Position numbers and translations under genes: made by a program. This document shows, piece by piece, positions 1-64,000 of a stretch of 64,000 nt of DNA. This DNA comes from a virus, in UHGV virus genome UHGV-1550212; one strand, given 5' to 3'. Positions within the stretch are counted from its first letter, which is position 1. Each line of letters opens with the position of its first letter. A model generated the notes under the pieces. That model did not search any database. It had not been told where the DNA came from and was given only the letters and a program-made list of their open reading frames with translations.

Positions 1-1918
1 CAATTGATAGCACTTGTTTGCTATCTTTTGCTACTCTTGTCATAACTGCAAATATCGTAGCAAGCACACCAATCCCAAGTGCAGCCTTGCCCATGTCTTC
101 CCACTCAACAATTCGCCAAGCAAATATGCCAAGTGCAAGTGCACCAACCGCTGCAGCCATAGCAAGCACGCCTACACCAAGCTTTTGCATATCGCCATCT
201 TTGCCAGCAAGACGATTTGCACCAGCCATTGCCAATGCAAGTGTAGTAATTGTTATTGCAGGCGCAAATGCATATGTGTAATCAGGTATGAGTTCATGCC
301 AAGCCCAAATTGACAATGCAAGCACCGCTATTGAACCTGCAATCATCATCATTTGAGCACCGATGCCACCCTTAAGATTTGAGCCCTCTGTCTGCATTTT
401 GCTGAATGCATCAGCATTGCCAGATAGCTTCATACCAAGGCCTGCACCTGCAGATGATATGCCATTTGCAAAGCCGATTGCAAGACCCAATGCAACAATG
501 ACACCAAAGATTAAGCCAACAGATTCCCAGCTTGCTTCCATCAATTCACCTGCAGCAACCACTGCAAGCACAAACAGAGCAATTGAGCCTGATAGCATCA
601 GCATTTCTTTGCCCACTGCATTCTGCTGTCCTTTCTTGCCGCCTGAACCAAACAGCGATTCACCAGACAATGCTTTGCCAAGCACCCATATTGCTCCACT
701 GACAGCAAGCAAAGCAACTGAACCCATAACAACACCACTCCATGATACATTGCTAAATAGCATCATTGACAATGCGACCATGCTAAGCGCGCCTGCAATC
801 ATCATGACATTCTTTGCACCAGCTGATGCATCTTTGTCAGTGATTTTGCCAATTGCCCAATATGCTGCAATGAATGTCAATGTGCCAAGCGTGAACATTC
901 CAAGAGCTTCAAATGTCACAAGTTGACCAAATGACCATATTGTAAGACCCACAAGAGCAATTGCTGCAGCAGCTTTCATGACAACCTCTGTCGTTCTATC
1001 AAGAGATGCCACAAGTGATTCAACTTGGCTGACCATGTCAGCCACTGCAGTCATTGACTCTTTATGAGATTTCAGAGTTTCAGCAGCTTTCAAATACGAA
1101 TCGACAAGCTTATTCAAGGCAGCCTCAAATCTTGGAGCAGCCTTTTCAAGCCTGTCGACAATCAAATCGATAGCTTCAAGACCGCTTTCAAGCTGCAATC
1201 GTTTGACAGGCGACATATTTGTCAAAGAGTCAATGATTGTTGCAAAAGCAGTAGCTATCGTGCCCATTTTTGGGTCAATGTTGGGCGCATTGCTTGCATT
1301 GGCCTTGCTGTTTGCGATTGAGTCTTTTTCTTGACGTTCTGCAATGACGTCTGCAAATGTTGTCAGGTCATCAAGTTTTGATGACATCAATGCAAAGATG
1401 TTGCGTTGATTTTCCTCGATAACTTCAAGATAGACTCTTACAAGGTCACAATGTTGTGTAAATTCAGTATGTTGTGATTCAACATGCTCTGCAATCACAT
1501 CAAGCAAAACAGAAGCATCTGATATGTTTGTTGCAGCAGCTTTGTTTTCAATATGCTCTGCAATGATTTCAAGCAATGCGTTTGTGTCAGACAATAATGC
1601 AGATACTGATGTTGCTGAAGATGATTCGTCTGTTTGCAGTTCAGATATGATTTGAGCAAGACCTGCAAACATATTTGTTTCTGCACTCGAATCTTTTTCT
1701 TTCCATGATTGATACAAAACTGCACCAACAGTTGAGCACAATGACGCAACAATAGTGTCGTTGCCAACAATTGACATGAAAGTGTTTTCAAGCTTTGTCA
1801 GCTCATCATCACTGACATCAGTCGAAGATGCTGACGACGTGTCAGCATCTTCGAACTCTTGCCAGTTTGTTGGCTTGTCGCCTGTAGAATCGTAGACGTT
1901 TGTTTTGTCTTCAGCCAT
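1..1918 (-). CDS. Large hydrophobic Ala/Gly/Leu-rich protein; only the N-terminal ~639 codons are in the window (gene runs past position 1). Tape-measure-like or multi-pass membrane protein
   Basis: Minus-strand ATG at 1918-1916 (MAEDKTNVYDSTG...). I hand-translated both ends in the same frame (last in-window residues ...AVMTRVAKDSKQVLSI); the middle is inferred open because the ORF track lists no minus ORF here. Plus-strand ORFs 14-926 are its codon-aligned antisense. Confidence 0.45.
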   Translation of the reverse strand, partial: MAEDKTNVYDSTGDKPTNWQEFEDADTSSASSTDVSDDELTKLENTFMSIVGNDTIVASLCSTVGAVLYQSWKEKDSSAETNMFAGLAQIISELQTDESSSATSVSALLSDTNALLEIIAEHIENKAAATNISDASVLLDVIAEHVESQHTEFTQHCDLVRVYLEVIEENQRNIFALMSSKLDDLTTFADVIAERQEKDSIANSKANASNAPNIDPKMGTIATAFATIIDSLTNMSPVKRLQLESGLEAIDLIVDRLEKAAPRFEAALNKLVDSYLKAAETLKSHKESMTAVADMVSQVESLVASLDRTTEVVMKAAAAIALVGLTIWSFGQLVTFEALGMFTLGTLTFIAAYWAIGKITDKDASAGAKNVMMIAGALSMVALSMMLFSNVSWSGVVMGSVALLAVSGAIWVLGKALSGESLFGSGGKKGQQNAVGKEMLMLSGSIALFVLAVVAAGELMEASWESVGLIFGVIVALGLAIGFANGISSAGAGLGMKLSGNADAFSKMQTEGSNLKGGIGAQMMMIAGSIAVLALSIWAWHELIPDYTYAFAPAITITTLALAMAGANRLAGKDGDMQKLGVGVLAMAAAVGALALGIFAWRIVEWEDMGKAALGIGVLATIFAVMTRVAKDSKQVLSI

Positions 1919-1927
1919 AGTGTATCA

Positions 1928-2182
1928 TCAGAACTTTGGCAGTTCAAAATTATTGTTGAACTTTGGCATTGGCAGACTTGTCGGCATCATTGACTTTGCT
2001 TTGCGCATATATGCATCTTGTTGAGCCTTGATGCTTTTATGAGTACCGCTTTGTGAATCAGCATCGCCTTTTCGAGCTTCTTCTTCAGTTTTGATAAGCT
2101 CAAGAACATCATCCAGCAGCCATTGATATTCATAGTATGGCAATGCGTCCAATTCAGAAAACTGAAGAGGACATTTTTGCAT
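1928..2182 (-). CDS. Small hypothetical protein (84 aa from internal Met MQKCPLQFSELD...)
   Basis: ORF-track entry 1928..2326 trimmed to the Met at 2182 to remove a 128-nt out-of-frame overlap with the upstream gene ending at 2199. Confidence 0.3.
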   Translation of the reverse strand: MQKCPLQFSELDALPYYEYQWLLDDVLELIKTEEEARKGDADSQSGTHKSIKAQQDAYMRKAKSMMPTSLPMPKFNNNFELPKF

Positions 2183-2198
2183 GATGTATATGCGATTC

Positions 2199-3284
2199 TT
2201 ACAAAAGTTCCGATTCGAGATTTTGAACTGGTTGAAAAATCTGCTTGATTCCCTCTGGAAATCGAAACGGGGCTTCACCCTCCATGTGACACTTCGGGCA
2301 AGTGAACTTGATATTGTTAGATGCAAGAATCATGCACTTAGACAGAATCTTCAGCTTAAGCGGCAATTCTTTGAATGCATCCATTGCTTGGAACGACTGA
2401 CAAATTTGCTCAGCTTTCTTGACATTAAGACCTCGCCAATCAGGTGTAAGCCACTGAGCTGCAAGAATGTATGTCTTTGCGTTCATCAATGTGTCTTTGT
2501 CAAGTGTTCGCATGTACTCTGCAAAAACTTTGCCAACGCCGATTGTCGATGGCTTGAGTACAAGTTCGCCATACGAACGAGTTTGAACTCGATAGCAGCC
2601 GGTTTCAGAATCAATGTATTTGTCCATTGATTCATCGGGCTCATCCCAAGTCATATTGTCAGCAGTTAAGTCAAGCTTAAAATTATGCTTGCAAGTGCCT
2701 GATGAAATTTCCAGCGTAATCGGGTTTGTCAGCTCAGAGTTCTCAGGGAATGTGAGGTCGTGAATCAACATTATCAGGTACCACTTGTCGTGTTCGTATA
2801 TATCATCAACTGACCAATGATTCATGCCAGACTTGCTGACGCATCGAACGCATACCTTAACAATGTCGTTCAAATATGTTGCTGCTTCAGCTGGATTTGC
2901 ATTGTCATCAAGATTCGACCAGTGACGAATTTCACCTGCTCGACATGCTCGATAGATAATTTGCAAATCACTTGGGTACAGTCGACCTTGCTTAGCAAGC
3001 TTCGTCATGTCAACATTGAACCAGCCAGTGTCTGTAACTTCTGATTGACGTGCTCTTTCTGCAATACGCTCTTGAGCTACTTCAGTTGCAGCATCAATTG
3101 CGCTATCATTGACTCTTGTAGCTGCTTCAGCTTCTTCTACTACAGATGCAAGCGGATTGTTTCTACCCGCATTCTCACCGCCATCTGCTGGAATGACGAG
3201 ACGTTTCTTTTCTTGTGGCATATTGTAATGTATTTGAATGGTTTTGAATATGTATTTGAGATGTGCACACATTGAAAATATCAC
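2199..3284 (-). CDS. Hypothetical protein (361-aa ORF; true start may be the internal MPQEKKR)
   Basis: Long minus-strand ORF tightly packed between neighbours; C-terminal CPKC pair; no motif I can place. Confidence 0.5.
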   Translation of the reverse strand: MIFSMCAHLKYIFKTIQIHYNMPQEKKRLVIPADGGENAGRNNPLASVVEEAEAATRVNDSAIDAATEVAQERIAERARQSEVTDTGWFNVDMTKLAKQGRLYPSDLQIIYRACRAGEIRHWSNLDDNANPAEAATYLNDIVKVCVRCVSKSGMNHWSVDDIYEHDKWYLIMLIHDLTFPENSELTNPITLEISSGTCKHNFKLDLTADNMTWDEPDESMDKYIDSETGCYRVQTRSYGELVLKPSTIGVGKVFAEYMRTLDKDTLMNAKTYILAAQWLTPDWRGLNVKKAEQICQSFQAMDAFKELPLKLKILSKCMILASNNIKFTCPKCHMEGEAPFRFPEGIKQIFQPVQNLESELL

Positions 3285-3289
3285 ACAAA

Positions 3290-4585
3290 CTATTGTTTGC
3301 GTTGTAATGTCAGTAGTCCACAGTCATATACAGGTAAAAATCCTGCAGCATTGTAGTCTTCTGCATGTGATATGTCATTGTCTATAAAATGCTCACCAGT
3401 TCGCATATTATGCCAATGACATTGTATAACATTGCTTACTAATTTATAGTCATCTACATATTTTGTAGGGTCTTCTTTTGACAAGTCTATTGTAATAACG
3501 TCGGCAGTTTTCAATTGTTCTGTGTCATCGATGATTGACTTTAGCAATGCGACAATTGTATCAGCGTCATCCCAATCCCAAATTGTGACGCATCGATAGC
3601 CTTGCGACATTGCTTTGCAACATTTGTCTGCATGACTATTTGCATGTCTATGCCAATTTGCTGCAGAGCGGCCTGTCATATACTCAAAGCTATACGCACT
3701 ATTATGCGTAAACGTTGGATTGATTTCAATTGCTATGTTCTCATAGCGTAAGTCATATGTAAATGATTCTATTTGCGGTTGCTCAAACTCAAATTGAACG
3801 TTAAGCGATTCTAACAAGTATCGTTGCCACCATTGATTTTGCTTAGATATGATGTGACCTTGCGCAAGTTTACAATGTGTAGTCATGCAATAATATGGCA
3901 CACCATAACGCATCATATTTGTACGTACAACTGCTTGTGTGCGTCGTTTTAAGTCACCGCCCCACTTGTTGCCATACCGTTCAAGCTTTGTTTGCGTTGC
4001 CAGTTGTATATTCACACATCCATTTGCTTTGCCATATCGTTCAAGTTTGACTTGCGTAATTTTGTCCATAGGCCCAAATGCATTACCAAATTGTGCAATC
4101 TTTGTAGCTTTCATTTTGTCAATATTGCCAACACCTTTGCTGCCAAATCGAACAAGCTTAGTGTCGCCAACTTTGCATTTAACATCATGCAATTGTGATA
4201 TGAATTCTACACCGTATTTGAGCAAGTTATTGATGCGACCATTATAACGCTGTTTAATGATGCCATGCGATGTTTTGCGTGGTGCATAACGAACAAATGG
4301 TGTATTAGCAAGTTCAGCATCTCGCAATTCTTCAAGTTCTTTTATTCGAGCTGCATGTTCAGATGCGTTATCATATTGCAACGCGCCAGCATGACGTTCA
4401 TATGGCAATCTTCCATGCTTACGTATGAAAGCAATTTTGTTTGCATATTGCACACGTATCTTACTATGTGTAGATACTCTTGCGCTTAATTTTGCATATG
4501 GCGTTTCTGCAATCAATTTATCACGTTCAGCTTCAAGTTCTTTTATTCGAGCTTCAAGAGCATCACCAGTTAGTCGTTCAGCCAT
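3290..4585 (-). CDS. Homing-endonuclease-like protein, paralog 1 of 5 (coiled-coil N-module, (K/E)RYGxxxG repeats, Vsr/DUF559-like C-terminal nuclease domain)
   Basis: Start placed at MAERLTGDALEARIKELEAERDK by alignment with the paralog at 16845-17876. Repeats LVRFGSKGVGN / IAQFGNAFGP / LERYGKANG / LERYGNKWGG; C-terminal IEINPTFTHN ... GYRCVTIWDWDD ... GFLPVYDCG. The N-module is duplicated in this copy. Confidence 0.55.
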   Translation of the reverse strand: MAERLTGDALEARIKELEAERDKLIAETPYAKLSARVSTHSKIRVQYANKIAFIRKHGRLPYERHAGALQYDNASEHAARIKELEELRDAELANTPFVRYAPRKTSHGIIKQRYNGRINNLLKYGVEFISQLHDVKCKVGDTKLVRFGSKGVGNIDKMKATKIAQFGNAFGPMDKITQVKLERYGKANGCVNIQLATQTKLERYGNKWGGDLKRRTQAVVRTNMMRYGVPYYCMTTHCKLAQGHIISKQNQWWQRYLLESLNVQFEFEQPQIESFTYDLRYENIAIEINPTFTHNSAYSFEYMTGRSAANWHRHANSHADKCCKAMSQGYRCVTIWDWDDADTIVALLKSIIDDTEQLKTADVITIDLSKEDPTKYVDDYKLVSNVIQCHWHNMRTGEHFIDNDISHAEDYNAAGFLPVYDCGLLTLQRKQ

Positions 4586-4652
4586 TGTGCATGAATGTTC
4601 AATATGTAAATTCACTATATGTACATATAACACGAATATTCAAGTTAGATGC

Positions 4653-6644
4653 ATGGCTGAAGTCAAGAATCAAGTGTTTAATCCAGTAGCACAATTCAAA
4701 TCTGCTGAAGAAAAAGAAGCTGCGAAAGTTATATGGTGCAGTGAATCAGTCGCAATGGCATATGATGCAGTTGACCAAGGCTTGCCACTTAGAGCAAATC
4801 CGTGGTTCTTTGGCAATATTGCACTGCGTAAGCCCGGATTGCTATACAGATACACTGACATAGAATTGCGTGAATGGCTTAGATGCAAGTATGACATATT
4901 ATATTTTGCTGACACATGGTGTCAGATTTTAACTCCAGATGGCACAAGAAAGCATTTTAATTTGAGACCATATCAACGCAAAATGCTGCGTGCATATCAA
5001 CGACAAAAGTATACGATAGTTCTTACTGGGCGACAAGTAGGCAAAACGGTCGTTACATCAGTATTTCTCGCTTGGGCAGTCATTTTCAATCGTGAGCTTA
5101 ACATAGCAGTACTTGGCGACCGCTTGGCAACATCAAGTGAAAACCTGAACAAAACAAAAGACATCATAAACAATCTGCCGTTCTTTATGAAGCCTGGTGT
5201 GTTTGTTTGGAATGGCGGAATGGTCGCATTTGACAATGGTTGCAAAATTATCACAGGTACTGCTCAAAAGTCATCACTTGTCGGTAAGACAATTCACATC
5301 TTATATCTTGATGAGCTCGCAATTCCACCTGCTCAGCAATCAAAGACTCTTGTAGATTATGCATTGCCAACAATTGCGTCATTGCCAACTGGCAAAGTTA
5401 TCGTAACATCTACGCCATCTGGTGATAATGTGTTCAAGACTTTGTGGCTTGGTGCAATTAACAAAACAAATGGCTTCTTTCCAATTCAAGTAAACTGGTG
5501 GGATATTCCTGGCCGTGATGAAAAGTGGAAAGCTGAGCAAATCGCAATTCTTGGTGAAGATGCTTTCAATGAGCAATACAACTGCGTGTTCTTGTCAGGT
5601 GCAACGTCAATTTTCAATTCAAGAGCAATTGATGATATTGCAAGACGACAGCAAAAGTATGAATTTGTTGCTGATGAGCGTCTTGAATCACTACTCAGAT
5701 TCTTCATTGCTGATTCAGATGTCGGCACTGAACCCGAGCCGCACTCATTTATGACTTGGCGTGCAGATATTGACCCAGCAACACTCAAAAATGAAACATG
5801 TATCATCAATATTGACATTGCTGAAGGTTTATCTGGCGACTTTTCTGTCATACATGTGCATCGTATAGTTGACATTACAAAAGATGTTGAACTTGAACTT
5901 GATGCAAGCAATCTGTATGATATGTTTGACGATGACAAAAAATCATTGTTTGCAAAAGCAGTTGAAATGCAACGTCAAATGTCAGCAACACAAGCTCAAG
6001 ATGATGACGATGATGACGATGACGACTGGTTTGGCGCAGACGATGATGTCGCTCAAGGCGTTGATGCATATCAAGATTATGCGAATGCTGCAGTAGAAGA
6101 GATTGGCTTATGGCGTTCAAATGTGACATCAATCAAAGTCATGGCTCTGTATTTGCAGTTCTTAATGACGTATGTGTTTGATGCAAACAAAACAAAGATT
6201 ATCTATGAACGCAACAAATATGGTGGAGAGTTTCGTTCATATTGTTTGTCTGAACGTGCACGCAATATTGCAATTGATGAAGAGAGCTTCGTAAGCTTCC
6301 AACGAACTCTTGGTTCAGAACAACTTGCACCAGGCTGTTCAATTACGCCTGGCACCAAACCAGTGTACGTAAGACAGCTCAAAGACCTTATTGAAACTGG
6401 CAAGATTCTTGAAAACAATGCAGATACGCAAAGAGAGCTTACATATTTTGGCGGTGTCAAAGGCAAGAATGGTCACGTGTCATATCAGGCGTCACCTGGC
6501 TTCCATGATGACATTGCAATGACTCTTGTATCTCTTGCAGCATTTATGGACACTCGATGCAATGACTGGCTTGAACTGCTTGATGTGTTCTACAATGGCA
6601 GCAGTCAAACAAGTTCTGATGATGACGATGATGACTGGATTTGA
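4653..6644 (+). CDS. terL: Terminase large subunit (T4 gp17-like ATPase-nuclease)
   Basis: Walker A LTGRQVGKTVVTSVFLAWAV, Walker B HILYLDELA, C-terminal nuclease-domain GFHDDIAMTLVSLAAF, all closely resembling T4 gp17 as I recall it. Start moved to ATG 4653 (MAEVKNQ), divergent from the gene starting at 4585. Contains in-frame poly-Asp tracts at 6000-6026 and 6618-6635. Confidence 0.9.
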   Translation: MAEVKNQVFNPVAQFKSAEEKEAAKVIWCSESVAMAYDAVDQGLPLRANPWFFGNIALRKPGLLYRYTDIELREWLRCKYDILYFADTWCQILTPDGTRKHFNLRPYQRKMLRAYQRQKYTIVLTGRQVGKTVVTSVFLAWAVIFNRELNIAVLGDRLATSSENLNKTKDIINNLPFFMKPGVFVWNGGMVAFDNGCKIITGTAQKSSLVGKTIHILYLDELAIPPAQQSKTLVDYALPTIASLPTGKVIVTSTPSGDNVFKTLWLGAINKTNGFFPIQVNWWDIPGRDEKWKAEQIAILGEDAFNEQYNCVFLSGATSIFNSRAIDDIARRQQKYEFVADERLESLLRFFIADSDVGTEPEPHSFMTWRADIDPATLKNETCIINIDIAEGLSGDFSVIHVHRIVDITKDVELELDASNLYDMFDDDKKSLFAKAVEMQRQMSATQAQDDDDDDDDDWFGADDDVAQGVDAYQDYANAAVEEIGLWRSNVTSIKVMALYLQFLMTYVFDANKTKIIYERNKYGGEFRSYCLSERARNIAIDEESFVSFQRTLGSEQLAPGCSITPGTKPVYVRQLKDLIETGKILENNADTQRELTYFGGVKGKNGHVSYQASPGFHDDIAMTLVSLAAFMDTRCNDWLELLDVFYNGSSQTSSDDDDDDWI

Positions 6645-6653
6645 TTTGTGACA

Positions 6654-6707
6654 CATCATCACAAAACAAGCCAGCAGAATTGTCTGCTGGCTTGTTTTGT
6701 GATGATG
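6654..6707. terminator. Perfect 24-bp-stem hairpin (loop aattgt) between convergent terminase and DHFR genes; likely bidirectional terminator
   Basis: catcatcacaaaacaagccagcag / aattgt / ctgctggcttgttttgtgatgatg; begins 10 nt after the terminase stop. Confidence 0.6.
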
Positions 6708-6712
6708 TGCTG

Positions 6713-7216
6713 TCATCGTTTTCGATGGAAGACTTTGAATTTGTATCGTAACGTTCTGTCATTATCTGTGCATGTGTATAGTGCAGACTCAGATTTTTTA
6801 GTCCACATTCGCCAATTGACTGCAGGAAATCGAACGTCGCCTTCAGCATAATTGTCAATCATCGTCAAGTACATTCTGTCTGCATAAATCATTGCTTCTT
6901 CAAACAACTTAGAACCGCCGATGATAAACATGTTAGACGCAAATGCAGACTTGCAATATGCTATTGCATTGGCTAGCGTGCTAAATACGAAATAGTCGCT
7001 TGTTGGCTGCAATGTAGAGCTTATAACAATGTTAATTCTGTCGGGCAAGGGCTTGCAATTCATCGACTCAAAAGTCTTACGACCCATGATGACAATGTGA
7101 TTCTTTGTGAGTTTCTTGAAGTGCTGCAAGTCATGTGGAATATGCCAGGGCAAATCACCATTGCGACCTATGACATTGTTATTTGATACTGCTGCTATGA
7201 TATTGATGTATTGCAT
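6713..7216 (-). CDS. frd: Dihydrofolate reductase
   Basis: N-terminal IAAVSNNNVIGRNGDLPWHIPHDLQHFKKLTKNHIVIMGRKTFES is the canonical DHFR signature; 167 aa. Confidence 0.9.
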   Translation of the reverse strand: MQYINIIAAVSNNNVIGRNGDLPWHIPHDLQHFKKLTKNHIVIMGRKTFESMNCKPLPDRINIVISSTLQPTSDYFVFSTLANAIAYCKSAFASNMFIIGGSKLFEEAMIYADRMYLTMIDNYAEGDVRFPAVNWRMWTKKSESALYTCTDNDRTLRYKFKVFHRKR

Positions 7217-7231
7217 TGTTGATGAAGTTGT

Positions 7232-7537
7232 TTATAATGAGTCAGACACTACAGATGCATATTGCAAGACCTGTTTGCGAATATCACTGCCAATCAGTCG
7301 TTCATACTGCAGACGCAGTTTTGTAACTGTCATATTATCTGGCAGTTCTTTGATTTTGATGAACACACCAGCTCTATGACCTTTATCGATGTAGCCGCAT
7401 TTTTCACACATATTGCGCAAATTGTCGACGTATGACTCTTTGTCATTGACTGCAGATAGCATTTGCTGTCTGCTAAATGAATCGCCAATTGCAATTGATG
7501 CTATGAATTGTTTGAATGAATCCCAAGCAGTCATCAC
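7232..7537 (-). CDS. Hypothetical protein (101 aa)
   Basis: ORF with 4-nt start/stop overlap with the upstream gene. Confidence 0.45.
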   Translation of the reverse strand: MMTAWDSFKQFIASIAIGDSFSRQQMLSAVNDKESYVDNLRNMCEKCGYIDKGHRAGVFIKIKELPDNMTVTKLRLQYERLIGSDIRKQVLQYASVVSDSL

Positions 7538-7989
7538 ATATTTGACTTATAAGTTTCACAGCGTTTCCAATCTGTTGCAGACTTCAAGCCCTTCAAGTAT
7601 TCTACATACATTGGGTGCTCCCATGCAGGGTCATCAGTCACAGCAACATAGCCTTTGCTATGCTTATCTTTGTCAATAAGCATCTCTGCGTATTTTGGTG
7701 CAAGCAGTCGTTTGTTTGCAGCCCAAGCAAAATGACATTTGACAAAGTGCCGCGTAATTCTTGTGTATGCTGCTTTGACAGACTTTAGCATATCAGGGTC
7801 TGCAATGACATCTGACAAATTCTGTGGTGCTGCAGCAATGAAAACTGCTTCACAGTCTTTGTGCTTTGCCGCAATTTGCTGCAGCAAGTCTTCATGTGAA
7901 TTGAGATGCAGAATCGTCGAACAGATGACCACGATATCTGTTGCAGGTTCGATTCGCTTTGCTTGTTCTTTAAGAGATGGTTGTTCCAT
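7534..7989 (-). CDS. Hypothetical protein (151 aa)
   Basis: ORF in operon-like packing; no confident motif. Confidence 0.5.
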   Translation of the reverse strand: MEQPSLKEQAKRIEPATDIVVICSTILHLNSHEDLLQQIAAKHKDCEAVFIAAAPQNLSDVIADPDMLKSVKAAYTRITRHFVKCHFAWAANKRLLAPKYAEMLIDKDKHSKGYVAVTDDPAWEHPMYVEYLKGLKSATDWKRCETYKSNM

Positions 7990-7995
7990 GTTGTG

Positions 7996-8256
7996 TCAGA
8001 TTTTGATATGTCGTAGCAAAATTTTATGCAAATTCAACAATGATTGCGCTGCATATGCTGTATTTGGTTGAAGCTCTTTGCAGTTGTCGCATTTCAATGA
8101 CAGTTCAGTTATTTGAGCATCTGTGTCAATGTCAATTGCAGTTTGGCAAACTACACATTGCCATTTAAGTGTATGTGTATGCAAGTTGTTTACGAACAAC
8201 GTAGAGCCAAACTTGTCTTGCCAGTCTTCTGCGCATTTTGGATGAAACATTGTCAA
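7996..8256 (-). CDS. Small Cys-rich (zinc-ribbon-like) protein
   Basis: CxxC ... CxxC spacing (CVVCQ ... CDNC); 86 aa. Confidence 0.4.
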   Translation of the reverse strand: MTMFHPKCAEDWQDKFGSTLFVNNLHTHTLKWQCVVCQTAIDIDTDAQITELSLKCDNCKELQPNTAYAAQSLLNLHKILLRHIKI

Positions 8257-9254
8257 TGAGCCCAGTTAAGCCATACGTCATCAATTGATTGCGTAGTATA
8301 TTCACAATCATACAAAAAATCTACAAGAGCATCATAATTGCGTCTGCCCCATAATTTGTGCTTCAGACTGCCGATTTCTTCGTCTTTCTTGTAATTGTTG
8401 TAGATTCGTTCAAGCATTGCTGAAGAACCTGCTTTTGTGTCATATTCTGCCTCAAACAAACAGCCACAACTTGCTTTCTTTACAATTATGCGGTCATACA
8501 TTGACACTACTGCTCTCAAAATGCTCTTTGACTGCAATCGTAGCGTGTCAAGTTTATTGCATTGAGACTCCCATTTTTTGTACAACGTGTTGAATGATGG
8601 ATTGTCAAGTAGCTTGTCTGCAATTGCATACGCAAATGACATTGCATGCCAATCATCTGTTCTGAAGTCCTCTGTGTTATGCTTGTTGTAATAGGCGCCA
8701 GTCGGTGCACAGCCAATAAACGCTTCAAGCTGTCCAGCATCATTTCGCAATATACGCAATGAATGCTTGTTAAAGAATGACACCCATATGCGATTGTGCG
8801 CAACTATCACAGAATACTTGTTTTCGCATTTTGCAGCAGCATCACTTATTGAACGACAATCAATTTGCTTGCAAATTGATGTTATGAATGCTGCAAACTC
8901 TTCATGCTTCTTGAGCTTGTTTTGCGTGACGTCATACAGATGTAGCAGTCCATTGACAACAGAGTCAAGCTTAGCTTCGTCAGATTCAAAACTGCCAAAT
9001 GTTTCAAAGACTCGCATCTCTTTGTCAACAAGTGTTTCTACAATTGCATCAATATCTTTGCTAAGTAGTGTTTTGGGTTCTAACGTTGCATGCATAAATG
9101 TCAATTGAAGCAATGCATTTGCAGTTTGCTCAGACAACACATCATTTGCACGTGCAATGTCGATTGCAGCTTTAAGTTCTGTTCGTTTGACTTCAAAATA
9201 TCGTTGCAGCTGTAGTTTAAGTTGCTGAGAGTAGACGTTATTTGGTCTGAGCAT
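8253..9254 (-). CDS. Hypothetical protein (333 aa)
   Basis: Long ORF; promoter-like motif 9294-9320 lies ~40 nt upstream of its start. Confidence 0.55.
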   Translation of the reverse strand: MLRPNNVYSQQLKLQLQRYFEVKRTELKAAIDIARANDVLSEQTANALLQLTFMHATLEPKTLLSKDIDAIVETLVDKEMRVFETFGSFESDEAKLDSVVNGLLHLYDVTQNKLKKHEEFAAFITSICKQIDCRSISDAAAKCENKYSVIVAHNRIWVSFFNKHSLRILRNDAGQLEAFIGCAPTGAYYNKHNTEDFRTDDWHAMSFAYAIADKLLDNPSFNTLYKKWESQCNKLDTLRLQSKSILRAVVSMYDRIIVKKASCGCLFEAEYDTKAGSSAMLERIYNNYKKDEEIGSLKHKLWGRRNYDALVDFLYDCEYTTQSIDDVWLNWAH

Positions 9255-9293
9255 ATTTGGGACGGATTCTTGTCTTTACTTTACTATATGAAA

Positions 9294-9320
9294 ATTGTAC
9301 CACAAGTTGTCAAGTTTTGC
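9294..9320 (-). promoter_or_regulatory. Promoter-like motif (sense strand GCAAAA-N15-TACAAT variant)
   Basis: Plus strand reads attgtaccacaagttgtcaagttttgc; member of the recurrent intergenic motif family. Confidence 0.4.
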
Positions 9321-9363
9321 TAACTTTGACGACTTGTGGTACGTCTGTTTTGTACATATGCAG

Positions 9364-9732
9364 TTATTTGATTGCACGTTCAAACATTCTGCAGCACCAG
9401 TCTTTATATGCAGGATTGCCCTTGACATCTGCTCGGAATGCGCAGTTGATAAGAGTCTTCTCCTCATTAACAAAGCATGCATAACGGCAGTTTGCGCAAC
9501 AACGAGCATCTTCTTGTTTTGTGCAAAATGCTGCACATGTCATGTCATCTTCTGTGTTGCGAATTGTTTTTGTTGGCGTGTACTCATAAGTGCACTGACA
9601 AATGCCATTATGCTCACGATGAAAGAAGCAATTTTTGCAAATATGTGCAACTTCTTCAACTGGTGCTGATGCTGCATATGTTTGTTCTTGCTCTACTGCA
9701 GACTGTGCAGCAACTTTAGTCTTTTTTGCCAT
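9364..9732 (-). CDS. Cys-rich protein (about 13 Cys in 123 aa), possible zinc-binding regulator
   Basis: Start moved to MAKKTKVAAQ (ATG at 9732); the longer ORF-track N-terminus would read through the tandem repeat at 9759-9834. Confidence 0.45.
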   Translation of the reverse strand: MAKKTKVAAQSAVEQEQTYAASAPVEEVAHICKNCFFHREHNGICQCTYEYTPTKTIRNTEDDMTCAAFCTKQEDARCCANCRYACFVNEEKTLINCAFRADVKGNPAYKDWCCRMFERAIK

Positions 9733-9758
9733 TGTATCAAATATTTGTATTTGTAAGT

Positions 9759-9834
9759 TGTTTTGATGCAAAATGCAAAACAATATAAAATTGTTTTGAT
9801 GCAAAATGCAAAACAATATAAAATTGTTTTGATA
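9759..9834. repeat. Tandem direct repeat, 2.3 copies of a 33-bp unit
   Basis: ttgttttgatgcaaaatgcaaaacaatataaaa repeated head-to-tail; each unit contains the inverted pair ttgttttg / caaaacaa. Lies between the ligase stop (9836) and the Cys-rich gene start (9732). Confidence 0.8.
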
Positions 9835-9835
9835 T

Positions 9836-11740
9836 CTACAAAGATTTGAACAATTCCTCGTATGTTACAATTTTCTTGCCTTTTGCAAGTGCTGCTTTCA
9901 TTTTGTTCGACAGCTTGTTGACATCATTTGTGACAACATAGTCACATGCATCAATGTTTGCACCGACATCTTCAAGCTTACCATTTGCTGCATCAATAAA
10001 TGCGCCTTTTGTAGCCCAAGTAGGCTTAGGCGAGCCCGTCATGACAACTTTGATTGCTGCATCATTTGTAGACGTCTCTTTATGCATTTCATTAAACATT
10101 ACGAAGCATTGCGGAAAATGCTTGAGCAATCTTTGTATGACATTCAGCTTTATGAGCTTGTCAATTGGCTCCATGCTCAAGCCCTTAAAGTCATACTGAC
10201 AATTGCTGAAGTATGCAGATAACTGATACGCTGCTTTGCTGCCAAGACCAGGAATCTGCATGCATTCAATGAAATGCGATAAGTAAATGCTACTGAAGCG
10301 TTCACGTAAGCCTGCAATGACTGTACGGTCATTTTTGCTGTTTGTGTCAAACTGCAGCAGCTCAAACAGTCGTTCATTGTCAACTTCTTGCACAATGCAG
10401 AACAAGTCTTCAATTGTGGGCGCATCAGAGAATGTCAACATGACATCAAGATTGTCTTGTGCAATAAGCAAAGCCTCGCAAATTTTCGTAGCATAAACCC
10501 AACCAAGCCCATCGATGTTAAGCTTGCAAACGCCTTTGATAAACCTCGTGCATCTTGCAAATTCCTCAGGCATCATCAAGTGAATGCCATCGACATATGC
10601 ATGTACAGGAATGTCAGCTTTGCTGATATCACCAGGTTCAATACATTCTTGAATGTCTGGAATAATGTCGCCGCCCTTTTCAATACGAACAAGAGCGCCA
10701 GGCCAAATGTCATTTGCATGCAAAAAGCCATAGTGAAATGCTGAAGCTGCTTTTACTGTAGTGCCATCAAGCTCAACAGGCTCAAGTTCAACTCTCGGAA
10801 AAAGCTCACCATTGATTCGCTGACGCCAATCAATTCTAGTCACTCGAGTTACAGCAGACATTGCATCAAGCTTCAATGCAACCATGTTTGCGTATTCTGC
10901 TGCATTTGCAAACTGCTGCTCAATCCACAAGTCATCTGCAAAAGGCTTGACTACAATGCCATCAATGCGATATTTGAATTCTGGGCGTTCATTAGCAATT
11001 TTTGTGCAAGTTTCTGCAAACTCATTGTAATCAGTGACTTCAAAGACTTCTGCAATGAATTCTGCAGGCCAGCCAACTTTAGCAAGAGCATCTGCAGGAT
11101 TGGTTTGCTCATATGTTTTGCCATCAAGTGTGTCAGTCAACATGTATGCCATAGGGTCAATGTCTTCCATGCCACACATATCTAATGACTTCACAAATGC
11201 CGCAGCAGTATTACGCTCATTTTTGTATTTAACTGAGCCATCAGAGTTGAAGTGATACTTTTGTGCAAAAATGTCTTTTGCAATGACAGCTTCAAAGCGA
11301 ATCTGATATGGCTGTTCTGCTGCAGCAAGCTGCATCGGCACTTTGCCTGCTACAACAAATTTGCGCGTGACATCATAGCCCGTATAGCCATCACCACGAG
11401 TAACAACTTTTAGCAATCTGCCATCAGTGTCGTAATGTGCTTCACAGCCCATGCCGTCATACTTGTGCATAAGTAACATTTTATAACCAACAATGTTGCA
11501 CACAATATCATGCAATGTGGTTGTAAACTGTGACTTTGTGTGAATTGCAGCAAGACTTAATGCAGGTGTAAGATGCTTAACTTCTTGCTTGTTTGACTCT
11601 TCAAAACGAATCTTATGTTTAATGTCATCATTTGCAAGAAGCTGCTGTTCAAGAGCATCAAATGCATCATCAGACATTATCGGATTGCCCGCATAATATG
11701 CAGCTATAGCGTCATGGTACGTATTGAGCATGTCAGTCAT
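9836..11740 (-). CDS. ligA: NAD-dependent DNA ligase (LigA-like)
   Basis: Adenylation motif KYDGMGCEAHYDTDGRLLKVVTRGDGYTGYDVT (KxDG ... TRGDG); N-terminal Ia-like YYAGNPIMSDDAFDALEQQLL; 634 aa. Confidence 0.8.
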   Translation of the reverse strand: MTDMLNTYHDAIAAYYAGNPIMSDDAFDALEQQLLANDDIKHKIRFEESNKQEVKHLTPALSLAAIHTKSQFTTTLHDIVCNIVGYKMLLMHKYDGMGCEAHYDTDGRLLKVVTRGDGYTGYDVTRKFVVAGKVPMQLAAAEQPYQIRFEAVIAKDIFAQKYHFNSDGSVKYKNERNTAAAFVKSLDMCGMEDIDPMAYMLTDTLDGKTYEQTNPADALAKVGWPAEFIAEVFEVTDYNEFAETCTKIANERPEFKYRIDGIVVKPFADDLWIEQQFANAAEYANMVALKLDAMSAVTRVTRIDWRQRINGELFPRVELEPVELDGTTVKAASAFHYGFLHANDIWPGALVRIEKGGDIIPDIQECIEPGDISKADIPVHAYVDGIHLMMPEEFARCTRFIKGVCKLNIDGLGWVYATKICEALLIAQDNLDVMLTFSDAPTIEDLFCIVQEVDNERLFELLQFDTNSKNDRTVIAGLRERFSSIYLSHFIECMQIPGLGSKAAYQLSAYFSNCQYDFKGLSMEPIDKLIKLNVIQRLLKHFPQCFVMFNEMHKETSTNDAAIKVVMTGSPKPTWATKGAFIDAANGKLEDVGANIDACDYVVTNDVNKLSNKMKAALAKGKKIVTYEELFKSL

Positions 11741-11972
11741 CGTCTTCTTCTGTTAAATCATTTTCTTCTACCAATGTGTCGGTTGTGTCAATATCTGGAA
11801 ATTCGTAGTTGTTAGGTCGTTTTACGCTAATGTCATGCAAATGCTTCATAAGTTTATCACGAGTCATAAAGAACGTGTTATTATTATCATTTGCATACAT
11901 TAAGGGTTTTGCTGTAGATTCATATGTAGTTGCCGTGCATACATACAACGGCGAGCCATTCAGTGTTGGCAT
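11733..11972 (-). CDS. Hypothetical small protein with acidic C-terminus
   Basis: 79-aa ORF ending LTEEDDD; overlaps the ligase start by 8 nt. Confidence 0.4.
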   Translation of the reverse strand: MPTLNGSPLYVCTATTYESTAKPLMYANDNNNTFFMTRDKLMKHLHDISVKRPNNYEFPDIDTTDTLVEENDLTEEDDD

Positions 11973-11973
11973 T

Positions 11974-12417
11974 TCATTGCAATTGTTTTTGATACGCTAT
12001 CAATTCATTAAGCAATTCATCTGCATGACATTGAACAAGCAGTTGCCACGTTTTTGAATCAATGCCCTCAGTTTGCATATACAAGTCTACTACTCGTTTG
12101 TCAAACTTGTTTATTGCATCTACAGTAGCATTACTTGCAGGTTTGTCAACTTTCTTACCGCTGATAAAAGACCATTTTGGCTGTCTTGCATTACCAAGTT
12201 CTCTATGATAAGCATTCATAACTTGTGTCATGTCCATACCGAGTTTGTTGAATGCTTGAGCAATCTGCGGAAAGGCTATGGCAACATTGCGATTTGTCAT
12301 GAATGCATTGTCTGCTTTTTGTTTTGCAGTCAACTTATCATAATCGCTATCACGAACATACAATAGCTCCTTGAATTTGAAGAAGTCTACTTTTTGTGTG
12401 ATGAATTGTTCTGCCAT
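11974..12417 (-). CDS. Hypothetical protein (147 aa)
   Basis: ORF with promoter-like motif 12442-12470 immediately upstream. Confidence 0.5.
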   Translation of the reverse strand: MAEQFITQKVDFFKFKELLYVRDSDYDKLTAKQKADNAFMTNRNVAIAFPQIAQAFNKLGMDMTQVMNAYHRELGNARQPKWSFISGKKVDKPASNATVDAINKFDKRVVDLYMQTEGIDSKTWQLLVQCHADELLNELIAYQKQLQ

Positions 12418-12441
12418 TGAAGTTTATTGTTATATAGTGAT

Positions 12442-12470
12442 ATAGTACAACAAAAATCTCAAATTTGCAC
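12442..12470 (-). promoter_or_regulatory. Promoter-like motif (sense GTGCAAATTTGAGATTTTTGTTGTACTAT)
   Basis: Recurrent intergenic motif ~24 nt upstream of the start at 12417. Confidence 0.45.
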
Positions 12471-12471
12471 A

Positions 12472-12996
12472 CTATGATGGCTTTTTGTCATCAAATTTGA
12501 AAATGACTGGCATTGCAGAATCAGGCTTTATGTCGCCTTTGCTAACTGCGTCATTTAAGCATTCTACAATCTTTTTGCCAAAGTCTTTTACTTCTGCAGG
12601 AATTTTCTCATATGGCACATTTGATGACAATTGGGGCTCGTTTTGTTGATGCTCATTTTGTTGAAGCTCTGCTGTTTCAGATAGCTGCTTGTCAATTCGA
12701 GTACACATCAATTCATCACGTGCATCAATAAATTCTTGAATTGCTTGCAGCTGCTCAATGCTGCATATGACAACACATTGCAATAAGTTTGATGCATCAT
12801 AGAATGACATGCCAACAATTCGTGTAGTGTCATAATCGAATGCACATGAAGATTGCGCATAATCGATGTCTTTCAATGTATCCATAAACGACATTGATAA
12901 GTCTTCAATACCTGATACATCTGCAATGCTGAACACAAATTGTGTGCTGCCAACGCATTCATGCTTATCTGAAAATATGAGCTTATCTACTGTCAT
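12472..12996 (-). CDS. Hypothetical protein (174 aa)
   Basis: ORF; no confident motif. Confidence 0.5.
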   Translation of the reverse strand: MTVDKLIFSDKHECVGSTQFVFSIADVSGIEDLSMSFMDTLKDIDYAQSSCAFDYDTTRIVGMSFYDASNLLQCVVICSIEQLQAIQEFIDARDELMCTRIDKQLSETAELQQNEHQQNEPQLSSNVPYEKIPAEVKDFGKKIVECLNDAVSKGDIKPDSAMPVIFKFDDKKPS

Positions 12997-13208
12997 TTCG
13001 TAGTTACTTTTGTGATGATGCCCTTTGCAAGCATCTTTTTGTATGTGTCATAGCCGATAATGTCAATTGTTGTGTCGTTTACTCGCCGAACAATCAACTC
13101 TGCTTTATCTGCAGCAGACATGATGTTATCTGCAGCTTCTTTGTTTGCAGTGATAGCAGACCACTTACCATTACCGAGCTTAGTTATGTTTGCTTTGATT
13201 GATGTCAT
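12993..13208 (-). CDS. Hypothetical small protein (71 aa)
   Basis: ORF with 4-nt overlap to the downstream gene. Confidence 0.4.
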   Translation of the reverse strand: MTSIKANITKLGNGKWSAITANKEAADNIMSAADKAELIVRRVNDTTIDIIGYDTYKKMLAKGIITKVTTK

Positions 13209-13213
13209 TGTTG

Positions 13214-14557
13214 TCAGAATTGAAACATGTTGTTGATAAACGTATCGCCAAACTGCGCATCTGCAGCTTTTGACGTTATGTCATACGTTGCTGCATTGAT
13301 GCCGAGTGCAGTTATTGTTGATTGCGCATCTACAAGTTCATACACTTTGCAGCTTGGCTTTGTAATGTCTGTAAACGACATTGTGTACATGAAGTTTTCA
13401 AAGATATGTCTTGGTACTTCACGTGCATTCAAACATGCAAGTTGTCTATTTTCTGCAAATCGCGCCTTGAGCCATTCAAAGTCATCTGCAGGTACTGAGT
13501 CAACATTCATGAATGTCTTATATGCTGCAGTCAAAAACATTGCAATGACTTCGTCATCATACAAATCTTCACCAAGCATATATCGCATGCCAGGTTCCAA
13601 CTGTTTTGCATTGTCAGTTTCAATACCAAGAGACTTCAATGCATCGTAGATTTGGCCTACAGATAAATGCGACCAATTGTTGCCACGTTTCTTGAGCTTG
13701 CCAAACAATTCTGGGATGTTGTCACCAGCATCACCAAGCACAATCTTGTAAAACAAGAAACTTGGCACATGTTCATGAATCTCTGCATCAACATACTCAA
13801 GCAATGCTGCATATGGGTTGTCAAGAATGCGTGTTTTAACTTGAGCACCAGCAAAGCTGTCGAAGATGCTGCCGCCGACATTCTGCGACTTTTCACCAGC
13901 AAGTTCTTTGATGTGTTCAAGCACAAACTTGTCGCCCATCAGTACTCGAGACTTCTGCCACCCATTTGCTTTGCAGCCATTTTTGATGATTGCATATGCT
14001 GAACATGCGCCAGTGTATGTGTCAACACAAACACATTGAGTCAAGTCTTTGTCAGTGCCTTGATACAACACATTGCGGCCTTTTGACGTTGCATATCTGC
14101 TAAGCATGAAGATGACATCATCAGCTTCTGCTTCAGAAAGCTTAATGTGACGAATGCCATGCACTTCTTGCATCAACTTCAACCAGTCAAAGTATACACC
14201 ATAAACTTTGAGCCAGTTGATTGTCTGGTCATATGTTCGAGTGCCTTTGTAACCAGCATCTTCACCTTGTTCAAAGCCCTCTCTTGTCAAGTATTGATGC
14301 TTTGAGCGCCACAAATTCGACTTTTTGTCATCGACCGCAATGATGACATCATCAACAACATCTTCAAGTCTACGAAGCTCATTACAAAGGTCGAGCGTTA
14401 ACTTGGATATCAAAGACAGTCTTGATGCATTCTCATTCTTTTCGAATGACAAGTCTGTGCCTGATTTTGCTAATACTGGCACTCTGCTCTTCAACCACCA
14501 GCTTCCATCAATTACGTAGATGAACTTGTGATTATGAGTATTGTCAAGCTTTGTCAT
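13214..14557 (-). CDS. 5'-3' exonuclease / flap endonuclease (T4 RNase H-like)
   Basis: FIYVIDGSWW near N-terminus; SEAEADDVIFMLSRY ... GTDKDLTQC resembles T4 RNase H EADDHIAVL ... DGDFTQL; helix-hairpin-helix-like GDAGDNIP. Confidence 0.65.
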   Translation of the reverse strand: MTKLDNTHNHKFIYVIDGSWWLKSRVPVLAKSGTDLSFEKNENASRLSLISKLTLDLCNELRRLEDVVDDVIIAVDDKKSNLWRSKHQYLTREGFEQGEDAGYKGTRTYDQTINWLKVYGVYFDWLKLMQEVHGIRHIKLSEAEADDVIFMLSRYATSKGRNVLYQGTDKDLTQCVCVDTYTGACSAYAIIKNGCKANGWQKSRVLMGDKFVLEHIKELAGEKSQNVGGSIFDSFAGAQVKTRILDNPYAALLEYVDAEIHEHVPSFLFYKIVLGDAGDNIPELFGKLKKRGNNWSHLSVGQIYDALKSLGIETDNAKQLEPGMRYMLGEDLYDDEVIAMFLTAAYKTFMNVDSVPADDFEWLKARFAENRQLACLNAREVPRHIFENFMYTMSFTDITKPSCKVYELVDAQSTITALGINAATYDITSKAADAQFGDTFINNMFQF

Positions 14558-14805
14558 TGTCTGAATGCTTTTGCAATTGCTGATGTTGAGAGCATTGGCA
14601 CACTACCATTTTTGAAGCGAGGCTTTTTGTTTGACAACGACCACTTTTGCTTATGCCACTTTGAGCAGTTTGTGCCACGATTTGTTACATCTGCGCCGGA
14701 CCTTGAGCACTTGAGTCGGAAATCTTGTGCAGATGTGCAGTGCTTCTTTATTGAATGCTGACAATTATAGCAGCATTTATCTTGTGGTGTCACTGGATAT
14801 CTCAT
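14554..14805 (-). CDS. Hypothetical Cys-rich small protein
   Basis: ORF 14554..14913 trimmed to internal Met MRYPVTPQ (ATG 14805) to remove overlap with 14807..15274. Confidence 0.35.
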   Translation of the reverse strand: MRYPVTPQDKCCYNCQHSIKKHCTSAQDFRLKCSRSGADVTNRGTNCSKWHKQKWSLSNKKPRFKNGSVPMLSTSAIAKAFRQ

Positions 14806-14806
14806 G

Positions 14807-15274
14807 TCATTCAATGATAAGCGTATGACCAACTTCTTTCGCAAATGACACAATGCAGCCAAACAATTGCGGGTCACACCAAGGCTTGATGAACTGCTGC
14901 CACCAGTGAACATCAGATGACACCATCATTTCTTTGACAAGGTCTTCCTTTTCCCTGTCAAGATATGCAATATCACCCAATGCAAACATTGACTTCAAGA
15001 TGTTATCATCACTCATGTCAAACTTGCCAAGCCCTTGTTCGTCAACTTTTCGTGCAACTTTTATTGCATCAGGCAGCTTGCATGCCCCATTTGCGCATAA
15101 ACATGCTGCAAGAATTACAAATGCAGGCTTCTTATCCTGTGCAAGTCTGTATGCCCAATTGCGTGTTGCAGGAAAGTTTGGTACCCTGATGTCTACACCT
15201 TGAGGCAGATTTGATTCTTTAACTGCTTTGAGCTTGGCATCACTGCCAACCATGCCCATCTTTATTTGTGTCAT
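14807..15274 (-). CDS. Hypothetical protein (155 aa)
   Basis: ORF; no confident motif. Confidence 0.5.
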   Translation of the reverse strand: MTQIKMGMVGSDAKLKAVKESNLPQGVDIRVPNFPATRNWAYRLAQDKKPAFVILAACLCANGACKLPDAIKVARKVDEQGLGKFDMSDDNILKSMFALGDIAYLDREKEDLVKEMMVSSDVHWWQQFIKPWCDPQLFGCIVSFAKEVGHTLIIE

Positions 15275-15401
15275 ATATCAATCTTGGTCAAGAAATTGTT
15301 CTTCGTCATTTGACTGTTTCTTTGTCGACTCATCGACATTGTCTGCATCAAGCCATTTGTCATCTTGCTTGACTGTTCCAGTATCTGGTGCGTTCATATT
15401 G

Positions 15402-15797
15402 TCATCGGTTCTTTGAAAATGAAACTTGTGTTGATTGCTGTGGTCGTATATCGACAAACACTGAATCTACTGCGTCAAACTTAAGTGTCGCAAGTGAATC
15501 AATTGTCTGTCTTGCTTTTTGCAACTTGCGTGCTTTGATGCCTGATACTGTTGCAGACTTTTCAAGCAGATATGCATCACGAGGCGTCCAGTAACGAGCT
15601 TGCCAACGCATATGCATAGAGTCAACAATCAGATTTTCTGCTGCAGCGTCAATAATTGCCGCAGTTGATTGCTGAGTTGCATCAAGTCGTTGCTGCAACA
15701 CTGCTAATTGTTTTGTGTGCTGTTGCTGATGTTTGAATACTATGCTGATTGCTCCAAATAAGAGAAACCATGCAATAAACTGCAAAAATGACTTCAT
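15402..15797 (-). CDS. Hypothetical membrane-anchored protein (N-terminal hydrophobic helix)
   Basis: MKSFLQFIAWFLLFGAISIVF then Gln-rich coiled region; directly downstream of the clamp-loader gene. Confidence 0.45.
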   Translation of the reverse strand: MKSFLQFIAWFLLFGAISIVFKHQQQHTKQLAVLQQRLDATQQSTAAIIDAAAENLIVDSMHMRWQARYWTPRDAYLLEKSATVSGIKARKLQKARQTIDSLATLKFDAVDSVFVDIRPQQSTQVSFSKNR

Positions 15798-16801
15798 GAT
15801 TGCTGCACGAATTTTGAGAGCTCGAATGATAATGCGAGCATTGTTATGAATTGGTCAATTGATTGTTTCGACTCTACACCGTATTTGTGAGCTGCAATGA
15901 CAATGTCTCCAAGTCGTGCAACAAAACCGGGTGTGTTCTTTGAGAGCTTTGCATAGCACCAATTTGCAAAGTCAGTTGAGAGAGCATTGATGACTTCGGT
16001 TTCACGACCTTTGTATTGTGACAGTGTTTTGTAAAATTCACGTGGGTCTTTGCATGCAACAATGAAATCATACAGTTCTTCAAACTTTGCTGACATGCCC
16101 TTTGTGACATGCTCAAGCGTTATATGACGCTCGCCTTGATTGAAGACAAAGTAGCAAATGTTCAGAATTTTGCGGAAGTCTGGGTAGTTATCTTGAATTA
16201 GCTTGATGAGCGCTTCTTTTTCAATTGTGCATTCATTTTCCTTCAAGATATTGTAGACGCGAACCATGCATTTCTTCATCAACTGTTCTGCGACATCATC
16301 AGAAAAGTCGAATGATAGCATTTTGAGACGAGATTGAGCAATTGATGCATCAATGCGGTCTGGATAGTTGCAAGTTGCAATGAAAAACGCGATGCCTGCA
16401 AACTCTTCAATGGTGCCTCTTAAAGCCATCTGACTTTGCACAGATAAAAAATCCATTTCATCAAGCAGCACAACCTTTACGCCACTTGACGACAATGACA
16501 TATGCTGACAGAATTCTGAAATTGTGTTGCGAACTGTGTCAATGCCAGAATTCTTTGAGCAGTTAATTTGCAAAATTGAACGCCTATCAGTCCACTTCAA
16601 TGCCAATGCTCTTGCTGCGGTTGTTTTTCCACTTCCTGGTGCTCCTGCGAACAAATAATTTTGCGGCTGACCATTAAATGCTGCAGCATAATCATCAGGC
16701 ACAATTAACTCTTCGACTTTTGTTGGCCTGTAGCGTTCTAACCAAGTTTTATCTTTAAGGGATGCCATTTGTTGTTTGTTGTGATATGTGATATGATGCA
16801 A
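15794..16801 (-). CDS. Sliding-clamp loader subunit (T4 gp44 / RFC-like AAA+ ATPase)
   Basis: WLERYRPTKVEEL, P-loop AGAPGSGKTTAARALA, Walker B VVLLDEMDFLS, and NYPDFRKILN matching T4 gp44 NFPDFRKTIG. Confidence 0.85.
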   Translation of the reverse strand: MHHITYHNKQQMASLKDKTWLERYRPTKVEELIVPDDYAAAFNGQPQNYLFAGAPGSGKTTAARALALKWTDRRSILQINCSKNSGIDTVRNTISEFCQHMSLSSSGVKVVLLDEMDFLSVQSQMALRGTIEEFAGIAFFIATCNYPDRIDASIAQSRLKMLSFDFSDDVAEQLMKKCMVRVYNILKENECTIEKEALIKLIQDNYPDFRKILNICYFVFNQGERHITLEHVTKGMSAKFEELYDFIVACKDPREFYKTLSQYKGRETEVINALSTDFANWCYAKLSKNTPGFVARLGDIVIAAHKYGVESKQSIDQFITMLALSFELSKFVQQS

Positions 16802-16825
16802 AATGCATATTCATATTGTATATGA

Positions 16826-16856
16826 ATATGATACAACAAACGTGTCAATTTTGCAC
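16826..16856 (-). promoter_or_regulatory. Promoter-like motif (sense GTGCAAAATTGACACGTTTGTTGTATCATA)
   Basis: Recurrent motif ~25 nt upstream of the clamp-loader start. Confidence 0.45.
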
Positions 16857-17876
16857 AGCATGACCGCAATCGTACACAGGCAAAAAGCCTGCGTCAAGCA
16901 TCTCTTGTGTATCTTGTCCACAATCTTTAACATATTGTCGTGTTTTGAAATTATGCCAATGCTTATGAATTGTTGACTTGTCATCTGACAGCTGTGGATT
17001 GAGCGCGAAGTCAGTCGAGTCTACTGGTTCACCTGCAAGATGCTTTCTAATGGCATCAATGACTTCATTGTCATCCATCCATTCGAATATTGTAATGCAA
17101 GTGTAGCCATGCTTGAGAGCAAGCTGAGTTTTGTTGAAGTGATAGTCGAATGCAAGTGGATGATTATGCGTTGATTTGCCCATTGCATATGCAAATCCAT
17201 ATGCTGCATTGTGTGAAAACGTTGGGTTAATTTCAATGAGCAATTTGCAATGTTCATTGCTGTAGTTCAAATCAAATGAAAATCTATGCAATGAAATTTC
17301 ATCATAGCCACAATTGATGCAAAGTTCTTGCTGCAGTTTATCATGCCAATATTTGTTTATCGCTGAAATTGGGCGACCATTTGCATCTCTGCATCTCTTT
17401 GTCATGCAAAACCATGGCACACCATATCGTTGCAGCGTTGTTGCATTGATTTTTTGTTTAGGCCCAAATGCATTGCCATACAAGCGTTGTTTTGTTTCAA
17501 GCATTTTGTTAATGTTGCTTAGAGAGTCACCCCACTTTGCTCGTTTTGTTTCAATTGATTTTGCGACGTTGCCCCATGCATTGCCGTAGCGCTCTAAATT
17601 TGTTTGTCGTTGTTTAGCGACATTGCCCATGCCATTGCCATATTTTGCACGTTTTGATGCAACCATTTTCGCAGCAACATCTTTGCATTGATTGCTATGT
17701 TCTACACCATATTTGTGCAAACATGCTATTTTTCGATTGTACTTTGTTTTAATTGCGCCATGCGATGTTTTACGTGGCGCATATCTCACAAATGGCGTTT
17801 CTGCAAGCAATTTGTCTCTTTCCTCTTCAAGTTCTTTTATGCGAGCTTCAAGAGCTTCTCCTGTCAATTTTTCCAT
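16845..17876 (-). CDS. Homing-endonuclease-like protein, paralog 2 of 5
   Basis: MEKLTGEALEARIKELEEERDKLLAETPFVRYAPRKTSHG; repeats KYGNGMGN / ERYGNAWGN / LYGNAFGP / LQRYGVPW; C-terminal LLIEINPTFSHN ... GYTCITIFEWMDD ... GFLPVYDCG. Confidence 0.6.
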   Translation of the reverse strand: MEKLTGEALEARIKELEEERDKLLAETPFVRYAPRKTSHGAIKTKYNRKIACLHKYGVEHSNQCKDVAAKMVASKRAKYGNGMGNVAKQRQTNLERYGNAWGNVAKSIETKRAKWGDSLSNINKMLETKQRLYGNAFGPKQKINATTLQRYGVPWFCMTKRCRDANGRPISAINKYWHDKLQQELCINCGYDEISLHRFSFDLNYSNEHCKLLIEINPTFSHNAAYGFAYAMGKSTHNHPLAFDYHFNKTQLALKHGYTCITIFEWMDDNEVIDAIRKHLAGEPVDSTDFALNPQLSDDKSTIHKHWHNFKTRQYVKDCGQDTQEMLDAGFLPVYDCGHAVQN

Positions 17877-17906
17877 ATGTCATTTGTGTAAATGTCAACA
17901 AAAATA

Positions 17907-17941
17907 GCGCAGCAGTGTAATCTCACGACTAACTGCTGCGC
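17907..17941 (-). terminator. Hairpin (10-bp stem gcgcagcagt / actgctgcgc, 15-nt loop)
   Basis: Inverted repeat between the primase-helicase gene end (18111) and the paralog-2 start (17876). Confidence 0.35.
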
Positions 17942-18110
17942 TTGAACATTGTGCTATGAAAGAATGACCATCCCAAACACCCAAACAAGCACAAATGTTC
18001 CGACACAAGAAAACGGAAGAACCCGAAAGAAGCGAGGAGCACGCTTTGTTTGTGACTGGATTGTTATCAATGTATGTACTTATAGGGTGTTTGTTCGTGG
18101 GTTCTTGTCA

Positions 18111-21100
18111 TCAAAAGCTTCGATTCATCAGTTCATCAGCAAGTCGTTCAAGTTCAGTAGCAGCTTTTTGTCGCTTGGCTTCTCTTTCTGCTTCAACATC
18201 TGCTTTGCTTACTGGCGATTCCAAGTCTTTTGCAGGTGCATCTTCAATAACAGTCAAATTGCTGTCATCAAACTTGTTGTCAATGTCAACTCGTTTGAAT
18301 GATATGATGCCTGATGACACCTGAGCTTCTGCTTGTTGTTTGTCAAATACAAGGCTGCTAATTGTTGATTGCAGTTTTGTAGATGCCAGCAATCGTTCTG
18401 TGTTATCTGCAAAAATGTCATCAGTAAACAATACATGCAGCATTTGAGCAATCGAATCACGACTTCTGCTGCAGCCACTGTCAAATGCAGGCAACTGCTT
18501 AATTGCATAGATGTCGCCATCATGTACAGTAATTGCATTGAACATGCGTCTTGCAATTGATGCCACCGAATCAAGTACATCTGGTGATTGCGGCGTGTAG
18601 CCTCGTGAATCGAAGTATATGAGTGCAGAGTTCTTAACAATTTGGTCGACTACTTCTGATGCAATTGAGACTGCATCTTTGCTGTTATTGAAGACATCAT
18701 TTAGCATATATGACACAATCTTGATGTTCGACTCATGCATTGTGCCACTTGAACCCGCATCAAATATTGACACTGCATCTTTGATTGATTTGAGTCTTGC
18801 AAGTCGATACATGTCTTTGTTGTCAATGACATACATATCGATAGTCTTCATGATGGTGTCAAACAAGTAATGATGCGATAGTGTTCGCAATGCATGTCGC
18901 CAATCATCAAACACTCGTCTGTCTTCTACAAGATATGTAAGCTTGCCATTTTTCTTGACAAGTTCAAATCTGTCTGATTCTTGAACTTGCTCTGCTGGCA
19001 AATTCATGATAACTTCGAATGTAGCCTGATTGACAAATGATGCAAACATTTTGCCAATCTTGCTGTTCTTTTCTTGACGGTACTCTGCTCGAGCTTCTTT
19101 TGCAGCATTGAGAACTTGAGCAATCATCATGTCATCTGCAACAACATCTTGCACGACTTTGCATTCATAGCCATACGATGACAATGTGTTCTGAATGATG
19201 ACAAGCTGAGTAGCCCATTGTCGCCATTTCTGCTCAAACATATTGAGCTTATACGCAGTCAAGTGAATCTTGATTTCACCTGTGTACGGGTCACGATAAA
19301 AGTACGGTGCATTGAATGCCCATTCAAAGAAATCAAAGAGACTTCTTGAGTCATTGCGCTTTGTCTGCATTTGCAAAATGTCCCAGAATGACAGCTTTTC
19401 AACATTTGTTAATGTCAAGTCAAGCTCGTCATATGCAGTAATGTTTCGTGGGTCGCCATTTGATTTTGTCATACTGAAATACACATATGACTGAATGGAT
19501 ATTTTGCGAAGCCGTGAGTTAAATTGTTCGATTTCTTGACCTGTAAATGCCTCGTCATAAATGACATCAAATTCATAGCTGTCATTGATATCAATGCCAA
19601 CTGACAAGTAATTTGTGCAGAACAGCAGTTCAATATCACCAATTGTGCCAGATTCATTGATTGATTGAACAAAGTCATGCATTGCATTGTCACGCTTGTA
19701 GTACTTGACTTTTGGATTTCTGCCAAGCATCATTCGAACTGCGCCTACAATTGCATGAGTAAATGCGTCGCCTTTGTTTGTTGGGAACAGAATTCGTTTG
19801 CCTGCTTTAATTGCTGTTGAGATATGTGATGCAAGTTTTGTAATCTTGTCGCCGTCATGTTTGCAGCAGACAAATCTGACACCTTTGTTGTAATTAAGCG
19901 GCTTGTCGCAGAATATGACAGTGTCAAAATGACAGAACATGTGTTCAGCTACAGGTGTGCCTGTCATCAAAATGACTTTTGTCTGCAACTTTGTTAAGTT
20001 GTCAATCACATTTGCAGGTACAACATCACGATATGCAGACATTGTCAACAAGTGCGATTCGTCGACGACAACATAGTCATATAAAATTGACACTTCCTCT
20101 GGGTCAGCTAATGTAAATTTATCGAATGTCAAAGCTACATTGACATGCTTAGACAATTCAAGACCTCGTTGACCAAATGAGCAATACATGCCAAGGTCTG
20201 ACATCTCAATCTTTGATTGCAAGATTGATGTGTATGGTTCAATCAGCATGACTCGTTTTCCATCACGAGTAAGCTGCTTGATAAATTCTGTCTTGCCTGA
20301 GCCTGGCCGTGCAATCAAGTAATTGATGCCAGTTACAAATACTTCTTCAAGTTCATGCTTGTATGTTGACAAGTACTCATTTTCTGCAAGTTTGAAGACA
20401 TGCGTATGTCGAAGTTCAAAGTCTTTTTGCTGTGCAACTTTCGACATAATGTACTGACTGATTGCATCTTCTGTATTGTGTTCAGCAATCAGTTCATTGA
20501 CAGTTACAGATGACTTGTTAGCAAACTTGAATTTGAAGCCGTGCTTTTCACGAAGTTCTTTGACAGATGACCATACGCACGGACAAGTGCCTGCTGCATT
20601 ACGTTCAACTGCAGACCTGAATGAGTTTGCCCAGCTGTTATGCTCTGCATTGAACTTTGGATTACCCGAACACATTTGCAAGAACATTTGCAACACATGT
20701 TCATATTGACCACCTGTAGTTGACTTCAAATCATATAGCCATGCAAGTGTATAGGCCAAGCGATATCTACCAGTGTTGTCGTAGTTTTGTGGAGTGATTG
20801 TGAGCATTGTGCCCTCTTCAATCATTGTGATGTCATCACGTTGAGTGAAGACTTGCTCGCCGTCAGTCATTGCAGTCATATGAGACTTCGGCGCATAATC
20901 AAAACGACCTCGAAGTCTATCAAACATTGTCTTCAGTTTGTCGATGCAAAATTTTGCATCAACTGAAGCATAGATGCTAACATCAAACTCTGGTTGCTCA
21001 ATGAATTGCGCGTTTTGATTGATGATGACATCTTTATCACGTGCAACAAACAACGGCTGACTAATTTTGCAAACAGATGCATCAACTACTCGAGATTCAG

Positions 21101-21710
21101 ACATTTGACCTGACTTTTCAAGTCGTCTTGACAATGTATTGTTGACAGGATGCACTTCTCGAGCCATGTCATGATTGCCCTCTGATTCAAGCTGGTCACT
21201 CAGCAACACAAGGCATTTCCAAATGACATACAATTTTGCCTCATATGCATCAAGATATGCTTTCTTTGCTGCAGAAGCATTTTCAGATGACACAAATACA
21301 GCATCTTCAGTTTGAATTGACAGAGGCTTTGAGATTGTGTAGACGTGCAAGCCTGAACCAGAAGTCGACTTAAGCACAGCAACACACCACGGATATTTGC
21401 AAAGCATTGCAGCCAAACGTGGTTTGATGACTTCTACAAGTTCTTTTGAGTGAAAGTCCAAATCGACTGGCTGCAGACCTGACCAAGTCAAGTAGTCATG
21501 AACTTGTTGTTTTGGTCGAGCAAACATTGTCGATTGCGACACAAAGGGACGATGTGCTTTATCTACTGTGTCAAGTGACTCATCATTTGCAACTTTCATG
21601 ATGAGGTCATACAATGAAATTTGTTGCTTATTGACAGTGTCTTCTGTTTTACGAACACTGTCGCCCATCATGAACTTTATGCCACTGAGCAAATCTTTGA
21701 CGTTTGACAT
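18111..21710 (-). CDS. Primase-helicase: N-terminal archaeo-eukaryotic-primase-like domain fused to an SF2-type helicase
   Basis: N-terminus VDLDFH (DxD) and STSGSGLHVYT (sGxGxH) fit primase motifs I/II. Helicase motifs ARPGSGKTEF (I), VVVDESH (II), LMTGTP (III), QFNSRLRK (VI). 1199 aa. Confidence 0.55.
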   Translation of the reverse strand: MSNVKDLLSGIKFMMGDSVRKTEDTVNKQQISLYDLIMKVANDESLDTVDKAHRPFVSQSTMFARPKQQVHDYLTWSGLQPVDLDFHSKELVEVIKPRLAAMLCKYPWCVAVLKSTSGSGLHVYTISKPLSIQTEDAVFVSSENASAAKKAYLDAYEAKLYVIWKCLVLLSDQLESEGNHDMAREVHPVNNTLSRRLEKSGQMSESRVVDASVCKISQPLFVARDKDVIINQNAQFIEQPEFDVSIYASVDAKFCIDKLKTMFDRLRGRFDYAPKSHMTAMTDGEQVFTQRDDITMIEEGTMLTITPQNYDNTGRYRLAYTLAWLYDLKSTTGGQYEHVLQMFLQMCSGNPKFNAEHNSWANSFRSAVERNAAGTCPCVWSSVKELREKHGFKFKFANKSSVTVNELIAEHNTEDAISQYIMSKVAQQKDFELRHTHVFKLAENEYLSTYKHELEEVFVTGINYLIARPGSGKTEFIKQLTRDGKRVMLIEPYTSILQSKIEMSDLGMYCSFGQRGLELSKHVNVALTFDKFTLADPEEVSILYDYVVVDESHLLTMSAYRDVVPANVIDNLTKLQTKVILMTGTPVAEHMFCHFDTVIFCDKPLNYNKGVRFVCCKHDGDKITKLASHISTAIKAGKRILFPTNKGDAFTHAIVGAVRMMLGRNPKVKYYKRDNAMHDFVQSINESGTIGDIELLFCTNYLSVGIDINDSYEFDVIYDEAFTGQEIEQFNSRLRKISIQSYVYFSMTKSNGDPRNITAYDELDLTLTNVEKLSFWDILQMQTKRNDSRSLFDFFEWAFNAPYFYRDPYTGEIKIHLTAYKLNMFEQKWRQWATQLVIIQNTLSSYGYECKVVQDVVADDMMIAQVLNAAKEARAEYRQEKNSKIGKMFASFVNQATFEVIMNLPAEQVQESDRFELVKKNGKLTYLVEDRRVFDDWRHALRTLSHHYLFDTIMKTIDMYVIDNKDMYRLARLKSIKDAVSIFDAGSSGTMHESNIKIVSYMLNDVFNNSKDAVSIASEVVDQIVKNSALIYFDSRGYTPQSPDVLDSVASIARRMFNAITVHDGDIYAIKQLPAFDSGCSRSRDSIAQMLHVLFTDDIFADNTERLLASTKLQSTISSLVFDKQQAEAQVSSGIISFKRVDIDNKFDDSNLTVIEDAPAKDLESPVSKADVEAEREAKRQKAATELERLADELMNRSF

Positions 21711-21750
21711 ATTTTGTTGATGCTTTTTGTTTGGTCAAAATTATATTGAA

Positions 21751-21779
21751 TATGATACAACACTTGTGACATTTTTGCT
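21751..21779 (-). promoter_or_regulatory. Promoter-like motif upstream of the primase-helicase gene
   Basis: Plus strand tatgatacaacacttgtgacatttttgc; sense GCAAAAATGTCACAAGTGTTGTATCATA. Confidence 0.4.
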
Positions 21780-22426
21780 TAGAATGCGACACCGACATGT
21801 GCGCCAATCATAGCAGCTTTTGAGTCAACTTTCTTCATGCAGCCTGCATCAAGACCTATACGCCATTGTAAACTACTCTTACCAAATTGACGAGTGTATG
21901 ATAGCCAATACATGTCAATTGATTGCTTGTTAAATGTGCCAAATGCATAGTGAAAGTCTACATTATTTCGTGGTGCATCATGGTCAATGACTTTGATTGT
22001 CGTAGTTTGCACTTCACGAATAACTGTGTCTGCTTTGAACATCAAAACGTCCCAATCACGTTGCTTGATTGTGTTTTGCGTAATGTAGTCTTTTATTGCT
22101 ATTTGCAGTTTGTCTGACTTCAATGTGTCTGCATACTCATACTGTGCAAAGTAGTCATTAACATACTGCATAAGCTTTGTAGTGTCTATGTCAACTACAA
22201 GAGTCGTGTCACGATACACTGGCACTGGTATTGTCTTGCCAGGCATATGAACTGTGTCGTGTTTAATAACAGTGTCAGCTTTGACAATTGGCTCTGCATT
22301 TATAGCATCTTGATATGTTTGCCAGTCTTTTGGGCTGACAAAATGCCAATCTTTGAAAATCATGACAGCAGTCAATACAATGACTGCTGTCATGACTATG
22401 ATTTTGAGTGTCTTCAACATATTCAC
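21779..22426 (-). CDS. Hypothetical membrane-anchored protein (215 aa)
   Basis: N-terminal hydrophobic segment LKIIVMTAVIVLTAVMIF. Confidence 0.5.
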   Translation of the reverse strand: MNMLKTLKIIVMTAVIVLTAVMIFKDWHFVSPKDWQTYQDAINAEPIVKADTVIKHDTVHMPGKTIPVPVYRDTTLVVDIDTTKLMQYVNDYFAQYEYADTLKSDKLQIAIKDYITQNTIKQRDWDVLMFKADTVIREVQTTTIKVIDHDAPRNNVDFHYAFGTFNKQSIDMYWLSYTRQFGKSSLQWRIGLDAGCMKKVDSKAAMIGAHVGVAF

Positions 22427-24022
22427 TTATGCTTTTGCAGTTACAGATGATAAGACAATTCGTTGCAGGAAATTGCCTGCAGTGTCCATAATGTCCCAAG
22501 TAGTACTTGAGCCCTCATTGTTTGACAATGTAAATCTGATGTAATTCGATGTTCTTGTCAATTCATCGCGAATGATATTGTTGCCTGAACGTGCAATGTA
22601 ACTGCCAAATTTTTGCAATGCTATCTGAGCATTGTCTGTGTCAAGCAATGCAATTGATATGTCTACAGAAGAGCCCTTTGGGCAGTTGATTGTCTTGACA
22701 ACGAACAATGATTGAGCATCATCATTTATCACAAGCTTGCTGATAAGCGTAGGCACAGGTCTGTCAATCTGCAAGACTCTATCTACGCCCGCTTTTGCAT
22801 TGCCAATGACTGTCTTTTGATTGATGACTTTATGCACAATGTCATATGATTCAAATTTGACTTGAGGTTTACGATGCCAGCAAAGCATTGCAATGTCATC
22901 TTCAGACAGAATCAATTGCATTGAACGACTTATGCGTACTTGTCCAAGAGTTGACACGTAATCAAGCACAGCAGTAACATACACAAGAGCCATTTTTGGC
23001 TTGTTATCTGGATTGTCATCGTCTACAATGATAGGCGACCATTCAACTGCTTGTGTCGCGTTGTCAACATTTGCAAATTGCATATGTCGTATGCTTGAAT
23101 CTATGAGAACGCCTTCTGCATTGTATGCTTGCAAGATGACGTCATACGTGACATTCGCATCATCAATCAACTCAAGTCTTGAAATCCAATCTGACAGTTG
23201 CATTGTACGATGCTTCATCTGCATTTCAATGCATGCAGGCGCAAATTCGGATTCTTGTCGCAGTACTACATCTGCATACAAAGTCTCATCTTCATTGCCG
23301 GTCAACAGCAATGCTTGTTTGATTTCTCGAAGAGCAAACTGAGTAAATGTTCTGACTGCCCCAGATACAAGTGACTGCTCAAATGAGTAAACTTTGTCAT
23401 CATACACAAGTCCAATCTCAACATTGATATTTGATTGCAATGCTCGTCTTGTAGATGTGCCAAACACGAACTCACGAACTTTAGACATTTCATCACTGTT
23501 CATTGAACACAAGAAGTCAATATCGACAATCTTGAATTCAATTTCAGTAGTGAACTGCTCATTGTCAATGACGACAATCTTGTTTTTGACAGGTGTAAAC
23601 AATGAACGTGCTTTGATGTCAAGCAATGACATCAAACTGTATTTGACATCATCAATGTCAATTGACAGTCTAAGCCAAACGCCAATGACATTTGATGCAT
23701 AACGAAATCCACTGACTGCGTATAATCTGCATGTCAGATATTGCAGTTTGTCAAGCGATGTCGTCTTATATGCCGAATCTGCAAAATTTGCGACAATTGT
23801 GTCTGTGTATGAGTCTGGTGTCAGATATGTCGGCACCTGATATGTAGTGTTTTGTGCAACTGAACTGTATTCACGAACATTGTGTGTTTCTGCACCATCG
23901 GCATTCAATAGATGCACAACACCGCCACTTGCAATCTTATGCAAGGGCACGTCTGTCATGTCGTAGACACTTGAATCACCAATCTCAAGTGCAAAGTCTT
24001 CAGTCAGTCTCAGTCGTTGCAT
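22427..24022 (-). CDS. Hypothetical protein (531 aa)
   Basis: Long ORF; no motif recognised. Confidence 0.55.
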   Translation of the reverse strand: MQRLRLTEDFALEIGDSSVYDMTDVPLHKIASGGVVHLLNADGAETHNVREYSSVAQNTTYQVPTYLTPDSYTDTIVANFADSAYKTTSLDKLQYLTCRLYAVSGFRYASNVIGVWLRLSIDIDDVKYSLMSLLDIKARSLFTPVKNKIVVIDNEQFTTEIEFKIVDIDFLCSMNSDEMSKVREFVFGTSTRRALQSNINVEIGLVYDDKVYSFEQSLVSGAVRTFTQFALREIKQALLLTGNEDETLYADVVLRQESEFAPACIEMQMKHRTMQLSDWISRLELIDDANVTYDVILQAYNAEGVLIDSSIRHMQFANVDNATQAVEWSPIIVDDDNPDNKPKMALVYVTAVLDYVSTLGQVRISRSMQLILSEDDIAMLCWHRKPQVKFESYDIVHKVINQKTVIGNAKAGVDRVLQIDRPVPTLISKLVINDDAQSLFVVKTINCPKGSSVDISIALLDTDNAQIALQKFGSYIARSGNNIIRDELTRTSNYIRFTLSNNEGSSTTWDIMDTAGNFLQRIVLSSVTAKA

Positions 24023-24089
24023 ATTGTCGAAATCTTGTTTGTGTTATATGTACACAAAACTGCACCAGCAATTTTGCTGGTGCAGCTGG

Positions 24090-24347
24090 TTAATTGTTGA
24101 GATACTGCTGAAGCTCAACTTCTGTTGCAAGTCTACATTGCTTAATATTGAACACTGTCATAATATGACAACTCTTGCATTTATGCCAAATTTCAGCAAC
24201 AGCAGTTTGTGTGTTCTTTGGCAATGAGCGTCTGTACTTGACAATGTCTGTAGTGCCGCAGCATTTACATGTGCCAAGCACTACATACAATTTTGAGTTA
24301 GTCGCGCTCAATTGTGACATGTCTAACTTCTGCTTCTTCATAGCCAT
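24090..24347 (-). CDS. Small zinc-ribbon-like protein
   Basis: CKCCGTTD ... CKSCH Cys pairs; 85 aa; start may be one of three nearby Met. Confidence 0.4.
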   Translation of the reverse strand: MAMKKQKLDMSQLSATNSKLYVVLGTCKCCGTTDIVKYRRSLPKNTQTAVAEIWHKCKSCHIMTVFNIKQCRLATEVELQQYLNN

Positions 24348-25719
24348 GCTCTCTTAGCTTTTCAATGAGTGCTTCAACATCTGCTCGATAAGTGTCACGA
24401 TTGTCAGAACGTTCAACTACTTTGTACTCTTTCTTAAGTTCTACAATCTTTGCTTTTAGTTTTTTCTGCTCATCTTGAGTCAATCTGCTGACTGCAATTT
24501 CAAGAACTTTGTGATTGATTGAATGCTCATCAAGAATAGACTTGACTTGTTTAGTAGTCATCTTATGCAGTACAATGACTTCGTCAAGCACAAGTTGAAT
24601 GAACTTCATGATGTCTTCATACCACTGAATTGTAGTACGAATGTCTTCAAGTCGTTTTTGCTTGCGAATTTCATAGAATTGCAAACGCCACTCGACAAAT
24701 CGCATAATGAGTGAACCGACTGTTTTGTATCGACGAATCTTGTCATCGAAGTCAATGACAGTCAAGTTGTCACGTTCAATTCTGCAGAACATTGCAAGAG
24801 TCCAGTACAATGAGTCTTTTGCAAGCAACTCAACAAGTTTTGCTTTCGTAAACTTTATCTCATACAGAATCTTGTCTTTGTGAGAGTAATTTGTCCATGC
24901 TTCAATAATGTCACGGTCAAGCAGCATATTGAGATGGTTTTCATAGCCATCGAATGTGTTATTGTATGGGATTGCAGTTACATTGACTGTAGTGTCATCA
25001 ACAACTTCCATTCGACCATGATGCTCATATACACCATTGACAAGTCGCCATTCTCCTTGCAAGCCTTTGACATACGGCGTAATTTTGCGTTCAGAAATAT
25101 CTTCGCCATCAAGAGCATCAATAACAGCATTGCAAACTTCAATTGGATTACGATTGATAATTGTGCTTGAATAGCCAACCGCGATGCCCATAATTGAGTT
25201 TAGCAAAATTGTGGGCACAATTGGCAGATAAAATTGCGGCTCAACTTCAATGCCCTCTTGCCAACGATTTGTCAGCAACTCATTGTCTTTCATGAGCAAC
25301 TCAAATGCATCTGACAATCGAACAAAGATGTATCGAGGCGCACCTGCATATGGGCTGTAGAATGTACCAAACTGACCCTCACCAATGAAGTATGGAATGT
25401 TCTGCTTAAAGTCCTGAGACATGATTGTGATATTGCCCTCAAGACTTGTCTGGCCGTGTTCGTAACCACCCTCTGCTTTTACATAGCCCGCAAATGCACC
25501 TACAGTTTGCTTAACACCACCTTTAAGACGCTTGAGCGCAACATACATGATTTTTCGTGCAGTAGGCTTAAAGCCATCACGAACATCAGGTATTGCACGT
25601 TCAAATGCAGTGTGTAACGCATACTCTTTATATCGAGTATTCAAAAATTCCGCAATGGAAATTTGAATATCTTGTTCTGTCAATGGTTCTGTGTAAACTT
25701 CTTGTTTTCGTCGTGCCAT
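24298..25719 (-). CDS. DNA topoisomerase II, GyrA-like breakage-reunion subunit (T4 gp52-like)
   Basis: FLNTRYKEYALHTAFERAIPDVRDGFKPTARKIMYV matches the GyrA/ParC N-terminal signature (RAxPDVRDGxKP). Start placed at MARRKQEVY (ATG 25719) so the promoter motif at 25750-25777 stays upstream. Confidence 0.8.
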   Translation of the reverse strand: MARRKQEVYTEPLTEQDIQISIAEFLNTRYKEYALHTAFERAIPDVRDGFKPTARKIMYVALKRLKGGVKQTVGAFAGYVKAEGGYEHGQTSLEGNITIMSQDFKQNIPYFIGEGQFGTFYSPYAGAPRYIFVRLSDAFELLMKDNELLTNRWQEGIEVEPQFYLPIVPTILLNSIMGIAVGYSSTIINRNPIEVCNAVIDALDGEDISERKITPYVKGLQGEWRLVNGVYEHHGRMEVVDDTTVNVTAIPYNNTFDGYENHLNMLLDRDIIEAWTNYSHKDKILYEIKFTKAKLVELLAKDSLYWTLAMFCRIERDNLTVIDFDDKIRRYKTVGSLIMRFVEWRLQFYEIRKQKRLEDIRTTIQWYEDIMKFIQLVLDEVIVLHKMTTKQVKSILDEHSINHKVLEIAVSRLTQDEQKKLKAKIVELKKEYKVVERSDNRDTYRADVEALIEKLREHGYEEAEVRHVTIERD

Positions 25720-25749
25720 TGTAGCTAATTTGATTTTATTTCCTATATT

Positions 25750-25777
25750 ATTGTACAACGATGTTGTTAGATTTGCA
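25750..25777 (-). promoter_or_regulatory. Promoter-like motif (sense GATGCAAATCTAACAACATCGTTGTACAAT)
   Basis: Recurrent motif ~30 nt upstream of ATG 25719. Confidence 0.45.
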
Positions 25778-25951
25778 TCATTTGAATATCTTCAAATCTG
25801 CAAAGCTGCGCAGTAGACTGAATACGGAATACTAAGAATACACCAGAATCAGTGACGCATTTAACAAGTGCATCTTCATTTGTGGGCGTGTACAATACGA
25901 CATCCCAAGGTTCAAGTTGTTTTGCTTCTTCTGCTGTCATATGCGTAGTGT

Positions 25952-26920
25952 TTAATCAAGCCAATGCAACATATTCTCATCATCAAAACGAGATTCAAGC
26001 TCTGCTGTCGTAATGAATGCAAGTTTGTTCAGCATATACTGCTGCAATTCACGTTTGCGAATTGATTCAAATCTGACAAATGTTTCAGGCACTTCAAGTT
26101 CACCATCAGCATCATATGTTGCAACAGACGTGTCAACATTGATGTTATGAATCTTTTCACATGACACTCTGTACTTTGTCAAGTCAAAGCCTGGCATGCC
26201 ATCATTACGAGGCAGCAAACTCCACATAGCAAAGTTTTCTACAGCTTCAGCAACAAATGCAAGAGCTTCATGCATGTCAACACTATAGTCTTCTATAAGA
26301 TTTGCATACAATGTAGCTACAATGTTTTGGTGTGTTGCAAGGTCAAGCTTATTACTAATTGCATGCTCAAAAATGTCTTTGAAGTTCTCATACATAGTAA
26401 AGTTCTTCAAGACAAGTCGCTGTAATGCTGTGCGATCTTCAAGAGCTGCAAATGCTGCGTCATCATGCATTGCAGAAGCTGCTGCTTGCTGAGCATTCAG
26501 TACAACTGACACATCATGAATGACAAATTTTGAGTCAATCAATACTGACACTGCAATAAATGGTGCAACAGACTTTGAGTCTTTTTGAGCAAAGTCAATC
26601 TTAATGTGAAATGAATTGCCTTGTCGTGATTGCACTGAATGATAAATGTCGTAGTCGTTGACATACAGCTTAAAGTGCTGCTTGATTGCATCATTGACTG
26701 CATTGATGCCCGCATCATAAATGTTGCCAATCACTTCAAGTGCACGAGTGTTAAGCGTATGTGCAAGAAATGCTACGTTTTGATAGTTGACGAGTTTGTG
26801 AGACAAGTCAGTCGTGCTGTTAAGTTGTCTCATCAAATCATGCAGTGCATCGTATGACAATTTGATGTCATCTAATGTGTTGCACTCATGTATTGCGTTA
26901 ATTTGCTGTGCCAGAGTCAT
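25952..26920 (-). CDS. Hypothetical protein (322 aa)
   Basis: ORF; no motif recognised. Confidence 0.5.
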   Translation of the reverse strand: MTLAQQINAIHECNTLDDIKLSYDALHDLMRQLNSTTDLSHKLVNYQNVAFLAHTLNTRALEVIGNIYDAGINAVNDAIKQHFKLYVNDYDIYHSVQSRQGNSFHIKIDFAQKDSKSVAPFIAVSVLIDSKFVIHDVSVVLNAQQAAASAMHDDAAFAALEDRTALQRLVLKNFTMYENFKDIFEHAISNKLDLATHQNIVATLYANLIEDYSVDMHEALAFVAEAVENFAMWSLLPRNDGMPGFDLTKYRVSCEKIHNINVDTSVATYDADGELEVPETFVRFESIRKRELQQYMLNKLAFITTAELESRFDDENMLHWLD

Positions 26921-27164
26921 TTTGTGTATGTTCTTGATTTGCTTGTTCTGCTAAGTTGTTTATGAATGCTTTGAGCAATGTAATGATTGTTGTTAGCAAC
27001 TGAATTTGAAACAATACAATGCTAAACACGACAATTGCTACAACGCAAAATGAAATGAAGAGCATATTGATGTCAAATTTGTTTGCTATCAATGTTTGCA
27101 GCCAAGTTATGACTGCAAACATTGAAATCAGTATGAATGCTTTGTGCTGTGATAACGATTTCAT
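26898..27164 (-). CDS. Small two-helix membrane protein (holin-like topology)
   Basis: 88 aa, two hydrophobic helices and a polar C-terminus; not adjacent to a lysin, so function open. Confidence 0.35.
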   Translation of the reverse strand: MKSLSQHKAFILISMFAVITWLQTLIANKFDINMLFISFCVVAIVVFSIVLFQIQLLTTIITLLKAFINNLAEQANQEHTQNDSGTAN

Positions 27165-27880
27165 TTGAAATGTGTGGATGTTGGATTAGTGTCGGTCATT
27201 CTAACATGCCAATCATAAATGAACCATCTTGCGAGGTCATCATTTTTGATGTTATGAGTTTTGACATACTGTTCAGGACCTAATGCCTCACCAGTTTCAG
27301 GATTGACTGCGAAATGAGATTCATCTACATTAGTAGACTTGTTTTTGATGTTTGAGATTCGGAGCTTTGTATGCAGTTCAGTGCCATCAGATTGCAGTGT
27401 TTTGACATAGAATGCAGTTTTTGTCGTTGCTTCATTGTCAAGCCATACTCCAAACTTAACTCCGTGCGATTTCCAGTATGCATTGTCAGCATCCCTGATT
27501 GCTTTGAAGTTCGGGTCATCCAACCAAGGTTTGAAGACGTATACAGCATGTTGTTCTTTTCGAGTGATTTCGCCTTTGCCTTCACAAACTGTATGATACA
27601 GCCGCATTGCAGTTTCTTCATCAAAATAGTAAGTCAGATTGCCTGGCTTATCAAATGTGCCAAGCTGTTGACCATCGATTACAAGAATGAATGTGTACCG
27701 CGAATCCTTAAAGAATTCTACTTGTACAGGCTGTTTGTGCTGTTTGCTGTTAAGCAGTCTGTCAATTGTAATGACTGCCCAGTTGGTGCCTGTCTTTGTT
27801 TTGTTGCCGTGAAACAGTTCAGGATATGAAACTGTGTAAGGCAATGCTTTGTACTTCCAATGTTCATTAAAGCTTTTCAT
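27161..27880 (-). CDS. Hypothetical protein (239 aa)
   Basis: ORF preceded by three tandem promoter-like motifs. Confidence 0.5.
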   Translation of the reverse strand: MKSFNEHWKYKALPYTVSYPELFHGNKTKTGTNWAVITIDRLLNSKQHKQPVQVEFFKDSRYTFILVIDGQQLGTFDKPGNLTYYFDEETAMRLYHTVCEGKGEITRKEQHAVYVFKPWLDDPNFKAIRDADNAYWKSHGVKFGVWLDNEATTKTAFYVKTLQSDGTELHTKLRISNIKNKSTNVDESHFAVNPETGEALGPEQYVKTHNIKNDDLARWFIYDWHVRMTDTNPTSTHFK

Positions 27881-27963
27881 ATGTAGAGATTTTTGTAGTT
27901 TGTATCAATTGCATTCTATATCAATTGTATCTTGTATCAAATACATTATATTGATATATGATA

Positions 27964-28110
27964 ATTGTACTACAAAAATCCCAAATTTGCACACTTTGAT
28001 AATCAAAAGTGCAAACAAAATTCAAAGTTATATTGTACATCACAAAGTGCAAATTTGCACTTTGTGATGTTAAAATGCCCCATTGTACAATATTTTGTGC
28101 TATTTTGCAC
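27964..28110 (-). promoter_or_regulatory. Three tandem promoter-like motifs, the middle one embedded in a perfect 26-bp palindrome (28041-28066)
   Basis: attgtactacaaaaatcccaaatttgcac (27964-27992), attgtacatcacaaagtgcaaatttgcac (28032-28060), attgtacaatattttgtgctattttgcac (28082-28110); palindrome cacaaagtgcaaatttgcactttgtg. Confidence 0.5.
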
Positions 28111-28215
28111 AAAGCAGCATGTTAAAATGTAACCATTTATAACGCTGCAAAATGTCTGCATAAAATAAGCAGCTTAGCAATCTAAGCTGCTGTCATTGTA
28201 TGCATGCAGTCACTG

Positions 28216-28701
28216 TCATTTGTAGTGCTCAGTTATGTATGCTGAGCATAGCAATACAACTGATATGCAAATGACAATGTATGTTGGTGTAATCAGTGTC
28301 ACATTAAATAGCAATGCAGTCAATGCGCATACTGTTACTGATATAAGTGTTGAAATGAATACTGCATATGTACTAAACTTGCTTTTGAATAGACGCTCAA
28401 TGATGTACGTTGTTACAATAGATAGCAAGACTATGCATACAAATAACAGCAACCAAGTTGAGTTTGACGTTGTCGGCTCTTCAATAAATTGCAATGTTGC
28501 AGATGATACTTCAATGTTGTTTGGCGCTTGTAAAGTGCCACTTGCTGCATCTGCGTACATCACAGTTAAGTAGTGTCGTTGAATTTCTGCTGCGTCTACT
28601 TTATAGATTCTATGCCATGCAACATCTGATATGATGTATGTTGCAGCCATAAATGCAGCAATGCATAGCATATAAGAGCCAAACTTTGCAATCGGTTTCA
28701 T
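28216..28701 (-). CDS. Multi-pass membrane protein (about 4 predicted TM helices)
   Basis: Start at MKPIAKF (ATG 28701); hydrophobic runs YMLCIAAFMAATYIISDVAW, WLLLFVCIVLLSIVTTYII, VFISTLISVTVCALTALLF, IVICISVVLLCSAYI. Confidence 0.5.
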   Translation of the reverse strand: MKPIAKFGSYMLCIAAFMAATYIISDVAWHRIYKVDAAEIQRHYLTVMYADAASGTLQAPNNIEVSSATLQFIEEPTTSNSTWLLLFVCIVLLSIVTTYIIERLFKSKFSTYAVFISTLISVTVCALTALLFNVTLITPTYIVICISVVLLCSAYITEHYK

Positions 28702-28735
28702 GCAAATATATTTTTGTTTGTATATGTACATAAAA

Positions 28736-28765
28736 GAGCAAGTTCTCAATGTGGAGAACTTGCTC
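28736..28765 (-). terminator. Hairpin (12-bp stem gagcaagttctc / gagaacttgctc, loop aatgtg)
   Basis: Perfect inverted repeat downstream of the tRNA/non-coding region on the minus strand. Confidence 0.4.
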
Positions 28766-29159
28766 AGCTGACCTGTTGCCAGGTGAAAGCGTGGTGCAGC
28801 ACCTTGTGCTGCAATGGCTATGCTGCCATCGCCATAACGGGCTGAGCATTGCCCAGCATCATTACACGACCAGCTGCATTAAGCGTACGCTTTGCTTTGT
28901 TGAAAAATTTGCCAGTTATCTGGTATCTGCACATCTATTCAAGCGACCTACTATGCAATCAAATGCCTGTCGAGCCCAATGTTTGAGCAGTTGTTTGTCA
29001 GATGCTCAGCTGACTGCAGTCTTTCTGAGTGTATCAAGTTCAGCGATTCTGCATCTTTGCTAAATGGCAATAGTTCAGGTGGACTCGCCGAGAATCGAAC
29101 TCGGGTCTTACATAGCGCATCCTTGACTTGGTCCTGTAAACAGGGTTGTCAACATGCAT
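28766..29159 (-). ncRNA. Candidate structured non-coding RNA region downstream of the tRNA cluster, including a tRNA-like 3' half at about 29075-29105
   Basis: About 390 nt with no credible ORF, more GC-rich than surroundings, internal repeats (gctcagctgac twice) and a T-arm/acceptor-like CCGAGTTCGATTCTCGGCGAGTCCACC for which I could not find a pairing 5' acceptor strand. Confidence 0.25.
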
Positions 29160-29230
29160 TGCAATACGACAGGACTCGAACCTGCGACCTCGGATTGGAC
29201 GTCCGCGCTCTTACCGCTGAGCTACGTATT
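29160..29230 (-). tRNA. tRNA-Gly(UCC)-like, atypical (G at position 33, G1:G72 mismatch); possibly a pseudo-tRNA
   Basis: Minus strand GAATACG-TA-GCTCAGCGGTAAGAGC-GCGGA-CGTCCAA-TCCGA-GGTC-GCAGG-TTCGAGT-CCTGT-CGTATTG; canonical D and T arms, anticodon TCC. Confidence 0.5.
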
Positions 29231-29321
29231 CTTATCAATTGACTGCACTGCAATGCAATCAATCGTGCCAATGATATTTGACGCATAATTGCAGTTATGC
29301 GTAACAATTCAAATGTCATTG

Positions 29322-29394
29322 AGCCAACTGCAGGAGTCGAACCTGTAACCTGCTGATTACAAATCAGCTGCTCTGCCAATTGAGCTAAGTTGGC
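29322..29394 (-). tRNA. tRNA-Thr(UGU)
   Basis: GCCAACT-TA-GCTC-AATTGGCA-GAGC-A-GCTGA-TTTGTAA-TCAGC-AGGTT-ACAGG-TTCGACT-CCTGC-AGTTGGC-T; acceptor stem 7/7 paired. Confidence 0.8.
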
Positions 29395-29476
29395 ATAAAG
29401 TCGTTGGGCCATTGCAACCCAAACCTATCATCTTTGTCTAACCAAAGATGCAAGTGTTCTCTTACACCACGACTTG

Positions 29477-29548
29477 TAGCCGAACTTGGAGTCGAACCAA
29501 GCTTTCGAGAATGAAAATCTCGCGTCCTAACCGATAGACGAAACGGCC
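29477..29548 (-). tRNA. tRNA-Glu(UUC)
   Basis: Anticodon arm CGAGA-TTTTCAT-TCTCG, T arm CTTGG-TTCGACT-CCAAG, D loop with GG; acceptor stem has two mismatches at its base, so ends are +/- 2 nt. Confidence 0.65.
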
Positions 29549-29731
29549 AAGAGCAGTTCAAGTCTGCAGCATTGAACTGCGGAAACAATGCCTGTACGGG
29601 CAGCAAATTGTGCAGATACAGCGACATTGCAAAATCACACCGAACCAAGTTTGTGGCTCTTCTGTCTCATAAAAACAAGTAATCATTACACTTGGCACCA
29701 ATGATTCTGATGTAAAAATCGGTGTGTTATG

Positions 29732-29816
29732 CGGAGAGTAAGGGATTCGAACCCCTGGTACGTTGCCGTACAGTGGTTTTCAAGACCACCGCCATCGACC
29801 GCTCGGCCAACTCTCC
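29732..29816 (-). tRNA. tRNA-Ser(UGA), long variable arm
   Basis: GGAGAGT ... GTGGT-CTTGAAA-ACCAC, variable arm TGTACGGCAACGTACCA, T arm AGGGG-TTCGAAT-CCCTT, acceptor 3' ACTCTCC perfectly paired. Confidence 0.85.
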
Positions 29817-30010
29817 ATAAAACATTGCATAAGCATTCTTATCTCTTGATGAGACCAAGTAGCTAATTTGGCAAGTTTGTTATATCTATCGTGACTGTTG
29901 CAGTTTGTTTGTCACTCAATACACAAAACTTTCGAACATTCATTGACAGCACTGCAATATCGCTTTTTAAGCTTAGCCATCAATGTATTTATGCAATGTA
30001 TAACAATTCG

Positions 30011-30092
30011 TAGCCAAACCGGGACTTGAACCCAGACTCCTAATGGAACAACATTTTGAGTGTTGCGTGTCTACCAATTCCACCATTTGGCC
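30011..30092 (-). tRNA. tRNA-Leu(CAA), long variable arm
   Basis: Anticodon arm CAACA-CTCAAAA-TGTTG, variable arm about 13 nt, T arm CTGGG-TTCAAGT-CCCGG, acceptor GGCCAAA/TTTGGCT. Confidence 0.8.
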
Positions 30093-30182
30093 ATTTACAA
30101 ATGCAATCTATTTCACAACTGTTTGCATTTGCATTGTTTAACACTAAAAATATGATTCATCTAATCAAAAACCAGAGAATTG

Positions 30183-30256
30183 TAGGGTAGACAGGACTCA
30201 AACCTGCGACCACGTGGTCCCAAACCACGCATTCTAATCAACTGAACTACTACCCT
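30183..30256 (-). tRNA. tRNA-Pro(UGG)
   Basis: AGGGTAG-TA-GTTC-AGTTGATTA-GAAT-G-CGTGG-TTTGGGA-CCACG-TGGTC-GCAGG-TTTGAGT-CCTGT-CTACCCT-A. Confidence 0.85.
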
Positions 30257-30262
30257 AAGTAG

Positions 30263-30334
30263 TTGAACCGTCTGGACTCGAACCAGAAATGGCTGAACCA
30301 AAATCAGCTGTGTTACCGATTACACCACGATTCA
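30263..30334 (-). tRNA. tRNA-Gln(UUG)
   Basis: TGAATCG-TG-GTGT-AATCGGTA-ACAC-A-GCTGA-TTTTGGT-TCAGC-CATT-TCTGG-TTCGAGT-CCAGA-CGGTTCA-A. Confidence 0.85.
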
Positions 30335-30398
30335 ATCAAATGCAAATCTTTGTAAGGCGTTTGCAATCCTGTAATTTGTTTATGTATTTTATAGTGAT

Positions 30399-30427
30399 AT
30401 AATACTACAAACATTTATGATTTGCAC
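30399..30427 (-). promoter_or_regulatory. Promoter-like motif upstream of the tRNA operon (sense TGCAAATCATAAATGTTTGTAGTATTAT)
   Basis: Same TGCAAA-N16-TAnnAT architecture as the protein-gene motifs, about 65 nt upstream of the tRNA-Gln 5' end. Confidence 0.45.
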
Positions 30428-30450
30428 CATATACTGTAACTTTGTATCAC

Positions 30451-30813
30451 TTAATTGTACAATATGACTCTGTCTTTAAGTTTGTGCATGTGTAGCACGC
30501 TTGTAATATCTACTGGCAACTTATATGACCCATCAGATATTGCAAATGCAGCAAGTTGCATAATCAAATCTGCATTGTCTGTAAGAACTTCTGCAAATTT
30601 ACTGGCATCACAACATGCATAATACTTGCGAATTGTTGTTGCTTGTTTTTGTATGATGACGCGCACGTAAACAGTTTGAGCAATGATTGCGCGTCGTAAA
30701 TCAACTTTGACAATACACATAGTGTCATCGTGGTCATTTATGACATGTCGCCATACACCGTCATTGCAAATGCCGTGCTGTGCTATAAGTATTTTCGTGA
30801 TATCAGACATCAT
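30451..30813 (-). CDS. Hypothetical protein (120 aa)
   Basis: ORF; no motif recognised. Confidence 0.45.
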   Translation of the reverse strand: MMSDITKILIAQHGICNDGVWRHVINDHDDTMCIVKVDLRRAIIAQTVYVRVIIQKQATTIRKYYACCDASKFAEVLTDNADLIMQLAAFAISDGSYKLPVDITSVLHMHKLKDRVILYN

Positions 30814-30858
30814 CTCTGTTCAAATATAATTTTTTGATAATAAAATTCCATACAAATA

Positions 30859-31356
30859 TCATTCGATGTTACCAGATAATATCCGAATGGCATCCAATGC
30901 ATTTTCTCGTATTAAGCCAAACTTACCTATAACTTGAACAAAATGTTTGTCATTTTCAAATGTTGAGTCGTCAAGAATGACATATTGTTTGATGTTATGT
31001 TTATCAACAAGCGCAGGCACTGCAGCAAATCTGTCATAAAAGCCCTCAGCATAAATTGATGGCAACAAATAGCCCGGCATATTGCGCTTAAGCCACATTG
31101 TCTTGCAGTCATCAAGAATAGCCCAACTACTTATCAAGCAAATTGCGCCAACATCTGACATCTGACAAATGTATCTCAACCAGCCAACACAACGTTCGTC
31201 AAATAATTGACCAAACTCATCTCTCGACTGCACATCCATGTTTGCACGATGTTTTGACATGTGCAACATATTGAGATTATCTTGGCTATTCAAAACGCCA
31301 TCAATATCCAAGAAAATTACTTTGTCAGGCCAAATCACTTTGCTTGCTGCGTTCAT
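30859..31356 (-). CDS. HAD-superfamily hydrolase (possible 5'-nucleotidase-type phosphatase)
   Basis: HAD motif I VIFLDIDGVLNS and later ILDDS; 165 aa. Confidence 0.45.
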   Translation of the reverse strand: MNAASKVIWPDKVIFLDIDGVLNSQDNLNMLHMSKHRANMDVQSRDEFGQLFDERCVGWLRYICQMSDVGAICLISSWAILDDCKTMWLKRNMPGYLLPSIYAEGFYDRFAAVPALVDKHNIKQYVILDDSTFENDKHFVQVIGKFGLIRENALDAIRILSGNIE

Positions 31357-32200
31357 AACGATGCTTTATTATGTCTTCTATTGTTAGATTGAGCGCAGGC
31401 CACGTGTCAAACACTTTTTGTAATTGCTCATCTGACTTATTAAGAAGCTTCTTATATGTTGTGCTCAATGATTGATAATGAGCGTCAAGAGCTTTGCTGA
31501 TGTGCGCAAGTGGTATTTGCAAATGCACAATACAATGCAGCACAAATGCTTGTTTGCGAAGTCTTTGAACGCCACCATCCAAACGCCAAATTTGCAGCAT
31601 ATTGCATTTTAACGCATCTTCATACAATGACTGCACAACTTGTATGTTATGCTCTGCTGTAGTACGTCTGCTATCGCGTTTTGTTGCTGCAAGCGACCTG
31701 CGTGAATCTGGGCGTTGTCTTGTGTGCTTAATAGTCTGTGCTGTGACATCATTGATATGAATATGAGTTTTCTCAATGTCAATGAATTCAGTACGATGTT
31801 CTTTTGCTGCAGTTTTTCGTCTGCCAAGTACACGTTTGTCATATACTTGTTCTTGCAGTCGTTCAGACAACTCTGCTTGCAAATCTGCGACTTGTTTGCG
31901 CAATATTGCATTTTGCGCAGATTGTTGTGCTGCAATATCTGCAACAGACATAATGTCAAAGACTGTGTTGAGCTGCAGCCATACATTATATGCGCATTCT
32001 ACAATATGACGTTTGGCTGCATCAATTGTTGCAAATTGCTCACGAGTCTTAAATGCATCAAGCATTGTGCTTATGACATACGCATGCTCACGTTGAATTA
32101 TTGTGATATTGATGCCACCAATTGTTGCAGTCCATTGCATTGGCGCAGATAACTGCACATTGACAGATGCATCAATAGACTTGCGCAATGAATCAAACAT
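31325..32200 (-). CDS. Hypothetical protein with coiled-coil region (291 aa)
   Basis: ORF; its ATG (32200-32198) is preceded on the sense strand by the C-rich spacer CCCCCCCACCCCC. Confidence 0.5.
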   Translation of the reverse strand: MFDSLRKSIDASVNVQLSAPMQWTATIGGINITIIQREHAYVISTMLDAFKTREQFATIDAAKRHIVECAYNVWLQLNTVFDIMSVADIAAQQSAQNAILRKQVADLQAELSERLQEQVYDKRVLGRRKTAAKEHRTEFIDIEKTHIHINDVTAQTIKHTRQRPDSRRSLAATKRDSRRTTAEHNIQVVQSLYEDALKCNMLQIWRLDGGVQRLRKQAFVLHCIVHLQIPLAHISKALDAHYQSLSTTYKKLLNKSDEQLQKVFDTWPALNLTIEDIIKHRYERSKQSDLA

Positions 32201-32208
32201 GGTTGCTT

Positions 32209-32221
32209 GGGGGTGGGGGGG
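32209..32221. repeat. Homopolymeric G tract GGGGGTGGGGGGG in the 24-nt spacer between two minus-strand genes
   Basis: Plus strand ttgggggtgggggggtca; striking in AT-rich DNA. Confidence 0.8.
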
Positions 32222-32224
32222 TCA

Positions 32225-32734
32225 TCATAACATTATGAGTTGTTGACGTGCTTGCATCTGCTCAATGCAATCATCACCTGTTATGCACAAATACTGAGGC
32301 AACTTGTCAAGTGAAATGAGCGTGCAAATGTATGGGTCAAAGAACTTATTTGTTGATGCAAGCAAATCGTAAAATAGACATGCTTGTTCTGCATCAAGTC
32401 GAGTAACAACAAGTCTATTGTAGCCAGGCGCATCGAAACCACATTTAAGCAAATGTCTACCGACGCGTATGTCATTGCCCATTGTCAATGTTGCTACAAG
32501 CATGCTGTCACATTCTACTGCAGGTTCTGAGTAGTGCCAGTTAATTGATGCATACGCAGTTAACACATACATGCCAGCAGTGACGTCCCATTCAGACTCT
32601 GCAATAATTGCCCATGTGCGCTTACCATTGTGCTCAATTTCAACAAAATCACCCCTTGTATATGAATCTACAAGCTTTGCAGTTATCAGATACTGCAGTT
32701 GTTCTATGCTATTGTATTTGATGCAAGTTTTCAT
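32225..32734 (-). CDS. Hypothetical protein (169 aa)
   Basis: ORF ending with TGA immediately before the C-rich spacer. Confidence 0.5.
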   Translation of the reverse strand: MKTCIKYNSIEQLQYLITAKLVDSYTRGDFVEIEHNGKRTWAIIAESEWDVTAGMYVLTAYASINWHYSEPAVECDSMLVATLTMGNDIRVGRHLLKCGFDAPGYNRLVVTRLDAEQACLFYDLLASTNKFFDPYICTLISLDKLPQYLCITGDDCIEQMQARQQLIML

Positions 32735-33029
32735 AATCTGTCAATATAAAGCATCGTACAAGTCTTGAAACGAGTCGTCTATGACCCGTCTCAACTCGTA
32801 TCATATGCTTGGTGAATAGTGGACCTGCTGCTGTAACACAATGTCTGTCAAGGGCATTTAGTACTTTGTTCATTGCAATCAATGGGTGCAAATGACTATT
32901 CGGCCAGCATTCTTCTGCAATGTATGTCAAAATGCCATCGCCATATGACACGACTGCGCATTTGTCTGCAACAAGATGCTTCTTAGCAATCTCTGCAACT
33001 TTCTGTGTAGAACAACACATCACAATCAA
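32709..33029 (-). CDS. Hypothetical protein (106 aa)
   Basis: ORF; 4-nt overlap with the topoisomerase gene end. Confidence 0.4.
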   Translation of the reverse strand: MIVMCCSTQKVAEIAKKHLVADKCAVVSYGDGILTYIAEECWPNSHLHPLIAMNKVLNALDRHCVTAAGPLFTKHMIRVETGHRRLVSRLVRCFILTDYENLHQIQ

Positions 33030-35020
33030 TCATCTGCAGCATCACCATCGAAGCCCATTAGTACTTTGCGTACATGCGCATTGCCGCCGAGCCATGCATT
33101 GATTGCATCCCATGAGTCTTCTTTAGCGACTACTTGTTCGAGTACTGGCGCAGACATAATGTCTTCAAACTCTGTAGAAGTCAATGATGCAAGACCCTTC
33201 TTATGATTGACTTCCCAGTCTTTGCTGCCATTGAATTTGTCTGCGACTTTATTGTAATCATCATAGAAGTAGAACTTTCGCTCTTCACCAGTTTTGCGAT
33301 TGTTGCAAATGATGATTGGCGTGACTACGTTGTACACAAGGCCCATGTCAAATAACTCAGGCCAGAACTTATAGAAGAATAACTGCAGCAATGATGAAAT
33401 GCTGTAGCCATCAACATCAGCATCAGTCAAAATGCAAATCTTGCCATAGCGTAATTTGCGTGGGTCTGCTTTTTCATTGAATCGCAAGCCAAGCGACTGC
33501 ATCAAACCAGCAATTTCAGGCTTTTCTATGAGTTTCTTTGGATTGTCATAGTAGCAATTGCCGATTGACTTACCGCGAATGCAGTAGAAGCCTTGAGTAA
33601 GTGCATTTCGATTGACTCGAATACCTTGTGATGCAGAATCACCTTCTACAATGAATAGCATGCATTCATTACGATTTGTCTTTTGTGCAGCATCTACAAG
33701 TTTATTGACGTGAAACTGCTTTGTCTTGACTTCAAGTTTCTTATTGAGCTCCTTGGCTTCTTTGGCTTTCTCTTTCTCTTCTTCAATCTGTTTCTTGATT
33801 TTGCAGTCCATCAAGATGCGGTCAAGAATTTCAGTTTTTGTCAAGTACTTCTTGAGCTTATCTGAAATGAGAATTGGAAAGCCAAACTTTTGTGTTTTTG
33901 TAGCCAATTTATCTTTGACCTGCGCATCGAATTCAGGATTGGGGATTTTCCACATCGACAAAATTGACATGTGCTTAAATACGTCTTTCTTTGCAGGTTC
34001 AAACCCATATTTGTTTTTGATGTGACTAATCAAAAAGTCTGCGCATACATTCGCGATGAAGTCCATATGCGTGCCATAGTCACATCGAATTGAATTGACT
34101 ATTGCAAAGCTTTCAAAGAAGCCTGCTCTACTTGGACCAATCTCAAAACTGTAGTTTTCGTTTTCATCACCACGAAATTCTTGAGTATGTTCCCATAAGT
34201 CTTTGTATTCCCAGAAGTGTTTGAACTTGAACTCATAGTTTTCACCAGTGACTTCATTGTGCCATTCAACTACAAGTGGATTGTTTACATCGCAGCCCAT
34301 AACTGCGACTTCAATTGCTCGTGATAGCCACTTGTCTACAGTGTCATCTGGAATGTGGTCAAGCGGAGCTGCGTTAATCCACTCCCATCTGCCAAGGTCA
34401 AGATGAGCTTCGATGTATGTAAAATGTTCAGACTTACGGCATTTGCTGACTTTTGCCTCATCATGTCGCCCCATGTTGTCATACCAGCAAATTTCAAGTT
34501 TTTTGCCATCTTTTGCTGTAATGACTTTGAATGACTTAGACATCACATTGACAAGTGACGCGCCAAGACCATTTGTGCCAGACAATGCGCCGCGGTCAGC
34601 AACAAAATTTGAACCAGACCTCAATGAGCCAAATACCATCTGCGGTATGTACTCATTGTACTCTGGATGCATCACTACAGGAATGCCACCGTTGTCCCAT
34701 ACTGCAAGCTTGCCTGTTTTTGGGTTGACTGTGACAGATATGCGATTGACTACTTCTTGTGCATGACTTTGAATGTTACGTTGACGCTCATCAAAACTAT
34801 TATTGATGCACTCATTAAACATTGTATTCAAGCCAATTGACTGATATGTGTCATAGACACGTCGAATCGGTCTTTCAGCATCTTCATATGGACGATACAA
34901 CTCACATTCTTGTTCCGCAAGAAATTCAAGCGAACCTATGTACATGCCGGGCTTCAGTAGACAATGCTCGCGCGATGAAAGTTTTTTGAATTTTTCTGTC
35001 AGAGTGTTTATGTCAGACAT
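33026..35020 (-). CDS. DNA topoisomerase II, GyrB-like ATPase + TOPRIM subunit (T4 gp39/gp60-like, fused)
   Basis: ATPase motifs GLNTMFNECINNSFDE, VWDNGGIPV, GTNGLGASLVNVMS; TOPRIM motifs LFIVEGDSA and KICILTDADVDGYSI. Start at MSDINTL (ATG 35020). Confidence 0.85.
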   Translation of the reverse strand: MSDINTLTEKFKKLSSREHCLLKPGMYIGSLEFLAEQECELYRPYEDAERPIRRVYDTYQSIGLNTMFNECINNSFDERQRNIQSHAQEVVNRISVTVNPKTGKLAVWDNGGIPVVMHPEYNEYIPQMVFGSLRSGSNFVADRGALSGTNGLGASLVNVMSKSFKVITAKDGKKLEICWYDNMGRHDEAKVSKCRKSEHFTYIEAHLDLGRWEWINAAPLDHIPDDTVDKWLSRAIEVAVMGCDVNNPLVVEWHNEVTGENYEFKFKHFWEYKDLWEHTQEFRGDENENYSFEIGPSRAGFFESFAIVNSIRCDYGTHMDFIANVCADFLISHIKNKYGFEPAKKDVFKHMSILSMWKIPNPEFDAQVKDKLATKTQKFGFPILISDKLKKYLTKTEILDRILMDCKIKKQIEEEKEKAKEAKELNKKLEVKTKQFHVNKLVDAAQKTNRNECMLFIVEGDSASQGIRVNRNALTQGFYCIRGKSIGNCYYDNPKKLIEKPEIAGLMQSLGLRFNEKADPRKLRYGKICILTDADVDGYSISSLLQLFFYKFWPELFDMGLVYNVVTPIIICNNRKTGEERKFYFYDDYNKVADKFNGSKDWEVNHKKGLASLTSTEFEDIMSAPVLEQVVAKEDSWDAINAWLGGNAHVRKVLMGFDGDAADD

Positions 35021-35050
35021 GTCTGTAAATTGAGATGTTTGTATATGTAT

Positions 35051-35079
35051 ATTGTACAACAAGAATGCAAAACTTGCAC
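35051..35079 (-). promoter_or_regulatory. Promoter-like motif (sense AGTGCAAGTTTTGCATTCTTGTTGTACAAT)
   Basis: About 30 nt upstream of ATG 35020. Confidence 0.45.
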
Positions 35080-35207
35080 TGAAAATATACACATTTTCAC
35101 ATAACAGCAAGCATAATGCCAAGCAGCACTGCAAGACATATCAAACCTATGCCAAGAACAATAAAGTCCAGCATAGAATACGTGTCATTAGACTGTTTCA
35201 TAAGTAG

Positions 35208-36134
35208 TTATCGCAATTGATTCTTTGCAATGAATGCATTGATGTGCTCTGGCTTGCATACAGCACGATAGTAGAGTTCAAATACTCGTTTAGCAGATGG
35301 CAATTTGCATGCAGTCAAATCTTTATTTTGCATTATAACACCAGTGATGTACTTAATGTCATGTCGTTCAATGTCTGAACAATTATGCTTTGCAGCAAAT
35401 TCAAATGCTTGCTTGATAATTTTTGAACATTCTGCTGTGGTGCATTGCTGAAACGCTATGCAAAACTCTGCATAAGTGCTGCAGTCATTTTGCAGATGTA
35501 ATGCAACAGATGATTTCAACATTGATTCTGTTAAGTACTTTGGCAGCTTGCACAAAATTTTGACGTACTTGCACTTGTCATCTGTCACATGCACGTAGCC
35601 AGACACTGCAAGCATTCTAACATATCGAACAAGTTCTCTATGCTGTAGTGCTGTGCGCAGTATGACATTATTTTGCAGCAAAATTTCATTGTCAACTGTG
35701 CAGTTAAGTGGCAATGTGTTGTATGCTACTTTAAGATACGATAGCTTCGTTAATTGTTGTAAGCCATCATAGCCAACAAAATCTGCTGGCACAATCAGTG
35801 GCAGACTGCAAACGACTTGTCGATTATTTCTGTCAACAATTGTGATTGCTGGGTTTTGCAAGTCAAGCACAGATTTTGAGCAAAACACTTGCATGACACC
35901 TTGAACTGTGACAAATCCGAAGTTCTTGCACAATTGCATATTGCATGTACGAGCTTCTGCTGCGCTAATTGTTGCAATGGGCAACTGTTTGTCGCTACGC
36001 ACATGCATTGGAGCTGGCCATATTGGGTCAGCTCTCAATACAAGCACATGTTTATTGCAGTCATATATTGCAGCAAAATCTGCAAGATTGCTGATGTATC
36101 TTAAAGTAGTGTTACAAATCCCATTCATATGCAT
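35208..36134 (-). CDS. Hypothetical Cys-rich protein (start uncertain)
   Basis: ORF 35208..36350 trimmed to internal Met MHMNGICNT because the N-terminal part overlaps the upstream gene out of frame. Confidence 0.45.
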   Translation of the reverse strand: MHMNGICNTTLRYISNLADFAAIYDCNKHVLVLRADPIWPAPMHVRSDKQLPIATISAAEARTCNMQLCKNFGFVTVQGVMQVFCSKSVLDLQNPAITIVDRNNRQVVCSLPLIVPADFVGYDGLQQLTKLSYLKVAYNTLPLNCTVDNEILLQNNVILRTALQHRELVRYVRMLAVSGYVHVTDDKCKYVKILCKLPKYLTESMLKSSVALHLQNDCSTYAEFCIAFQQCTTAECSKIIKQAFEFAAKHNCSDIERHDIKYITGVIMQNKDLTACKLPSAKRVFELYYRAVCKPEHINAFIAKNQLR

Positions 36135-36945
36135 TGTCTTGTACAGGTCCACTAATTTGAACATCGAGGCCAAAGCGCTCAAGATAGCCATCGCAGAAAT
36201 CAAGCCCATATTTGTTGCACTGTCTGAATGCATACTGGAACTTATCCAAGATTGCCCATAGATAAGGCTTTGAGCCTTCTGTGGGATATCCGCCCTTTCT
36301 GTAATGCCACCAGCGCATGATATCATGAAACTCCCAATCTTCTGCTTCACATTCTACTGTAAAGCAGTCATGATATTTTGCCATCTGAGGCCAGAGTTCA
36401 GTATTGATGCGTTGACGAGTTGCTGCGCAGTCATCAAGCAACTCAAGAAACTCTTCAGGCGCATCAATCATGGGCAGATTTGCTTCATTGACATCTATTT
36501 CTGCATCATTCGACAGCAGCTTTGTGATACGACCATTATGCTCCGCAATGTCCTCATAGACTTTTTTGCGCGTAGCATCCATAGTCGCAGTCCACTTCGT
36601 GCCCTCTTCAATTTTCGGAAGTTGCTTGTCTTTGTTTTCATTCCATTCAGGTGACTGGTCGAATATTGCCTTGCGACGAATATCGACAAGCTCCAAAAAG
36701 AAGGGCTTCGTCAACATAACAGTGTCACCCAGAATTTCTTTTGCTTGTTCAAAGCCCTCAATTTTGATTGAGTCTGCTGCAGCACAAATCTGCTCCTGAA
36801 TTTTGTCTGCAGCTTCAAGAATGATGCGAGCTTTTGTTTTGATGTCGTAAGATGCAGAATGTAAGCCAAGCTGCTCTGCAATTTCTACGGAATTTTGAAG
36901 ACGAGCCTGCATGGCTTCTTCATTGTTCTTCTTTCCTCGTGCCAT
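36112..36945 (-). CDS. Hypothetical protein (277 aa)
   Basis: ORF; acidic, no motif recognised. Confidence 0.5.
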   Translation of the reverse strand: MARGKKNNEEAMQARLQNSVEIAEQLGLHSASYDIKTKARIILEAADKIQEQICAAADSIKIEGFEQAKEILGDTVMLTKPFFLELVDIRRKAIFDQSPEWNENKDKQLPKIEEGTKWTATMDATRKKVYEDIAEHNGRITKLLSNDAEIDVNEANLPMIDAPEEFLELLDDCAATRQRINTELWPQMAKYHDCFTVECEAEDWEFHDIMRWWHYRKGGYPTEGSKPYLWAILDKFQYAFRQCNKYGLDFCDGYLERFGLDVQISGPVQDNAYEWDL

Positions 36946-36960
36946 AATGTTATTGTTTTG

Positions 36961-37209
36961 CTATATGAGACTTGTTATGACTTCAAGCACATGTTCTTTT
37001 GAATAGCACTTATCAAACTTATGCTTGAAGTCAAATAGTGACTCAAGCTTTGTTAAGTACCATTGATTGTCATACTTGAACCAGACTCGAGCATTTGCCG
37101 AACATATTGCATGCATTGCAGCATTCTGGTCTTCTTCAGGATTACGCCACTTAGACCCAAAGTGATATTGCAATGTAATGCCGCATTTATGAATTTCGTG
37201 CAATTTCAT
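36961..37209 (-). CDS. Hypothetical small protein (82 aa)
   Basis: ORF. Confidence 0.4.
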   Translation of the reverse strand: MKLHEIHKCGITLQYHFGSKWRNPEEDQNAAMHAICSANARVWFKYDNQWYLTKLESLFDFKHKFDKCYSKEHVLEVITSLI

Positions 37210-37218
37210 GTGTACTTG

Positions 37219-37473
37219 CTAAAATGTTAACTGTAATGACTTGATATTGCTGCATTCGATTTTTAACATGGCCAACTTGTCATGTGCAGCCATTGCGTCA
37301 TATTTGATGTTTGCAATTTCGAGCTTTTGTGCAATTTTGTATGCAGTGGCAGCATCAGTAGATATGCAGATGCAATTGCCAATGACTATATTTGCTGCAT
37401 CTGTTATGTTAACTTTGCATGCATTATCATTGTTATCAATGACTTCGATGCATTTGATTGAGTTAAAGTCCAT
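37219..37473 (-). CDS. Hypothetical small protein (84 aa)
   Basis: ORF with promoter-like motif 37526-37554 upstream. Confidence 0.4.
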   Translation of the reverse strand: MDFNSIKCIEVIDNNDNACKVNITDAANIVIGNCICISTDAATAYKIAQKLEIANIKYDAMAAHDKLAMLKIECSNIKSLQLTF

Positions 37474-37525
37474 ATTGCAGAGGTTTAGTATATTTGACTC
37501 TATATTATTTATAGATTAATACTAC

Positions 37526-37554
37526 ACACTTGCAGATTTTGCACTTAATTGATA
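37526..37554 (-). promoter_or_regulatory. Promoter-like motif (sense GTGCAAAATCTGCAAGTGTGTAGTATTAAT)
   Basis: Recurrent motif in the divergent intergenic region. Confidence 0.4.
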
Positions 37555-37644
37555 AATAATTTGTAAACATTTTCACAAACTTTTAACAGCTCTTTCGCTT
37601 ATGAAAACTACTCAACTCTGGTTTGAACGCCAGCAGTCAATCGC

Positions 37645-37651
37645 GGGGGGG
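37645..37651. repeat. Homopolymeric G7 tract 27 nt upstream of the plus-strand gene at 37678
   Basis: caatcgcgggggggctcttc in an otherwise AT-rich intergenic region. Confidence 0.8.
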
Positions 37652-37677
37652 CTCTTCGTGCTCCTGATTACATAGAT

Positions 37678-38370
37678 GTGCGGTTTACGCTCGTAGATGA
37701 TATGAGCATACATTGTGCATATATGCCAAACATATATGTGTTTGCTGATGGCAATGAGTATGCAATATCTCCAATAGGTTCACAATCACTTGATTATGAC
37801 GGCTCATGTATTGTACGTATTACCAAGTCAGACTGGATTGAAATGTTTGGCGCTGGTGTTACACAAGGCAGACTTAAATTTGGCTATGGTACAAATGAGC
37901 TTGAATTTTGTGAATTGATAAGCACTGCAACTGCTGAAGTCAAATTCGTTATTGGTTATGAGCAAAACCAGTCTGTCACTGCAACATTTAGTGATTTGCT
38001 GCATAATCCACTTGTCGCAACAAACAACAATTCTGCACAAGCAACAATTACATATACATTTAGTCATGCGACATTTAGAACAGCAGCATTTACGATTATC
38101 GGTAATGTGACATTTATTCCAGGCGGTGATGTAAGTAAAACAGCTATAATTCTTGCGCCTAATTATAGTATAACAATTAAGTACACTACGTCATCAACGC
38201 CAAAACTATTTGAGCATTCAATGACATTTGAGCGTAACAATGAAATGCTTGAGTATGTTGGCACTGAAGTAGACAGACATGCGTATTGTCAAATGAGACG
38301 TAGAACTACGGGCTCAACTGTATATTGTCATGTGTATATTGATGATAGCATGCTTAATATGATGGATTGA
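37678..38370 (+). CDS. Hypothetical protein (230 aa), one of only two plus-strand genes
   Basis: ORF begins with GTG at 37678 (ATG alternative at 37702); followed by a strong hairpin. Confidence 0.5.
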   Translation: MRFTLVDDMSIHCAYMPNIYVFADGNEYAISPIGSQSLDYDGSCIVRITKSDWIEMFGAGVTQGRLKFGYGTNELEFCELISTATAEVKFVIGYEQNQSVTATFSDLLHNPLVATNNNSAQATITYTFSHATFRTAAFTIIGNVTFIPGGDVSKTAIILAPNYSITIKYTTSSTPKLFEHSMTFERNNEMLEYVGTEVDRHAYCQMRRRTTGSTVYCHVYIDDSMLNMMD

Positions 38371-38385
38371 TAGTTGTAATATTGC

Positions 38386-38430
38386 GCAAAAAGAAAGCCG
38401 AACTGAATTTCAGTTCGGCTTTCTTTTTGC
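38386..38430. terminator. Perfect 21-bp-stem hairpin with flanking A/T runs; bidirectional terminator between convergent genes
   Basis: gcaaaaagaaagccgaactga / att / tcagttcggctttctttttgc. Confidence 0.7.
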
Positions 38431-38446
38431 ATACGCTTATGCTATG

Positions 38447-41400
38447 TTAGAACAGAGCAATGATGTTGTCGACAAACATAAAGCATGCATGCAGCAATTC
38501 AGCTGTCGGCATCATCTCATATGCTTTGCCATCATACATGAATCGCACAGTGACAATGGGTGACACTTCATCTTTGAATGCAAGCACAGGAACATCTACA
38601 CCTGCAGTCAATTGCACTTCAACATCCTTGTCAGCTGCTACATCTTTAGCAATCACTGTAATATCTCGACAACGACCAGCAGCTACTGCATATCTAACAT
38701 TTGTCAATGTAGCAGACATGTCAGCAAGAGCTTGCATGATTTGTTGCTGAGTAAATTGCTCAACTGACTTCTTTGCAGCCTTGACAGCTTCGATATCTTG
38801 TGTGTTTGCAAGAATCAATGCTACCACTGCAGGGTCAGAAGTAGTCCACCAACGACCATCAATTGCAAGCCACAGTCGATTGCCATTGACGTCAATTGCA
38901 TATGCATATTGAGTGTTTGGCGCCAATGCGACTTTTCGAGTGTTCTTTAAGAACTCTGCCGCATCAGGAGCCGCAACAATGTTCTTGACAAATGACGGCA
39001 GCATTTCAGCTTCAAATGTTTGTGTAGCTTCAAAGACACCGCCATGTGCATCGTCATCAATTCTGCCTGCAAAGCGTTTGCAGATTTGAATGATTGTAGC
39101 CATGCCTACCGTTGAAACGACTTGACGTTTCATTGCAGGCATTTGCAGAGGCATTGTATCTTGCGCAATGTACAATGATGTCGTATTAATAGTGTCAAGT
39201 ACTCGTGCAATGTCTGCAGTATCAACAATTACAAACCAGTCGCCGTCATGGCAGACAATAAGTTGCTTGCTGTCATTTGCATATGTCAGCAATACTGCAA
39301 TGTCATTTTTGATTGAGATTGCAGGAATCCATGCTTGTTGCAGAGGTAAGTCAAGATTTGGTGTGCCGCATGGATAAAGCGCAGATGGCTGCATAATTGA
39401 GCGGCAATCAAAACCTATTGAACTTACAAGCTGCAGAACTTCGCCACGAATGCAAGCATTACTTTGATTCTGTGTCATGTCATATGCAAGCCAACTGCAA
39501 ATTGCTTTGATTGATGACACTGGAAATGCTACGCCAATTGTGCTGTATGCAATCTTGCCGTCTGCTGACAATGACTCATCAACTGCAATGCCAGCATCAT
39601 TGAACAATGACATATCAATTGAACAATGGAATTCGCCACCAGGCATTGGACCTGCAGCAATGCCATAGCCAGGACCAAGTGACAGCCATTCTTTCATTGC
39701 ATCTGAATTGTATGACGAGAACTTGTACAACACGTATGACTTATGCGGGTCACTAACTGACTTGCGAATCTCCATCTTGGCGCCTGCTTTCTTTGCAATT
39801 GCTTTAATGTTATCGGCGTGCTTCTTTGCCTCAGACTTATCAAATTTGCCTTCATCAAGTTGAGCAATCTTGCCAAGCGCATAAGCAGTCCATGCAATTG
39901 ACAATTGATTCAGCGCGCCAACTTCTGACCACGACTTTTCTGCAAACCATGAGCCAAGACCAGATTTGTCAAGAGTTTCTTTGCGTTCAGCTTTTGTTGC
40001 AGCATCCCACCACTTGCCTGTTGCAGGCAACACAACGTCTTTGATTTGCTCCTTGCGAAGCTCATTGACACCGATTTTGCCCTCATGAACATGCGCATTT
40101 GCATGATATGCTCTAAGAGCAGCCAATGCAGCATCATATGAGTCATAGTCTTGCGGCCAGAATTCCCCATTCTTGCCAATGATGCCCCATACGCCCTTTG
40201 ACTTTTCTTGTATGACAGAATCTTTGTCACCGGCAGCTTCATTGACAAATGCTGTGTTAAGATACGCAATGACATGCTGAAGCTCTTTGTCATCTGCAGA
40301 CTCATTGACATTCTTAGCGTAATCACCAAGAATTGATTCAACTTTGCCACGCAAATTGCTTGGCATATCATCAAGGTCAAGATTGCCATACTTCGTGACT
40401 TCTGGTTGAGACAATCCAAGCAATTTCAACACCTTATCACGGTACTTGTTTGCGAGCTTCTTCCAAATCCAGCGGAATGTTACAGCGCCAATCAGAAATT
40501 TGATGAGGCCCTCATCAAGTACATGCTGTTCACGCAAATATGACGTAATGCATGAACGTTGACCATCAGTCAAGTCAACCCACATTTTATCAAGCAATAT
40601 TGAATCTGGGTTGCTTGCAATGCCAGCACCACTGCGGTTGTACACATTCATTCTGTCAATTGCTGGTGTTGCGTCATTGTCCCACCAAGCTTGTGCATAT
40701 GAACATCCAGCAGGATTTGAGATTGCCTCATTAATGTACATGACATTGAAGATTTCGCAAAGACGCTTGCGGCATTCATGTGACATAACTTGCCATTGTT
40801 CGGCAATTTTGTCTTCTGACCACTGCAGCAACATGTCTGCAAATTCTTTACCTGCGCATTGCTCAACTACACCATGTTTTGAACGCCAATAATTGTCAGG
40901 CTCAATCTGCGCAATTGCATGAACAAATGAAGTCAGATTGTATGACGCAGATTCGCAAATGCAATGCTGTTCAATGTAGCTACGAACAGCAAGTGCAGTG
41001 TCTTCCGGCAAGTTGCTATATGGTGACTCATAGATGTTTGCTTGCTGATTGAGCATATGTGGAGCAACTTCTGCAATGATTTGCTTGCGAACATTCAATG
41101 GCCATGCATTCCATGAAGATTCTACAGATTCATCAAGATGCATGCCAATTGCATCCATAACTGCATCAGCATCTTTGCCCAACAGTTCGTCAAACAATTT
41201 GTCTACTACTGCAGTGTCATATCGCAAATTTGGCTGAGCTTTTGCAAGAGCATTCATCATTGCTTTGCGTTCTTGTTTTGACGCATTGTTCCATGTGCCA
41301 GCATACAATTCTGCTGTCGCGCTTTCACAGACAATATCTGCAGCAGCATATGCTTGCTTCATAATGTCCATGAAGATTGACTTCATTTTTGGATGCATCA

Positions 41401-41653
41401 CATGATACTTTTCATTGTAGATGTCAAGTACGCCATAAACATCTTTCAATGGTCGAATGCTTTCTGATGAGCCGAATGATGGCTTCAAAATTGAATTGCA
41501 TACACGTTCAACGGTGCCACGCATAAACTTGACATCACTTCGCTTGTCACTGATAGACATAAATGCATCAATGACAGACTTGATGGTGTCATCTGCAGCT
41601 TCATTAACAAAGCCTACTGGTCGACCGCCAAACTTGTTTGTTTGTGTTGTCAT
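38447..41653 (-). CDS. Large hypothetical protein (1068 aa)
   Basis: Uninterrupted ORF; no catalytic motif recognised by eye. Confidence 0.6.
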   Translation of the reverse strand: MTTQTNKFGGRPVGFVNEAADDTIKSVIDAFMSISDKRSDVKFMRGTVERVCNSILKPSFGSSESIRPLKDVYGVLDIYNEKYHVMHPKMKSIFMDIMKQAYAAADIVCESATAELYAGTWNNASKQERKAMMNALAKAQPNLRYDTAVVDKLFDELLGKDADAVMDAIGMHLDESVESSWNAWPLNVRKQIIAEVAPHMLNQQANIYESPYSNLPEDTALAVRSYIEQHCICESASYNLTSFVHAIAQIEPDNYWRSKHGVVEQCAGKEFADMLLQWSEDKIAEQWQVMSHECRKRLCEIFNVMYINEAISNPAGCSYAQAWWDNDATPAIDRMNVYNRSGAGIASNPDSILLDKMWVDLTDGQRSCITSYLREQHVLDEGLIKFLIGAVTFRWIWKKLANKYRDKVLKLLGLSQPEVTKYGNLDLDDMPSNLRGKVESILGDYAKNVNESADDKELQHVIAYLNTAFVNEAAGDKDSVIQEKSKGVWGIIGKNGEFWPQDYDSYDAALAALRAYHANAHVHEGKIGVNELRKEQIKDVVLPATGKWWDAATKAERKETLDKSGLGSWFAEKSWSEVGALNQLSIAWTAYALGKIAQLDEGKFDKSEAKKHADNIKAIAKKAGAKMEIRKSVSDPHKSYVLYKFSSYNSDAMKEWLSLGPGYGIAAGPMPGGEFHCSIDMSLFNDAGIAVDESLSADGKIAYSTIGVAFPVSSIKAICSWLAYDMTQNQSNACIRGEVLQLVSSIGFDCRSIMQPSALYPCGTPNLDLPLQQAWIPAISIKNDIAVLLTYANDSKQLIVCHDGDWFVIVDTADIARVLDTINTTSLYIAQDTMPLQMPAMKRQVVSTVGMATIIQICKRFAGRIDDDAHGGVFEATQTFEAEMLPSFVKNIVAAPDAAEFLKNTRKVALAPNTQYAYAIDVNGNRLWLAIDGRWWTTSDPAVVALILANTQDIEAVKAAKKSVEQFTQQQIMQALADMSATLTNVRYAVAAGRCRDITVIAKDVAADKDVEVQLTAGVDVPVLAFKDEVSPIVTVRFMYDGKAYEMMPTAELLHACFMFVDNIIALF

Positions 41654-41712
41654 ATATCAACTATTTTGATTGTCAATCAATTGATTTGTTTGTTATATGT
41701 ATGCAACAATGC

Positions 41713-41748
41713 AAAATGAACCTGCAAATTTCTTCGCAGGTTCATTTT
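41713..41748 (-). terminator. Hairpin (13-bp stem aaaatgaacctgc / gcaggttcatttt) downstream of the reductase gene
   Basis: Inverted repeat followed on the sense strand by a T-rich run. Confidence 0.5.
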
Positions 41749-41766
41749 TGAGCATGTCATGCAATA

Positions 41767-44700
41767 TCAATTACATGCTGAATGTCCGCAGTTGGTGCAT
41801 CGAACACAGCCATCAAACTTGACCATGTCACCGCCGCATTCAGGACACTTTGCATACATCTTTGAGCCATCTTGAATATGCAGTTTCAATGCGCGCCCAA
41901 TTGCTTTGCAGAATGTTCCGACAGATGCAAAGCTTTTTGCAGTTTGGTCGACAATTTCGCCAAGGTCAATGCCATTGCGAAGCATCGTTGAGTACAGTCG
42001 AGTAATTGTTTGCTGCTCGTCTGAACCAAGACGTTCTGAGATATTATCATAGTGCTGCAAGAATGACAAATTATCACCAAGCTTGTAGTGCTTCTTATCA
42101 GTCTTTGTGATTGTCGTTTGTTCAATGCCTTGCAACTTGTCGAATTCATCTTTGTCAAGTTCAAATGCAAAGATTTCATAAGGTCGACCGTCATCACAGC
42201 CTACAAGAATACACCACTTGCGCTTATACACTGACACGCAATACACTGCAGCAGGCAATACTGGTTTTCGTTTTGAGCGATGACCAGATTGCAAGATGTG
42301 CGACTTGTCTTTTGACTGCTTGTCATCTTTTACGAGAACACCTGCACGTGAGCCATCTCGATAAATTGTGCAGCCTTTGCAGCCAGATTTCCATGCAGTC
42401 AGATAAATTTCACGAACAAGCTCTTTTGTTGCAGAGTTTGGAATGTTGACCGTTACAGAAATTGACGAGTCAATGTATTTTTGCAATGCACCTTGCAATT
42501 TCACCTTGCCAATCCAGTCAACATCTTCAGTAGTTGCCTTGTAGTATGGTGATTGAATAAGCAATTCATCAATGACTGCTTGCGGAGCATTTGACAACCA
42601 AGCTTTGATGCGAGACATTTCTGCTTCTGACCATTCAATGCCAGTATCTTTGACAAGAGTAAATTTGCCATCGCCAAGCTGCACTCGTTTACAAATCCAC
42701 TGCATCAACGGATAATGAACTACAGCGTATTCAATGAACTTGTCACCAGTAGTCTCATCAATGAAGTTGATGTCGGCCTCATTATCAACTGCAGTTGGCT
42801 TACGACGACGTTTATGTAGTGGCATAAATACGGGCTCAATACCAGACGTTGTCTGAGTCATCAAAGCTGTAGTGCCTGTTGGTGCAATTGTGGTCGTGTT
42901 AATGTTTCGACGGCCAAATTGCTGATAAGTTTTGATGTGCTCATCATCAATCAGTTCAGATAGCATACGCTGGATGAACTTTGATTGCACATCTGTGTCA
43001 TAGTCAAATATTGCAAATGAGCCACGAATCTTTGCCAAGTCAATTGACGCTTCATAAGTCGCCTTTACAAGCCATTGTTGCATAGTGACTGCGAAGTCAA
43101 TTGACTCCTGCGAGCCATAACGCAAGCCAAGCATCGCCATTGCATCGCCAAGCGCAAGGAAGCCCATGCCATATCGACGAGTGTTTGTCAGTTTATCATA
43201 AACTTTGTGCCACAAGTCAAGTTCAGTCTTTTTGATGTCAAAGTCTTCTTTATCTGACCGAACCTTTGCAATGATTCGTTGCACTGCTTCAATTTCAAGC
43301 TGCACAAGGTCATCCATGATGACTGCACAGTCATATGTATCTTTGTAGAATGTCTCAAAGTCAAATGATGCATCAGCAGTCCAAGGATTAAGCACATATG
43401 CAGTCAAATTGCGATGCGACAAAATGCAGCTTGCATATGCAGCGAGAGGCTGTTCACCGCAATTTAGTGTATTGACTACTTGCTTGTCATTGACAGCAAT
43501 AAAGAAATTGTGGAAGTCTTCTACTGTGCCATTGTACACATCTGCTTTGTTCATGTGACGTGTTGCAACGACTTTGACAATTGCATCACCAGTAGTGTCA
43601 ATGTCTGCATATTTGCTGCAGTCACCTAACGCTGCGCAAGCATCACAGCAATATGCTTGTTCACGATTGTCATAAGAAACTTCGAATTCTTTACCACAGC
43701 ACTCGCATTGTTTGATAACTGTGTTTCGTTCTGTTTTTACAAGCTCGTCAGTCTTCAATGCAATTGATAGCTTATCTGCGCTTGGCATATCAATTGCCCA
43801 CAATGAGTCATTTGTTGCAAGGTCAATTGCATTCTTGAAATCGCCATTAGCAAGCCTGAACTCATGATTTGCTGTGCAATTGATGACATGGCCGTCATCA
43901 AGCACAATTTGAATGATTTGCGCATTATGTGCAGTCAATCTGGGTCGACGCATTGTGCGCACAACGAGCTTGCCATTAGAGTCAAGACAATATACTGGAA
44001 TGTCTTCACCACTATCAGCAAGCTCTTTGAATGTCTTCAAACCTGAGCCATCAGCAACAAGTACTTTTGTGTCACCTGTGAAGCATGGATTTGTTGAGCG
44101 CTCTTCATACATTTTGCCATATGCTTTCGAGTTCGACTCTTCCATGATACGGTCCCAGAAGAACACGCCGGGTTCTGCAGATGCCCATACGTTATCAACA
44201 ATTTTGTCAAACAATGCTTTTGCATCTGATGTCTTATGCAGCTCTTGGCCATTAGAGCCACGCCAAACATGCTCAAACTGTTGTTCTGCAAGCACTGCAC
44301 GCATAAATGCATCAGTAAGCTTGATTGAAATGTTTGCGCCTGTGATTTTCGTCAAGTCCTTTTTTGCATCAATGAACTTATCTGCGTCAGGATGCTCAAT
44401 TGACAATGACAACATCAATGCGCCACGCCTGCCATTTTGTGCAACTTCTTTTGTTGATGTTGAAAAACGTTCCATAAATGACACTACACCAGAAGTTGTA
44501 ATAGCACTGTTATGCACTTCTACGTCTTCTGGACGAATGTGCGACAAATCATGACCAACGCCACCACGACGCTTCATCAACTGAACTTGCTCTTCATCTG
44601 TTTTGAAGATGCCGCCATATGAATCTGCGTCATTGCCAATTACATAGCAATTTGACATTGACGTGTAACCGCCAAGACCAATACCAGCCATTGGAGAACC

Positions 44701-44988
44701 ACCAAGCACAAACCGCTTAAAAGGCTCAAGTAAATATGCAAGTCGTTCTTTTGACAATACACGTTTGCCTGTCTGTTCTTCAAATTGTGATTCGATGCGG
44801 TCAAATTCATTGACCCAGCGCTCATGCATATCAGACAATGAGTGTTCATACAAATTGTCTTTGTCATGATGCAAGTATTTTGACATGCATATGTCAGCAG
44901 CCATTGAATCGCCTGTAAATTCATGCGTCAGTGTAGTGTGCACTTCAGCATATTCAGGCGACCCAATTTGAATGGGATGTTTTGTCAT
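41767..44988 (-). CDS. nrdJ: Ribonucleotide reductase, class II-like (NrdJ-type) catalytic chain, interrupted by an intein
   Basis: RRGALMLSLSIEHPDADKFIDAK signature; catalytic motif split as ...ERSTNP | intein | CGEQPLAAY, giving NPCGEQPL after excision; C-terminal zinc ribbon CPECGG ... CVRCTNCGHSAC. Start at MTKHPIQ (ATG 44988). Confidence 0.75.
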   Translation of the reverse strand: MTKHPIQIGSPEYAEVHTTLTHEFTGDSMAADICMSKYLHHDKDNLYEHSLSDMHERWVNEFDRIESQFEEQTGKRVLSKERLAYLLEPFKRFVLGGSPMAGIGLGGYTSMSNCYVIGNDADSYGGIFKTDEEQVQLMKRRGGVGHDLSHIRPEDVEVHNSAITTSGVVSFMERFSTSTKEVAQNGRRGALMLSLSIEHPDADKFIDAKKDLTKITGANISIKLTDAFMRAVLAEQQFEHVWRGSNGQELHKTSDAKALFDKIVDNVWASAEPGVFFWDRIMEESNSKAYGKMYEERSTNPCFTGDTKVLVADGSGLKTFKELADSGEDIPVYCLDSNGKLVVRTMRRPRLTAHNAQIIQIVLDDGHVINCTANHEFRLANGDFKNAIDLATNDSLWAIDMPSADKLSIALKTDELVKTERNTVIKQCECCGKEFEVSYDNREQAYCCDACAALGDCSKYADIDTTGDAIVKVVATRHMNKADVYNGTVEDFHNFFIAVNDKQVVNTLNCGEQPLAAYASCILSHRNLTAYVLNPWTADASFDFETFYKDTYDCAVIMDDLVQLEIEAVQRIIAKVRSDKEDFDIKKTELDLWHKVYDKLTNTRRYGMGFLALGDAMAMLGLRYGSQESIDFAVTMQQWLVKATYEASIDLAKIRGSFAIFDYDTDVQSKFIQRMLSELIDDEHIKTYQQFGRRNINTTTIAPTGTTALMTQTTSGIEPVFMPLHKRRRKPTAVDNEADINFIDETTGDKFIEYAVVHYPLMQWICKRVQLGDGKFTLVKDTGIEWSEAEMSRIKAWLSNAPQAVIDELLIQSPYYKATTEDVDWIGKVKLQGALQKYIDSSISVTVNIPNSATKELVREIYLTAWKSGCKGCTIYRDGSRAGVLVKDDKQSKDKSHILQSGHRSKRKPVLPAAVYCVSVYKRKWCILVGCDDGRPYEIFAFELDKDEFDKLQGIEQTTITKTDKKHYKLGDNLSFLQHYDNISERLGSDEQQTITRLYSTMLRNGIDLGEIVDQTAKSFASVGTFCKAIGRALKLHIQDGSKMYAKCPECGGDMVKFDGCVRCTNCGHSACN
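43462..44085 (-). mobile_element. Intein (208 aa) inserted at the catalytic Cys of the reductase
   Basis: Starts CFTGDTKVLV (block A), block B TANHEF, block F DVYNGTVEDFHNFFIAV, ends ...VVNTLN followed by Cys +1; middle has a small Cys cluster (CECCGK ... CCDAC ... C), no LAGLIDADG motif seen. Confidence 0.65.
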
Positions 44989-45029
44989 TGTAACAGTGCA
45001 TTTAAGTGTTTTAACTGTTTTATGTATAA

Positions 45030-45057
45030 ATTGTACAACAATGGGCAAAATTTTGCA
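45030..45057 (-). promoter_or_regulatory. Promoter-like motif (sense TGATGCAAAATTTTGCCCATTGTTGTACAAT)
   Basis: About 40 nt upstream of the reductase ATG; its TGCAAA element lies inside the left arm of the hairpin at 45055-45108. Confidence 0.45.
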
Positions 45058-45108
45058 TCAACTCAAAACAGCCAAGCAATTCATTGCTTGGCTGTTTTGA
45101 GTTGATGC
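45055..45108 (-). terminator. Perfect 25-bp-stem hairpin (loop ttca)
   Basis: gcatcaactcaaaacagccaagcaa / ttca / ttgcttggctgttttgagttgatgc. Confidence 0.55.
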
Positions 45109-45296
45109 GCACCTGCTATTTTACTTGAACAGCTTCTGCAAGAATGAAACTGCAATCTACTACATCATCTTCTTCGCATTTAGAATTGAAGTACTGCTGA
45201 GCATCCTTGGCATTGTCAAATGCTTCATACCATCGATGGTCAATGTAGTCTACTAATACAAGATAGTGTTTCATAGTTAGTTGCAGTTAGTTGTAG

Positions 45297-45752
45297 TTAT
45301 TGTGCTTTACCAGTGTAATAAGTGATTGCATCAATGTAAGGCTGTTCTTTAGACATTAGCCAATCAATGCCAAATACTGTATCTTGACGAAATCTTCGTT
45401 GTGCAATCATTTGAACTTCGATTGGCATATCTACGTCCTTGCCAAATCTGATTGTATTTGCAAGTTCTGTGATTGCATATCTGAGAATTGTGTCAGTACT
45501 CATTGTTAATGTGCTTTCCGGCAATTGCCAGTAACGTTCTTGGAATGCTCGATTTGCTGAGTAAGTCCAAAGTTCAAGTCTTGCATTTCTGCAATCATAT
45601 GAAACAATCAGACTTAATCCTTTTGTCCAGCAATGTGCTATCTTAATGATAGGGTTGTTGTCATTGATTGATGACATTGCTTGCAATCTTTCGAAATCTT
45701 TAACATATCTGTTATCATTCGAAAGCTGTTCCATTATTTCACCGTAAGTCAT
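45297..45752 (-). CDS. Hypothetical protein (151 aa)
   Basis: ORF with promoter-like motif at 45798-45825. Confidence 0.5.
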   Translation of the reverse strand: MTYGEIMEQLSNDNRYVKDFERLQAMSSINDNNPIIKIAHCWTKGLSLIVSYDCRNARLELWTYSANRAFQERYWQLPESTLTMSTDTILRYAITELANTIRFGKDVDMPIEVQMIAQRRFRQDTVFGIDWLMSKEQPYIDAITYYTGKAQ

Positions 45753-45797
45753 TGTAGTAGAGGTTAAAATATATTAATATATAATAATTATACTACA

Positions 45798-45825
45798 AAG
45801 TTGTCAGATTTGCACCAGAATGTAT
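45798..45825 (-). promoter_or_regulatory. Promoter-like motif (sense GGTGCAAATCTGACAACTTTGTAGTATAA)
   Basis: Recurrent motif upstream of the start at 45752. Confidence 0.45.
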
Positions 45826-45941
45826 AACAAGTTTGCATAAAAGTTTTACATAAAATGCAAACAAAACAAGCAGACTGCAATTGCAGCCTGCTTGCGCCAA
45901 AACAGAAAAAGATGATAACTTACTAACCCAAAAACCTAACT

Positions 45942-47483
45942 TTATCTACTTGCAGAATCCCGCATTGAAGTCATGACTTGCTCTTGAATTGTTATAGGCA
46001 TGATGTTGAAGTCTGACAATTCAGCAATGTCATCAACGTCAAGAGCTCTCAATGTATCTGTGGTGCAACAAGTCACAATGATTGACTTGCGAACAAACTC
46101 ATCTGCGACATTCCACAATAGTTGACAAATTGCTCGATTGTCAAGACAAATTTCATTAACTGTACGAACAAGACTGTACCATGCAGTCACATTGTTGCGT
46201 TTCAGAGTTTCAAGCATATATCGTGCAAGCCCAAAACCTGCTACATATAACCCAGTCTGTTTGTTGAATGACTCGATTGCGTATGCATCAAACAATGCTT
46301 CTGTCATCAAGGGCATTGCTGCAGTCATTCTGTAGTATCGATAGTCAACGCAGACAATTAGCCAGTTAACATATGAATTGACTGCATATGCATATGCCTT
46401 GAAGCCAAGGTCATTCAAGATTTTGCAAACAGCATTGTAAGTCGATTCATCAGCATTGCCAAAGTTTGCAAGCAACTTAACTTTCAGAATGTCTTCACCA
46501 ATTGCATTTCTTGTAGCAGTGAATGATGGCATACATGCAAAGCTTCTTTTGCAGATGTCTGTGATAAGTTGCTGTGCATCATTTACAAGTTGTCTTGCAG
46601 CCTCAGCACGTTTTTCAGACTGTGCTTGATATTTTGGTCGCAACTGTGATGAGCCAGTCGCAGCACCATATCGCATAGCAGCTTGCCAGTCCTTGAGATT
46701 ATTTTGCAATTCACGAACATAGTCTGCAGCAACCATTGCAGATGGAGTTCTTTGTTGCTCGATTAGTTTGTTGATGTTTGCAAGCACATCTGATGCAAAC
46801 ATATCTTTTGGCTTGACTCTTGCAATTTCAGCAAGCACTGCCGGTACACGAGCAATACCGCGAGGTTCATTTGAAACTACTACTGCATAGTCTACAAGTG
46901 CCTCACATACAAGCTGCTCATCAACAAAGTACTCAGGATTCTGCACAGCATCTTCAACAACTGCAATCAATGTTGCTCTACGATTGTCATCAGGTTTGTT
47001 GCCAAACAGCTCAATGTACAGCATGTCTGCTTGCTGGTCTGTCATTGAACCTGCGATGTCAATTGACTTTGCAAGTTTGTTAAGCAGTTCAGCTTGCTTA
47101 CTTGACAATCTGACTTTGTATGACGACTCTACGGCTTCTTTGACTGCTTTGAGTTTTCTATCAATGTCAAGGCTGCTTTCATTGACATTCATGCCGACAA
47201 TACTTGCAGCTTCAGTGTTAAATTGCTCAACAGTTTCTGCTGCAGTTATTGGCACTGACACAATAGATTGTTTTGCATTTGCTGCAAGCTGATTGAGTCG
47301 ATTGACTGCTTCAGAATCTTGCACAACTGCAAGATATCTTACGCACAGCTCATCAATCTGTGAAAGATAACTTTGGGTCATGTTTATCGAAAAAATGTTG
47401 TTTCTTGACGAATAGCTGTTGGATGCAATTTGCGGAAACACTTCGACATTTCTAAGTTCTGATGATGACAACAATGTTTCCAT
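45942..47483 (-). CDS. Hypothetical protein (513 aa)
   Basis: Long ORF; no motif recognised. Confidence 0.55.
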   Translation of the reverse strand: METLLSSSELRNVEVFPQIASNSYSSRNNIFSINMTQSYLSQIDELCVRYLAVVQDSEAVNRLNQLAANAKQSIVSVPITAAETVEQFNTEAASIVGMNVNESSLDIDRKLKAVKEAVESSYKVRLSSKQAELLNKLAKSIDIAGSMTDQQADMLYIELFGNKPDDNRRATLIAVVEDAVQNPEYFVDEQLVCEALVDYAVVVSNEPRGIARVPAVLAEIARVKPKDMFASDVLANINKLIEQQRTPSAMVAADYVRELQNNLKDWQAAMRYGAATGSSQLRPKYQAQSEKRAEAARQLVNDAQQLITDICKRSFACMPSFTATRNAIGEDILKVKLLANFGNADESTYNAVCKILNDLGFKAYAYAVNSYVNWLIVCVDYRYYRMTAAMPLMTEALFDAYAIESFNKQTGLYVAGFGLARYMLETLKRNNVTAWYSLVRTVNEICLDNRAICQLLWNVADEFVRKSIIVTCCTTDTLRALDVDDIAELSDFNIMPITIQEQVMTSMRDSASR

Positions 47484-47495
47484 GTGATATGTATT

Positions 47496-48104
47496 TTAGC
47501 CTGCAAACTCATTGATTTTTAGGTCATTTGTCGTAACTGCAAAGCAATCAATGTGCAGCCATGTGACGTCTTTTTCTATACGACAACGATGCGGCAATTC
47601 ATCTGCATGCTCTTTAATGAGCTTTCGCATTTCTGCAGCAGTCATATCTGCAGACTGACAATCAATTGCTGCGCCATTACAATGAGCACTCAAATAAAGC
47701 TTGTTTGCAAGCGTTTTGTCTTTTGGAATTTGACAAATATTGCATCGTAAGCCACGTTGACTCATTGCGCCGCCTTTAGCCCAATTATTGACACATAACG
47801 GCACTTTCAGCACAAATTTGCGTAATGCAAGCAGCAAATCAAGCAGTTCTCTGTCAAGAAACTGCCAAGAATTATCGCCAAACTTGTCATAGCAGTGTTT
47901 GCATACAAGTTCTTTTATGCTGAAATATTGCTTAAGCTCTGCAATAACAGAGTCTCTTGAAGCACTTGCAATATCTGCAATGTTAGTTATGCTGTTGTTG
48001 CTGTTGTTCATGTTGTCTGTCAAGTTCTTTGCATTTGCACTCATTTCGTTCACCCATGACTTTTGTAATACCTGCAGTTGCAAACATGCCTGCGACTGCG
48101 CCAA
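47496..48104 (-). CDS. Peptidase M15-family cell-wall hydrolase (endolysin candidate); true start probably internal (MNNSNNS, about 48011)
   Basis: Zinc-ligand motifs YLSAHCNGAAIDCQSADM (SxHxxGxAxD) and TWLHID (WxHxD). ORF-track N-terminus overlaps the holin-like gene out of frame. Confidence 0.6.
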   Translation of the reverse strand: MAQSQACLQLQVLQKSWVNEMSANAKNLTDNMNNSNNSITNIADIASASRDSVIAELKQYFSIKELVCKHCYDKFGDNSWQFLDRELLDLLLALRKFVLKVPLCVNNWAKGGAMSQRGLRCNICQIPKDKTLANKLYLSAHCNGAAIDCQSADMTAAEMRKLIKEHADELPHRCRIEKDVTWLHIDCFAVTTNDLKINEFAG

Positions 48105-48294
48105 TTATGCCTGCAACTGCGCCAAGTTGTTCAGTTGTTTTGCCAGTTGCTACGACTTCCCATATGATTGCAAAACAAACAACGAGTAATATAAAGATGC
48201 CTATAAAAGTCACAGCTACGACAAAAAATGATTTGACTGACACACCAGTGTCATTCGTCACTAAGTTGCGCATTGTAAATTTGTTGTTATTCAT
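47983..48294 (-). CDS. Holin-like small membrane protein
   Basis: Two hydrophobic helices (FFVVAVTFIGIFILLVVCFAIIW; LGAVAGIIGAVAGMFATAGI) and a charged C-terminus; directly upstream of the M15 peptidase. Confidence 0.5.
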   Translation of the reverse strand: MNNNKFTMRNLVTNDTGVSVKSFFVVAVTFIGIFILLVVCFAIIWEVVATGKTTEQLGAVAGIIGAVAGMFATAGITKVMGERNECKCKELDRQHEQQQQQHN

Positions 48295-48396
48295 AGGGAT
48301 GGCGAACTGTACACATTGTGCATATTGTACACACTATATATTGTATGTGTTTGTATATGTATTTTAACAGGCATTAGCAAACAATACAAAAACAAC

Positions 48397-48438
48397 AAAT
48401 GAAAGTGGCCCAGATGTATATCTGAGCCACTTTCATTT
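48397..48438 (-). terminator. Hairpin (13-bp stem aaatgaaagtggc / gccactttcattt with inner stem cagat / atctg)
   Basis: Inverted repeat between the nucleotidyltransferase-kinase gene end and the holin start. Confidence 0.5.
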
Positions 48439-48455
48439 ATCGTATAGTCTGTTTA

Positions 48456-50111
48456 TTATGCAAGTAGTGTTTGCAGCATATAGCAGCCTTTTGCATATGC
48501 AACAATTGCTTTTGCAGGATTGTTCTTGATGTATGCAGGTAACTTGAGCCAAATCAATGACACAAGTACTTTCTGTCGCAGCGTCAAATCAAGTTCATCG
48601 ATATTGTAGCCAATGACTTTTGCTCTGACATCGCCATCAACATAATCGAATTGCTGATATGCTGACTGATTGAATGCATCATAGCCAGACAAGCCATACG
48701 CAAACTTTGCAATGTCATAATCGATGTCACCTGTCATCTTAACGTCACCAAAGTAGCCTCTTGGGTCAATGAACATGCATTTTGATGAATCTGCACTGAA
48801 CATCGTATTTGACGTATTCGGGTCACCATGAATGAATGACCAATTTTCGCATGCATAGTCAATTGAATCTTCTTGCGACAAGAAGAGTCTTAACTTGCTC
48901 ATCAGTTCATCGAATGGCATCAATGCAATGCCATTGAATGATTTGATGCCTGCTACAAGTGACTTGACTTCAGCATATCTTGCAATAGTAGTCTCAATGT
49001 ACTCTTTGCGCATTGCGTCAATCATTTGTTGTCTGCTAACGGGCCAAATCTCGTCATTGTCAAGATTGCTTGCATGCAATTCATTGATTGACTGCTTGAA
49101 TGTCGTCATGCAGCCGCGCGCAATTGCAGCATATCTACGCTCAATATCAACTTTATTGAGGAACTGATGCACAGTCACTCCGTTAATTTTCGACATTTTG
49201 ATGAAGTCTTCACCAGTTTCAAATATCGATGGAATGACTGTTGATTCTGCATTCATCGCATGACGATACCACTCTTGCTCTTTCTGAATGAGTGCCAAGC
49301 CTCGAGCATTTGTAGCAGATTTTGTAACAATATCGCCATCAATGCTAATGCTATTGAAATATCGCACTTCATTGTCACGTGCAGTCTTGACTGCTTCACT
49401 GACAAATACACCACGTTCACCATATGAATGACAACCAGCAATTTCATATCTGTCTACAAATGTAACGTTGGTCATCAAATCAGCAAAATCAGCATTGCTA
49501 TCATTGTGCTGCATATCAATGACATTGTTATGAAATGCTGCAGGTACATAGTATGCACCGACAATGCCACTATGATATGTTGACTCACATATGTGGTCAA
49601 GCATATATGATTCTGCATCTGCATATGAACCTACTTTGTTGTACACTTCTGCAGGAATAAGATGAAGTCTGCAATCAATATCATTTGACGTGCAGCAAGT
49701 TATGCAGCCAGTTTTGAATTTGTCAAGTGGCAATTCAATATCGCCAAGCCACACATCAGACCAATGATAGAATACATTGCATTCACCAATGTTGTTAGCA
49801 ATAAACATTGCTACATCTGCGCATGCTTTTGCTGAGCCATCAGCTTTGTCATGCACAATAGTTGACAATTTGATATCTGGCGCAAATGCTGCAGCATGTT
49901 CATGAATCATTGCTGCATGAGTGTCATTTGCACATGCAACAATGAATTCATCAAACTGTTGAGCATAGGATGTCAAAATCTTTGCGAGCACTGTTTGTTT
50001 GCCTGCATTTACAAGCGTTTTTGGAATGTAGTTATTACCAGTCATTGTTGACATGCGAGTGCCCAAACCACATGCAATGATTGCTAACACATTTGGATAT
50101 TGATGAGACAT
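48456..50111 (-). CDS. Bifunctional sugar-phosphate nucleotidyltransferase + aminoglycoside-phosphotransferase/choline-kinase-fold kinase
   Basis: N-terminal LAIIACGLGTRMSTMTGNNYIPKTLV resembles the LicC/RmlA-type signature; C-terminal kinase motifs FIHGDPNTSN (HGDxxxxN) and FIDPRG. Start at MSHQYPNV (ATG 50111). Confidence 0.65.
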   Translation of the reverse strand: MSHQYPNVLAIIACGLGTRMSTMTGNNYIPKTLVNAGKQTVLAKILTSYAQQFDEFIVACANDTHAAMIHEHAAAFAPDIKLSTIVHDKADGSAKACADVAMFIANNIGECNVFYHWSDVWLGDIELPLDKFKTGCITCCTSNDIDCRLHLIPAEVYNKVGSYADAESYMLDHICESTYHSGIVGAYYVPAAFHNNVIDMQHNDSNADFADLMTNVTFVDRYEIAGCHSYGERGVFVSEAVKTARDNEVRYFNSISIDGDIVTKSATNARGLALIQKEQEWYRHAMNAESTVIPSIFETGEDFIKMSKINGVTVHQFLNKVDIERRYAAIARGCMTTFKQSINELHASNLDNDEIWPVSRQQMIDAMRKEYIETTIARYAEVKSLVAGIKSFNGIALMPFDELMSKLRLFLSQEDSIDYACENWSFIHGDPNTSNTMFSADSSKCMFIDPRGYFGDVKMTGDIDYDIAKFAYGLSGYDAFNQSAYQQFDYVDGDVRAKVIGYNIDELDLTLRQKVLVSLIWLKLPAYIKNNPAKAIVAYAKGCYMLQTLLA

Positions 50112-50136
50112 TGTGTAGTGTTGCTTATATGAAAAT

Positions 50137-50192
50137 ATTGTACAACATGCATTGCAAATTTGCAATGATACAACATGCATTGCTATTTTGCA
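50137..50192 (-). promoter_or_regulatory. Two tandem promoter-like motifs; the first contains the 18-bp palindrome cattgcaaatttgcaatg
   Basis: attgtacaacatgcattgcaaatttgca + atgatacaacatgcattgctattttgca, 26 nt upstream of ATG 50111. Confidence 0.5.
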
Positions 50193-50440
50193 AGATGACA
50201 ATGCTTACGCCATACTGCAATTTCAACATCTGTAGCAAAATCAAAGTGCAAGCCATGCAATTGTTTCATGTCATATTGACGTCTTGCAATATACTTGTTG
50301 CCAACTCGCTCAACAACAGAACCAACTTCTACTACATTTTTAGAATGTCGTGGCTCATGTAATGGCACTCTGAATATGTATCTGCCATCTAATGTTGACA
50401 TTATATCACCATTGTCAATTATGCCTGTTTGCCTGCTCAT
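50183..50440 (-). CDS. Hypothetical small protein (85 aa)
   Basis: ORF overlapping the promoter-like repeats of the downstream gene; weak. Confidence 0.3.
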   Translation of the reverse strand: MSRQTGIIDNGDIMSTLDGRYIFRVPLHEPRHSKNVVEVGSVVERVGNKYIARRQYDMKQLHGLHFDFATDVEIAVWRKHCHLAK

Positions 50441-50455
50441 TGTTAAAGCATCAAG

Positions 50456-51130
50456 TTATTTTTGAATGTCTGCAAGTTCTGCTGCAATTCTATTGTATGC
50501 TAATATGTGCTTAATTGCGTCATCAAGCAGCTTGTTAAATTCAAGATACTGCTGCAGCACTTTGTCATTCTGCAATGACTGCTCAAGCGCAGCATAATCA
50601 CCTGCAAACGGGCGATTCATTGACAGACCAAAGTTCTTCGCGCATTTAGCATAAAAAGCATTGTACTCTGCAGCATCAATCGGTGTCGCGTCATGAGCAT
50701 TAAGCGCACTTTCACTGAGCAATGGGATTGTAAGTTTTCTGCAACGAGTAAACTCATCTTTGTCGACATACAGCACAGAACAACGAACGACATGGTCTTC
50801 TGCATTCATGCCGCCAGTCAACAAATCCATGTCCCAATCGAAGCAAATGTTGTAGATGTACAGCATCACAGTTCGATGTTTTTTGTAGACAAATTTCCAG
50901 TATCGAGACTTCTTGCATATATCTTTGATATGCTGCAAGTCATGCATAAATTTGTCATACGATATCGCATCAAAGCGAGGCAATGATTTGTTGTCAATGA
51001 ATGCGTTTGCTGCATCTGCACAACGTTTGAATTCTGCTTGATGCATATTTAGCTCTTCTGTGCGCTTTGCTACAAGTGCTTCATATTCTGCTTTTGCAAG
51101 TTCAAGTCTTGCTTCATACAAACTTTGCAT
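50456..51130 (-). CDS. Hypothetical protein (224 aa)
   Basis: ORF; no motif recognised. Confidence 0.5.
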   Translation of the reverse strand: MQSLYEARLELAKAEYEALVAKRTEELNMHQAEFKRCADAANAFIDNKSLPRFDAISYDKFMHDLQHIKDICKKSRYWKFVYKKHRTVMLYIYNICFDWDMDLLTGGMNAEDHVVRCSVLYVDKDEFTRCRKLTIPLLSESALNAHDATPIDAAEYNAFYAKCAKNFGLSMNRPFAGDYAALEQSLQNDKVLQQYLEFNKLLDDAIKHILAYNRIAAELADIQK

Positions 51131-51155
51131 ATTTGTGTACGTTTATGAGTTTCTG

Positions 51156-51611
51156 TTAAAATTTGCCATCTGCTACTTGAAAGCATCGATAGCCAAGCTC
51201 TCGCCATTTAGCAACCATAGAATCACGGTCTTCAAGTATAAACGCGATTTGTTTCAGCTCATCTTCAGACAAGGCTTCTACAAGCAATTCAGGCTTGACA
51301 AGTGTATCATGACGTTTATCACCATCTTTTCGCATAAGAATTTGCGGATTGACGATTCTGCCATCTGTATGCTGTGCAAGCCAAATTTCTGTCATTTGTC
51401 TACAGCTTTCACGACGACCTGTGCAGAATATGATTCTGTAGCCAACTTGCTGCAAATCGCAAAGCAAGTCAAGCACAGTCATAATGGGCATGTCTTCATG
51501 ACAGTGTGCATAAAACGCATCCCAATCTTTGTTTGATTGTTGAAGATATTTTAGACGGTCGCCAACTTTTGAAATTGTTCCGTCAATGTCGCATATAATG
51601 ATATTTGCCAT
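51156..51611 (-). CDS. HAD-family polynucleotide 3'-phosphatase-like protein (resembles the phosphatase domain of T4 polynucleotide kinase)
   Basis: IIICDIDGTIS (DxDGT), IIFCTGRRE, and C-terminal ILEDRDSMVAKWRELGYRCFQVADGKF, which matches my recollection of the T4 Pnk tail [27 protein letters not shown]. Confidence 0.6.
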   Translation of the reverse strand: MANIIICDIDGTISKVGDRLKYLQQSNKDWDAFYAHCHEDMPIMTVLDLLCDLQQVGYRIIFCTGRRESCRQMTEIWLAQHTDGRIVNPQILMRKDGDKRHDTLVKPELLVEALSEDELKQIAFILEDRDSMVAKWRELGYRCFQVADGKF

Positions 51612-51630
51612 GATGTGTATGCTTATGAAA

Positions 51631-51654
51631 GGAAGAGCTCAATTGAGCTCTTCC
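51631..51654 (-). terminator. Palindromic hairpin ggaagagctc-aatt-gagctcttcc
   Basis: Perfect 24-bp palindrome 20 nt upstream of the phosphatase start and downstream of the preceding gene. Confidence 0.45.
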
Positions 51655-51685
51655 TGATAGTCAACTTGATAAACCTCTACGAAAA

Positions 51686-52558
51686 TCAAGCCTGACTACT
51701 TTTGTTGATTACGAGATACTTGTATCGTTCTTTGATTGTGATGTTCTTTGATTTTGCAGCCTCGATTTCTTTGCGTTCCTTGGAGGAATAGTTGAACTTG
51801 ATATAGTCGGAGAACAATTCGGGCTTATCTGCTACTTCATTGTTCTTGACTTCTTTTACAAGAGTTTGCTGAAACTCATTGATTGTAGTGAAACCGAGGA
51901 ATGACTGGAACTTGTTAAGCGGAAACAGCTTATCTGTGTTGTCCTCGAATGTCGGGAATTCGTCAGAATACGTAATTTCAATTTGGTCTACAAAATATCT
52001 GAGTTTTTCCCAGGGTTCCTTGCCAATGAGGAGAATGTTCTGATGGTCGAGTTTTTCCTCGAACATTTCCAGGAGACATTCGTATGATTTTACGAGACGA
52101 ACTCCAGGATATGTAATTGATGCAATTGAACGAGGTTTGTGAGTCGTCTTAACTTCTTTATTGTACGTTTCCTCGTCAATGCAATAGATGTATCGCTTAA
52201 CCTTGTCGTATTCTTTAGGAAGATAGTTGTTGTCAAGGAATTGCTTGTCAACTACAATGAAACTGAAAGGATAGAGTTCATTGAATCGTTGGCGAAGCTG
52301 TTCTGTTGCAAGGAAGAAATGCGAGCCATCTTTTGCTGCAAATTCCATATTTGAATTGCATCCTGCATATGCAATGTATCTGTTTCGCTTCCATTTGAGG
52401 AATCGACTTACCAGGTTCTTTTCGAAGATGTCCTTGTATTTGAAGTTAGTGTCCCAGTACTCCTTAACAATTCCATCTTGCATTTTTCTTGACAATTTTG
52501 AATTGTCTACCGGCCTATCAGTAAAAACTGAAGGTTTGTTTGCGTTGTATAATCCCAT
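51686..52558 (-). CDS. Hypothetical protein (290 aa) with codon usage unlike its neighbours
   Basis: ORF whose sense strand is visibly richer in GAG/CTC/CGA/TCC-type codons than flanking AT-rich genes; no motif recognised. Confidence 0.5.
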   Translation of the reverse strand: MGLYNANKPSVFTDRPVDNSKLSRKMQDGIVKEYWDTNFKYKDIFEKNLVSRFLKWKRNRYIAYAGCNSNMEFAAKDGSHFFLATEQLRQRFNELYPFSFIVVDKQFLDNNYLPKEYDKVKRYIYCIDEETYNKEVKTTHKPRSIASITYPGVRLVKSYECLLEMFEEKLDHQNILLIGKEPWEKLRYFVDQIEITYSDEFPTFEDNTDKLFPLNKFQSFLGFTTINEFQQTLVKEVKNNEVADKPELFSDYIKFNYSSKERKEIEAAKSKNITIKERYKYLVINKSSQA

Positions 52559-52595
52559 TGTAGTAGAGGTTTGTTAATTTATTATTTATAGATAT

Positions 52596-52624
52596 ATAAT
52601 ACTACGACAATGCAAATTTTGCAC
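52596..52624 (-). promoter_or_regulatory. Promoter-like motif (sense GTGCAAAATTTGCATTGTCGTAGTATTATA)
   Basis: About 38 nt upstream of the start at 52558. Confidence 0.45.
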
Positions 52625-52653
52625 TGTCGTAGCATAAAAGTTTACACATTTTT

Positions 52654-53004
52654 TTACAAATGTGAGAACAACTTATTCGTAACTCGTTCAATTGCAAATT
52701 CAACACCATATTGCAATAACTGTTCAGTGCTAAATGACCTTGCTGCACGTGCAGGTGCTACAATATGCTTTGATTGCGCATACAAAATCCAAGTATCAGT
52801 TGGCCTGTCATAAGTAACTGTCAGTCTGTATGTTTGCAACACAAACTCTTGACTAAAGTGTTCTCTTCGCCAAAACTCTGGTTCTGCAATATGCAAATCA
52901 AACCAAGCAAACTCAAACAAGATTTGTTCGAGTTGACGTTGATGCTTGCGTTCAGCACGATATGTACCGCTGAACAGATACTTGATGATGTTCATCATTT
53001 GCAA
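52654..53004 (-). CDS. Hypothetical protein (116 aa)
   Basis: ORF. Confidence 0.45.
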   Translation of the reverse strand: MQMMNIIKYLFSGTYRAERKHQRQLEQILFEFAWFDLHIAEPEFWRREHFSQEFVLQTYRLTVTYDRPTDTWILYAQSKHIVAPARAARSFSTEQLLQYGVEFAIERVTNKLFSHL

Positions 53005-53711
53005 TCATTATGCTGAGTATGAATTGCGTTGCCCTGTGAATCCAAGCGAATCGCAGTTTGCATTGCGACTTCAGATTGTATTTGTTCTGCCACATAAGAC
53101 TTTCCGATGCCCCCGCCTGGATGTACTGCCCTGAACCTATCAAAATCTGTGCCCAGCTGCTCAGCAACAGACAGCATGATATTATCACCAACGAGCTGAG
53201 ATGCCAGCAGAGAATTCGTCGGAATTCGCGGATTGCGTGAGTCCTCATCAATTGCTGGCAATGACACAAGCAAATCTGCCCAAGCATTCATATCAGTGAC
53301 CTTGCCACCAGCAAAGTTGATGCCAATGATTTGGCAATTCGGTGCAAGCAATTCACGATGTTCACGAAGATATGTCATTGCAGTTGCAAGTTCAGATGTG
53401 TTGCCAGTTTTGCTGAATGCTACAATAACATCGTTGTTTCGAATCATGCCAAAGTCACCATGCATTGCATGCACTGCATCAAAGAATGATGCGTTCAATG
53501 ACAAGCAATAACATGTTGCAGCAAGTTTTTCACAGCAATGCACATTTTTACCAATGCCAGTGAACAACACTTTGCCATCAGACTTCAATGCATTTGCAAT
53601 GATATCTGCTGCAATACCAAGAACGTCATATTGCGCATCTGAAATATTGTTGTGCCATGCTACAAGCGATTCAACTGATGCAGCAATGCCTTTGTGTACA
53701 AGTGTTTTCAT
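52995..53711 (-). CDS. SIS-domain sugar-phosphate isomerase, arabinose-5-phosphate isomerase-like (KdsD/KpsF-type SIS domain without CBS domains)
   Basis: GKVLFTGIGKN, HGDFGMI, VIVAFSKTGNTSEL and FRAVHPGGGIGK line up with the KdsD motifs GKVVVMGMGKSG / HGDLGMV / VIAISNSGES / SHPGGALGRKLL as I recall them. Start at MKTLVHKG (ATG 53711). Confidence 0.75.
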   Translation of the reverse strand: MKTLVHKGIAASVESLVAWHNNISDAQYDVLGIAADIIANALKSDGKVLFTGIGKNVHCCEKLAATCYCLSLNASFFDAVHAMHGDFGMIRNNDVIVAFSKTGNTSELATAMTYLREHRELLAPNCQIIGINFAGGKVTDMNAWADLLVSLPAIDEDSRNPRIPTNSLLASQLVGDNIMLSVAEQLGTDFDRFRAVHPGGGIGKSYVAEQIQSEVAMQTAIRLDSQGNAIHTQHNDCK

Positions 53712-53730
53712 TTTTGTGATGTTTGAAGGT

Positions 53731-54411
53731 TCAAAGAAACTTGAGTTTTGACAGCATTTCAGTGTCTTGTTCAGTGTTGATGCAGAGCTCTTGCATAACA
53801 TCAAGCAATGCAGACCATAATTGCTCATATGATTTGCCGTTGTTCATAACAACAGCGTCAACAAACAGCTCATCTATGTGTTGTTCACTTGAATGACTGA
53901 TGTTTTGCTTGACATCATCATTGACAATTTTAATGAGTTTGAAACCTCTTGAACGCAATGCGGTCGCTTCGTTTGGATATCGACAATCGCCAACACAAAT
54001 AAGTGCTTCATTATGACAATTGTCAAGTCGATACAGCAAACTGTTTACAAAGAAGTCTTCACCATACAGTTTCTTGAGCGCATCTGAAACATCAAGATGC
54101 ACATTGCGAATCGATGAACCTGCAAACTCTACAAAGTGTTTCTGTTTGAATGCATTGTTATGCAAGTCTTGCAAATTGTAGCCCAGTGTACTTGCAATAA
54201 ATGCTTTCAGTGGCTTTGCAAAGCACTCATATGCAAGATTGCAGCCACATGGCCAGTATGGATTTGCTTCAATTTGCTGCAAAGTTGATGTGTAAATGCC
54301 ATCAATTACAGTGAACTTGCATTTAGTCATGACTCGAATCATCGCCCAAGCCAAATCTTTGCCTACGCCTGCATGACCAACAAGCGCAATTTTTGTTATG
54401 TCATCATTCAT
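53731..54411 (-). CDS. Deoxynucleoside monophosphate kinase (T4 gp1-like)
   Basis: P-loop KIALVGHAGVGKDLAWAMI versus T4 gp1 KLIFLSGVKRSGKDTTADFI; C-terminal D-x-R ... E pattern also similar. Confidence 0.65.
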   Translation of the reverse strand: MNDDITKIALVGHAGVGKDLAWAMIRVMTKCKFTVIDGIYTSTLQQIEANPYWPCGCNLAYECFAKPLKAFIASTLGYNLQDLHNNAFKQKHFVEFAGSSIRNVHLDVSDALKKLYGEDFFVNSLLYRLDNCHNEALICVGDCRYPNEATALRSRGFKLIKIVNDDVKQNISHSSEQHIDELFVDAVVMNNGKSYEQLWSALLDVMQELCINTEQDTEMLSKLKFL

Positions 54412-54793
54412 TGCACCACTGTTTAAGAGTCACAAAATTGTTGAAGTCTGCATAAAAGTCATCACCACCGTTAAGCATTGCGACATTCTCAAGTTCATTG
54501 AGAATGATTTGCTTATCAATGACTATTGCAAGAGCGTCAAAGTCTTCTTTTGATTGCAAGTTAAGTAGCACAGGATGACCTTTGAGTCTTGTAGTTAATG
54601 TTGCTGGCAGTCTATGCACAGACTTCTTTTTCTTTGACTGCGTAGGATGTTTTGAGCGCTTTCTTGTAGCAGTCAGCTGAATATCATAATCAATTTCAAG
54701 CAAACCTGCATCTTGCATTACAAAATTGAGATTAACATGCACAGGATACTTTTGCTGAATGTCTATGAATTCTTGTAATTTGTCGTTTATCAT
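54404..54793 (-). CDS. Hypothetical protein (start at MINDKLQEF)
   Basis: ORF 54404..54886 trimmed because a promoter-like motif (54817-54845) and hairpin (54852-54879) lie inside the longer N-terminal extension. Confidence 0.45.
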   Translation of the reverse strand: MINDKLQEFIDIQQKYPVHVNLNFVMQDAGLLEIDYDIQLTATRKRSKHPTQSKKKKSVHRLPATLTTRLKGHPVLLNLQSKEDFDALAIVIDKQIILNELENVAMLNGGDDFYADFNNFVTLKQWCNE

Positions 54794-54816
54794 TTGAAAT
54801 GCATTTGTATATGATA

Positions 54817-54845
54817 ATTGTACCACGTATGCATCAACTTTGCAC
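54817..54845 (-). promoter_or_regulatory. Promoter-like motif (sense GTGCAAAGTTGATGCATACGTGGTACAATT)
   Basis: 24 nt upstream of ATG 54793. Confidence 0.45.
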
Positions 54846-54851
54846 ACAAAA

Positions 54852-54879
54852 CAAGACCAGCTCAATTGAGCTGGTCTTG
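54852..54879 (-). terminator. Hairpin caagaccagctc-aatt-gagctggtcttg
   Basis: 12-bp perfect stem; shares the core agctcaattgagct with the hairpin at 51631-51654. Confidence 0.5.
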
Positions 54880-54897
54880 CGGTCATATGTAGACTTC

Positions 54898-55470
54898 TTA
54901 AAATTTGGATAGACTCGTAGTATCAAGCGATGCAATTGAATCAATGCGCAAAGAATCTGCTATAGGTGCGCAATCATCAATTGGGTGACTTGCAGGCTTA
55001 ACTTTGAGCATATACATTCTGCAGTTGCCAATATCTATAAGGGAACCAGAACGTGTCATATAATCACAGCCCAAAATGCCAACGACTTCATGACCAAGTG
55101 CTTTGCTAAGCTGAACTAAAATAGGCGAAATGTCATCAATAAACATGTCCAGCTCTACAGAGCCATTTGCGATAGTAATGTCTGCATCTATTGCATGAGA
55201 TACTTGAAGAGCCCCTGTGACATATGATAGTCGCTTAACTGAACGCTCTTTGCCAACCATGTCATGAGTAGCAACAAATGTGCTATCAATCAATGACAAT
55301 GACGCGCCAGTATCAAGCAAAAGCCATGCATCGACACCATTGACATTTGCATGTACAAATGGCAGGCTCTTCAAAACAATCGGTGACTGTGATTGCTGCA
55401 ATGCTTCATTGCACATTGTCAGCGTCATAATCGCAAGTAGCGATATAAGAAACAATTTGAATGCTTTCAT
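54898..55470 (-). CDS. Secreted or lipid-anchored retropepsin-like aspartic protease
   Basis: N-terminal signal-like MKAFKLFLISLLAIMTLTMC followed by the aspartyl-protease motif AWLLLDTGASLSLID. Confidence 0.55.
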   Translation of the reverse strand: MKAFKLFLISLLAIMTLTMCNEALQQSQSPIVLKSLPFVHANVNGVDAWLLLDTGASLSLIDSTFVATHDMVGKERSVKRLSYVTGALQVSHAIDADITIANGSVELDMFIDDISPILVQLSKALGHEVVGILGCDYMTRSGSLIDIGNCRMYMLKVKPASHPIDDCAPIADSLRIDSIASLDTTSLSKF

Positions 55471-55474
55471 AAGG

Positions 55475-57232
55475 CTACTCTGCTTTTGTTGCTTGCATCA
55501 GTTCAGCAAAGCTTACAGTGTAAGCATCTTCACCAACAGTCACATATGCAGCATCAACATTTGAGTCATTGCCTGTGTATGCAACCAAGGTGCCTGCTGG
55601 AATTTCTACACCGTCAATTGTTAGCATCGAATTGACAAGCTTGTATGTCTTGTTATCTTCGAAGTTCTCATTGACATATGCAGCAGCAATCATTGTTGAA
55701 CGTTTACGAGATTCATTGACAAAGCTTGCGCCAACAAGTTCTGACAGCTTCTTCTTTGTTGCTGCAGAGCATTTGTCATATGCAATGTCAATTGCGAGGT
55801 CTACATCACCAAGTTCCTTTGCAATGAGTTCATCAATCTGAGACAGCTTCTTGTCATCTTTGACAGCGACAAAATTCATTGCAAACTTGCGAGCGTTGTC
55901 TGACAATGATTCATCAATGTTCCACTGTTTCATCAATGTCTGCTTCAACACCTTGTCAAGTTCTGACCAGTCCTTATCTGCAAGAGTAGTTGCATCAAAG
56001 TCTTCATTGCTGAACTGCTTCAGCACTTTGACTTTGTCATCATGTGACAATGCTGACCACTTGTTTGCAGCGTCTTCAGCAGATTCAAGCAGAGGCTTGA
56101 TTGCATCTTTGAGTTCTTGCGGCCAAGTTTCAGGCGCTTTGAGCAGCATCTCAGATGAGTTGTACTCAAGCATGTCTGTCATGATTGCAAGCTTGACATT
56201 GTTAGCTTTCTCTTCAGGTGACAGAGCTTTGAATTTTTCAGCCCAGTCTTCAGATTCAGTCACGATTGATGCAGGCTTTGCAAAACCAGCAACAAAAACG
56301 AGCTTGTACATGATGTTCGTCATGAATGAGCAAGCTGCATCGATATCTGACTGAGTTGCTGCAGATTGAGCATCACGAATGTTGAGCAATGCCTGACGAA
56401 GAGACATAATGCCTACAACAGGGTCAGACCATGTCAATACAACTGAACTATCGATTGTGATGCCCTTGTCAAATCGCATATTTTCTGCAATGCGGTCAGC
56501 AAGTTCAGGCAGTTCAGTGTAGTACTGCTCAAGCGCTGCATGTGCAGCAGGAATTGAAACTTTTGCAGCATCAAATGCGTTGTTGATGTGCATAACATGC
56601 GCAGTTTGAATTGACTGCATCAACATCGACACTACTGCAGATTCTGTTGCAACATCATCTGTTGCAGCTTCATTAACAAATGACGCCATTGCATTTTGCA
56701 GCATGTATTGATGGTCTCGTACTGGCAACTCAACAATTTCAAAGCCTTCAAGAGACTTTGGCGAATCAGTTGCTGAACCTGCTTCAAGACACTTCTTTGA
56801 TGCATTGTCAATGACAAACCACATCTTTTGTGCTTTGAGTGCAATGTAAGTCTTGTCTTTTGATTGCTGAACAGTCATGTTGTCAAGAGCCAACGCACTG
56901 ATTGGCAAATTCTTGACTGCTGACTTGTCAAGTGCTTCATTGACTGCTACATTGTCATCACTCATTAACTGAGTATTTGCAGCAAATGTTGCAGAATCAA
57001 TGCTAAGCTCTTTGCCATCAGGCATAGAGAACTTAACTGCATCTGCAACATCAAGCACTTGCACCATGGCGCCTGCTTCGACTTTGTCATCACCAACAGC
57101 GAACTCAGTTACAACCTGATATGCCTTGTTAGCTTCAACAGTTTCAACAGACTCCATAATGAACTTTGCTGTACTGCAAGAGATTTTGTGCTTTTTCATG
57201 TTCATGTATGAATTTGAGTGTTTGTTGTTCAT
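55475..57232 (-). CDS. Hypothetical acidic protein (585 aa), possibly virion-associated given its position near the capsid gene
   Basis: Long ORF; preceded by three tandem promoter-like repeats. Confidence 0.55.
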   Translation of the reverse strand: MNNKHSNSYMNMKKHKISCSTAKFIMESVETVEANKAYQVVTEFAVGDDKVEAGAMVQVLDVADAVKFSMPDGKELSIDSATFAANTQLMSDDNVAVNEALDKSAVKNLPISALALDNMTVQQSKDKTYIALKAQKMWFVIDNASKKCLEAGSATDSPKSLEGFEIVELPVRDHQYMLQNAMASFVNEAATDDVATESAVVSMLMQSIQTAHVMHINNAFDAAKVSIPAAHAALEQYYTELPELADRIAENMRFDKGITIDSSVVLTWSDPVVGIMSLRQALLNIRDAQSAATQSDIDAACSFMTNIMYKLVFVAGFAKPASIVTESEDWAEKFKALSPEEKANNVKLAIMTDMLEYNSSEMLLKAPETWPQELKDAIKPLLESAEDAANKWSALSHDDKVKVLKQFSNEDFDATTLADKDWSELDKVLKQTLMKQWNIDESLSDNARKFAMNFVAVKDDKKLSQIDELIAKELGDVDLAIDIAYDKCSAATKKKLSELVGASFVNESRKRSTMIAAAYVNENFEDNKTYKLVNSMLTIDGVEIPAGTLVAYTGNDSNVDAAYVTVGEDAYTVSFAELMQATKAE

Positions 57233-57366
57233 ATGATATGATATATATCAAGTGCAGCAATTGAACAGATTGCAAAAACAATGCTCAGACTGTAAAGTCT
57301 GAGCATTGAACGACTAAATTGTACATCTTCCACAATGATATAGAATCATTGTTAATATTGTATTGA

Positions 57367-57478
57367 TATTGTACAACATGCATTGCATATTTGCAATGAT
57401 ACAACATGCAAAATGCACTTGCACTTTGATGCAAAGTACTGCGTACACAACATGCATCGCGTATTTGCATTTTGACGC
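57367..57478 (-). promoter_or_regulatory. Array of three tandem promoter-like units
   Basis: attgtacaacatgcattgcatatttgca / atgatacaacatgcaaaatgcacttgca / tactgcgtacacaacatgcatcgcgtatttgca; closely related copies at 50137-50192 and 58517-58590. Confidence 0.5.
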
Positions 57479-57482
57479 AATG

Positions 57483-58565
57483 TCATTGTTGTTTATGCCA
57501 GCCATATGATGCCTGACCAGCATCATACACTTCTACGAAGCCATGGTCGTACATAAAATCTTCATTACGAGTGCCCTTGCCCCCATTAGTGCCAAGAATA
57601 CGGTCTGCGCCATGCATAAGCAGCATATTATTTGTGACATGTTGCTTTGTCAGCATATTGAACCAGTGTTTGCTATATGACAAGCCAAGACCATCAAAGC
57701 CCAGCTTTGTGTACACACCACCGTCAAACTTGCTTAAATCACAATATGATAACACAGATTCAGGGTCATATGTCTTGATAAAGTGCTTAAAGATTCGTTC
57801 AGCACCACCAACAACTTTGGTTGCTGCACAAAGACGTAGCAATTCATATTGATAGCGCTTATTGTATCGTGGACGACCAAATGTCATAAGTTGATGAATG
57901 ACATAACCACCAAGCAACTCAAGTGGATGACCTTCAATCAACGCAAGATTGATAAAATTGCCTGAGCACTTGCCTTGCAAATGATGTTCAATCAAAAATT
58001 GATTTGCAGTATACTTGTCAATTTCAACAACTTTAAGCTTGCGAGCATATACAATCTTTGATTTGTCTACGATTTGATGCTTGATGTGATTGATAACTTT
58101 CTTGGCGTCATCCCAGTCCCACACATGAATGCAATGAAAGCCTGCTGATTTGGCGATGTCTGTTTTCTTTGCATGAATATCACAAGGCAAATGCGAATCT
58201 TTTGCATCATGCATAAACAGATGTTCAAATGAATGTGTGCTGTTATGTGAAAATGCAGGATTGATGTTAATGACAATATTGTCATGTCGAAAATCGAAGA
58301 CTTCATCGCCAATGACAAAGTTGCGCTCAAAATTTATACCGACATGTTTGAGTAACACTTGATGCCACACATCTTTATAGGCTGATTCAAGCTTGCTTAG
58401 CTCATCACAGTTTGCAATGTTTTTGTAACGTTGAATAGCAGCATCAAAGTCAAGATTGACTTCAGCGTAGTCTGCATTTTTATCGTAGTGAAATTTTGAG
58501 CTCATGTGTATAATTTTGTATGAGATTATTGTACAACATGCAAATGCATGTTGCATTTGATGCAA
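57483..58565 (-). CDS. Homing-endonuclease-like protein, paralog 3 of 5 (nuclease-like domain N-terminal, different downstream module)
   Basis: DNIVININPAFSHN ... GFHCIHVWDWDD near the N-terminus; C-terminal GFVEVYDAG shared with the other paralogs; middle region with ANQFLIEHHLQG. Confidence 0.55.
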   Translation of the reverse strand: MHQMQHAFACCTIISYKIIHMSSKFHYDKNADYAEVNLDFDAAIQRYKNIANCDELSKLESAYKDVWHQVLLKHVGINFERNFVIGDEVFDFRHDNIVININPAFSHNSTHSFEHLFMHDAKDSHLPCDIHAKKTDIAKSAGFHCIHVWDWDDAKKVINHIKHQIVDKSKIVYARKLKVVEIDKYTANQFLIEHHLQGKCSGNFINLALIEGHPLELLGGYVIHQLMTFGRPRYNKRYQYELLRLCAATKVVGGAERIFKHFIKTYDPESVLSYCDLSKFDGGVYTKLGFDGLGLSYSKHWFNMLTKQHVTNNMLLMHGADRILGTNGGKGTRNEDFMYDHGFVEVYDAGQASYGWHKQQ

Positions 58566-58590
58566 AGTACTGCGTACACAACATAAAGTA
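58517..58590 (-). promoter_or_regulatory. Promoter-like repeat units between two homing-endonuclease-like genes
   Basis: attgtacaacatgcaaatgcatgttgcatttgatgcaaagtactgcgtacacaacat; shares ttgatgcaaagtactgcgtacacaacat with 57420-57460. Confidence 0.45.
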
Positions 58591-58612
58591 CAAGTTTGTC
58601 TTTTGATAGACT

Positions 58613-59674
58613 TTACTTTGTATTGCTACGCGTCATTGTTAAATGACCGCAATCATACACATCAACTTCTGTTTTGCCAAGCATGCATGTATGACAATTT
58701 ATTTTGAAATCTGCTGCAGCGTAATCAGGATAGTTTAGTGGAGATTCTTTTGACAAATCAATTTCAATTGTGTCAGTAGTTTTAAGCTGTTCAGTACCTG
58801 CAATGATATCTGCAATAAGATTGATAACTTCTTCTTGTGAATCCCAATCAAACACAGTTATGCAACGATAGCCTACATCAAGTGCAAGTTTTGTTTTATT
58901 GTAATGGTATTGCGCACCAATAACATTGTTGTCTTTTGCTCGACCAGTTAAATATGCAAAACTAACAGTGCAGTTGTGCGTAACTGTTGGACAAATTTCT
59001 ATAAGTAACTTTGCAGGCTCATACTGCAAATCATATGTTTGATTATTGATGTTAAACTCGTACTGTGTATCAATTGCCAACTGTCGTAATAACGCATCAT
59101 GCCACATCATATTACATTTAGAAATTGTTTTGGATGACAATCTGCATTGAGGCAATTGACATGGCCAATCTACGCCGTACATTTGTTGTGTTGTTTGACG
59201 CATTTTGTTAACATCACCAAAATGATTGCCATATCGATGCTCTTTGGTTTTAAGCGACTGCTCAATATTGACATTGCCTACACAACCATAACGTTCAAGT
59301 TTTGTTGCAGCAGTTTTGCTAACATCACCATGTCCATTACCAAATTTGGCGACTTTAGTTGCAAGTATTTTATGACTTGGGCCAAATGCATTGCCATACA
59401 ATTCTTGTTTAGTCGCAAGCATTTTGTCGATATTACAACCAGCGCCATAAGTGTTATGCATAGTTTGCATACGCTGTCGAATAAATTTTGGCACAGATAA
59501 AGGACTTTCTACACCATATTTGCGTAAGCAACTGATTTTGCATGCGTACTTTTGCTTGATGACAGAATGTGCATTTCGACGTCCTATGTAAGTATTTTCT
59601 GATGTAGCAGCAAGCTCTGCATCTCTAAGAACTTCAAGTGCAGCAATTCGTGCTTCAATTTCTTCAGATGTCAT
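58613..59674 (-). CDS. Homing-endonuclease-like protein, paralog 4 of 5
   Basis: MTSEEIEARIAALEVLRDAELAAT; repeats LERYGCVGN / HRYGNHFGD / QMYGVDWP; LLIEICPTVTHN ... GYRCITVFDWD ... VDVYDCGH. Confidence 0.6.
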   Translation of the reverse strand: MTSEEIEARIAALEVLRDAELAATSENTYIGRRNAHSVIKQKYACKISCLRKYGVESPLSVPKFIRQRMQTMHNTYGAGCNIDKMLATKQELYGNAFGPSHKILATKVAKFGNGHGDVSKTAATKLERYGCVGNVNIEQSLKTKEHRYGNHFGDVNKMRQTTQQMYGVDWPCQLPQCRLSSKTISKCNMMWHDALLRQLAIDTQYEFNINNQTYDLQYEPAKLLIEICPTVTHNCTVSFAYLTGRAKDNNVIGAQYHYNKTKLALDVGYRCITVFDWDSQEEVINLIADIIAGTEQLKTTDTIEIDLSKESPLNYPDYAAADFKINCHTCMLGKTEVDVYDCGHLTMTRSNTK

Positions 59675-59694
59675 TTTTTAATAGCATATTGATA

Positions 59695-59723
59695 ATTGTA
59701 CAACATACAAATGCGTTTTGCAT
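59695..59723 (-). promoter_or_regulatory. Promoter-like motif (sense TGCAAAACGCATTTGTATGTTGTACAATT)
   Basis: 21 nt upstream of ATG 59674. Confidence 0.45.
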
Positions 59724-59759
59724 TTTTGATGTAGCAATTGCTTGCACAGTTTGCAAAAA

Positions 59760-59790
59760 AGAACCGCTTGCAATCTAATTGCAAGCGGTT
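59760..59790 (-). terminator. Hairpin gaaccgcttgcaat-cta-attgcaagcggttc (14-bp stem)
   Basis: Perfect inverted repeat downstream of the capsid gene on the minus strand. Confidence 0.5.
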
Positions 59791-60021
59791 CAATGAATAC
59801 GTTTGTCAGAAACTGTCAATGTGTGCAATCGCTTGAAGAGTTAGCTGAACAGCTTGTTGATGCGATTGCTGCATTGGTGACTACCAAGCAGCCCATTGAA
59901 CATTGGATTCGACATCAACGTCTTTGTGGTTGTTGTTGAACTCACCAAGCCAGCAAGTATCATTTAGCAAGTTTCCAAACTTAACGTACTTGTCGTTCCC
60001 CGGCTTGGGTGGCGCAGGTTG

Positions 60022-61737
60022 TCAAATCCAGCCGTAGTCGCTGTGGATAGCGAAGGTGAGATAAGCCAACTCGGGATACATACCCGTCTCCGCGAGAGCG
60101 TAATCCGACTCAATCAGCAACTTAGGTGCTGCTGTACCCTCAGCGGTTAATTCCACACTTGATGCAAGGTCATATGGCATGAATACACATCCCTGGTTGA
60201 CATTCTCTACGTCAACGCCGTCAGCAGTCTTGTTCGTACGAAGAACGAGAACAGTGTTATCGTTCAGCGGCTGCTTAGGATTGCAATAGATTTTAATGCC
60301 AGCCAAGTCACCTGCATAATACAGGTTCTTGTTGTCCTGTACCAGCGTATTGTCAAGAGCTGCAACAAAGTTCTTCTGAGCCTTAATTGCAACCAAGGCA
60401 ATCGTATTGACCACAGCAGCATCACCAGCACCGAAACGCGACAGGTTGCCAATGATTGTCGAAGCAGCCAGGATACGAGTTGCGATACGAGCCTGACGGG
60501 TAATCTGGTTCTCAGCCGAGCTGTTCGATTCAGCGTTAGGAACCATGCCGAACTCAGCCGTGCGGTCTACACCCATCTTGTCAACGAATGCAGGAGCCTG
60601 GAATTCCGAGAATGCCTTGGCAGTCGAACCAGCGTAGCCAATGTACAAGTTCAGGTTGTAGCCCTGAGCAGCCAACAGCTGAGCATGTGTCGTAACACCA
60701 AGTGCACGCATGCGCTTCAGACCATTGTCGTTGATTGACTGCGTGATTTCATTCTGCATTGCATTCTTGATGATTGCAACTGCATCCAAACCGCGAGCAC
60801 GGAGGTCCTTAACCTGGCGACGAGTCAGAGCACCCCAAGTCTGGTACGTCTTAACTTCGATAGCCTTTGAGAAGGTGCGGAGCTCCAGCATGTTCGGGTT
60901 GCCAGCCTCAGCCTCAGAACGAGACATTGGATTGCCGTCAAGGTCATCCATTGCAGCGAAGCCGTGGATGTGTTCGTCACCAGCCGAAACCAGGTCGAAC
61001 ATAACCTCAGTCATGCCAGTCAGCATGTCAGTTACAGCACCTGTAGCGTCAACCGAGTAGATTTTCGATGCAGCCATTGCAACATCAGCCAACGACTTGT
61101 CAGGAGCAACAGTCATTGCGCCACCAGCGCCAACGGTATATACGCCTTCATTGCGAACTACGAGGTAGCCTGCAACACGCGATACCTGTACGAACGTTAC
61201 CTTGGCAGCAAGCTCACCAGCAGCTGAACCGCCGATGTACAGAACTTGACCCTTCTTGAGGCCATGAACCATTGTCTGCGAAGCAACATTGTACAACTCC
61301 TTCCACTTGATGAGGAAGTAGCGAGGACCCTTGGCTGCGTTCAACTTGCCACCACCATACACGTAGTCTACATAGTCCAGCTGAACCAGCGGGCTGTATA
61401 CAGGAATGGCCGGGAGCAGGTCGAACAGAATCGTGTTGGCTGCGATGTTCATGTTCAGAGCCAGAACATTGGCAGCTACATCGATTGAACCACGCTTACG
61501 CGACGGGTCATGGAACTGTGCTTGCGTACCTGGGTCAGCAGGGAAAGCGACCGGACCTACGCCATTGAGATTCTGCGAATACGTCGACTCAAACGACTCG
61601 TTCATATACTGAACGTTCTGAGCGATTGATGCGAGCAGATACTTCTTAGCGGGCGAAAGCTTGGAGTCAAACGACTCATCAAGAACAGGGCCCCACTTTT
61701 TCAGCAATGCATCAATCTGTGTACGTTTTGCGTTCAT
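60022..61737 (-). CDS. Major capsid protein (T4 gp23-like)
   Basis: N-terminus TQIDALLKKWGPVLDE versus T4 gp23 TKAELLNKWKPLLEGE; internal QVKDLRARGLDA versus AQDLRAVHGMDA; codon usage noticeably more GC-rich at third positions than neighbours. Confidence 0.8.
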   Translation of the reverse strand: MNAKRTQIDALLKKWGPVLDESFDSKLSPAKKYLLASIAQNVQYMNESFESTYSQNLNGVGPVAFPADPGTQAQFHDPSRKRGSIDVAANVLALNMNIAANTILFDLLPAIPVYSPLVQLDYVDYVYGGGKLNAAKGPRYFLIKWKELYNVASQTMVHGLKKGQVLYIGGSAAGELAAKVTFVQVSRVAGYLVVRNEGVYTVGAGGAMTVAPDKSLADVAMAASKIYSVDATGAVTDMLTGMTEVMFDLVSAGDEHIHGFAAMDDLDGNPMSRSEAEAGNPNMLELRTFSKAIEVKTYQTWGALTRRQVKDLRARGLDAVAIIKNAMQNEITQSINDNGLKRMRALGVTTHAQLLAAQGYNLNLYIGYAGSTAKAFSEFQAPAFVDKMGVDRTAEFGMVPNAESNSSAENQITRQARIATRILAASTIIGNLSRFGAGDAAVVNTIALVAIKAQKNFVAALDNTLVQDNKNLYYAGDLAGIKIYCNPKQPLNDNTVLVLRTNKTADGVDVENVNQGCVFMPYDLASSVELTAEGTAAPKLLIESDYALAETGMYPELAYLTFAIHSDYGWI

Positions 61738-61825
61738 GATTGAATTTGTTTGTTATTGAAAGTGAAACATATATTTCTGTATAATATGTATAGAACTACT
61801 GACATTGATTGAATTGTGAAAATGG

Positions 61826-63217
61826 TCATTTTTCAATCTTTTTGAGCAATGCATGACCACAATCATAGACTTCGACGAAGCCTGACGCAATCATTTGTTG
61901 CCTATCAAACCCATTGTCAAGTAGATGTTCCCATGTCTTTGTATTGTGCCAATGCAATTGAATTGATGATTTATCTGTACTAAGCTGCGGATTTTTTGAA
62001 AAGTCTGCACAGTCAATTTTGTCACCGTTAAGATGCTTACGAATGCATTCAATGACAGTGTCGTGGTCATCCCAGTCCCATATTGTTATGCATACATAGC
62101 CATGTTGTAATGCAATTTGTGTCTTGTCAAAATGACTATCATGTCTCTTTGGCCTATTACGCTTTGTGCGCTTAGTAATATATGCATATGAGTATGTTGA
62201 GTTATGCGAAAATGTTGGATTCACTTCAATCAACAATTTGCAATGTTCATTTTCATAATGCAAGTCATATGAAAAGCCAAGTAGCTTAACATCGTCATAA
62301 CTGCAATCAATGTTAAGCTCTTGTTGCAACTTATCATGCCAAAATTGATTTGGCTTAGATATTATGTTGCCTTGACTGTTTATGCAGTTAGAAGTCATAC
62401 ATGACCATGGCACGCCATAACGCTCAATGTTTGTTTTGTTTGCACTTGCTTGAATTTTTGACAATGGGCCCCATGGATGACCATACTTTGCACGCTTGAC
62501 ATCTGCACCACGTTTAGCAACTTCACGATAATCGCCATAACGCTCTTTTCTTGTAGCAAGCATTTTTGCAATATTGCCCGCGCCACGAGAGCCATATCTA
62601 AGCTCTTTAGTCTTTTGAGCTTTGGCGTAATCACCACAAAATGCATTGCCATATCGAGCAATTTTTGTTGCTTTCATTTTTTCAATGTTGCCTGCACCAG
62701 CATTGCCATAACGTTCAAGTTTTGTTTGCTTGGACAATTCAACATTGCCAAATTTGTTGCCATAACGCACTAATTTTGTTTCTTGTGAACGTTGACGTAT
62801 TTCTTGCACTTGTGCACAGTATTCTACGCCATAGCGTTTTAACATTGTTATTCGTTGATTATATGCACGTTTAATAGGTGCATGCGATGTTCGTTTTGGC
62901 CCATATTTAACAAACTCAGTAGATGCAAGTAATTCATCACGCTCACGTTCAAGTTCTGCAATTCGTTGTTGTATATGGACATCATACACAGGCTGCTCAG
63001 AAATGTCATCAATAGCTGTCGTTTCTAATTTAGCAAGTTTGCGTTTAAGAGCTTTTGTTGTTTGCGTGCAGCTCATTTTTATCAATGCATGTGCATGTCT
63101 GCCACAGTCAAGTACAATGTTAGGCTCATTTGCAAGGCGTTCATCACGTTTACATTCTGCAGCATGTATTGCATCAATAAGTTGTCGTCTCTTTACATTA
63201 TATTCGTCTTGTGTCAT
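61826..63217 (-). CDS. Homing-endonuclease-like protein, paralog 5 of 5
   Basis: IAELERERDELLASTEFVKYGPKRTSHAPIK; repeats VRYGNKFGN / ERYGNAGAGN / IARYGNAFCGD / LRYGSRGAGN / ERYGDY / AKYGHPWGP / ERYGVPW; LLIEVNPTFSHN ... GYVCITIWDWDD ... GFVEVYDCGH. Confidence 0.6.
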   Translation of the reverse strand: MTQDEYNVKRRQLIDAIHAAECKRDERLANEPNIVLDCGRHAHALIKMSCTQTTKALKRKLAKLETTAIDDISEQPVYDVHIQQRIAELERERDELLASTEFVKYGPKRTSHAPIKRAYNQRITMLKRYGVEYCAQVQEIRQRSQETKLVRYGNKFGNVELSKQTKLERYGNAGAGNIEKMKATKIARYGNAFCGDYAKAQKTKELRYGSRGAGNIAKMLATRKERYGDYREVAKRGADVKRAKYGHPWGPLSKIQASANKTNIERYGVPWSCMTSNCINSQGNIISKPNQFWHDKLQQELNIDCSYDDVKLLGFSYDLHYENEHCKLLIEVNPTFSHNSTYSYAYITKRTKRNRPKRHDSHFDKTQIALQHGYVCITIWDWDDHDTVIECIRKHLNGDKIDCADFSKNPQLSTDKSSIQLHWHNTKTWEHLLDNGFDRQQMIASGFVEVYDCGHALLKKIEK

Positions 63218-63333
63218 AATTATCTGTGTTTAATTTATGTATACTATTGTATTGTAGCATTGACTACTTTGCGCATAACAAAAAAGAAGCCAAGTCATTT
63301 GACTTGGCTTTGAAATGTGTACTTGCAGTTGTA

Positions 63334-63909
63334 TTAGAACTGAGAACCGACAACTCGTGGCACTGCAAGTTCGCTCGTAAGAGTAACTTGGCAAGTGTAA
63401 ATGTCGTCACTATTCTTGTCATGTGAATCAACTGCGCTGATAGGACCCTTAGGGAATCCATTCTTGTACGACGTTACTCTCCAGGCTGTTCCAACCTGAT
63501 TATTTTCAACGAGAATCCAAGAACCTACATAGTTCTTCTTGAGACCCATGGCTCCCGTGAGAGGATTCCTGCGTTTAGCATTCCAACTTTGGAAAGCATT
63601 GTAAATCACAGGGTCATTGGTGTCTGGTCCATGCAAGTTCAGATTCATTGTGATAGTCAGGTTATGAATGTTGCTGACTGTCAATGCTGAGAACTGACGA
63701 GACTGATTTTGTGCAACTTTTTGTGAAACCACATCAGGCGCATTGTCAAGTGTGCCCAAACCTGAAATTGACTGAATTTGCTCATCAATTGTATCTGGAA
63801 TCACAACGCCTGTAGGTGGCATAAGTGTGAGCTCGAACAATGAACTGAACACGGGTTCAGCATATTCGGCAGTCACTTCGCTGTTTTTGATATGCGGTAA
63901 CTTCGGCAT
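63334..63909 (-). CDS. Hypothetical protein (191 aa), possibly a virion structural protein
   Basis: ORF upstream of the capsid-gene region; no motif recognised. Confidence 0.45.
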   Translation of the reverse strand: MPKLPHIKNSEVTAEYAEPVFSSLFELTLMPPTGVVIPDTIDEQIQSISGLGTLDNAPDVVSQKVAQNQSRQFSALTVSNIHNLTITMNLNLHGPDTNDPVIYNAFQSWNAKRRNPLTGAMGLKKNYVGSWILVENNQVGTAWRVTSYKNGFPKGPISAVDSHDKNSDDIYTCQVTLTSELAVPRVVGSQF

Positions 63910-64000
63910 GATTGTAATGTGTTATTAAATTGTTCTTGTTTTGTTATGCGTCATCGTACAGTGAATGAATTATCGTCATCTTCTGTAGTAGTTGGGTCAT

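Follow-up and report, generated by a model that had tools for sequence, protein, structure and literature searches.

The 48.4–54.9 kb block of this distant T4-like gut phage, with a probability of about 0.65, encodes the sugar-donor half of a system that hypermodifies cytosine in the phage DNA. The window, a stretch of 64,000 nucleotides, corresponds to positions 32001–96000 of contig IMGVR_UViG_3300045988_152288, and almost the whole 174.6-kb contig was read. The 6.4-kb block lies between two strong terminator hairpins, with all of its genes on the minus strand. From the upstream to the downstream edge, its features are:

54851..54880, minus strand: terminator-like hairpin with a 13-bp stem and a U-tract, directly after the Asp-protease gene
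54404..54886, minus strand: 160-aa ORF without family match, also called on the JGI contig
53731..54411, minus strand: T4 gp1-like deoxynucleoside monophosphate kinase (PF21448, 9.5e-7; phrog_139, 4.9e-28)
52995..53711, minus strand: SIS-only arabinose-5-phosphate isomerase of KpsF/GutQ/KdsD type, 238 aa
52654..53004, minus strand: 116-aa ORF without family match, overlapping the isomerase stop codon
51686..52558, minus strand: 290-aa protein of dihydrofolate-reductase (DHFR)/RibD-reductase fold
51156..51611, minus strand: stand-alone small HAD phosphatase of the polynucleotide-kinase (PNK) phosphatase-domain family
50456..51130, minus strand: 224-aa ORF without family match, confined to this phage lineage
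50183..50440, minus strand: 85-aa ORF
50137..50193, minus strand: tandem promoter-like motif pair, TTGCAA-N4-GCAATGCATGTTGTAYMAT, resembling sigma-70 −35/−10 elements
48456..50111, minus strand: AfhE-like nucleotidyltransferase/kinase fusion, 551 aa, matching phrog_4098 over its full length
48394..48441, minus strand: intrinsic-terminator-like hairpin with a 20-bp stem and a U-tract, beginning 15 nt past the fusion stop

The upstream hairpin (dG −27.8 kcal/mol, z −6.1, with none of 200 shuffles folding equally well) marks one edge of the module, and the downstream hairpin (dG −37.1 kcal/mol, z −10.5) marks the other. The former sits within the opening codons of the 160-aa ORF as called; the real start of this ORF may be located downstream of the hairpin. 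The promoter-like pair ends 26 nt upstream of the fusion start codon; its motif has 3 exact matches within the window versus 0 expected, and more copies of this type are found upstream of other minus-strand genes. The 224-aa ORF has only 3 homologues, each at least 91% identical, and none in the searched phage collection. Head-morphogenesis genes adjoin the module. The five genes that a first-pass annotation had grouped as a nucleotide-sugar activation module are all present on the minus strand at the positions listed, including the gp1-like kinase beside the isomerase; a homologue of this kinase adjoins the fusion gene in phage L006. Because the fusion and the 290-aa gene are also found together in three other phage lineages, and because terminators bracket the block, the grouping goes beyond chance.

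The isomerase matches SIS (PF01380, 5.5e-8), KpsF/GutQ (TIGR00393, 6.5e-21), NF008141 (1.5e-18) and phrog_5670, ‘arabinose 5-phosphate isomerase’ (1.2e-28), as well as PDB entries 5uqi (2.2e-15), 3etn and 2xhz, with which it aligns at the motifs GxGK, HGDxG, SxxGxTxE and HPGG. The TIGR00393 match spans only model positions 1–154 of 268, and the protein thus lacks CBS domains. With its homology to RB69 gp55 (2.2e-16), the family, phrog, PDB and RB69 comparisons agree with the earlier assignment to the CBS-less arabinose-5-phosphate isomerase type.

The fusion matches NTP_transferase (PF00483, 2.3e-5) across residues 11–121 and phrog_4098 (7.6e-76) along its whole length, and its C-terminal half carries the kinase motifs HGDPNTSN and IDPRG; no PDB sequence matches at E ≤ 0.1. 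It is homologous to RB69 gp52 (2.6e-29) and gp53 (2.4e-6), and shares with gp52:53 the extended motifs GxGTR...IPKxLVN, HGDPNxSN, FIDPRGYFG and KNNPxKAxxAYxKG. Homologues occur in 372 phage records, with at least 80% of the query covered in 303 of them; those of full length include proteins of JS98, Marfa, TG1, and Acinetobacter and Serratia phages. From its sequence, the protein is AfhE-like, with a putative N-terminal sugar-1-phosphate nucleotidyltransferase and a putative C-terminal sugar kinase of APH/choline-kinase fold, and the homology to gp52 and gp53 supports its proposed place in a phage NDP-pentose pathway. Its sugar specificity could differ, since it is only 28–30% identical to homologues of the characterised lineage.

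With homologues of RB69 gp55 (the isomerase) and gp52:53 (the fusion), the module is of a known kind. The pathway of RB69, DLP3 and HY126 comprises API, AfhE (kinase and pyrophosphorylase) and the HAD phosphatase AfhF (Lee et al. NAR 2026, PMC13326640), and RB69 gp52:53 (AfhE) and gp55 serve the synthesis of UDP-arabinofuranose for DNA arabinosylation (PMC13326640; Mahler et al. Cell Host Microbe 2025), as do all characterised fusion homologues named in PMC13326640. The arabinosyl-5-hydroxycytosine pathway of Straboviridae also includes a 5hodCMP synthase and arabinosyltransferases (PMC13326640; He et al. cited there). Common to that system and this phage are the SIS-only isomerase, the fused nucleotidyltransferase/APH-fold kinase and a small HAD in the same block, with a TMPK-like kinase, a MazG-type dCTPase (phrog_229, 1e-35) and several glycosyltransferase candidates elsewhere in the genome. 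In contrast to RB69, the conserved DHFR-fold protein is extra here, and the sugar module and the base/glycosyltransferase cluster, adjacent there, are about 58–72 kb apart, so that their functional link rests on analogy. The contig parts searched with RB69 gp51 (AfhF), the arabinosyltransferase gp46:47 and gp50 yielded no homologue of any of these proteins.

A search across the contig for a dCMP hydroxymethylase and glycosyltransferases, as the first-pass annotation had proposed, found both in this distant cluster. TS2 (L024:6377-7399), the second ThyA homologue on the contig (Pfam Thymidylat_synt, 9.3e-24), matches RB69 gp48 at 7.6e-13 and E. coli ThyA at 1.5e-9. It agrees with T4 gp42 at all diagnostic positions (L143D, H147T, Q165M, C168N, D169, G173, N177D, W80 and Y209), whereas RB69 gp48, a hydroxylase, has D169N, G173V, W80A and Y209F; likewise TS2 reads MRSND, exactly as T4 gp42, where RB69 gp48 has MRSQN. 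Its nearest phage relatives are annotated as pyrimidine hydroxymethylases. TS2 is therefore predicted to be a cytosine-specific, T4 gp42-type dCMP hydroxymethylase, without the D169N signature of 5-hydroxycytosine synthases. Its neighbours are a KdsC-like HAD (c364), a TMPK-like kinase, a dCMP deaminase and two paralogous glycosyltransferase candidates with weak GT-family matches. The GT412/GT518 family matches fall below Pfam thresholds. Separate from this pair, two proteins near TS2 have T4 beta-gt and alpha-gt as top fold matches and resemble T4 beta-glucosyltransferase. The c391 model is of low confidence (pLDDT 56).

The HAD of the module matches HAD_PNKP (PF25109, 2e-30), Pnkp1 (4xrp, 5.9e-15) and T4 PNK (1ltq, 2.5e-8), shows DxDGT, TGR and EDRD motifs, and has relatives in 3107 phage records, mostly annotated as PNK; BLASTP detects no similarity to RB69 gp51 (AfhF). 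The first-pass placement in the PNK-phosphatase family thus stands, but its view that the pathway is incomplete with this HAD set outside it is questionable, as the RB69-type route needs a small HAD phosphatase, AfhF, to convert arabinose-1,5-bisphosphate to arabinose-1-phosphate (PMC13326640). The module HAD is a candidate AfhF analogue. A second candidate for this dephosphorylation is c364, which lies directly upstream of TS2 and is homologous to a gene of Chryseobacterium phage MA9V-1 annotated as Kdo-8-P phosphatase.

The 290-aa gene is a real conserved ORF with 9 homologues, in a rare, phage-only family; members adjoin the fusion gene in four phage lineages, and this persistence speaks for a function in common. 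It was suggested as a possible transferase but has a dihydrofolate-reductase fold instead; NADPH-binding sequence motifs are not conserved (alignment read by eye). Its reported atypical codon usage is present but marginal: GC3 is 0.45 versus about 0.36 in the neighbours, and the synonymous-codon log-likelihood is −1.02 versus a typical −0.92, the fourth lowest among 39 genes.

In the mechanism that we propose, the SIS isomerase would convert host ribulose-5-phosphate to D-arabinose-5-phosphate, and the kinase half of the fusion would phosphorylate C1, giving arabinofuranose-1,5-bisphosphate. One of the two candidate HADs would remove the 5-phosphate, and the nucleotidyltransferase half would join arabinose-1-phosphate with UTP or another NTP to form an NDP-arabinofuranose donor. 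Meanwhile, the MazG-type dCTPase and TS2 would produce 5-hydroxymethyl-dCMP, which the gp1-like kinase of the module would probably phosphorylate, as T4 gp1 does, for incorporation into DNA. The four candidate glycosyltransferases would then decorate the hydroxymethyl group. Since TS2 has a gp42 active site and adjoins beta-gt-like and other glycosyltransferase candidates, the predicted product is pentosyl- or arabinosyl-5-hydroxymethylcytosine, not arabinosyl-5-hydroxycytosine. Two observations temper the choice of sugar and target. In the related phages L004 and L006, the fusion and the 290-aa gene are retained while isomerase and HAD genes are missing from the 10 kb around them, so arabinose-5-phosphate may be supplied by the host, or a sugar other than arabinose may be the substrate; and the T4 beta-gt-like enzymes could simply use host UDP-glucose, in which case they would not point to a target for the phage-made donor.

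T4 itself has no genes for sugar activation and relies on the UDP-glucose of its host. Its glucosyl-hmC system (gp42, gp1, gp56, alpha- and beta-glucosyltransferase) has counterparts here in TS2, the gp1-like kinase, a dCTPase analogue and the beta-gt-like proteins, to which this phage adds the isomerase/kinase/nucleotidyltransferase module and two further glycosyltransferase candidates. It is unlikely, though possible, that the system is instead the same as in RB69 and DLP3 in its base too, with TS2 a flavin-dependent 5-hydroxy-dCMP synthase lacking the published signature. The sugar-donor genes are of RB69 type, TS2 is closer by score to gp48 than to E. coli ThyA, and the D169N rule is empirical, from a limited enzyme set; yet TS2 sides with T4 gp42 at D169, G173, W80, Y209 and MRSND, where gp48 differs at all four positions, and both its hydroxymethylase-annotated relatives and the nearby beta-gt-like enzymes point away from this identity. 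The alternative of the first-pass annotation, in which the module makes a nucleotide sugar or another activated phospho-alcohol for a non-DNA target, such as glycosylation of the virion or remodelling of the LPS or capsule of the host, seems similarly improbable; it includes a Kdo-type route built from the isomerase and a KdsC-like phosphatase. The bacterial Kdo/LPS pathway uses isomerases of KdsD type and HADs of KdsC type, and the isomerase (NF008141) and c364 resemble them, but the isomerase here has no CBS domains, and neither the recorded matches nor the contig scans include a KdsA (Kdo-8-P synthase) or KdsB (CMP-Kdo synthetase) family. The fusion recalls the bacterial AmgK/MurU and LicA/LicC salvage pairs, in which a small NTP-transferase activates the product of an APH-fold kinase, a 1-phosphate or phospho-alcohol; in this phage, both activities are joined in one protein, transferase before kinase, whose gene is linked to that of a pentose-phosphate isomerase. 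MurU, LicC, AmgK and LicA are also reported as fold matches for the homologues of RB69 and DLP3 (PMC13326640), which serve DNA arabinosylation. The adjoining head-morphogenesis genes would fit a non-DNA target, against which stand the dNMP kinase inside the module and a contig that encodes a predicted cytosine-specific hydroxymethylase and DNA-glucosyltransferase-like enzymes needing a sugar donor.

A stronger contender, albeit still a doubtful one, holds that only some of the grouped genes work together: the HAD would act as a genuine polynucleotide 3'-phosphatase in repairing nucleic-acid ends, and the DHFR-fold protein as an accessory of folate or nucleotide metabolism, leaving a sugar pathway of isomerase and fusion, with c364 or a host enzyme as 5-phosphatase. 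The kinship of the HAD with phosphatase domains of phage PNKs, its dissimilarity to AfhF, its absence near the fusion gene in L004 and L006, the position of c364 directly upstream of TS2 and its conservation in MA9V-1 all fit. Conversely, the HAD lacks a partner kinase domain, no RNA-ligase family was noticed among the general family matches of the contig, the HAD gene sits between pathway genes within the terminator-bracketed block, and the DHFR-fold gene accompanies the fusion in four lineages.

The phage falls outside the RB69-like group, and its best matches are Chryseobacterium and Tenacibaculum phages; MA9V-1 has the isomerase, the fusion, the 290-aa homologue, a gp42-type TS, a TMPK-like kinase and the KdsC-like HAD. 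The earlier idea of an NDP-pentose for DNA hypermodification thus holds for the type of pathway, by the homology to RB69 gp55 and gp52:53, but not for the possible transferase suggested for it. Its premise of arabinosylated hmC in T4-like phages is outdated, the RB69 base being arabinosylated 5-hydroxycytosine, whereas an hmC version is what we predict here. The module type is already known from RB69-like phages; new is its pairing with T4-style hydroxymethylcytosine enzymes, and the final modified base of this phage may be one hitherto undescribed.

The genes that the first-pass annotation had grouped as a sugar-activation module all lie on the minus strand and belong to the families given below. 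They are bracketed by two strong terminator-like hairpins, the second of which begins 15 nt past the stop codon of a gene fusing a nucleotidyltransferase to an APH-fold kinase.

Genes and boundaries of the block
54851-54880, terminator-like hairpin (dG -27.8, z -6.1)
53731-54411, minus, gp1-like dNMP kinase (PF21448; phrog_139, 4.9e-28)
52995-53711, minus, SIS-type isomerase, 238 aa (TIGR00393, 6.5e-21; phrog_5670, 1.2e-28)
51686-52558, minus, 290-aa protein with a DHFR fold
51156-51611, minus, HAD phosphatase, 151 aa (PF25109, 2e-30)
50456-51130, minus, 224-aa ORF, homologues of which are all near-identical
48456-50111, minus, fusion protein, 551 aa (N-terminal NTP_transferase PF00483, 2.3e-5; phrog_4098, 7.6e-76, across the full length)
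48394-48441, terminator-like hairpin (dG -37.1, z -10.5)

The isomerase is of the KpsF/GutQ/KdsD arabinose-5-phosphate isomerase type and corresponds to the SIS-type enzyme of the Afh module in RB69 (gp55, 2.2e-16). It matches the PDB entries 5uqi (2.2e-15), 3etn and 2xhz, with the catalytic motifs GxGK, HGDxG, SxxGxTxE and HPGG aligned, and has no CBS domains, because the TIGR00393 match spans the SIS half only (positions 1-154 of 268). The fusion protein carries the kinase motifs HGDPNTSN and IDPRG in its C-terminal half and matches two proteins of the RB69 cluster, gp52 (2.6e-29) and gp53 (2.4e-6), with shared conservation reaching well past generic motifs (for example KNNPxKAxxAYxKG); it has no PDB sequence match at E<=0.1. 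On these alignments it is a putative AfhE-type bifunctional nucleotidyltransferase and sugar kinase. Homologues with 28-30% identity occur in 372 phage records by tblastn, 303 of them covering at least 80% of the query; the carriers include Chryseobacterium phages MA9V-1 and MA9V-2, Tenacibaculum phage PTm1 and T4-like phages of Escherichia (JS98 type), Klebsiella (Marfa), Yersinia, Acinetobacter and Serratia. The spread of the isomerase across phage records resembles that of the fusion. At the nucleotide level, megablast matched positions 48000-54500 to none of 50,697 phage records.

In RB69 and DLP3, such genes constitute a route from ribulose-5-phosphate to NDP-arabinofuranose (Lee et al. 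NAR 2026, PMC13326640). As He et al. and Mahler et al. 2025 are cited in that paper, the isomerase forms arabinose-5-phosphate, AfhE converts it to the 1,5-bisphosphate, the HAD phosphatase AfhF takes off the 5-phosphate, and the transferase domain of AfhE yields UDP-arabinose; glycosyltransferases, again as cited in PMC13326640, then place the sugar on 5-hydroxycytosine in DNA. Given this route and the homology to gp52, gp53 and gp55, the sugar-donor part of the window is therefore of a known kind, and the module itself is already described in the literature.

The small HAD phosphatase that the pathway calls for has no clear counterpart of the AfhF type (RB69 gp51, phrog_1238): gp51 as a phmmer query had no match in the window, nor in the other loci searched. 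The HAD protein of the block, in phrog_415/505, belongs to the polynucleotide-kinase phosphatase family, as had been proposed from the sequence, its closest relatives being phage PNK phosphatase domains (3107 records), with PDB matches to Pnkp1 (5.9e-15) and T4 PNK (2.5e-8). At only 151 aa it lacks the P-loop polynucleotide kinase domain of the full PNK architecture. It gives no BLASTP alignment with gp51, and because single-sequence hhalign reaches a probability of only about 0.1% and gp51 has no Pfam match, the two proteins are not relatable past generic HAD motifs. Two HADs that are not homologous to gp51 are present as possible analogues, this one, placed inside the terminator-bracketed block, and the KdsC-like protein c364, encoded outside the window; by analogy with the known pathway, either could supply the AfhF step.

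The gene at 51686-52558 had been singled out for its atypical codon usage and suggested as the transferase. The ORF is conserved and its codon usage only mildly unusual (GC3 0.45), and the product is not a recognisable glycosyltransferase but a protein with a DHFR fold. It has no Pfam DHFR_1 match, hhalign against a DHFR alignment gives a probability of 2.8%, and the NADPH-binding motifs GR-x-T and GGG are absent, the matching segments, read by eye from the alignment, being IVVDKQF and LIGKEPW; the phage has a separate canonical DHFR gene at 6713-7216. The family is rare: a search of 5.8 billion clustered proteins gave nine homologues, to which MA9V-1 gene 172 and the corresponding MA9V-2 gene are to be added, and a family HMM run against 1.84 billion representatives recovered only 16 members and nothing that links them to known families. 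The MA9V-1 order is gene 172, gene 173, DHFR, isomerase, two small ORFs and fusion, with gene 172 about 1.2 kb upstream of the isomerase. In two related phages the homologue lies directly before the fusion gene (L004, a metagenomic relative) or 2.4 kb upstream of it (L006). A homing-endonuclease-type mobile insert was once suspected from composition and from nearby DUF7487 selfish genes; we rejected it because linkage to the fusion is kept in four lineages and because of the DHFR fold. The 290-aa protein is a conserved DHFR-fold partner of the AfhE-like enzyme, and a rare family in this position in four lineages makes a clean candidate for an unassigned pathway step.

Two further features came from the L004 locus. 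A DUF488-N3a gene precedes the 290-aa homologue by two genes (L004:8989-9423), and another stands beside a DNA polymerase exonuclease gene of our phage (L018:1447-1857). The homologue (L004:13711-15741) of window ORF 45942-47483 has weak Acb1 and 2',5'-RNA-ligase (2H phosphoesterase) matches, and the 513-aa window protein may, on this similarity, be a phosphodiesterase that acts on cyclic nucleotides or RNA ends.

A recurrent promoter-like motif, TTGCAA-N4-GCAATGCATGTTGTA(C/T)(A/C)AT, with sigma-70-like -35 and -10 elements and a 17-nt spacer, occurs as a tandem copy ending 26 nt upstream of the fusion start. Copies stand upstream of the fusion, a scaffold-like gene, two DUF7487 genes, a GyrB-like topoisomerase gene and a clamp-loader gene.

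Copies of the promoter-like motif
50137-50193, minus, tandem copy
57368-57411, minus
58528-58543, minus
59695-59710, minus
35051-35066, minus
16793-16808, minus

The long form has 3 exact matches against 0 expected. Generic sigma-70 consensus matches in the region show no excess (25 found, 25.9 expected in shuffles); significance attaches to the specific recurrent motif alone. The sigma-70 resemblance of this motif seems hard to square with a Bacteroidota host, at which a BACON hit and the nearest phage relatives hint.

An exact 44-mer match assigns the window to IMGVR_UViG_3300045988_152288 (174,628 bp), where by gene look-up it corresponds to positions 32001-96000. We read this contig in both directions, all but about 1.9 kb at its left end, in part through near-identical ENA/Logan contigs and, for 130,823-174,628, directly from the IMG/VR contig. 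This is a distant T4-like myovirus with a Gp23 capsid, T4-type terminase and portal, gp2, gp13, gp32, clamp loader, topoisomerase II, a split family-B DNA polymerase, an NAD-dependent ligase and ribonucleotide reductase. The polymerase is divided into an exonuclease (501 aa, L018:1873-3378) and a polymerase (430 aa, L018:5672-6964) at about 118-122 kb, with a 114-aa ORF, a dUTPase/DCD-like gene, a MazG gene and a 275-aa ORF between them. The ribonucleotide reductase gene (41767-44988, minus) shows in translation an apparent intein (Hint-like) insert, '...NPCFTGDTKVLVADG...' to '...VVNTLNCGEQPL'. Seven tRNAs (Gly-tcc, Thr-tgt, Glu-ttc, Ser-tga, Leu-caa, Pro-tgg, Gln-ttg) cluster at 28727-30334 on the minus strand, directly adjoined by an ARAGORN 'tmRNA*' call at 28727-29169. 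Three giant genes in a row (1237, 1267 and 1112 aa; L011:10001-20962, contig about 23-34 kb) have no family match; the first runs into window 1-1918, and a few kb past them lies the gene of a 298-aa sigma-70-like protein. Of all window genes, the major capsid gene (60022-61737, minus) deviates furthest in codon usage; its GC is 0.51 and its GC3 0.55, compared with about 0.40 and 0.36 elsewhere in the window. ORFs of about 340-460 aa, mostly with DUF7487 matches, form a multi-copy family (3290-4633, 16845-17876, 57483-58556, 58613-59674 and 61826-63217, all minus; further copies in L017, L018 and L028) whose members flank essential genes, among them those for capsid, terminase and portal. Several members share the C-terminal motif 'NPxFTHNS...SFE...WDWDD', and they look like an expanded homing-endonuclease-type selfish gene family.

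The base-modifying enzyme lies outside the window, since no scanned window ORF of at least 200 aa matches Thymidylat_synt; RB69 gp45, 46, 47, 48, 50 and 51 as phmmer queries likewise returned nothing among all window ORFs. The contig encodes two ThyA homologues, the second of which we aligned by MAFFT with E. coli ThyA, T4 gp42 and RB69 gp48 to compare active sites. TS1 (L022:2068-3126) keeps all canonical residues (C146, H147, Q165, D169, N177) and is an ordinary thymidylate synthase. TS2 (L024:6377-7399, contig about 144.07-145.09 kb; Pfam Thymidylat_synt, 9.3e-24) agrees with T4 gp42 at every diagnostic position (L143D, H147T, Q165M, C168N, D169, G173, N177D, W80, Y209), as does MA9V-1 gene 088, and is thus predicted to be a cytosine-specific dCMP hydroxymethylase. 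RB69 gp48 carries D169N, the signature published for 5-hydroxy-dCMP synthases, along with G173V, W80A and Y209F; no D169N homologue was found on the contig, TS2 having D169 and TS1, the only other one, being canonical. Both the gp1-type dNMP kinase (53731-54411) and a candidate dCTP pyrophosphatase (a MazG-like 124-aa protein) of a T4-type pathway are present. These and the genes listed here fit a cytosine-modification system.

Cytosine-modification candidates outside the window
Contig about 119.6-120.0 kb, MazG-type pyrophosphatase, beside a dUTPase/DCD gene (phrog_229, 1e-35)
L024:5398-6492, c364, KdsC-like HAD directly upstream of TS2, homologue of MA9V-1 gene 084 (phmmer 2.4e-22)
L026:6429-7001, c190, TMPK-like kinase, homologue of MA9V-1 gene 087 (phmmer 2.5e-25; phrog_761)
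L026:2967-3692, dCMP deaminase (PF00383, 6.1e-21)
L026:3664-4830 and 8268-9443, c388 and c391, paralogous T4 beta-glucosyltransferase-like candidates
L026:9425-10663 and 4827-6383, GT412 and GT518, paralogues with weak GT47 and Glyco_trans_1_2 matches

A profile of GT412 and GT518 found no meaningful match in PDB. An arabinosyltransferase homologous to RB69 gp46:47 or DLP3 gp79 was not found in the loci searched, gp46 and gp47 as phmmer queries giving nothing there or in the window; the glycosyltransferase candidates present are those listed.

The best explanation, to which we give a probability of about 0.65, is a two-part system in which the window block would make an NDP-pentose, most likely NDP-arabinofuranose, and the distant cluster would make 5-hydroxymethylcytosine DNA and then glycosylate it. 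An RB69-type 5-hydroxycytosine product, which the same donor genes serve in RB69, is improbable, as the TS2 signature speaks against it. We hold it equally improbable that the sugar is destined for a non-DNA glycan: the dNMP kinase sits in the block, KdsA and KdsB were not seen among the contig family matches, and the role of all characterised fusion homologues points elsewhere.

The two-part system has its weak points, in that identities to homologues of the characterised lineage are low (28-30%) and neither an isomerase nor a HAD gene lies near the fusion gene in L004 and L006. That the block functions only in part, with the HAD and the DHFR-fold gene as bystanders, is doubtful, though less so than either of the other two alternatives. 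Relative to the literature, what is new is the occurrence of the module outside RB69-like phages, the HAD of PNK type, the DHFR-fold partner, and the joining of the module to a gp42-type hydroxymethylase and to T4 beta-gt-like enzymes.

DNA hypermodifications govern phage escape from restriction, CRISPR and type IV defence, and also the sequencing, cloning and engineering of phage DNA. Tentatively, and going beyond the two-part system, this lineage and MA9V-1 might combine T4-type base chemistry with an RB69-type donor pathway to make an undescribed arabinofuranosyl (or other pentosyl) 5-hydroxymethylcytosine, possibly extended by the four glycosyltransferases, with the DHFR-fold protein as a new pathway enzyme; if so, that enzyme might, for example, tailor the pentose phosphate or nucleotide-sugar or couple the donor to the transferases. 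Arabinosylation has only recently been tied to 5-hydroxycytosine, and a genome in which those sugar-donor genes accompany a hydroxymethylase would show the modules for sugar and for base to be interchangeable and would predict a new base. The cultured relative MA9V-1, like MA9V-2, also in culture, has the same gene set, which makes the prediction open to a direct LC-MS test.

Follow-up and report, generated by a model that had tools for sequence, protein, structure and literature searches.

The gene at 51156..51611 on the minus strand of the window (the whole 64,000-nucleotide stretch of UHGV virus genome UHGV-1550212 that was analysed) has an ATG start in the ORF call and encodes a 151-amino-acid, stand-alone HAD_PNKP phosphatase. 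Its sequence identifies the product as an intact phosphatase of the T4 polynucleotide kinase/phosphatase family without the kinase half, with a correspondingly predicted activity. The reading that is tentatively preferred here, as the leading one among several, is that the protein acts as an autonomous 3'-phosphatase encoded by a mobile accessory gene. Its most serious competitor is a role in a phage sugar nucleotide pathway.

Family assignment and predicted structure

The first-pass annotation described the protein as resembling only the phosphatase half of T4 polynucleotide kinase, and this description is borne out. The protein matches the Pfam family HAD_PNKP (PF25109) over its full length (profile positions 2-143 of 143, E 2e-30), with a score of 106.2 bits against a curated cutoff of 27.6 bits, and it also matches PHROG 415 and PHROG 505, annotated as 'polynucleotide kinase' (E 1e-33 and 6e-32). 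Among PDB sequences, the matches are confined to the C-terminal, phosphatase parts of Pnkp1 (residues 179-312 of 4xrp, E 5.9e-15) and of T4 Pnkp (residues 162-301 of 1ltq, E 2.5e-8), and the 151 residues contain no Walker A motif. Foldseek comparison of an AF2 model (pLDDT 91.3) returns 4xrp (TM 0.80) and 5uj0 as the best matches, with T4 Pnkp at TM 0.74. Ranks 1-21 are occupied exclusively by chains of 4xrp, 4xru, 5uj0, 1ltq, 2ia5 and 1rc8 (E 5e-10 to 2.5e-6), followed by class B/C nucleotide acid phosphatases from about 7e-5. A closer likeness to a sugar-phosphate phosphatase had been named as grounds for abandoning the assignment; the closest proteins are instead Pnkp1, T4 Pnkp and then the class B/C acid phosphatases, and no sugar-phosphate phosphatase is found in the top 50 by sequence and structure comparison.

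The characterised members of the same Pfam family are T4 PseT (1ltq, 5uj0) and the Pnkp1 of Capnocytophaga gingivalis, a member of the Bacteroidota (4xrp). These share the DxDxT, S/T-G-R, K and D-D/E-D motifs with the 151-residue protein, and their folds resemble its predicted one (TM 0.74-0.80), with 25-32% identity over the structural alignments. However, both have an N-terminal P-loop 5'-kinase domain that is missing here, and no RNA ligase/Hen1 partner of the kind associated with them is found near the gene. A smaller difference is seen in motif IV, which is Glu-Asp here and Asp-Asp in T4 Pnkp and Pnkp1.

All four active-site motifs, each encoded on the minus strand, can be placed by sequence alignment with T4 Pnkp, in which the phosphatase roles of D165, D167, S211, K258 and D278 are as described in PMC3592404; D8, D10, T64, K106 and D128 line up with these residues. 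Motif I, DIDGT (51576..51590), comprises the putative nucleophile Asp8, the putative general acid/base Asp10 and Thr12; it aligns with D165-V-D167-G-T of T4 and does not vary across 32 relatives. Motif II, T64-G-R66 (51414..51422), corresponds to S211-G-R213, and G65, R66 and R67 are invariant in the alignment of relatives, with T64 nearly so. Motif III is Lys106 (51294..51296, T4 Lys258) and motif IV is E127-D128-R129 (51225..51233, T4 D277-D278-R279), in which Asp128 is the equivalent of the Mg2+ ligand; Lys106 and the 'EDR' of motif IV are invariant in the clade. If catalysis follows the family pattern, Asp8 would attack the phosphate to form an aspartyl-phosphate, and Asp10 would protonate the leaving sugar hydroxyl and then activate water. 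Thr64 and Lys106 would hold the phosphate, and Asp128 with Glu127 would hold the Mg2+ ion.

Stand-alone members of the family

The absence of a kinase half was presented in the first-pass annotation as a notable feature. This was overstated, because most of the nearest relatives are themselves stand-alone proteins. Cluster representatives at E<=1e-10 number 3569, and about 143 of the 150 best are 143-200 amino acids long. Of 72 recognisable viral relatives, about 55 have 136-220 amino acids and no Walker A motif, and in 16-17 the phosphatase is fused to a kinase. Stand-alone PNKP-type phosphatase genes are very common in phages and are the norm among the nearest relatives.

A cultured-phage precedent is Pap of P1 and P7, a 168-amino-acid stand-alone '3'-phosphatase' of the same family; P7 Pap is 38% identical to the 151-residue protein over 137 residues. 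Like the gene described here, P1/P7 Pap and the members of PHROG 415 have a single domain of about 150-170 residues and occur as isolated accessory genes, whereas P1 and P7 belong to another phage group and infect another host phylum. To our knowledge, the function of Pap is itself uncharacterised, and the comparison therefore supplies a precedent only and no mechanism. Similarly, we know of no stand-alone family member with a demonstrated substrate, and the role is therefore extrapolated from the fused enzymes, at 25-38% identity.

Mobility and decay of the gene

The closest relatives (57-68% identity, 39 invariant positions) are found among methylases and helicases in unrelated Bacteroidales phage contigs, and the phosphatase is the sole gene that these contigs have in common with the window. 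Conversely, a syntenic relative, L094, has about 100 bp where the phosphatase gene sits here, and the syntenic relatives L095, L097 and L183 likewise have no phosphatase gene. Because close relatives occur in unrelated phages and syntenic relatives lack the gene, sequence comparison identifies the phosphatase as a horizontally acquired, mobile, single-gene accessory cassette in this phage. Recent acquisition was also judged by composition and rejected on that basis, since the GC (0.406) and GC3 (0.336) of the gene do not differ from those of its neighbours. A two-gene module with the downstream 224-amino-acid gene was rejected as well, as the window and the contigs L005-L008 have only the phosphatase in common.

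Several sister strains carry decayed alleles. A four-strain nucleotide alignment indicates that a GGG run (51521..51523, minus strand) is GGGG in L099 and L180, two diverged sister strains with the same +1 frameshift after about residue 30. The same extra G is present in P0003 together with a compensating upstream deletion, and in one sister allele residues 22-33 are scrambled. In L179/P0002, an in-frame deletion of 18 nt (51286..51303, minus strand) removes LVKPEL, including Lys106, and R66 is replaced by His. The flanking genes assembled in the contigs with decayed alleles are full length. Since the frameshift, the loss of Lys106 with R66H and the scrambled segment all occur beside full-length neighbours, the phosphatase gene is, by this comparison, dispensable in the sister strains.

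The palindrome upstream of the gene

The first-pass annotation also drew attention to a palindrome upstream of the start codon. The sequence GGAAGAGCTCAATTGAGCTCTTCC is indeed a perfect palindrome at 51631-51654 (26 nt, 51630..51655, with the flanking A/T), and it ends 19 nt before the ATG. In minus-strand RNA it forms an 11-bp hairpin with an AAUU loop, 31 nt past the stop codon of the upstream gene (51686..52558, minus strand), and the RNA fold of the region has a z of -5.4. The full palindrome has a single copy in the window and turns up in none of 100 shuffles. As a type of structure it is not unique, since the window contains at least eight perfect hairpins between genes, their stems 13-27 bp long. 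The palindrome sequence is the same in strains L099, L179 and L180. In L094 and L095, which have no phosphatase, hairpins of other sequence are found at the equivalent position after the homologous upstream gene, and because these positional equivalents exist in relatives without a phosphatase, the palindrome is not a phosphatase feature. The equivalent hairpin in L094 is followed by UUUUU, whereas the tail here is UUUC, and it is because of this short U tract that a consensus-based terminator scan makes no call at the palindrome. No Rfam family matches the hairpin, and the scores of a sigma-70-type promoter scan are at shuffle level.

By its sequence and position, the palindrome is best read as a 3' hairpin belonging to the upstream gene, probably of a terminator-like or stabilising type, and it is independent of the phosphatase gene. 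The latter would have been inserted just 3' of this hairpin and is probably reached by read-through. A repeated operator was considered and rejected: the 12-nt core GCTCAATTGAGC has two matches against 0.61 expected, and as 14 of 100 shuffles also reach two, the excess is not significant. The second copy of the core (54860-54871) lies within another hairpin.

Proposed function as an autonomous 3'-phosphatase

We infer the substrate and biological role of the phosphatase from its nearest characterised relatives. The product would be a phosphomonoesterase that acts autonomously and depends on Mg2+, from the PNKP branch of the HAD (DxDxT) superfamily, and would operate outside any operon-level machine. 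Its most likely substrates would be RNA or DNA breaks that end in a 3'-phosphate, or 3'-nucleotides, which would be converted to the 3'-OH form. It may act with neither a 5'-kinase nor a ligase fused to it or encoded nearby, and sealing, if any, would fall to enzymes encoded elsewhere or to those of the host. The RNA-repair genes beside some stand-alone viral members and the second RNA-repair-type HAD of the window, both described below, speak for this reading.

Several considerations count against this reading. RtcB-type ligases use 3'-phosphate ends (PMC7824862), and a lone 3'-phosphatase would remove such an end while being incapable of restoring a ligatable RNA break. Moreover, the isomerase discussed below and the phosphatase were gained only in this lineage, and the known sugar pathway needs a HAD phosphatase, of which no other is present.

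A possible sugar nucleotide pathway

The phosphatase lies between two genes related to those of a known pathway, all three on the same strand. Upstream (52995..53711, minus strand) is a SIS-domain sugar-phosphate isomerase of the arabinose-5-phosphate isomerase-like type (Pfam SIS; PHROG 5670, annotated 'arabinose 5-phosphate isomerase', E 1e-28), which is 28% identical to the Maestro isomerase. Downstream (48456..50111, minus strand) is an AfhE-like bifunctional NTP-transferase and kinase of 551 amino acids (Pfam NTP_transferase; PHROG 4098, E 1e-75), with 27% full-length identity to Maestro AfhE and 30% to the 'GlmU' of MA9V-1; an APH kinase domain is recorded in its relatives. The phosphatase gene is 955 bp upstream of the AfhE-like gene and 1.4 kb downstream of the isomerase gene, with two other genes intervening on each side. 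Such a position is unlikely to arise by chance, because the interval spans 2.8 kb in a genome of about 175 kb. The gene immediately upstream of the phosphatase encodes a 290-amino-acid protein with a DHFR/RibD-C fold, a conserved partner of the AfhE-like gene. The invariant partner of the AfhE-like module is this DHFR-fold protein and not a thymidylate-synthase homolog.

The phosphatase of the pathway in HY126, RB69, DLP3 and Maestro is AfhF, a small HAD that requires Mg2+ (PMC13326640). AfhF (gp51 in RB69, gp81 in DLP3) is the arabinofuranose-1,5-bisphosphate phosphatase of the arabinosyl-5-hydroxycytosine pathway, a small cap-less enzyme encoded together with an arabinose-5-phosphate isomerase and AfhE, and thus in the same genomic company as the phosphatase described here. 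Neither tblastn nor an HMM built from 19 AfhF sequences detects an AfhF homolog in the window. Because the pathway needs this HAD phosphatase and it is absent here, a non-orthologous replacement of AfhF is a live rival, possible though less probable than the autonomous 3'-phosphatase; the protein would then dephosphorylate a sugar bisphosphate in an NDP-pentose pathway of the phage. The SIS isomerase would convert ribulose-5-phosphate to arabinose-5-phosphate, the kinase domain of the AfhE-like protein would produce the 1,5-bisphosphate, the HAD would take off the 5-phosphate, and the nucleotidyltransferase domain would produce NDP-arabinose, with which DNA or another acceptor would be glycosylated. 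A more specific version, that a PNKP-type phosphatase was captured along with the arabinose-5-phosphate isomerase into the AfhE-like module of a gut Bacteroidota T4-like phage as a stand-in for AfhF, is a little less likely again.

The replacement is consistent with the distribution of HAD proteins around AfhE-like genes. A HAD-motif protein is encoded within 1.5 kb of, or fused to, the AfhE-like protein at 56 of 80 viral loci (the background farther from these loci is roughly 4 per 1100 kb), and at least five HAD types are represented, which suggests that phosphatase swapping is common. Among five syntenic relatives, the isomerase and the phosphatase are both confined to the window lineage. 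A profile-profile comparison with AfhF (hhalign) gives a probability of 95%, confined to HAD motifs I-II; the phosphatase here belongs to another HAD subfamily, and the profile match is at the superfamily level only. At the level of direct sequence comparison the likeness is nil (BLASTP E 4.4), and the AfhF HMM does not match. The structure matches are likewise to polynucleotide and nucleotide phosphatases, and not to those of the GmhB/KdsC type.

The wider comparison argues against the replacement. At none of the 79 other viral HAD_PNKP loci does an AfhE-like gene or an isomerase gene lie within 10 kb, and no contig with one of the best 120 AfhE-like matches has the same length as a contig with a close phosphatase relative. 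Among the 25 of 48 neighbour families listed for stand-alone viral members, the informative neighbours are RNA-repair genes and never sugar genes. The protein retains every invariant residue of a clade that lives in phages without the sugar module, and in the sister strains with broken alleles the isomerase (L099, L179) and the AfhE-like gene (L099, L180) are intact where the contigs extend to them. Furthermore, 20 of 49 isomerase-positive AfhE-like loci, including those most like the window locus, lack a HAD within 10 kb, and the phage itself therefore need not encode the phosphatase. Maestro queries give no tblastn match in the window to a ThyA-like 5hodCMP (5-hydroxycytosine) synthase or to glycosyltransferases, nor is there a Thymidylat_synt or glycosyltransferase Pfam match. 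In contrast to the AfhF system, the phosphatase is not directly beside the AfhE-like gene, and the linkage is not conserved in relatives. The suggestion in the first-pass annotation that the phosphatase had been recruited for another role therefore gains a candidate, the arabinose-5-phosphate isomerase/AfhE-like module without AfhF, but is weakened by a linkage unique to this lineage, by the dispensability of the gene and by close relatives that lack the module.

Possible RNA-repair partners and a possible role in nucleotide metabolism

The other proposal of that annotation, a split T4-type RNA-repair system with a separate 5'-kinase and RNA ligase elsewhere in the genome that would reseal tRNAs cut by host anticodon nucleases, is improbable. 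Its observation that no kinase domain or RNA ligase is adjacent was correct, and applies well beyond the immediate neighbours. Three PNK kinase-domain queries (phmmer) have no match among the window genes at E<=1, and Pfam sweeps of the 56 window proteins detect no RNA ligase, with an NAD-dependent DNA ligase as the sole ligase. No PNK kinase, Rnl or RtcB is found in 84 kb (the 64-kb window and 10 kb per side) of the genome of about 175 kb, and the genes called in the two flanks are structural. The only P-loop kinase near the phosphatase is a deoxynucleoside monophosphate kinase (53731..54411, minus strand; Pfam DNMK; PHROG 139, E 5e-28), which does not match the PNK kinase-domain queries. In L007 and L008, a conserved ORF of 186-196 amino acids immediately precedes the phosphatase; it was considered as a detached kinase and rejected for lack of a Walker A motif.

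Family function in T4 and in the Pnkp1-Rnl-Hen1 system does favour RNA repair, as does the position of a minority of stand-alone viral members directly beside RNA ligase, AAA_33 kinase or RlaP genes (RNA_ligase 2, RNA_lig_T4_1 1, AAA_33 2 and RlaP 2 among 131 neighbours). However, about 55 other stand-alone viral members have no separate PNK kinase within 10 kb, close relatives move as single genes, and loss-of-function alleles are frequent. No near-identical cultured phage was found. The best cultured-phage match, a complete Pnkp adjoining an RNA ligase, again points towards RNA repair, as does the general pairing of such phosphatases with ATP-grasp RNA ligases in jumbo phages (PMC7824862).

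Also in favour of RNA repair, the window contains seven tRNA genes adjoining a second RNA-repair-type HAD, a HAD_SAK_2 gene (30859..31356), an arrangement that fits the phage countermeasures to RNA damage reviewed in PMC7824862. The HAD_SAK ('Swiss-army-knife') proteins are stand-alone HADs with a predicted part in phage RNA repair, the removal of linear 3'-phosphates, and the phosphatase here is likewise stand-alone, although HAD_SAK is a separate Pfam family (PF18143) to which it gives no match. ARAGORN additionally reports a 'tmRNA*' at 28727-29169, without Rfam support.

Least likely of all is a small-molecule nucleotide phosphatase. In that reading the protein would act on 3'-nucleotides, or on some other phosphorylated nucleotide or signalling compound, and feed or shape the nucleotide pool together with the dNMP kinase, ribonucleotide reductase and DHFR. 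In its favour, the genes for these three enzymes are in the same region, 3'-dNMPs are also substrates of T4 Pnkp, the next structural matches after PNKP are the nucleotide-acting class B/C acid phosphatases AphA and e(P4), and Pfam Acid_phosphat_B gives weak matches. Against it, the acid-phosphatase matches are far weaker than those to PNKP (E 1e-4 vs 5e-10), and relatives show no conserved linkage to nucleotide-metabolism genes.

Implications

Stand-alone members of this family form thousands of clusters to which no biological role has been assigned. With this gene, the stand-alone PNKP-type phosphatases that abound in phage and metagenome data gain a well-documented representative, carried by a phage of gut Bacteroidota; otherwise its significance is small. 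If the sugar-pathway reading were true, it would imply that unrelated HADs easily fill the phosphatase step of phage NDP-sugar pathways, and would direct attention to the uncharacterised DHFR-fold and AfhE-like module of Bacteroidota phages. As a stand-in for AfhF, the protein would be the first case in which NDP-sugar synthesis has taken over a phosphatase that heals nucleic-acid ends, and would represent a new variant of phage glycosyl hypermodification chemistry. For the family as a whole, the intact and broken alleles in otherwise near-identical phages provide a ready comparison for the phenotype of stand-alone members.

The phosphatase gene and its family

The phosphatase gene occupies 51156-51611 on the minus strand, begins with an ATG and encodes 151 aa, as the first-pass annotation had it. 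The protein covers the entire Pfam HAD_PNKP profile (PF25109; E 2e-30, 106 bits against a cutoff of 27.6) and also matches PHROG 415 and PHROG 505, each annotated as polynucleotide kinase. Its sequence matches among solved structures, Capnocytophaga gingivalis Pnkp1 (4xrp, E 5.9e-15) and T4 Pnkp (1ltq, 5uj0), involve the C-terminal phosphatase halves only, in agreement with the initial description of the protein as the phosphatase half of T4 Pnkp. The active site is intact: the T4 nucleophile Asp165, the acid/base Asp167, the phosphate contacts Ser211 and Lys258, and Asp278 on Mg2+ (Das and Shuman, PMC3592404) align with Asp8, Asp10, Thr64, Lys106 and Asp128, respectively. When an AlphaFold2 model (pLDDT 91.3, with an alignment of 32 relatives as input) was compared with the PDB using Foldseek, the top 21 matches were Pnkp1 or T4 Pnkp chains (TM ≤0.80), followed by class B/C nucleotide acid phosphatases and lipin. 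Because the nearest sequence and fold matches are Pnkp1 and T4 Pnkp, and the 50 best Foldseek matches include no GmhB, KdsC or other sugar-phosphatase, a closer kinship with sugar-phosphate phosphatases can be set aside.

The stand-alone state, which had been singled out as noteworthy, is real but not unusual. Of 1.84 billion cluster representatives scanned, 3569 matched at E ≤1e-10, and about 143 of the 150 best are 143-200 aa in length. At about 55 of 80 IMG/VR loci with relatives, the protein is 136-220 aa long and lacks a Walker A motif, and only 16-17 have an N-terminal P-loop kinase fusion. There is also precedent in cultured phages, namely the 168-aa Pap of P1 and P7, annotated as a '3'-phosphatase'. 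The gene itself is thus ordinary, an addition to a very large group that was already known.

The upstream palindrome

The 24-nt palindrome reported just upstream of the gene (51631-51654) is indeed perfect, and extends to 26 nt with the flanking A/T. It occurs once in the window and in none of 100 shuffles. As minus-strand RNA it forms an 11-bp hairpin, which lies 31 nt past the stop of the 290-aa gene upstream and 19 nt ahead of the phosphatase ATG. However, it belongs to the 3' end of that neighbor, as a putative terminator-like or RNA-stabilising element, independent of the phosphatase gene, since two syntenic relatives (L094 and L095) have a strong hairpin of different sequence at the same place and no phosphatase. 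The U-tail is weak (UUUC), the consensus terminator scan does not list the hairpin, and it has no match in Rfam. The window contains at least eight perfect intergenic hairpins, this one included; long perfect inverted repeats with stems of 13-27 bp lie at gene boundaries at 6652-6709, 45055-45108, 38386-38430, 28037-28070, 54852-54879 and 57279-57308. The palindrome has a 12-nt core, GCTCAATTGAGC, in common with the hairpin at 54852-54879, a similarity that is not statistically significant.

The host phage

The window is 100% identical to an ENA metagenome scaffold (ERZ28666419 ZEEV15-1 scaffold_4, 128,623 bp) and about 95% identical to IMG/VR UViG_3300045988_149023 (175,564 bp); no closely related cultured phage was found. 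It encodes a Gp23-type capsid protein, T4-type terminase and clamp loader, topoisomerase II, ribonucleotide reductase with an intein, DHFR, NAD-dependent DNA ligase and seven tRNAs, and several genes have their closest relatives in gut metagenomes, Alistipes and a Chryseobacterium phage. This gene content and the origin of the nearest relatives point to a large T4-like phage of Bacteroidota.

The intein (Pfam Intein_splicing) splits the ribonucleotide reductase large subunit (41767-44988, minus strand), whose homologue in L097, a syntenic relative, has an HNH domain as well. Five paralogous minus-strand genes (340-460 aa; four with matches to Pfam DUF7487) are dispersed among replication and structural genes (3290-4585, 16845-17876, 57483-58556, 58613-59674 and 61826-63217). 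Their number and sites vary across related contigs, and they look like mobile, homing-endonuclease-like genes.

Gain and decay of the phosphatase gene

The phosphatase falls in a clade of 57-68% identity and retains all 39 of its invariant positions. The other members are found in unrelated Bacteroidales phage contigs, amid DNA methylases, helicases and HNH genes, and these contigs have no second gene in common with the window. L094 has a gap of about 100 bp where the gene sits in the window. Compared with the syntenic L183, L095 and L097, which lack both isomerase and phosphatase, the window lineage has gained a SIS isomerase (52995-53711) with a 114-aa ORF on one side of the conserved 290-aa DHFR-fold gene and the phosphatase on the other. 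The set of small genes that separates the DHFR-fold gene from the AfhE-like gene varies from relative to relative, which marks this interval as a hypervariable insertion region.

The gene is also decaying within the species. Two diverged sister strains (L099, 10001-10457; L180, 1109-1435) share a +1 G frameshift; another allele, P0003, combines the extra G with a compensating deletion, which leaves residues 22-33 scrambled; and in a third strain (L179, 7076-7513) Lys106 is lost to an 18-nt deletion, alongside R66H. On the same contigs, the 290-aa and 224-aa genes, the isomerase gene and the AfhE-like gene are all intact as far as each contig covers them. Broken and intact alleles coexist in near-identical phages from different human-gut samples. 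The phosphatase gene is therefore both mobile and dispensable.

The best explanation, held tentatively and with somewhat less than even confidence, is a horizontally acquired, autonomous accessory gene for a PNKP-family Mg2+-dependent phosphomonoesterase. From the family, we infer that the enzyme would act on nucleic-acid 3'-phosphate ends or on 3'-nucleotides, leaving a 3'-OH, via an Asp8 acyl-phosphate intermediate. The gene was inserted directly behind the 3' hairpin of the upstream gene and may be useful under some conditions only, which would account for its repeated loss.

The sugar-nucleotide module

The gene's one uncommon feature is its placement inside a sugar-nucleotide module, more likely circumstantial than functional. 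It is flanked by the SIS isomerase (minus strand; PHROG 'arabinose 5-phosphate isomerase', E 1e-28) and by a 551-aa AfhE-like NTP-transferase and kinase (48456-50111, minus strand), homologous over its full length to AfhE of Acinetobacter phage Maestro (27% identity) and also to counterparts in RB69-like phages. In HY126, RB69, DLP3 and Maestro, an isomerase, AfhE (an Ara5P kinase and UDP-arabinose pyrophosphorylase) and AfhF (a small Mg2+-dependent HAD phosphatase) supply UDP-arabinose for arabinosyl-5-hydroxycytosine DNA (PMC13326640). The window shares the isomerase and the AfhE-type gene with these phages but has no AfhF homologue. This absence and the gene's position are suggestive of recruitment as an AfhF-like sugar-bisphosphate phosphatase, as is the gain of both isomerase and phosphatase in the window lineage only, among five syntenic relatives. 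Moreover, 56 of 80 viral loci with AfhE-like genes have a HAD-motif protein within 1.5 kb of, or fused to, the AfhE-like protein, and these are of unrelated types (AfhF; 120-135-aa 'WFIDLDGT'; 209-aa 'DCDGV'; 220-247-aa 'FDFDGT'; N-terminal fusions in giant-virus MAGs), so non-orthologous filling of the phosphatase step is common.

However, neither an AfhE-like nor an isomerase gene occurs within 10 kb of any of the 79 other viral HAD_PNKP loci, the 25 neighboring Pfam families listed, of the 48 found, include no sugar-related one, and the phosphatase is a typical member of a clade found in unrelated phages. Relatives retain the AfhE-like gene and its 290-aa partner without the phosphatase, which decays beside intact module genes. 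A phage-encoded phosphatase is not obligatory, given that 20 of 49 isomerase-positive AfhE-like loci, including those most similar to the window's, have no HAD within 10 kb. Finally, neither a ThyA-like hydroxylase nor a glycosyltransferase was detected in the window. Recruitment is accordingly ranked second, below an autonomous accessory gene, and we consider it unlikely.

In ten giant-virus MAG loci from IMG/VR (L034, L041, L044, L045, L047, L049, L066, L069, L078 and L079), one polypeptide of about 890-905 aa joins an N-terminal HAD-motif region to the AfhE-like NTP-transferase and kinase. Proteins P0139-P0143, also HAD-AfhE fusions, have a SIS isomerase domain too (precomputed Pfam matches); if the proteins at the loci are of the same kind, the entire isomerase-kinase-phosphatase-pyrophosphorylase pathway would reside in one protein.

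RNA repair

A split RNA-repair system, in which the phosphatase would work with a kinase and ligase encoded far off in the genome, is improbable on the evidence of the 84 kb covered, out of a genome of roughly 175 kb. Pfam sweeps of the 56 window proteins found no RNA ligase or PNK-type kinase, which upholds the earlier remark that none is adjacent, and phmmer with three PNK kinase domains as queries had no match in the window. The sole P-loop kinase nearby is a dNMP kinase, and the 10-kb flanks on either side of the window contain structural genes. Nor is there a separate PNK kinase within 10 kb of other stand-alone viral members. Among 131 immediate neighbors of such members, a few RNA-repair genes speak for the idea (RNA_ligase, 2; RNA_lig_T4_1, 1; AAA_33, 2; RlaP, 2): where there is a visible association it is with RNA repair, but the majority travel alone. 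A role as a nucleotide-pool phosphatase is less probable still.

Another stand-alone HAD in the window (30859-31356, minus strand) belongs to the 'Swiss-army-knife' RNA-repair family (Pfam HAD_SAK_2, E 2.3e-14). It adjoins seven clustered tRNA genes (Gly, Thr, Glu, Ser, Leu, Pro and Gln; 29161-30334, minus strand), on which ARAGORN and Rfam agree. Beside the cluster, ARAGORN also calls a 'tmRNA*' with a 31-residue tag (28727-29169, minus strand), probably falsely, since Rfam finds no tmRNA there at the gathering threshold.

Iyer et al. (PMC7824862) have reviewed the means by which phages counter RNA damage, and a HAD_SAK_2 phosphatase beside a tRNA cluster in the same window fits that repertoire. 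For the PNKP-family phosphatase, the patchy single-gene distribution and strain-level decay are as expected of a host-dependent accessory or counter-defence gene.

Follow-up and report, generated by a model that had tools for sequence, protein, structure and literature searches.

The dispersed repeat blocks at about 50.1, 57.4 and 58.5 kb of this DNA are probably copies of the phage's own promoter, whose units would have been copied between promoter sites by recombination. This reading builds on the statistics of the promoter motif, on the strand and position of its copies, on polymorphism among relatives and on mosaic junctions.

By the window we mean the whole 64-kb stretch of DNA that was analysed. 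It comes from a 128.6-kb contig of a human-gut metagenome (ENA ERZ28666419), with L001 100% identical. The source is a large uncultivated myovirus-like phage of a human-gut jumbo phage lineage. Its gp23-family capsid protein gene lies at 60022-61737 on the minus strand, and the protein is at most 37% identical to those of the Chryseobacterium MA9V, Sphingomonas PAU and Tenacibaculum PTm1 jumbo phages; the hosts of these capsid relatives are Bacteroidota. The GC content of the window is 40.5%, nearly all of its genes are carried by the minus strand, and a Shine-Dalgarno sequence is absent from all of them. A megablast search of the region 56-60 kb against 50,697 phage records gave no match, and in exact-string scans of IMG/VR the blocks were present in just one other contig. 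Separately, it was observed that the promoter repeats break short-read assemblies of the phage.

Repeat blocks and the predicted promoter motif

The earlier note had described three closely related, promoter-containing blocks at 50137-50192, 57367-57478 and 58517-58590. Both strings that these blocks were said to share were recovered: ATTGTACAACATGCATTGCA is exact at 50137-50156 and 57368-57387 (shuffles expect 0.14 matches), with a 3-mismatch copy at 50165-50184, and TTGATGCAAAGTACTGCGTACACAACAT is exact at 57426-57453 and 58557-58584 (shuffles expect 0). In the self-alignment, the likeness extends well beyond the promoter hexamers. BLASTN of L001 against the window matched 50135-50179 to 57366-57410 over 45 nt with 97.8% identity (44/45, E 9e-15, family D5), and 57400-57453 to 58532-58584 over 55 nt with 92.7% identity (E 4e-13, family D17); the 57.4-kb and 58.5-kb blocks have a 28-nt exact stretch in common. 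The close relationship is correct for pairs of blocks but not for all three together: the 50.1-kb and 58.5-kb blocks have only the generic core in common, and each of them matches one part of the 57.4-kb block, which is composite.

We read one 28-nt unit as one predicted promoter, and the blocks as tandem doublets or triplets of such units. Neighbouring units follow without a gap, the -10 box of each being in contact with the next unit's -35 box. By sequence and position, the description as promoter-containing holds, with TTGCAA-17-TACAAT or TTGCAA-17-TATCAT found on the coding strand 21-54 nt before gene starts. In the case of the 50.1-kb doublet (50193-50137, minus strand, two units), the unit closer to the gene, P1 (50137-50165, minus; PWM score 45.7 bits), consists of TTGCAA at 50165-50160, 17 nt, and TACAAT at 50142-50137. 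Its -35 region is an 18-bp perfect palindrome, CATTGCAAATTTGCAATG, and its -10 box ends 26 nt before the ATG of g551. P2 (TTGCAA-17-TATCAT; 50165-50193, minus) abuts P1 with a 28-nt period. The gene served by this doublet, g551 (48456-50111, minus), is nucleotidyltransferase/kinase-like (Pfam NTP_transferase, phrog_4098) and not an endonuclease.

In the case of the 57.4-kb array, the consensus scan and the PWM placed unit U1 (TTGCAA-17-TACAAT) at 57368-57396 and unit U2 (GTGCAA-17-TATCAT) at 57396-57424, both on the minus strand. U1 matches the P2/P1 junction plus P1 of the 50.1-kb doublet at 44/45 positions, and the -35 box of U2 is overlapped by an imperfect palindrome, CAAAGTGC-AAGT-GCATTTTG. 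Upstream of these follows a degenerate unit, U3, with a linker (57425-57475, minus), composed of ATGCAAATACGCGATGCATGTTGT, the 16-nt GTACGCAGTACTTTGC and ATCAAA. The 16 nt interrupt the -10 position and create a small palindrome, ACTTTG-CAT-CAAAGT. Comparison with the relative L015, from whose homologous doublet the 16 nt are absent, identified the degenerate unit as an ordinary upstream unit, TGTTGTATCAAA, broken by a 16-nt insert. The 28-nt string common to 57.4 and 58.5 kb, which is contained in the U3-linker segment, is this insert plus its flanks.

The block before the endonuclease-like gene HE1 (58527-58606, minus) has the same degenerate unit with the 16-nt insert and linker, followed by a promoter with TACAAT at 58533-58528. 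The -35 box of this promoter is overlapped by a perfect palindrome, CAAATGCA-ACA-TGCATTTG, and its -10 box ends 23 nt before the ATG. A fourth related copy was found upstream of HE2 (59690-59744, minus; TACAAT at 59700-59695; family D15), and an intrinsic terminator just upstream of the HE2 promoter (59761-59791, minus) forms a terminator-plus-promoter composite with it.

All three blocks belong to a motif with 20 copies in the 64-kb window, (G/T)TGCAAA-N12-13-TGT(T/A)GTA(C/T)(A/T)AT. Its layout is a -35-like TTGCAA/GTGCAA box, 17 bp and a -10-like TAnnAT box, and the TGT(T/A)GTA running into the -10 box is strongly conserved. A PWM built from 17 sites, used with a threshold of 20 bits, gave 20 matches above this threshold, all on the minus strand; one weak match was found on the plus strand, and shuffles reached at most 13 bits. 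Every one of the 20 sites is intergenic, and in 17/20 a start codon or, at 30408, the tRNA cluster follows 21-84 nt after the end of the -10 box. The 64-kb composite of a relative likewise gave 20 PWM matches, all on the coding strand and at corresponding positions, and the motif persists before the g290 homologue in a lineage with a 74%-identical capsid protein. The genes served include an intein-containing ribonucleotide reductase, both topoisomerase II subunits, the ligase operon, tRNAs, g551, HE1 and HE2; the capsid gene is not among the genes with the motif. From its strand, intergenic position, distance to starts and the genes served, we read the motif as the putative early/middle promoter of the phage.

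Two other classifications were tried and rejected. Firstly, the TGCA-rich blocks found no support as a uniform promoter subclass, with an identity in the unconstrained columns of 0.37 for B-B against 0.40 for A-A comparisons; in these columns specific block pairs alone stand out (70%, 55% and 52%, against ~37%). Secondly, replication-origin iterons seemed an unlikely reading, because the units fit the genome-wide promoter consensus, they recur at 20 sites, and one near-identical relative has no array.

The main sigma factor of Bacteroidota is described as reading a different consensus. Because the genes are without Shine-Dalgarno sequences and the capsid relatives infect Bacteroidota, with their different sigma consensus, the motif could be read by a phage sigma factor of the type encoded in L005, which carries a sigma factor-like protein, rather than by the host factor. 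No description of the promoters of PAU-, PTm1- or MA9V-like phages was found in the literature.

In about half of the copies, the TGCAAA box is the centre of a palindrome. Inverted repeats of 8 bp or more are present in 8/20 promoters against 6% of the control windows, and the upstream 77-nt segments have a fold energy of -20.1 kcal/mol against -14.7 kcal/mol in controls. The palindromes of the blocks overlap the -35 box and are without T-runs; terminators precede the promoters at 59704, 54826 and 45039. In the relative L002, the symmetry of a 34-bp palindrome at 28041 is kept by a paired C..G to T..A change, and two other stems switch between G.T and G-C when the window and L002 are compared.

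These palindromes bear on whether the likeness of the blocks is kept by function. The TGCA-rich palindromes might be operators for a dimeric phage regulator or attenuator hairpins or, as a variant, the endonuclease might bind its own promoter, as I-TevI does. Such a function would fit the position of the palindromes ~28 bp upstream of the start site, a common repressor position, in all three blocks. It would also fit the pairing of GTACTTTG, CAAAGTGC and GCA(C/T)TTTG in two alternative ways, and the symmetric or wobble-to-Watson-Crick changes in L002. However, the few paired changes that keep the symmetry (only ~three events) favour a nucleic-acid hairpin over a sequence-specific operator. Moreover, whole units are gained or lost between near-identical genomes, which argues that no fixed operator layout is required, and the 44/45 and 28/28 identities cover positions that vary freely among the other promoters. 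Function as the origin of the likeness is thus rather unlikely, but it can coexist with the copying of promoter units that we favour.

Endonuclease-like genes beside the blocks

Five endonuclease-like paralogs, HE1-HE5, lie in the window, with matches to DUF7487 and to PHROG homing-endonuclease families (1.9e-41 for the PHROG 'homing endonuclease' match of an endonuclease-like gene). HE1 (57483-58505, minus; phrog_3339 and phrog_559) is indeed bracketed by the blocks at 57.4 and 58.5 kb, as had been claimed. HE2 (58613-59674, minus) has DUF7487 repeats, HE3 (61826-63217, minus) lies upstream of the capsid gene, and HE4 and HE5 are located at 16845-17876 and 3290-4585. In sequence searches against the PDB and NCBIfam, the endonucleases had no matches, and the fold search alone was informative. 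The AlphaFold model of HE1 (pLDDT 84.9) suggests a nuclease domain like that of I-Bth0305I, as well as a large second domain whose fold is Mom/GNAT-like. Foldseek matched the model to the catalytic domain of I-Bth0305I (3r3p_A; probability 0.99, E 0.04, TM 0.59, 97 residues) and, more strongly, to phage Mu Mom (8bv8_A; E 4e-8). Longer members of the HE1 family carry DUF7487 repeats.

The endonuclease-like genes are mobile or variable. In L002, whose backbone is 94-99% identical to the window, the N-terminal two thirds of HE2 (56% amino acid identity overall) and the interior of HE4 are replaced, and the HE3 site holds a different paralog (29% amino acid identity) in L002, L009 and L015. In L011, the sole HE-free relative and one too diverged for junction mapping, the capsid gene is directly followed by g585, with neither HE1 nor HE2 between them. 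The L003/L007/L008 lineage has one endonuclease-like gene after the capsid gene and none before it; in L003, this single copy contains a 352-nt deletion. A variant with the bracketed gene HE1 deleted, such as one with a single hybrid block in its place, was not found among close relatives.

It had been suggested that the repeat travels with the endonuclease cassettes. In that case the repeats would be the ends of mobile cassettes, and each invading homing-endonuclease gene would bring its own promoter block. The mobility of these genes, seen in L011 without HE1 and HE2 and in the HE2, HE3 and HE4 alleles swapped in L002, is in line with this, as are the 55-80 nt direct repeats that bracket HE1 and the separate blocks that precede HE1 and HE2, at 21-23 nt from the respective ATG. 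The same blocks, however, precede g551, an unrelated non-endonuclease gene in the L002 genome (on L005; a third U3-link-U2 copy, 83 nt at 85.5%) and, as an extra promoter unit, the topoisomerase gene of L002. L015 keeps HE1 but not the downstream array, its intergenic region being ~130 nt shorter, and upstream of HE1 it is without 16 of the 28 shared bases, i.e. the 16-nt insert. This kind of block is missing from 2/5 endonuclease paralogs; no such promoter was found upstream of HE4, and the HE3 promoter is without the shared strings. The exchanged HE2 and HE4 segments end inside coding sequence and not at blocks. Finally, the blocks bracket HE1 and HE2 yet also serve the ribonucleotide reductase, the topoisomerase, the ligase operon and the tRNAs. 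Because the array is absent from a relative that has HE1 and blocks stand before non-endonuclease genes, the promoter repeats are not specific to endonuclease genes and apparently do not travel with endonuclease cassettes. We therefore consider it improbable that they are cassette ends.

Another link between the genes and the blocks can be imagined, although we see it as a long shot. The resident endonucleases, with their putative I-Bth0305I-like nuclease and Mom/GNAT-like domain, might bind or cleave the promoter blocks, and the turnover of units would then be driven by breaks that they make at promoters and that are mended with other promoter copies as template. If true, this would explain the location of the endonuclease genes at promoters, and it would describe a homing system aimed at a dispersed regulatory repeat and not at a unique gene site.

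Unit turnover among close relatives

The number of units was compared in five independent assemblies of phages that are 94-99% identical (the window, L002, L010, L015 and L016). It differs at four sites, namely 50.1 kb, 57.4 kb, 25759 and 21761. At 50.1 kb, 2 units are present in both the window and L015, while L002 and L010 have 1 each. At 57.4 kb, the arrangement U3-link-U2-U1 is the same in the window and L002; L010 has U3-link and one hybrid unit, L016 has U3-link-U1, and L015 has no array. The other two sites were compared between the window and L002. At 25759, the single unit of the window is joined in L002 by an extra 33-nt unit, and at 21761, L002 has 34 nt more than the window, which resemble the 16837 promoter of the window.

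The extra 50.1-kb unit of the window is not just a local duplicate. Its TATCAT box and its spacer are those of the U2/U1 junction in the 57.4-kb array, 7 kb away, and this points to templated copying between the two sites. L015 has almost the same doublet before HE1 as before HE2, while the corresponding doublets of the window differ. The exchange of endonuclease alleles reaches the promoters as well: the HE3 swap segment begins within the HE3 promoter (~63263) and stops at the conserved C-terminal codons (61893). The end of the HE4 swap falls between the two boxes of the next promoter, whose -35 box is embedded in the last HE4 codons. The comparison of the window with L002 also revealed that a 245-nt ORF is inserted shortly after the 37525 promoter. 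Altogether, 9-10 of the ~16 structural differences of at least 8 nt between the window and the L002 genome are within ~80 nt of a promoter site, an enrichment that is inseparable from relaxed constraint, as intergenic DNA tolerates indels and most intergenic regions contain a promoter.

The second role proposed in the earlier note, namely that the repeat provides homology for recombination and gene shuffling, is thus borne out by the genome comparison: unit number varies, promoters are mosaic, and endonuclease allele replacements end in or next to promoters. On whether the blocks behave as a recombination substrate, the comparisons say yes, as far as sequences can tell. The long identities between blocks would result from the copying of units and of sub-unit patches between promoter sites, most likely via short-patch homologous recombination or, judging from the end states, gene conversion during phage replication. 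As a consequence, the promoters would evolve in concert and unit number would vary between near-identical phages. The same short homologies coincide with the ends of the exchanged endonuclease alleles.

It is hardly credible that an assembly error or the insertion of a transposon-like element (MITE) produced the repeats. Three Logan contigs (L010, L012 and L016) begin inside a block, so assemblers do struggle with the repeat. The arrangement was nevertheless recovered independently in the ENA, IMG/VR and Logan assemblies, and the 113-nt extra segment at 57.4 kb, as compared with L015, has neither terminal inverted repeats nor a target-site duplication at its junctions.

The 57.4-kb array is the sole promoter site with a strong terminator before the next gene, which is odd for a working promoter. 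The ~90 nt between the array and g585 (57273-57367, minus) contain a small hairpin and then a strong intrinsic terminator, with a stem at 57308-57279 followed by TTTTTG. The fold of this stretch is -30.1 kcal/mol (z = -5.1). The array may yield a ~90-nt transcript, or it may have arisen as a dispensable side product when units were copied; L015 does without it, which speaks for the side product. The stretch itself could be a short transcript, or no more than the 3' end of the transcription unit of the endonuclease genes.

In its strongest form, the former possibility would make the array the promoter of a ~90-nt non-coding RNA gene (57362-57273) and the other blocks generic promoters. Tandem promoters followed by two hairpins, the second of them an intrinsic terminator, would suit such a gene, as would the low z value of the fold and the conservation of the terminator stem in L015 with changes in the loop. 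Yet the Rfam scan returned tRNAs alone and no family for this stretch, its middle is variable among 95-97% identical relatives, and L015 has neither the first hairpin nor the array. The terminator is equally explained as the end of the HE2-HE1 transcription unit. The chance that a small RNA gene underlies the array therefore seems slim, and we retain the explanation by copied promoter units.

Parallels and meaning

PeSL (promoter-early stem-loop) cassettes, known from the T4-like phages RB49/phi1, PST/T4 and nt-1/KVP40, are composite repeats of a promoter and a stem-loop, conserved over ~100 bp, that flank variable genes and act as recombination linkers (Arbiol et al. 2010, PMC2839356; Comeau et al. 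2014, PMC4122927). At the sequence and comparative level, they appear to be the closest known parallel. Both systems consist of dispersed intergenic repeats with a sigma-70-like promoter (hexamers 17 bp apart), to which a possible stem-loop is added in part of the copies here, and in both the conservation extends tens of bases past the hexamers (here 45 nt at 98%, 55 nt at 93% and 83 nt at 85.5%). Both are found beside variable, non-essential genes, here beside core genes as well, and direct repeats bracket single genes. When close relatives are compared, the ends of insertions, deletions and replacements fall within the elements or next to them. A gp23-family capsid protein is found in this phage too.

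Several differences should be added. The consensus here is another one, TTGCAA/GTGCAA, and the TGT(T/A)GTA that precedes the -10 box is strongly conserved. PeSL have a separate G/C-rich stem upstream, whereas here the palindrome and the -35 box overlap and a T-run is present in some copies only. Change here often concerns a single 28-nt unit, leading to tandem doublets and triplets. Furthermore, the elements also serve core DNA-metabolism genes and tRNAs, the bracketed genes are homing-endonuclease-like and not ORFans, and the phage is an uncultivated human-gut jumbo phage whose capsid protein shares only 37% identity with those of its nearest isolates.

The endonuclease-like genes resemble the free-standing homing endonucleases of T4-like phages (seg, mob) and the EDxHD enzyme I-Bth0305I in lying between conserved genes around the capsid gene. 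As with seg and mob, they are present, absent or swapped among close relatives, each with its own promoter, and the HE1 model matches the catalytic domain of I-Bth0305I (3r3p_A). Unlike in those systems, the repeats here do not belong to the endonuclease genes, and their variation is independent of these genes; the HE1 family differs from I-Bth0305I in its Mom/GNAT-like second domain and in the DUF7487 repeats of its longer members. In the case of the tandem arrangement, the T7 A1-A2-A3 promoters and the T5 early promoters likewise place several sigma-70-type promoters in tandem on one strand. The units described here, by contrast, abut with a fixed 28-nt period, and their number differs between near-identical genomes.

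As a whole, the motif would provide a promoter consensus for an uncultivated gut jumbo phage lineage, which would aid the annotation of its transcription units. The five independent metagenome assemblies suggest that the promoters themselves are hot spots of unit gain, unit loss and sequence exchange. The idea behind PeSL, that regulatory cassettes serve as recombination linkers, would thereby be extended beyond the classical T4-like phages of Proteobacteria.

Domain architecture of HE1 and an intein-like insertion

The endonuclease-like gene HE1 (57483-58505, minus strand), which is bracketed by two putative promoter blocks, was analyzed at the level of the predicted structure (pLDDT 84.9). 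In this model, a small nuclease domain resembling I-Bth0305I is predicted from the match to 3r3p_A (probability 0.99), and the larger part of the protein matches the Mom protein of phage Mu (8bv8_A, E 4e-8). Mom is a DNA-modification enzyme with a GNAT fold. The predicted fusion of a nuclease with a Mom-like part departs from the usual architecture of homing endonucleases; we infer which residues would belong to which domain from secondary structure and alignment lengths. More than 700 homologues of HE1 could be detected in metagenomes, most of which are 470-590 aa long and carry DUF7487 repeats at the N-terminus.

In the case of the large subunit of ribonucleotide reductase (41767-44988, minus strand), an intein-like insertion was detected by an Intein_splicing match to residues 318-497 that lies under the Pfam cut-off. 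This putative intein is apparently a further selfish element of the same genome.

Leaders, repeats and transcription

Several genes have in common a near-identical leader, AACCTCTACTACAATG, which takes the place of a Shine-Dalgarno sequence and is found on the minus strand at 45753-45775, 52559-52580 and 37480-37500. In L002, a relative with a near-identical backbone, an extra ORF of 245 nt is inserted exactly at the leader that follows the putative promoter at 37525. Close by, at 37665-38387, the window carries a plus-strand gene of 222 aa, in place of which L002 has an unrelated gene of 216 aa. A bidirectional terminator delimits this swap on one side and conserved flanking sequence on the other, and no promoter block takes part in it.

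The copy number of short tandem repeats within 5' leaders or between genes also differs from that in L002. Downstream of the putative promoter at 27973, a 21-nt unit (CAATTGATATAGAATG...) is present in 2 copies in the window (27903-27951) versus 5 in L002; the second repeat, at 9755-9820, consists of a 33-nt unit containing a palindrome. A different motif, TGTGTCATTCTGCCGACTGCCACAAAAT, occurs in three tandem copies just upstream of the capsid gene of L003 (L003:9790-9950), and an equivalent of this triple repeat is missing from the window. It could serve the L003 lineage, whose capsid shows 74% identity, as a late-promoter repeat or a regulatory one.

Beyond the region homologous to the window, a contig of the L002 phage genome (L005:646-1542, minus strand) encodes a member of the sigma-70 family, in which Pfam recognizes regions 2 and 4 (E 2.5e-8 and 1.8e-7). 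This protein is a candidate for reading either the putative promoter family of the window or the presumed late promoters.

tmRNA call and capsid gene extension

ARAGORN called a permuted tmRNA at 28727-29169 (minus strand), adjoining a cluster of seven tRNAs. As Rfam gave no tmRNA match there at the gathering score, this call is probably a false positive. No suppressor tRNA was found in the window.

Directly 3' of the TGA stop of the major capsid gene, the reading frame continues for 54 codons (60021-59857, minus strand; QPAPPKPGNDKYVKFGNLLNDTCWLGEFNNNHKDVDVESNVQWAAW, then a stop). L002, L015 and the diverged relative L011 have this extension too, with its protein sequence conserved; the nucleotide differences there include synonymous changes and one clean indel of 3 nt. 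The extension is missing from the L003/L007 lineage, in which the capsid gene stops at TAA and a terminator follows. These comparisons suggest programmed readthrough of the capsid TGA, or local recoding, which would yield a C-terminally extended capsid protein.
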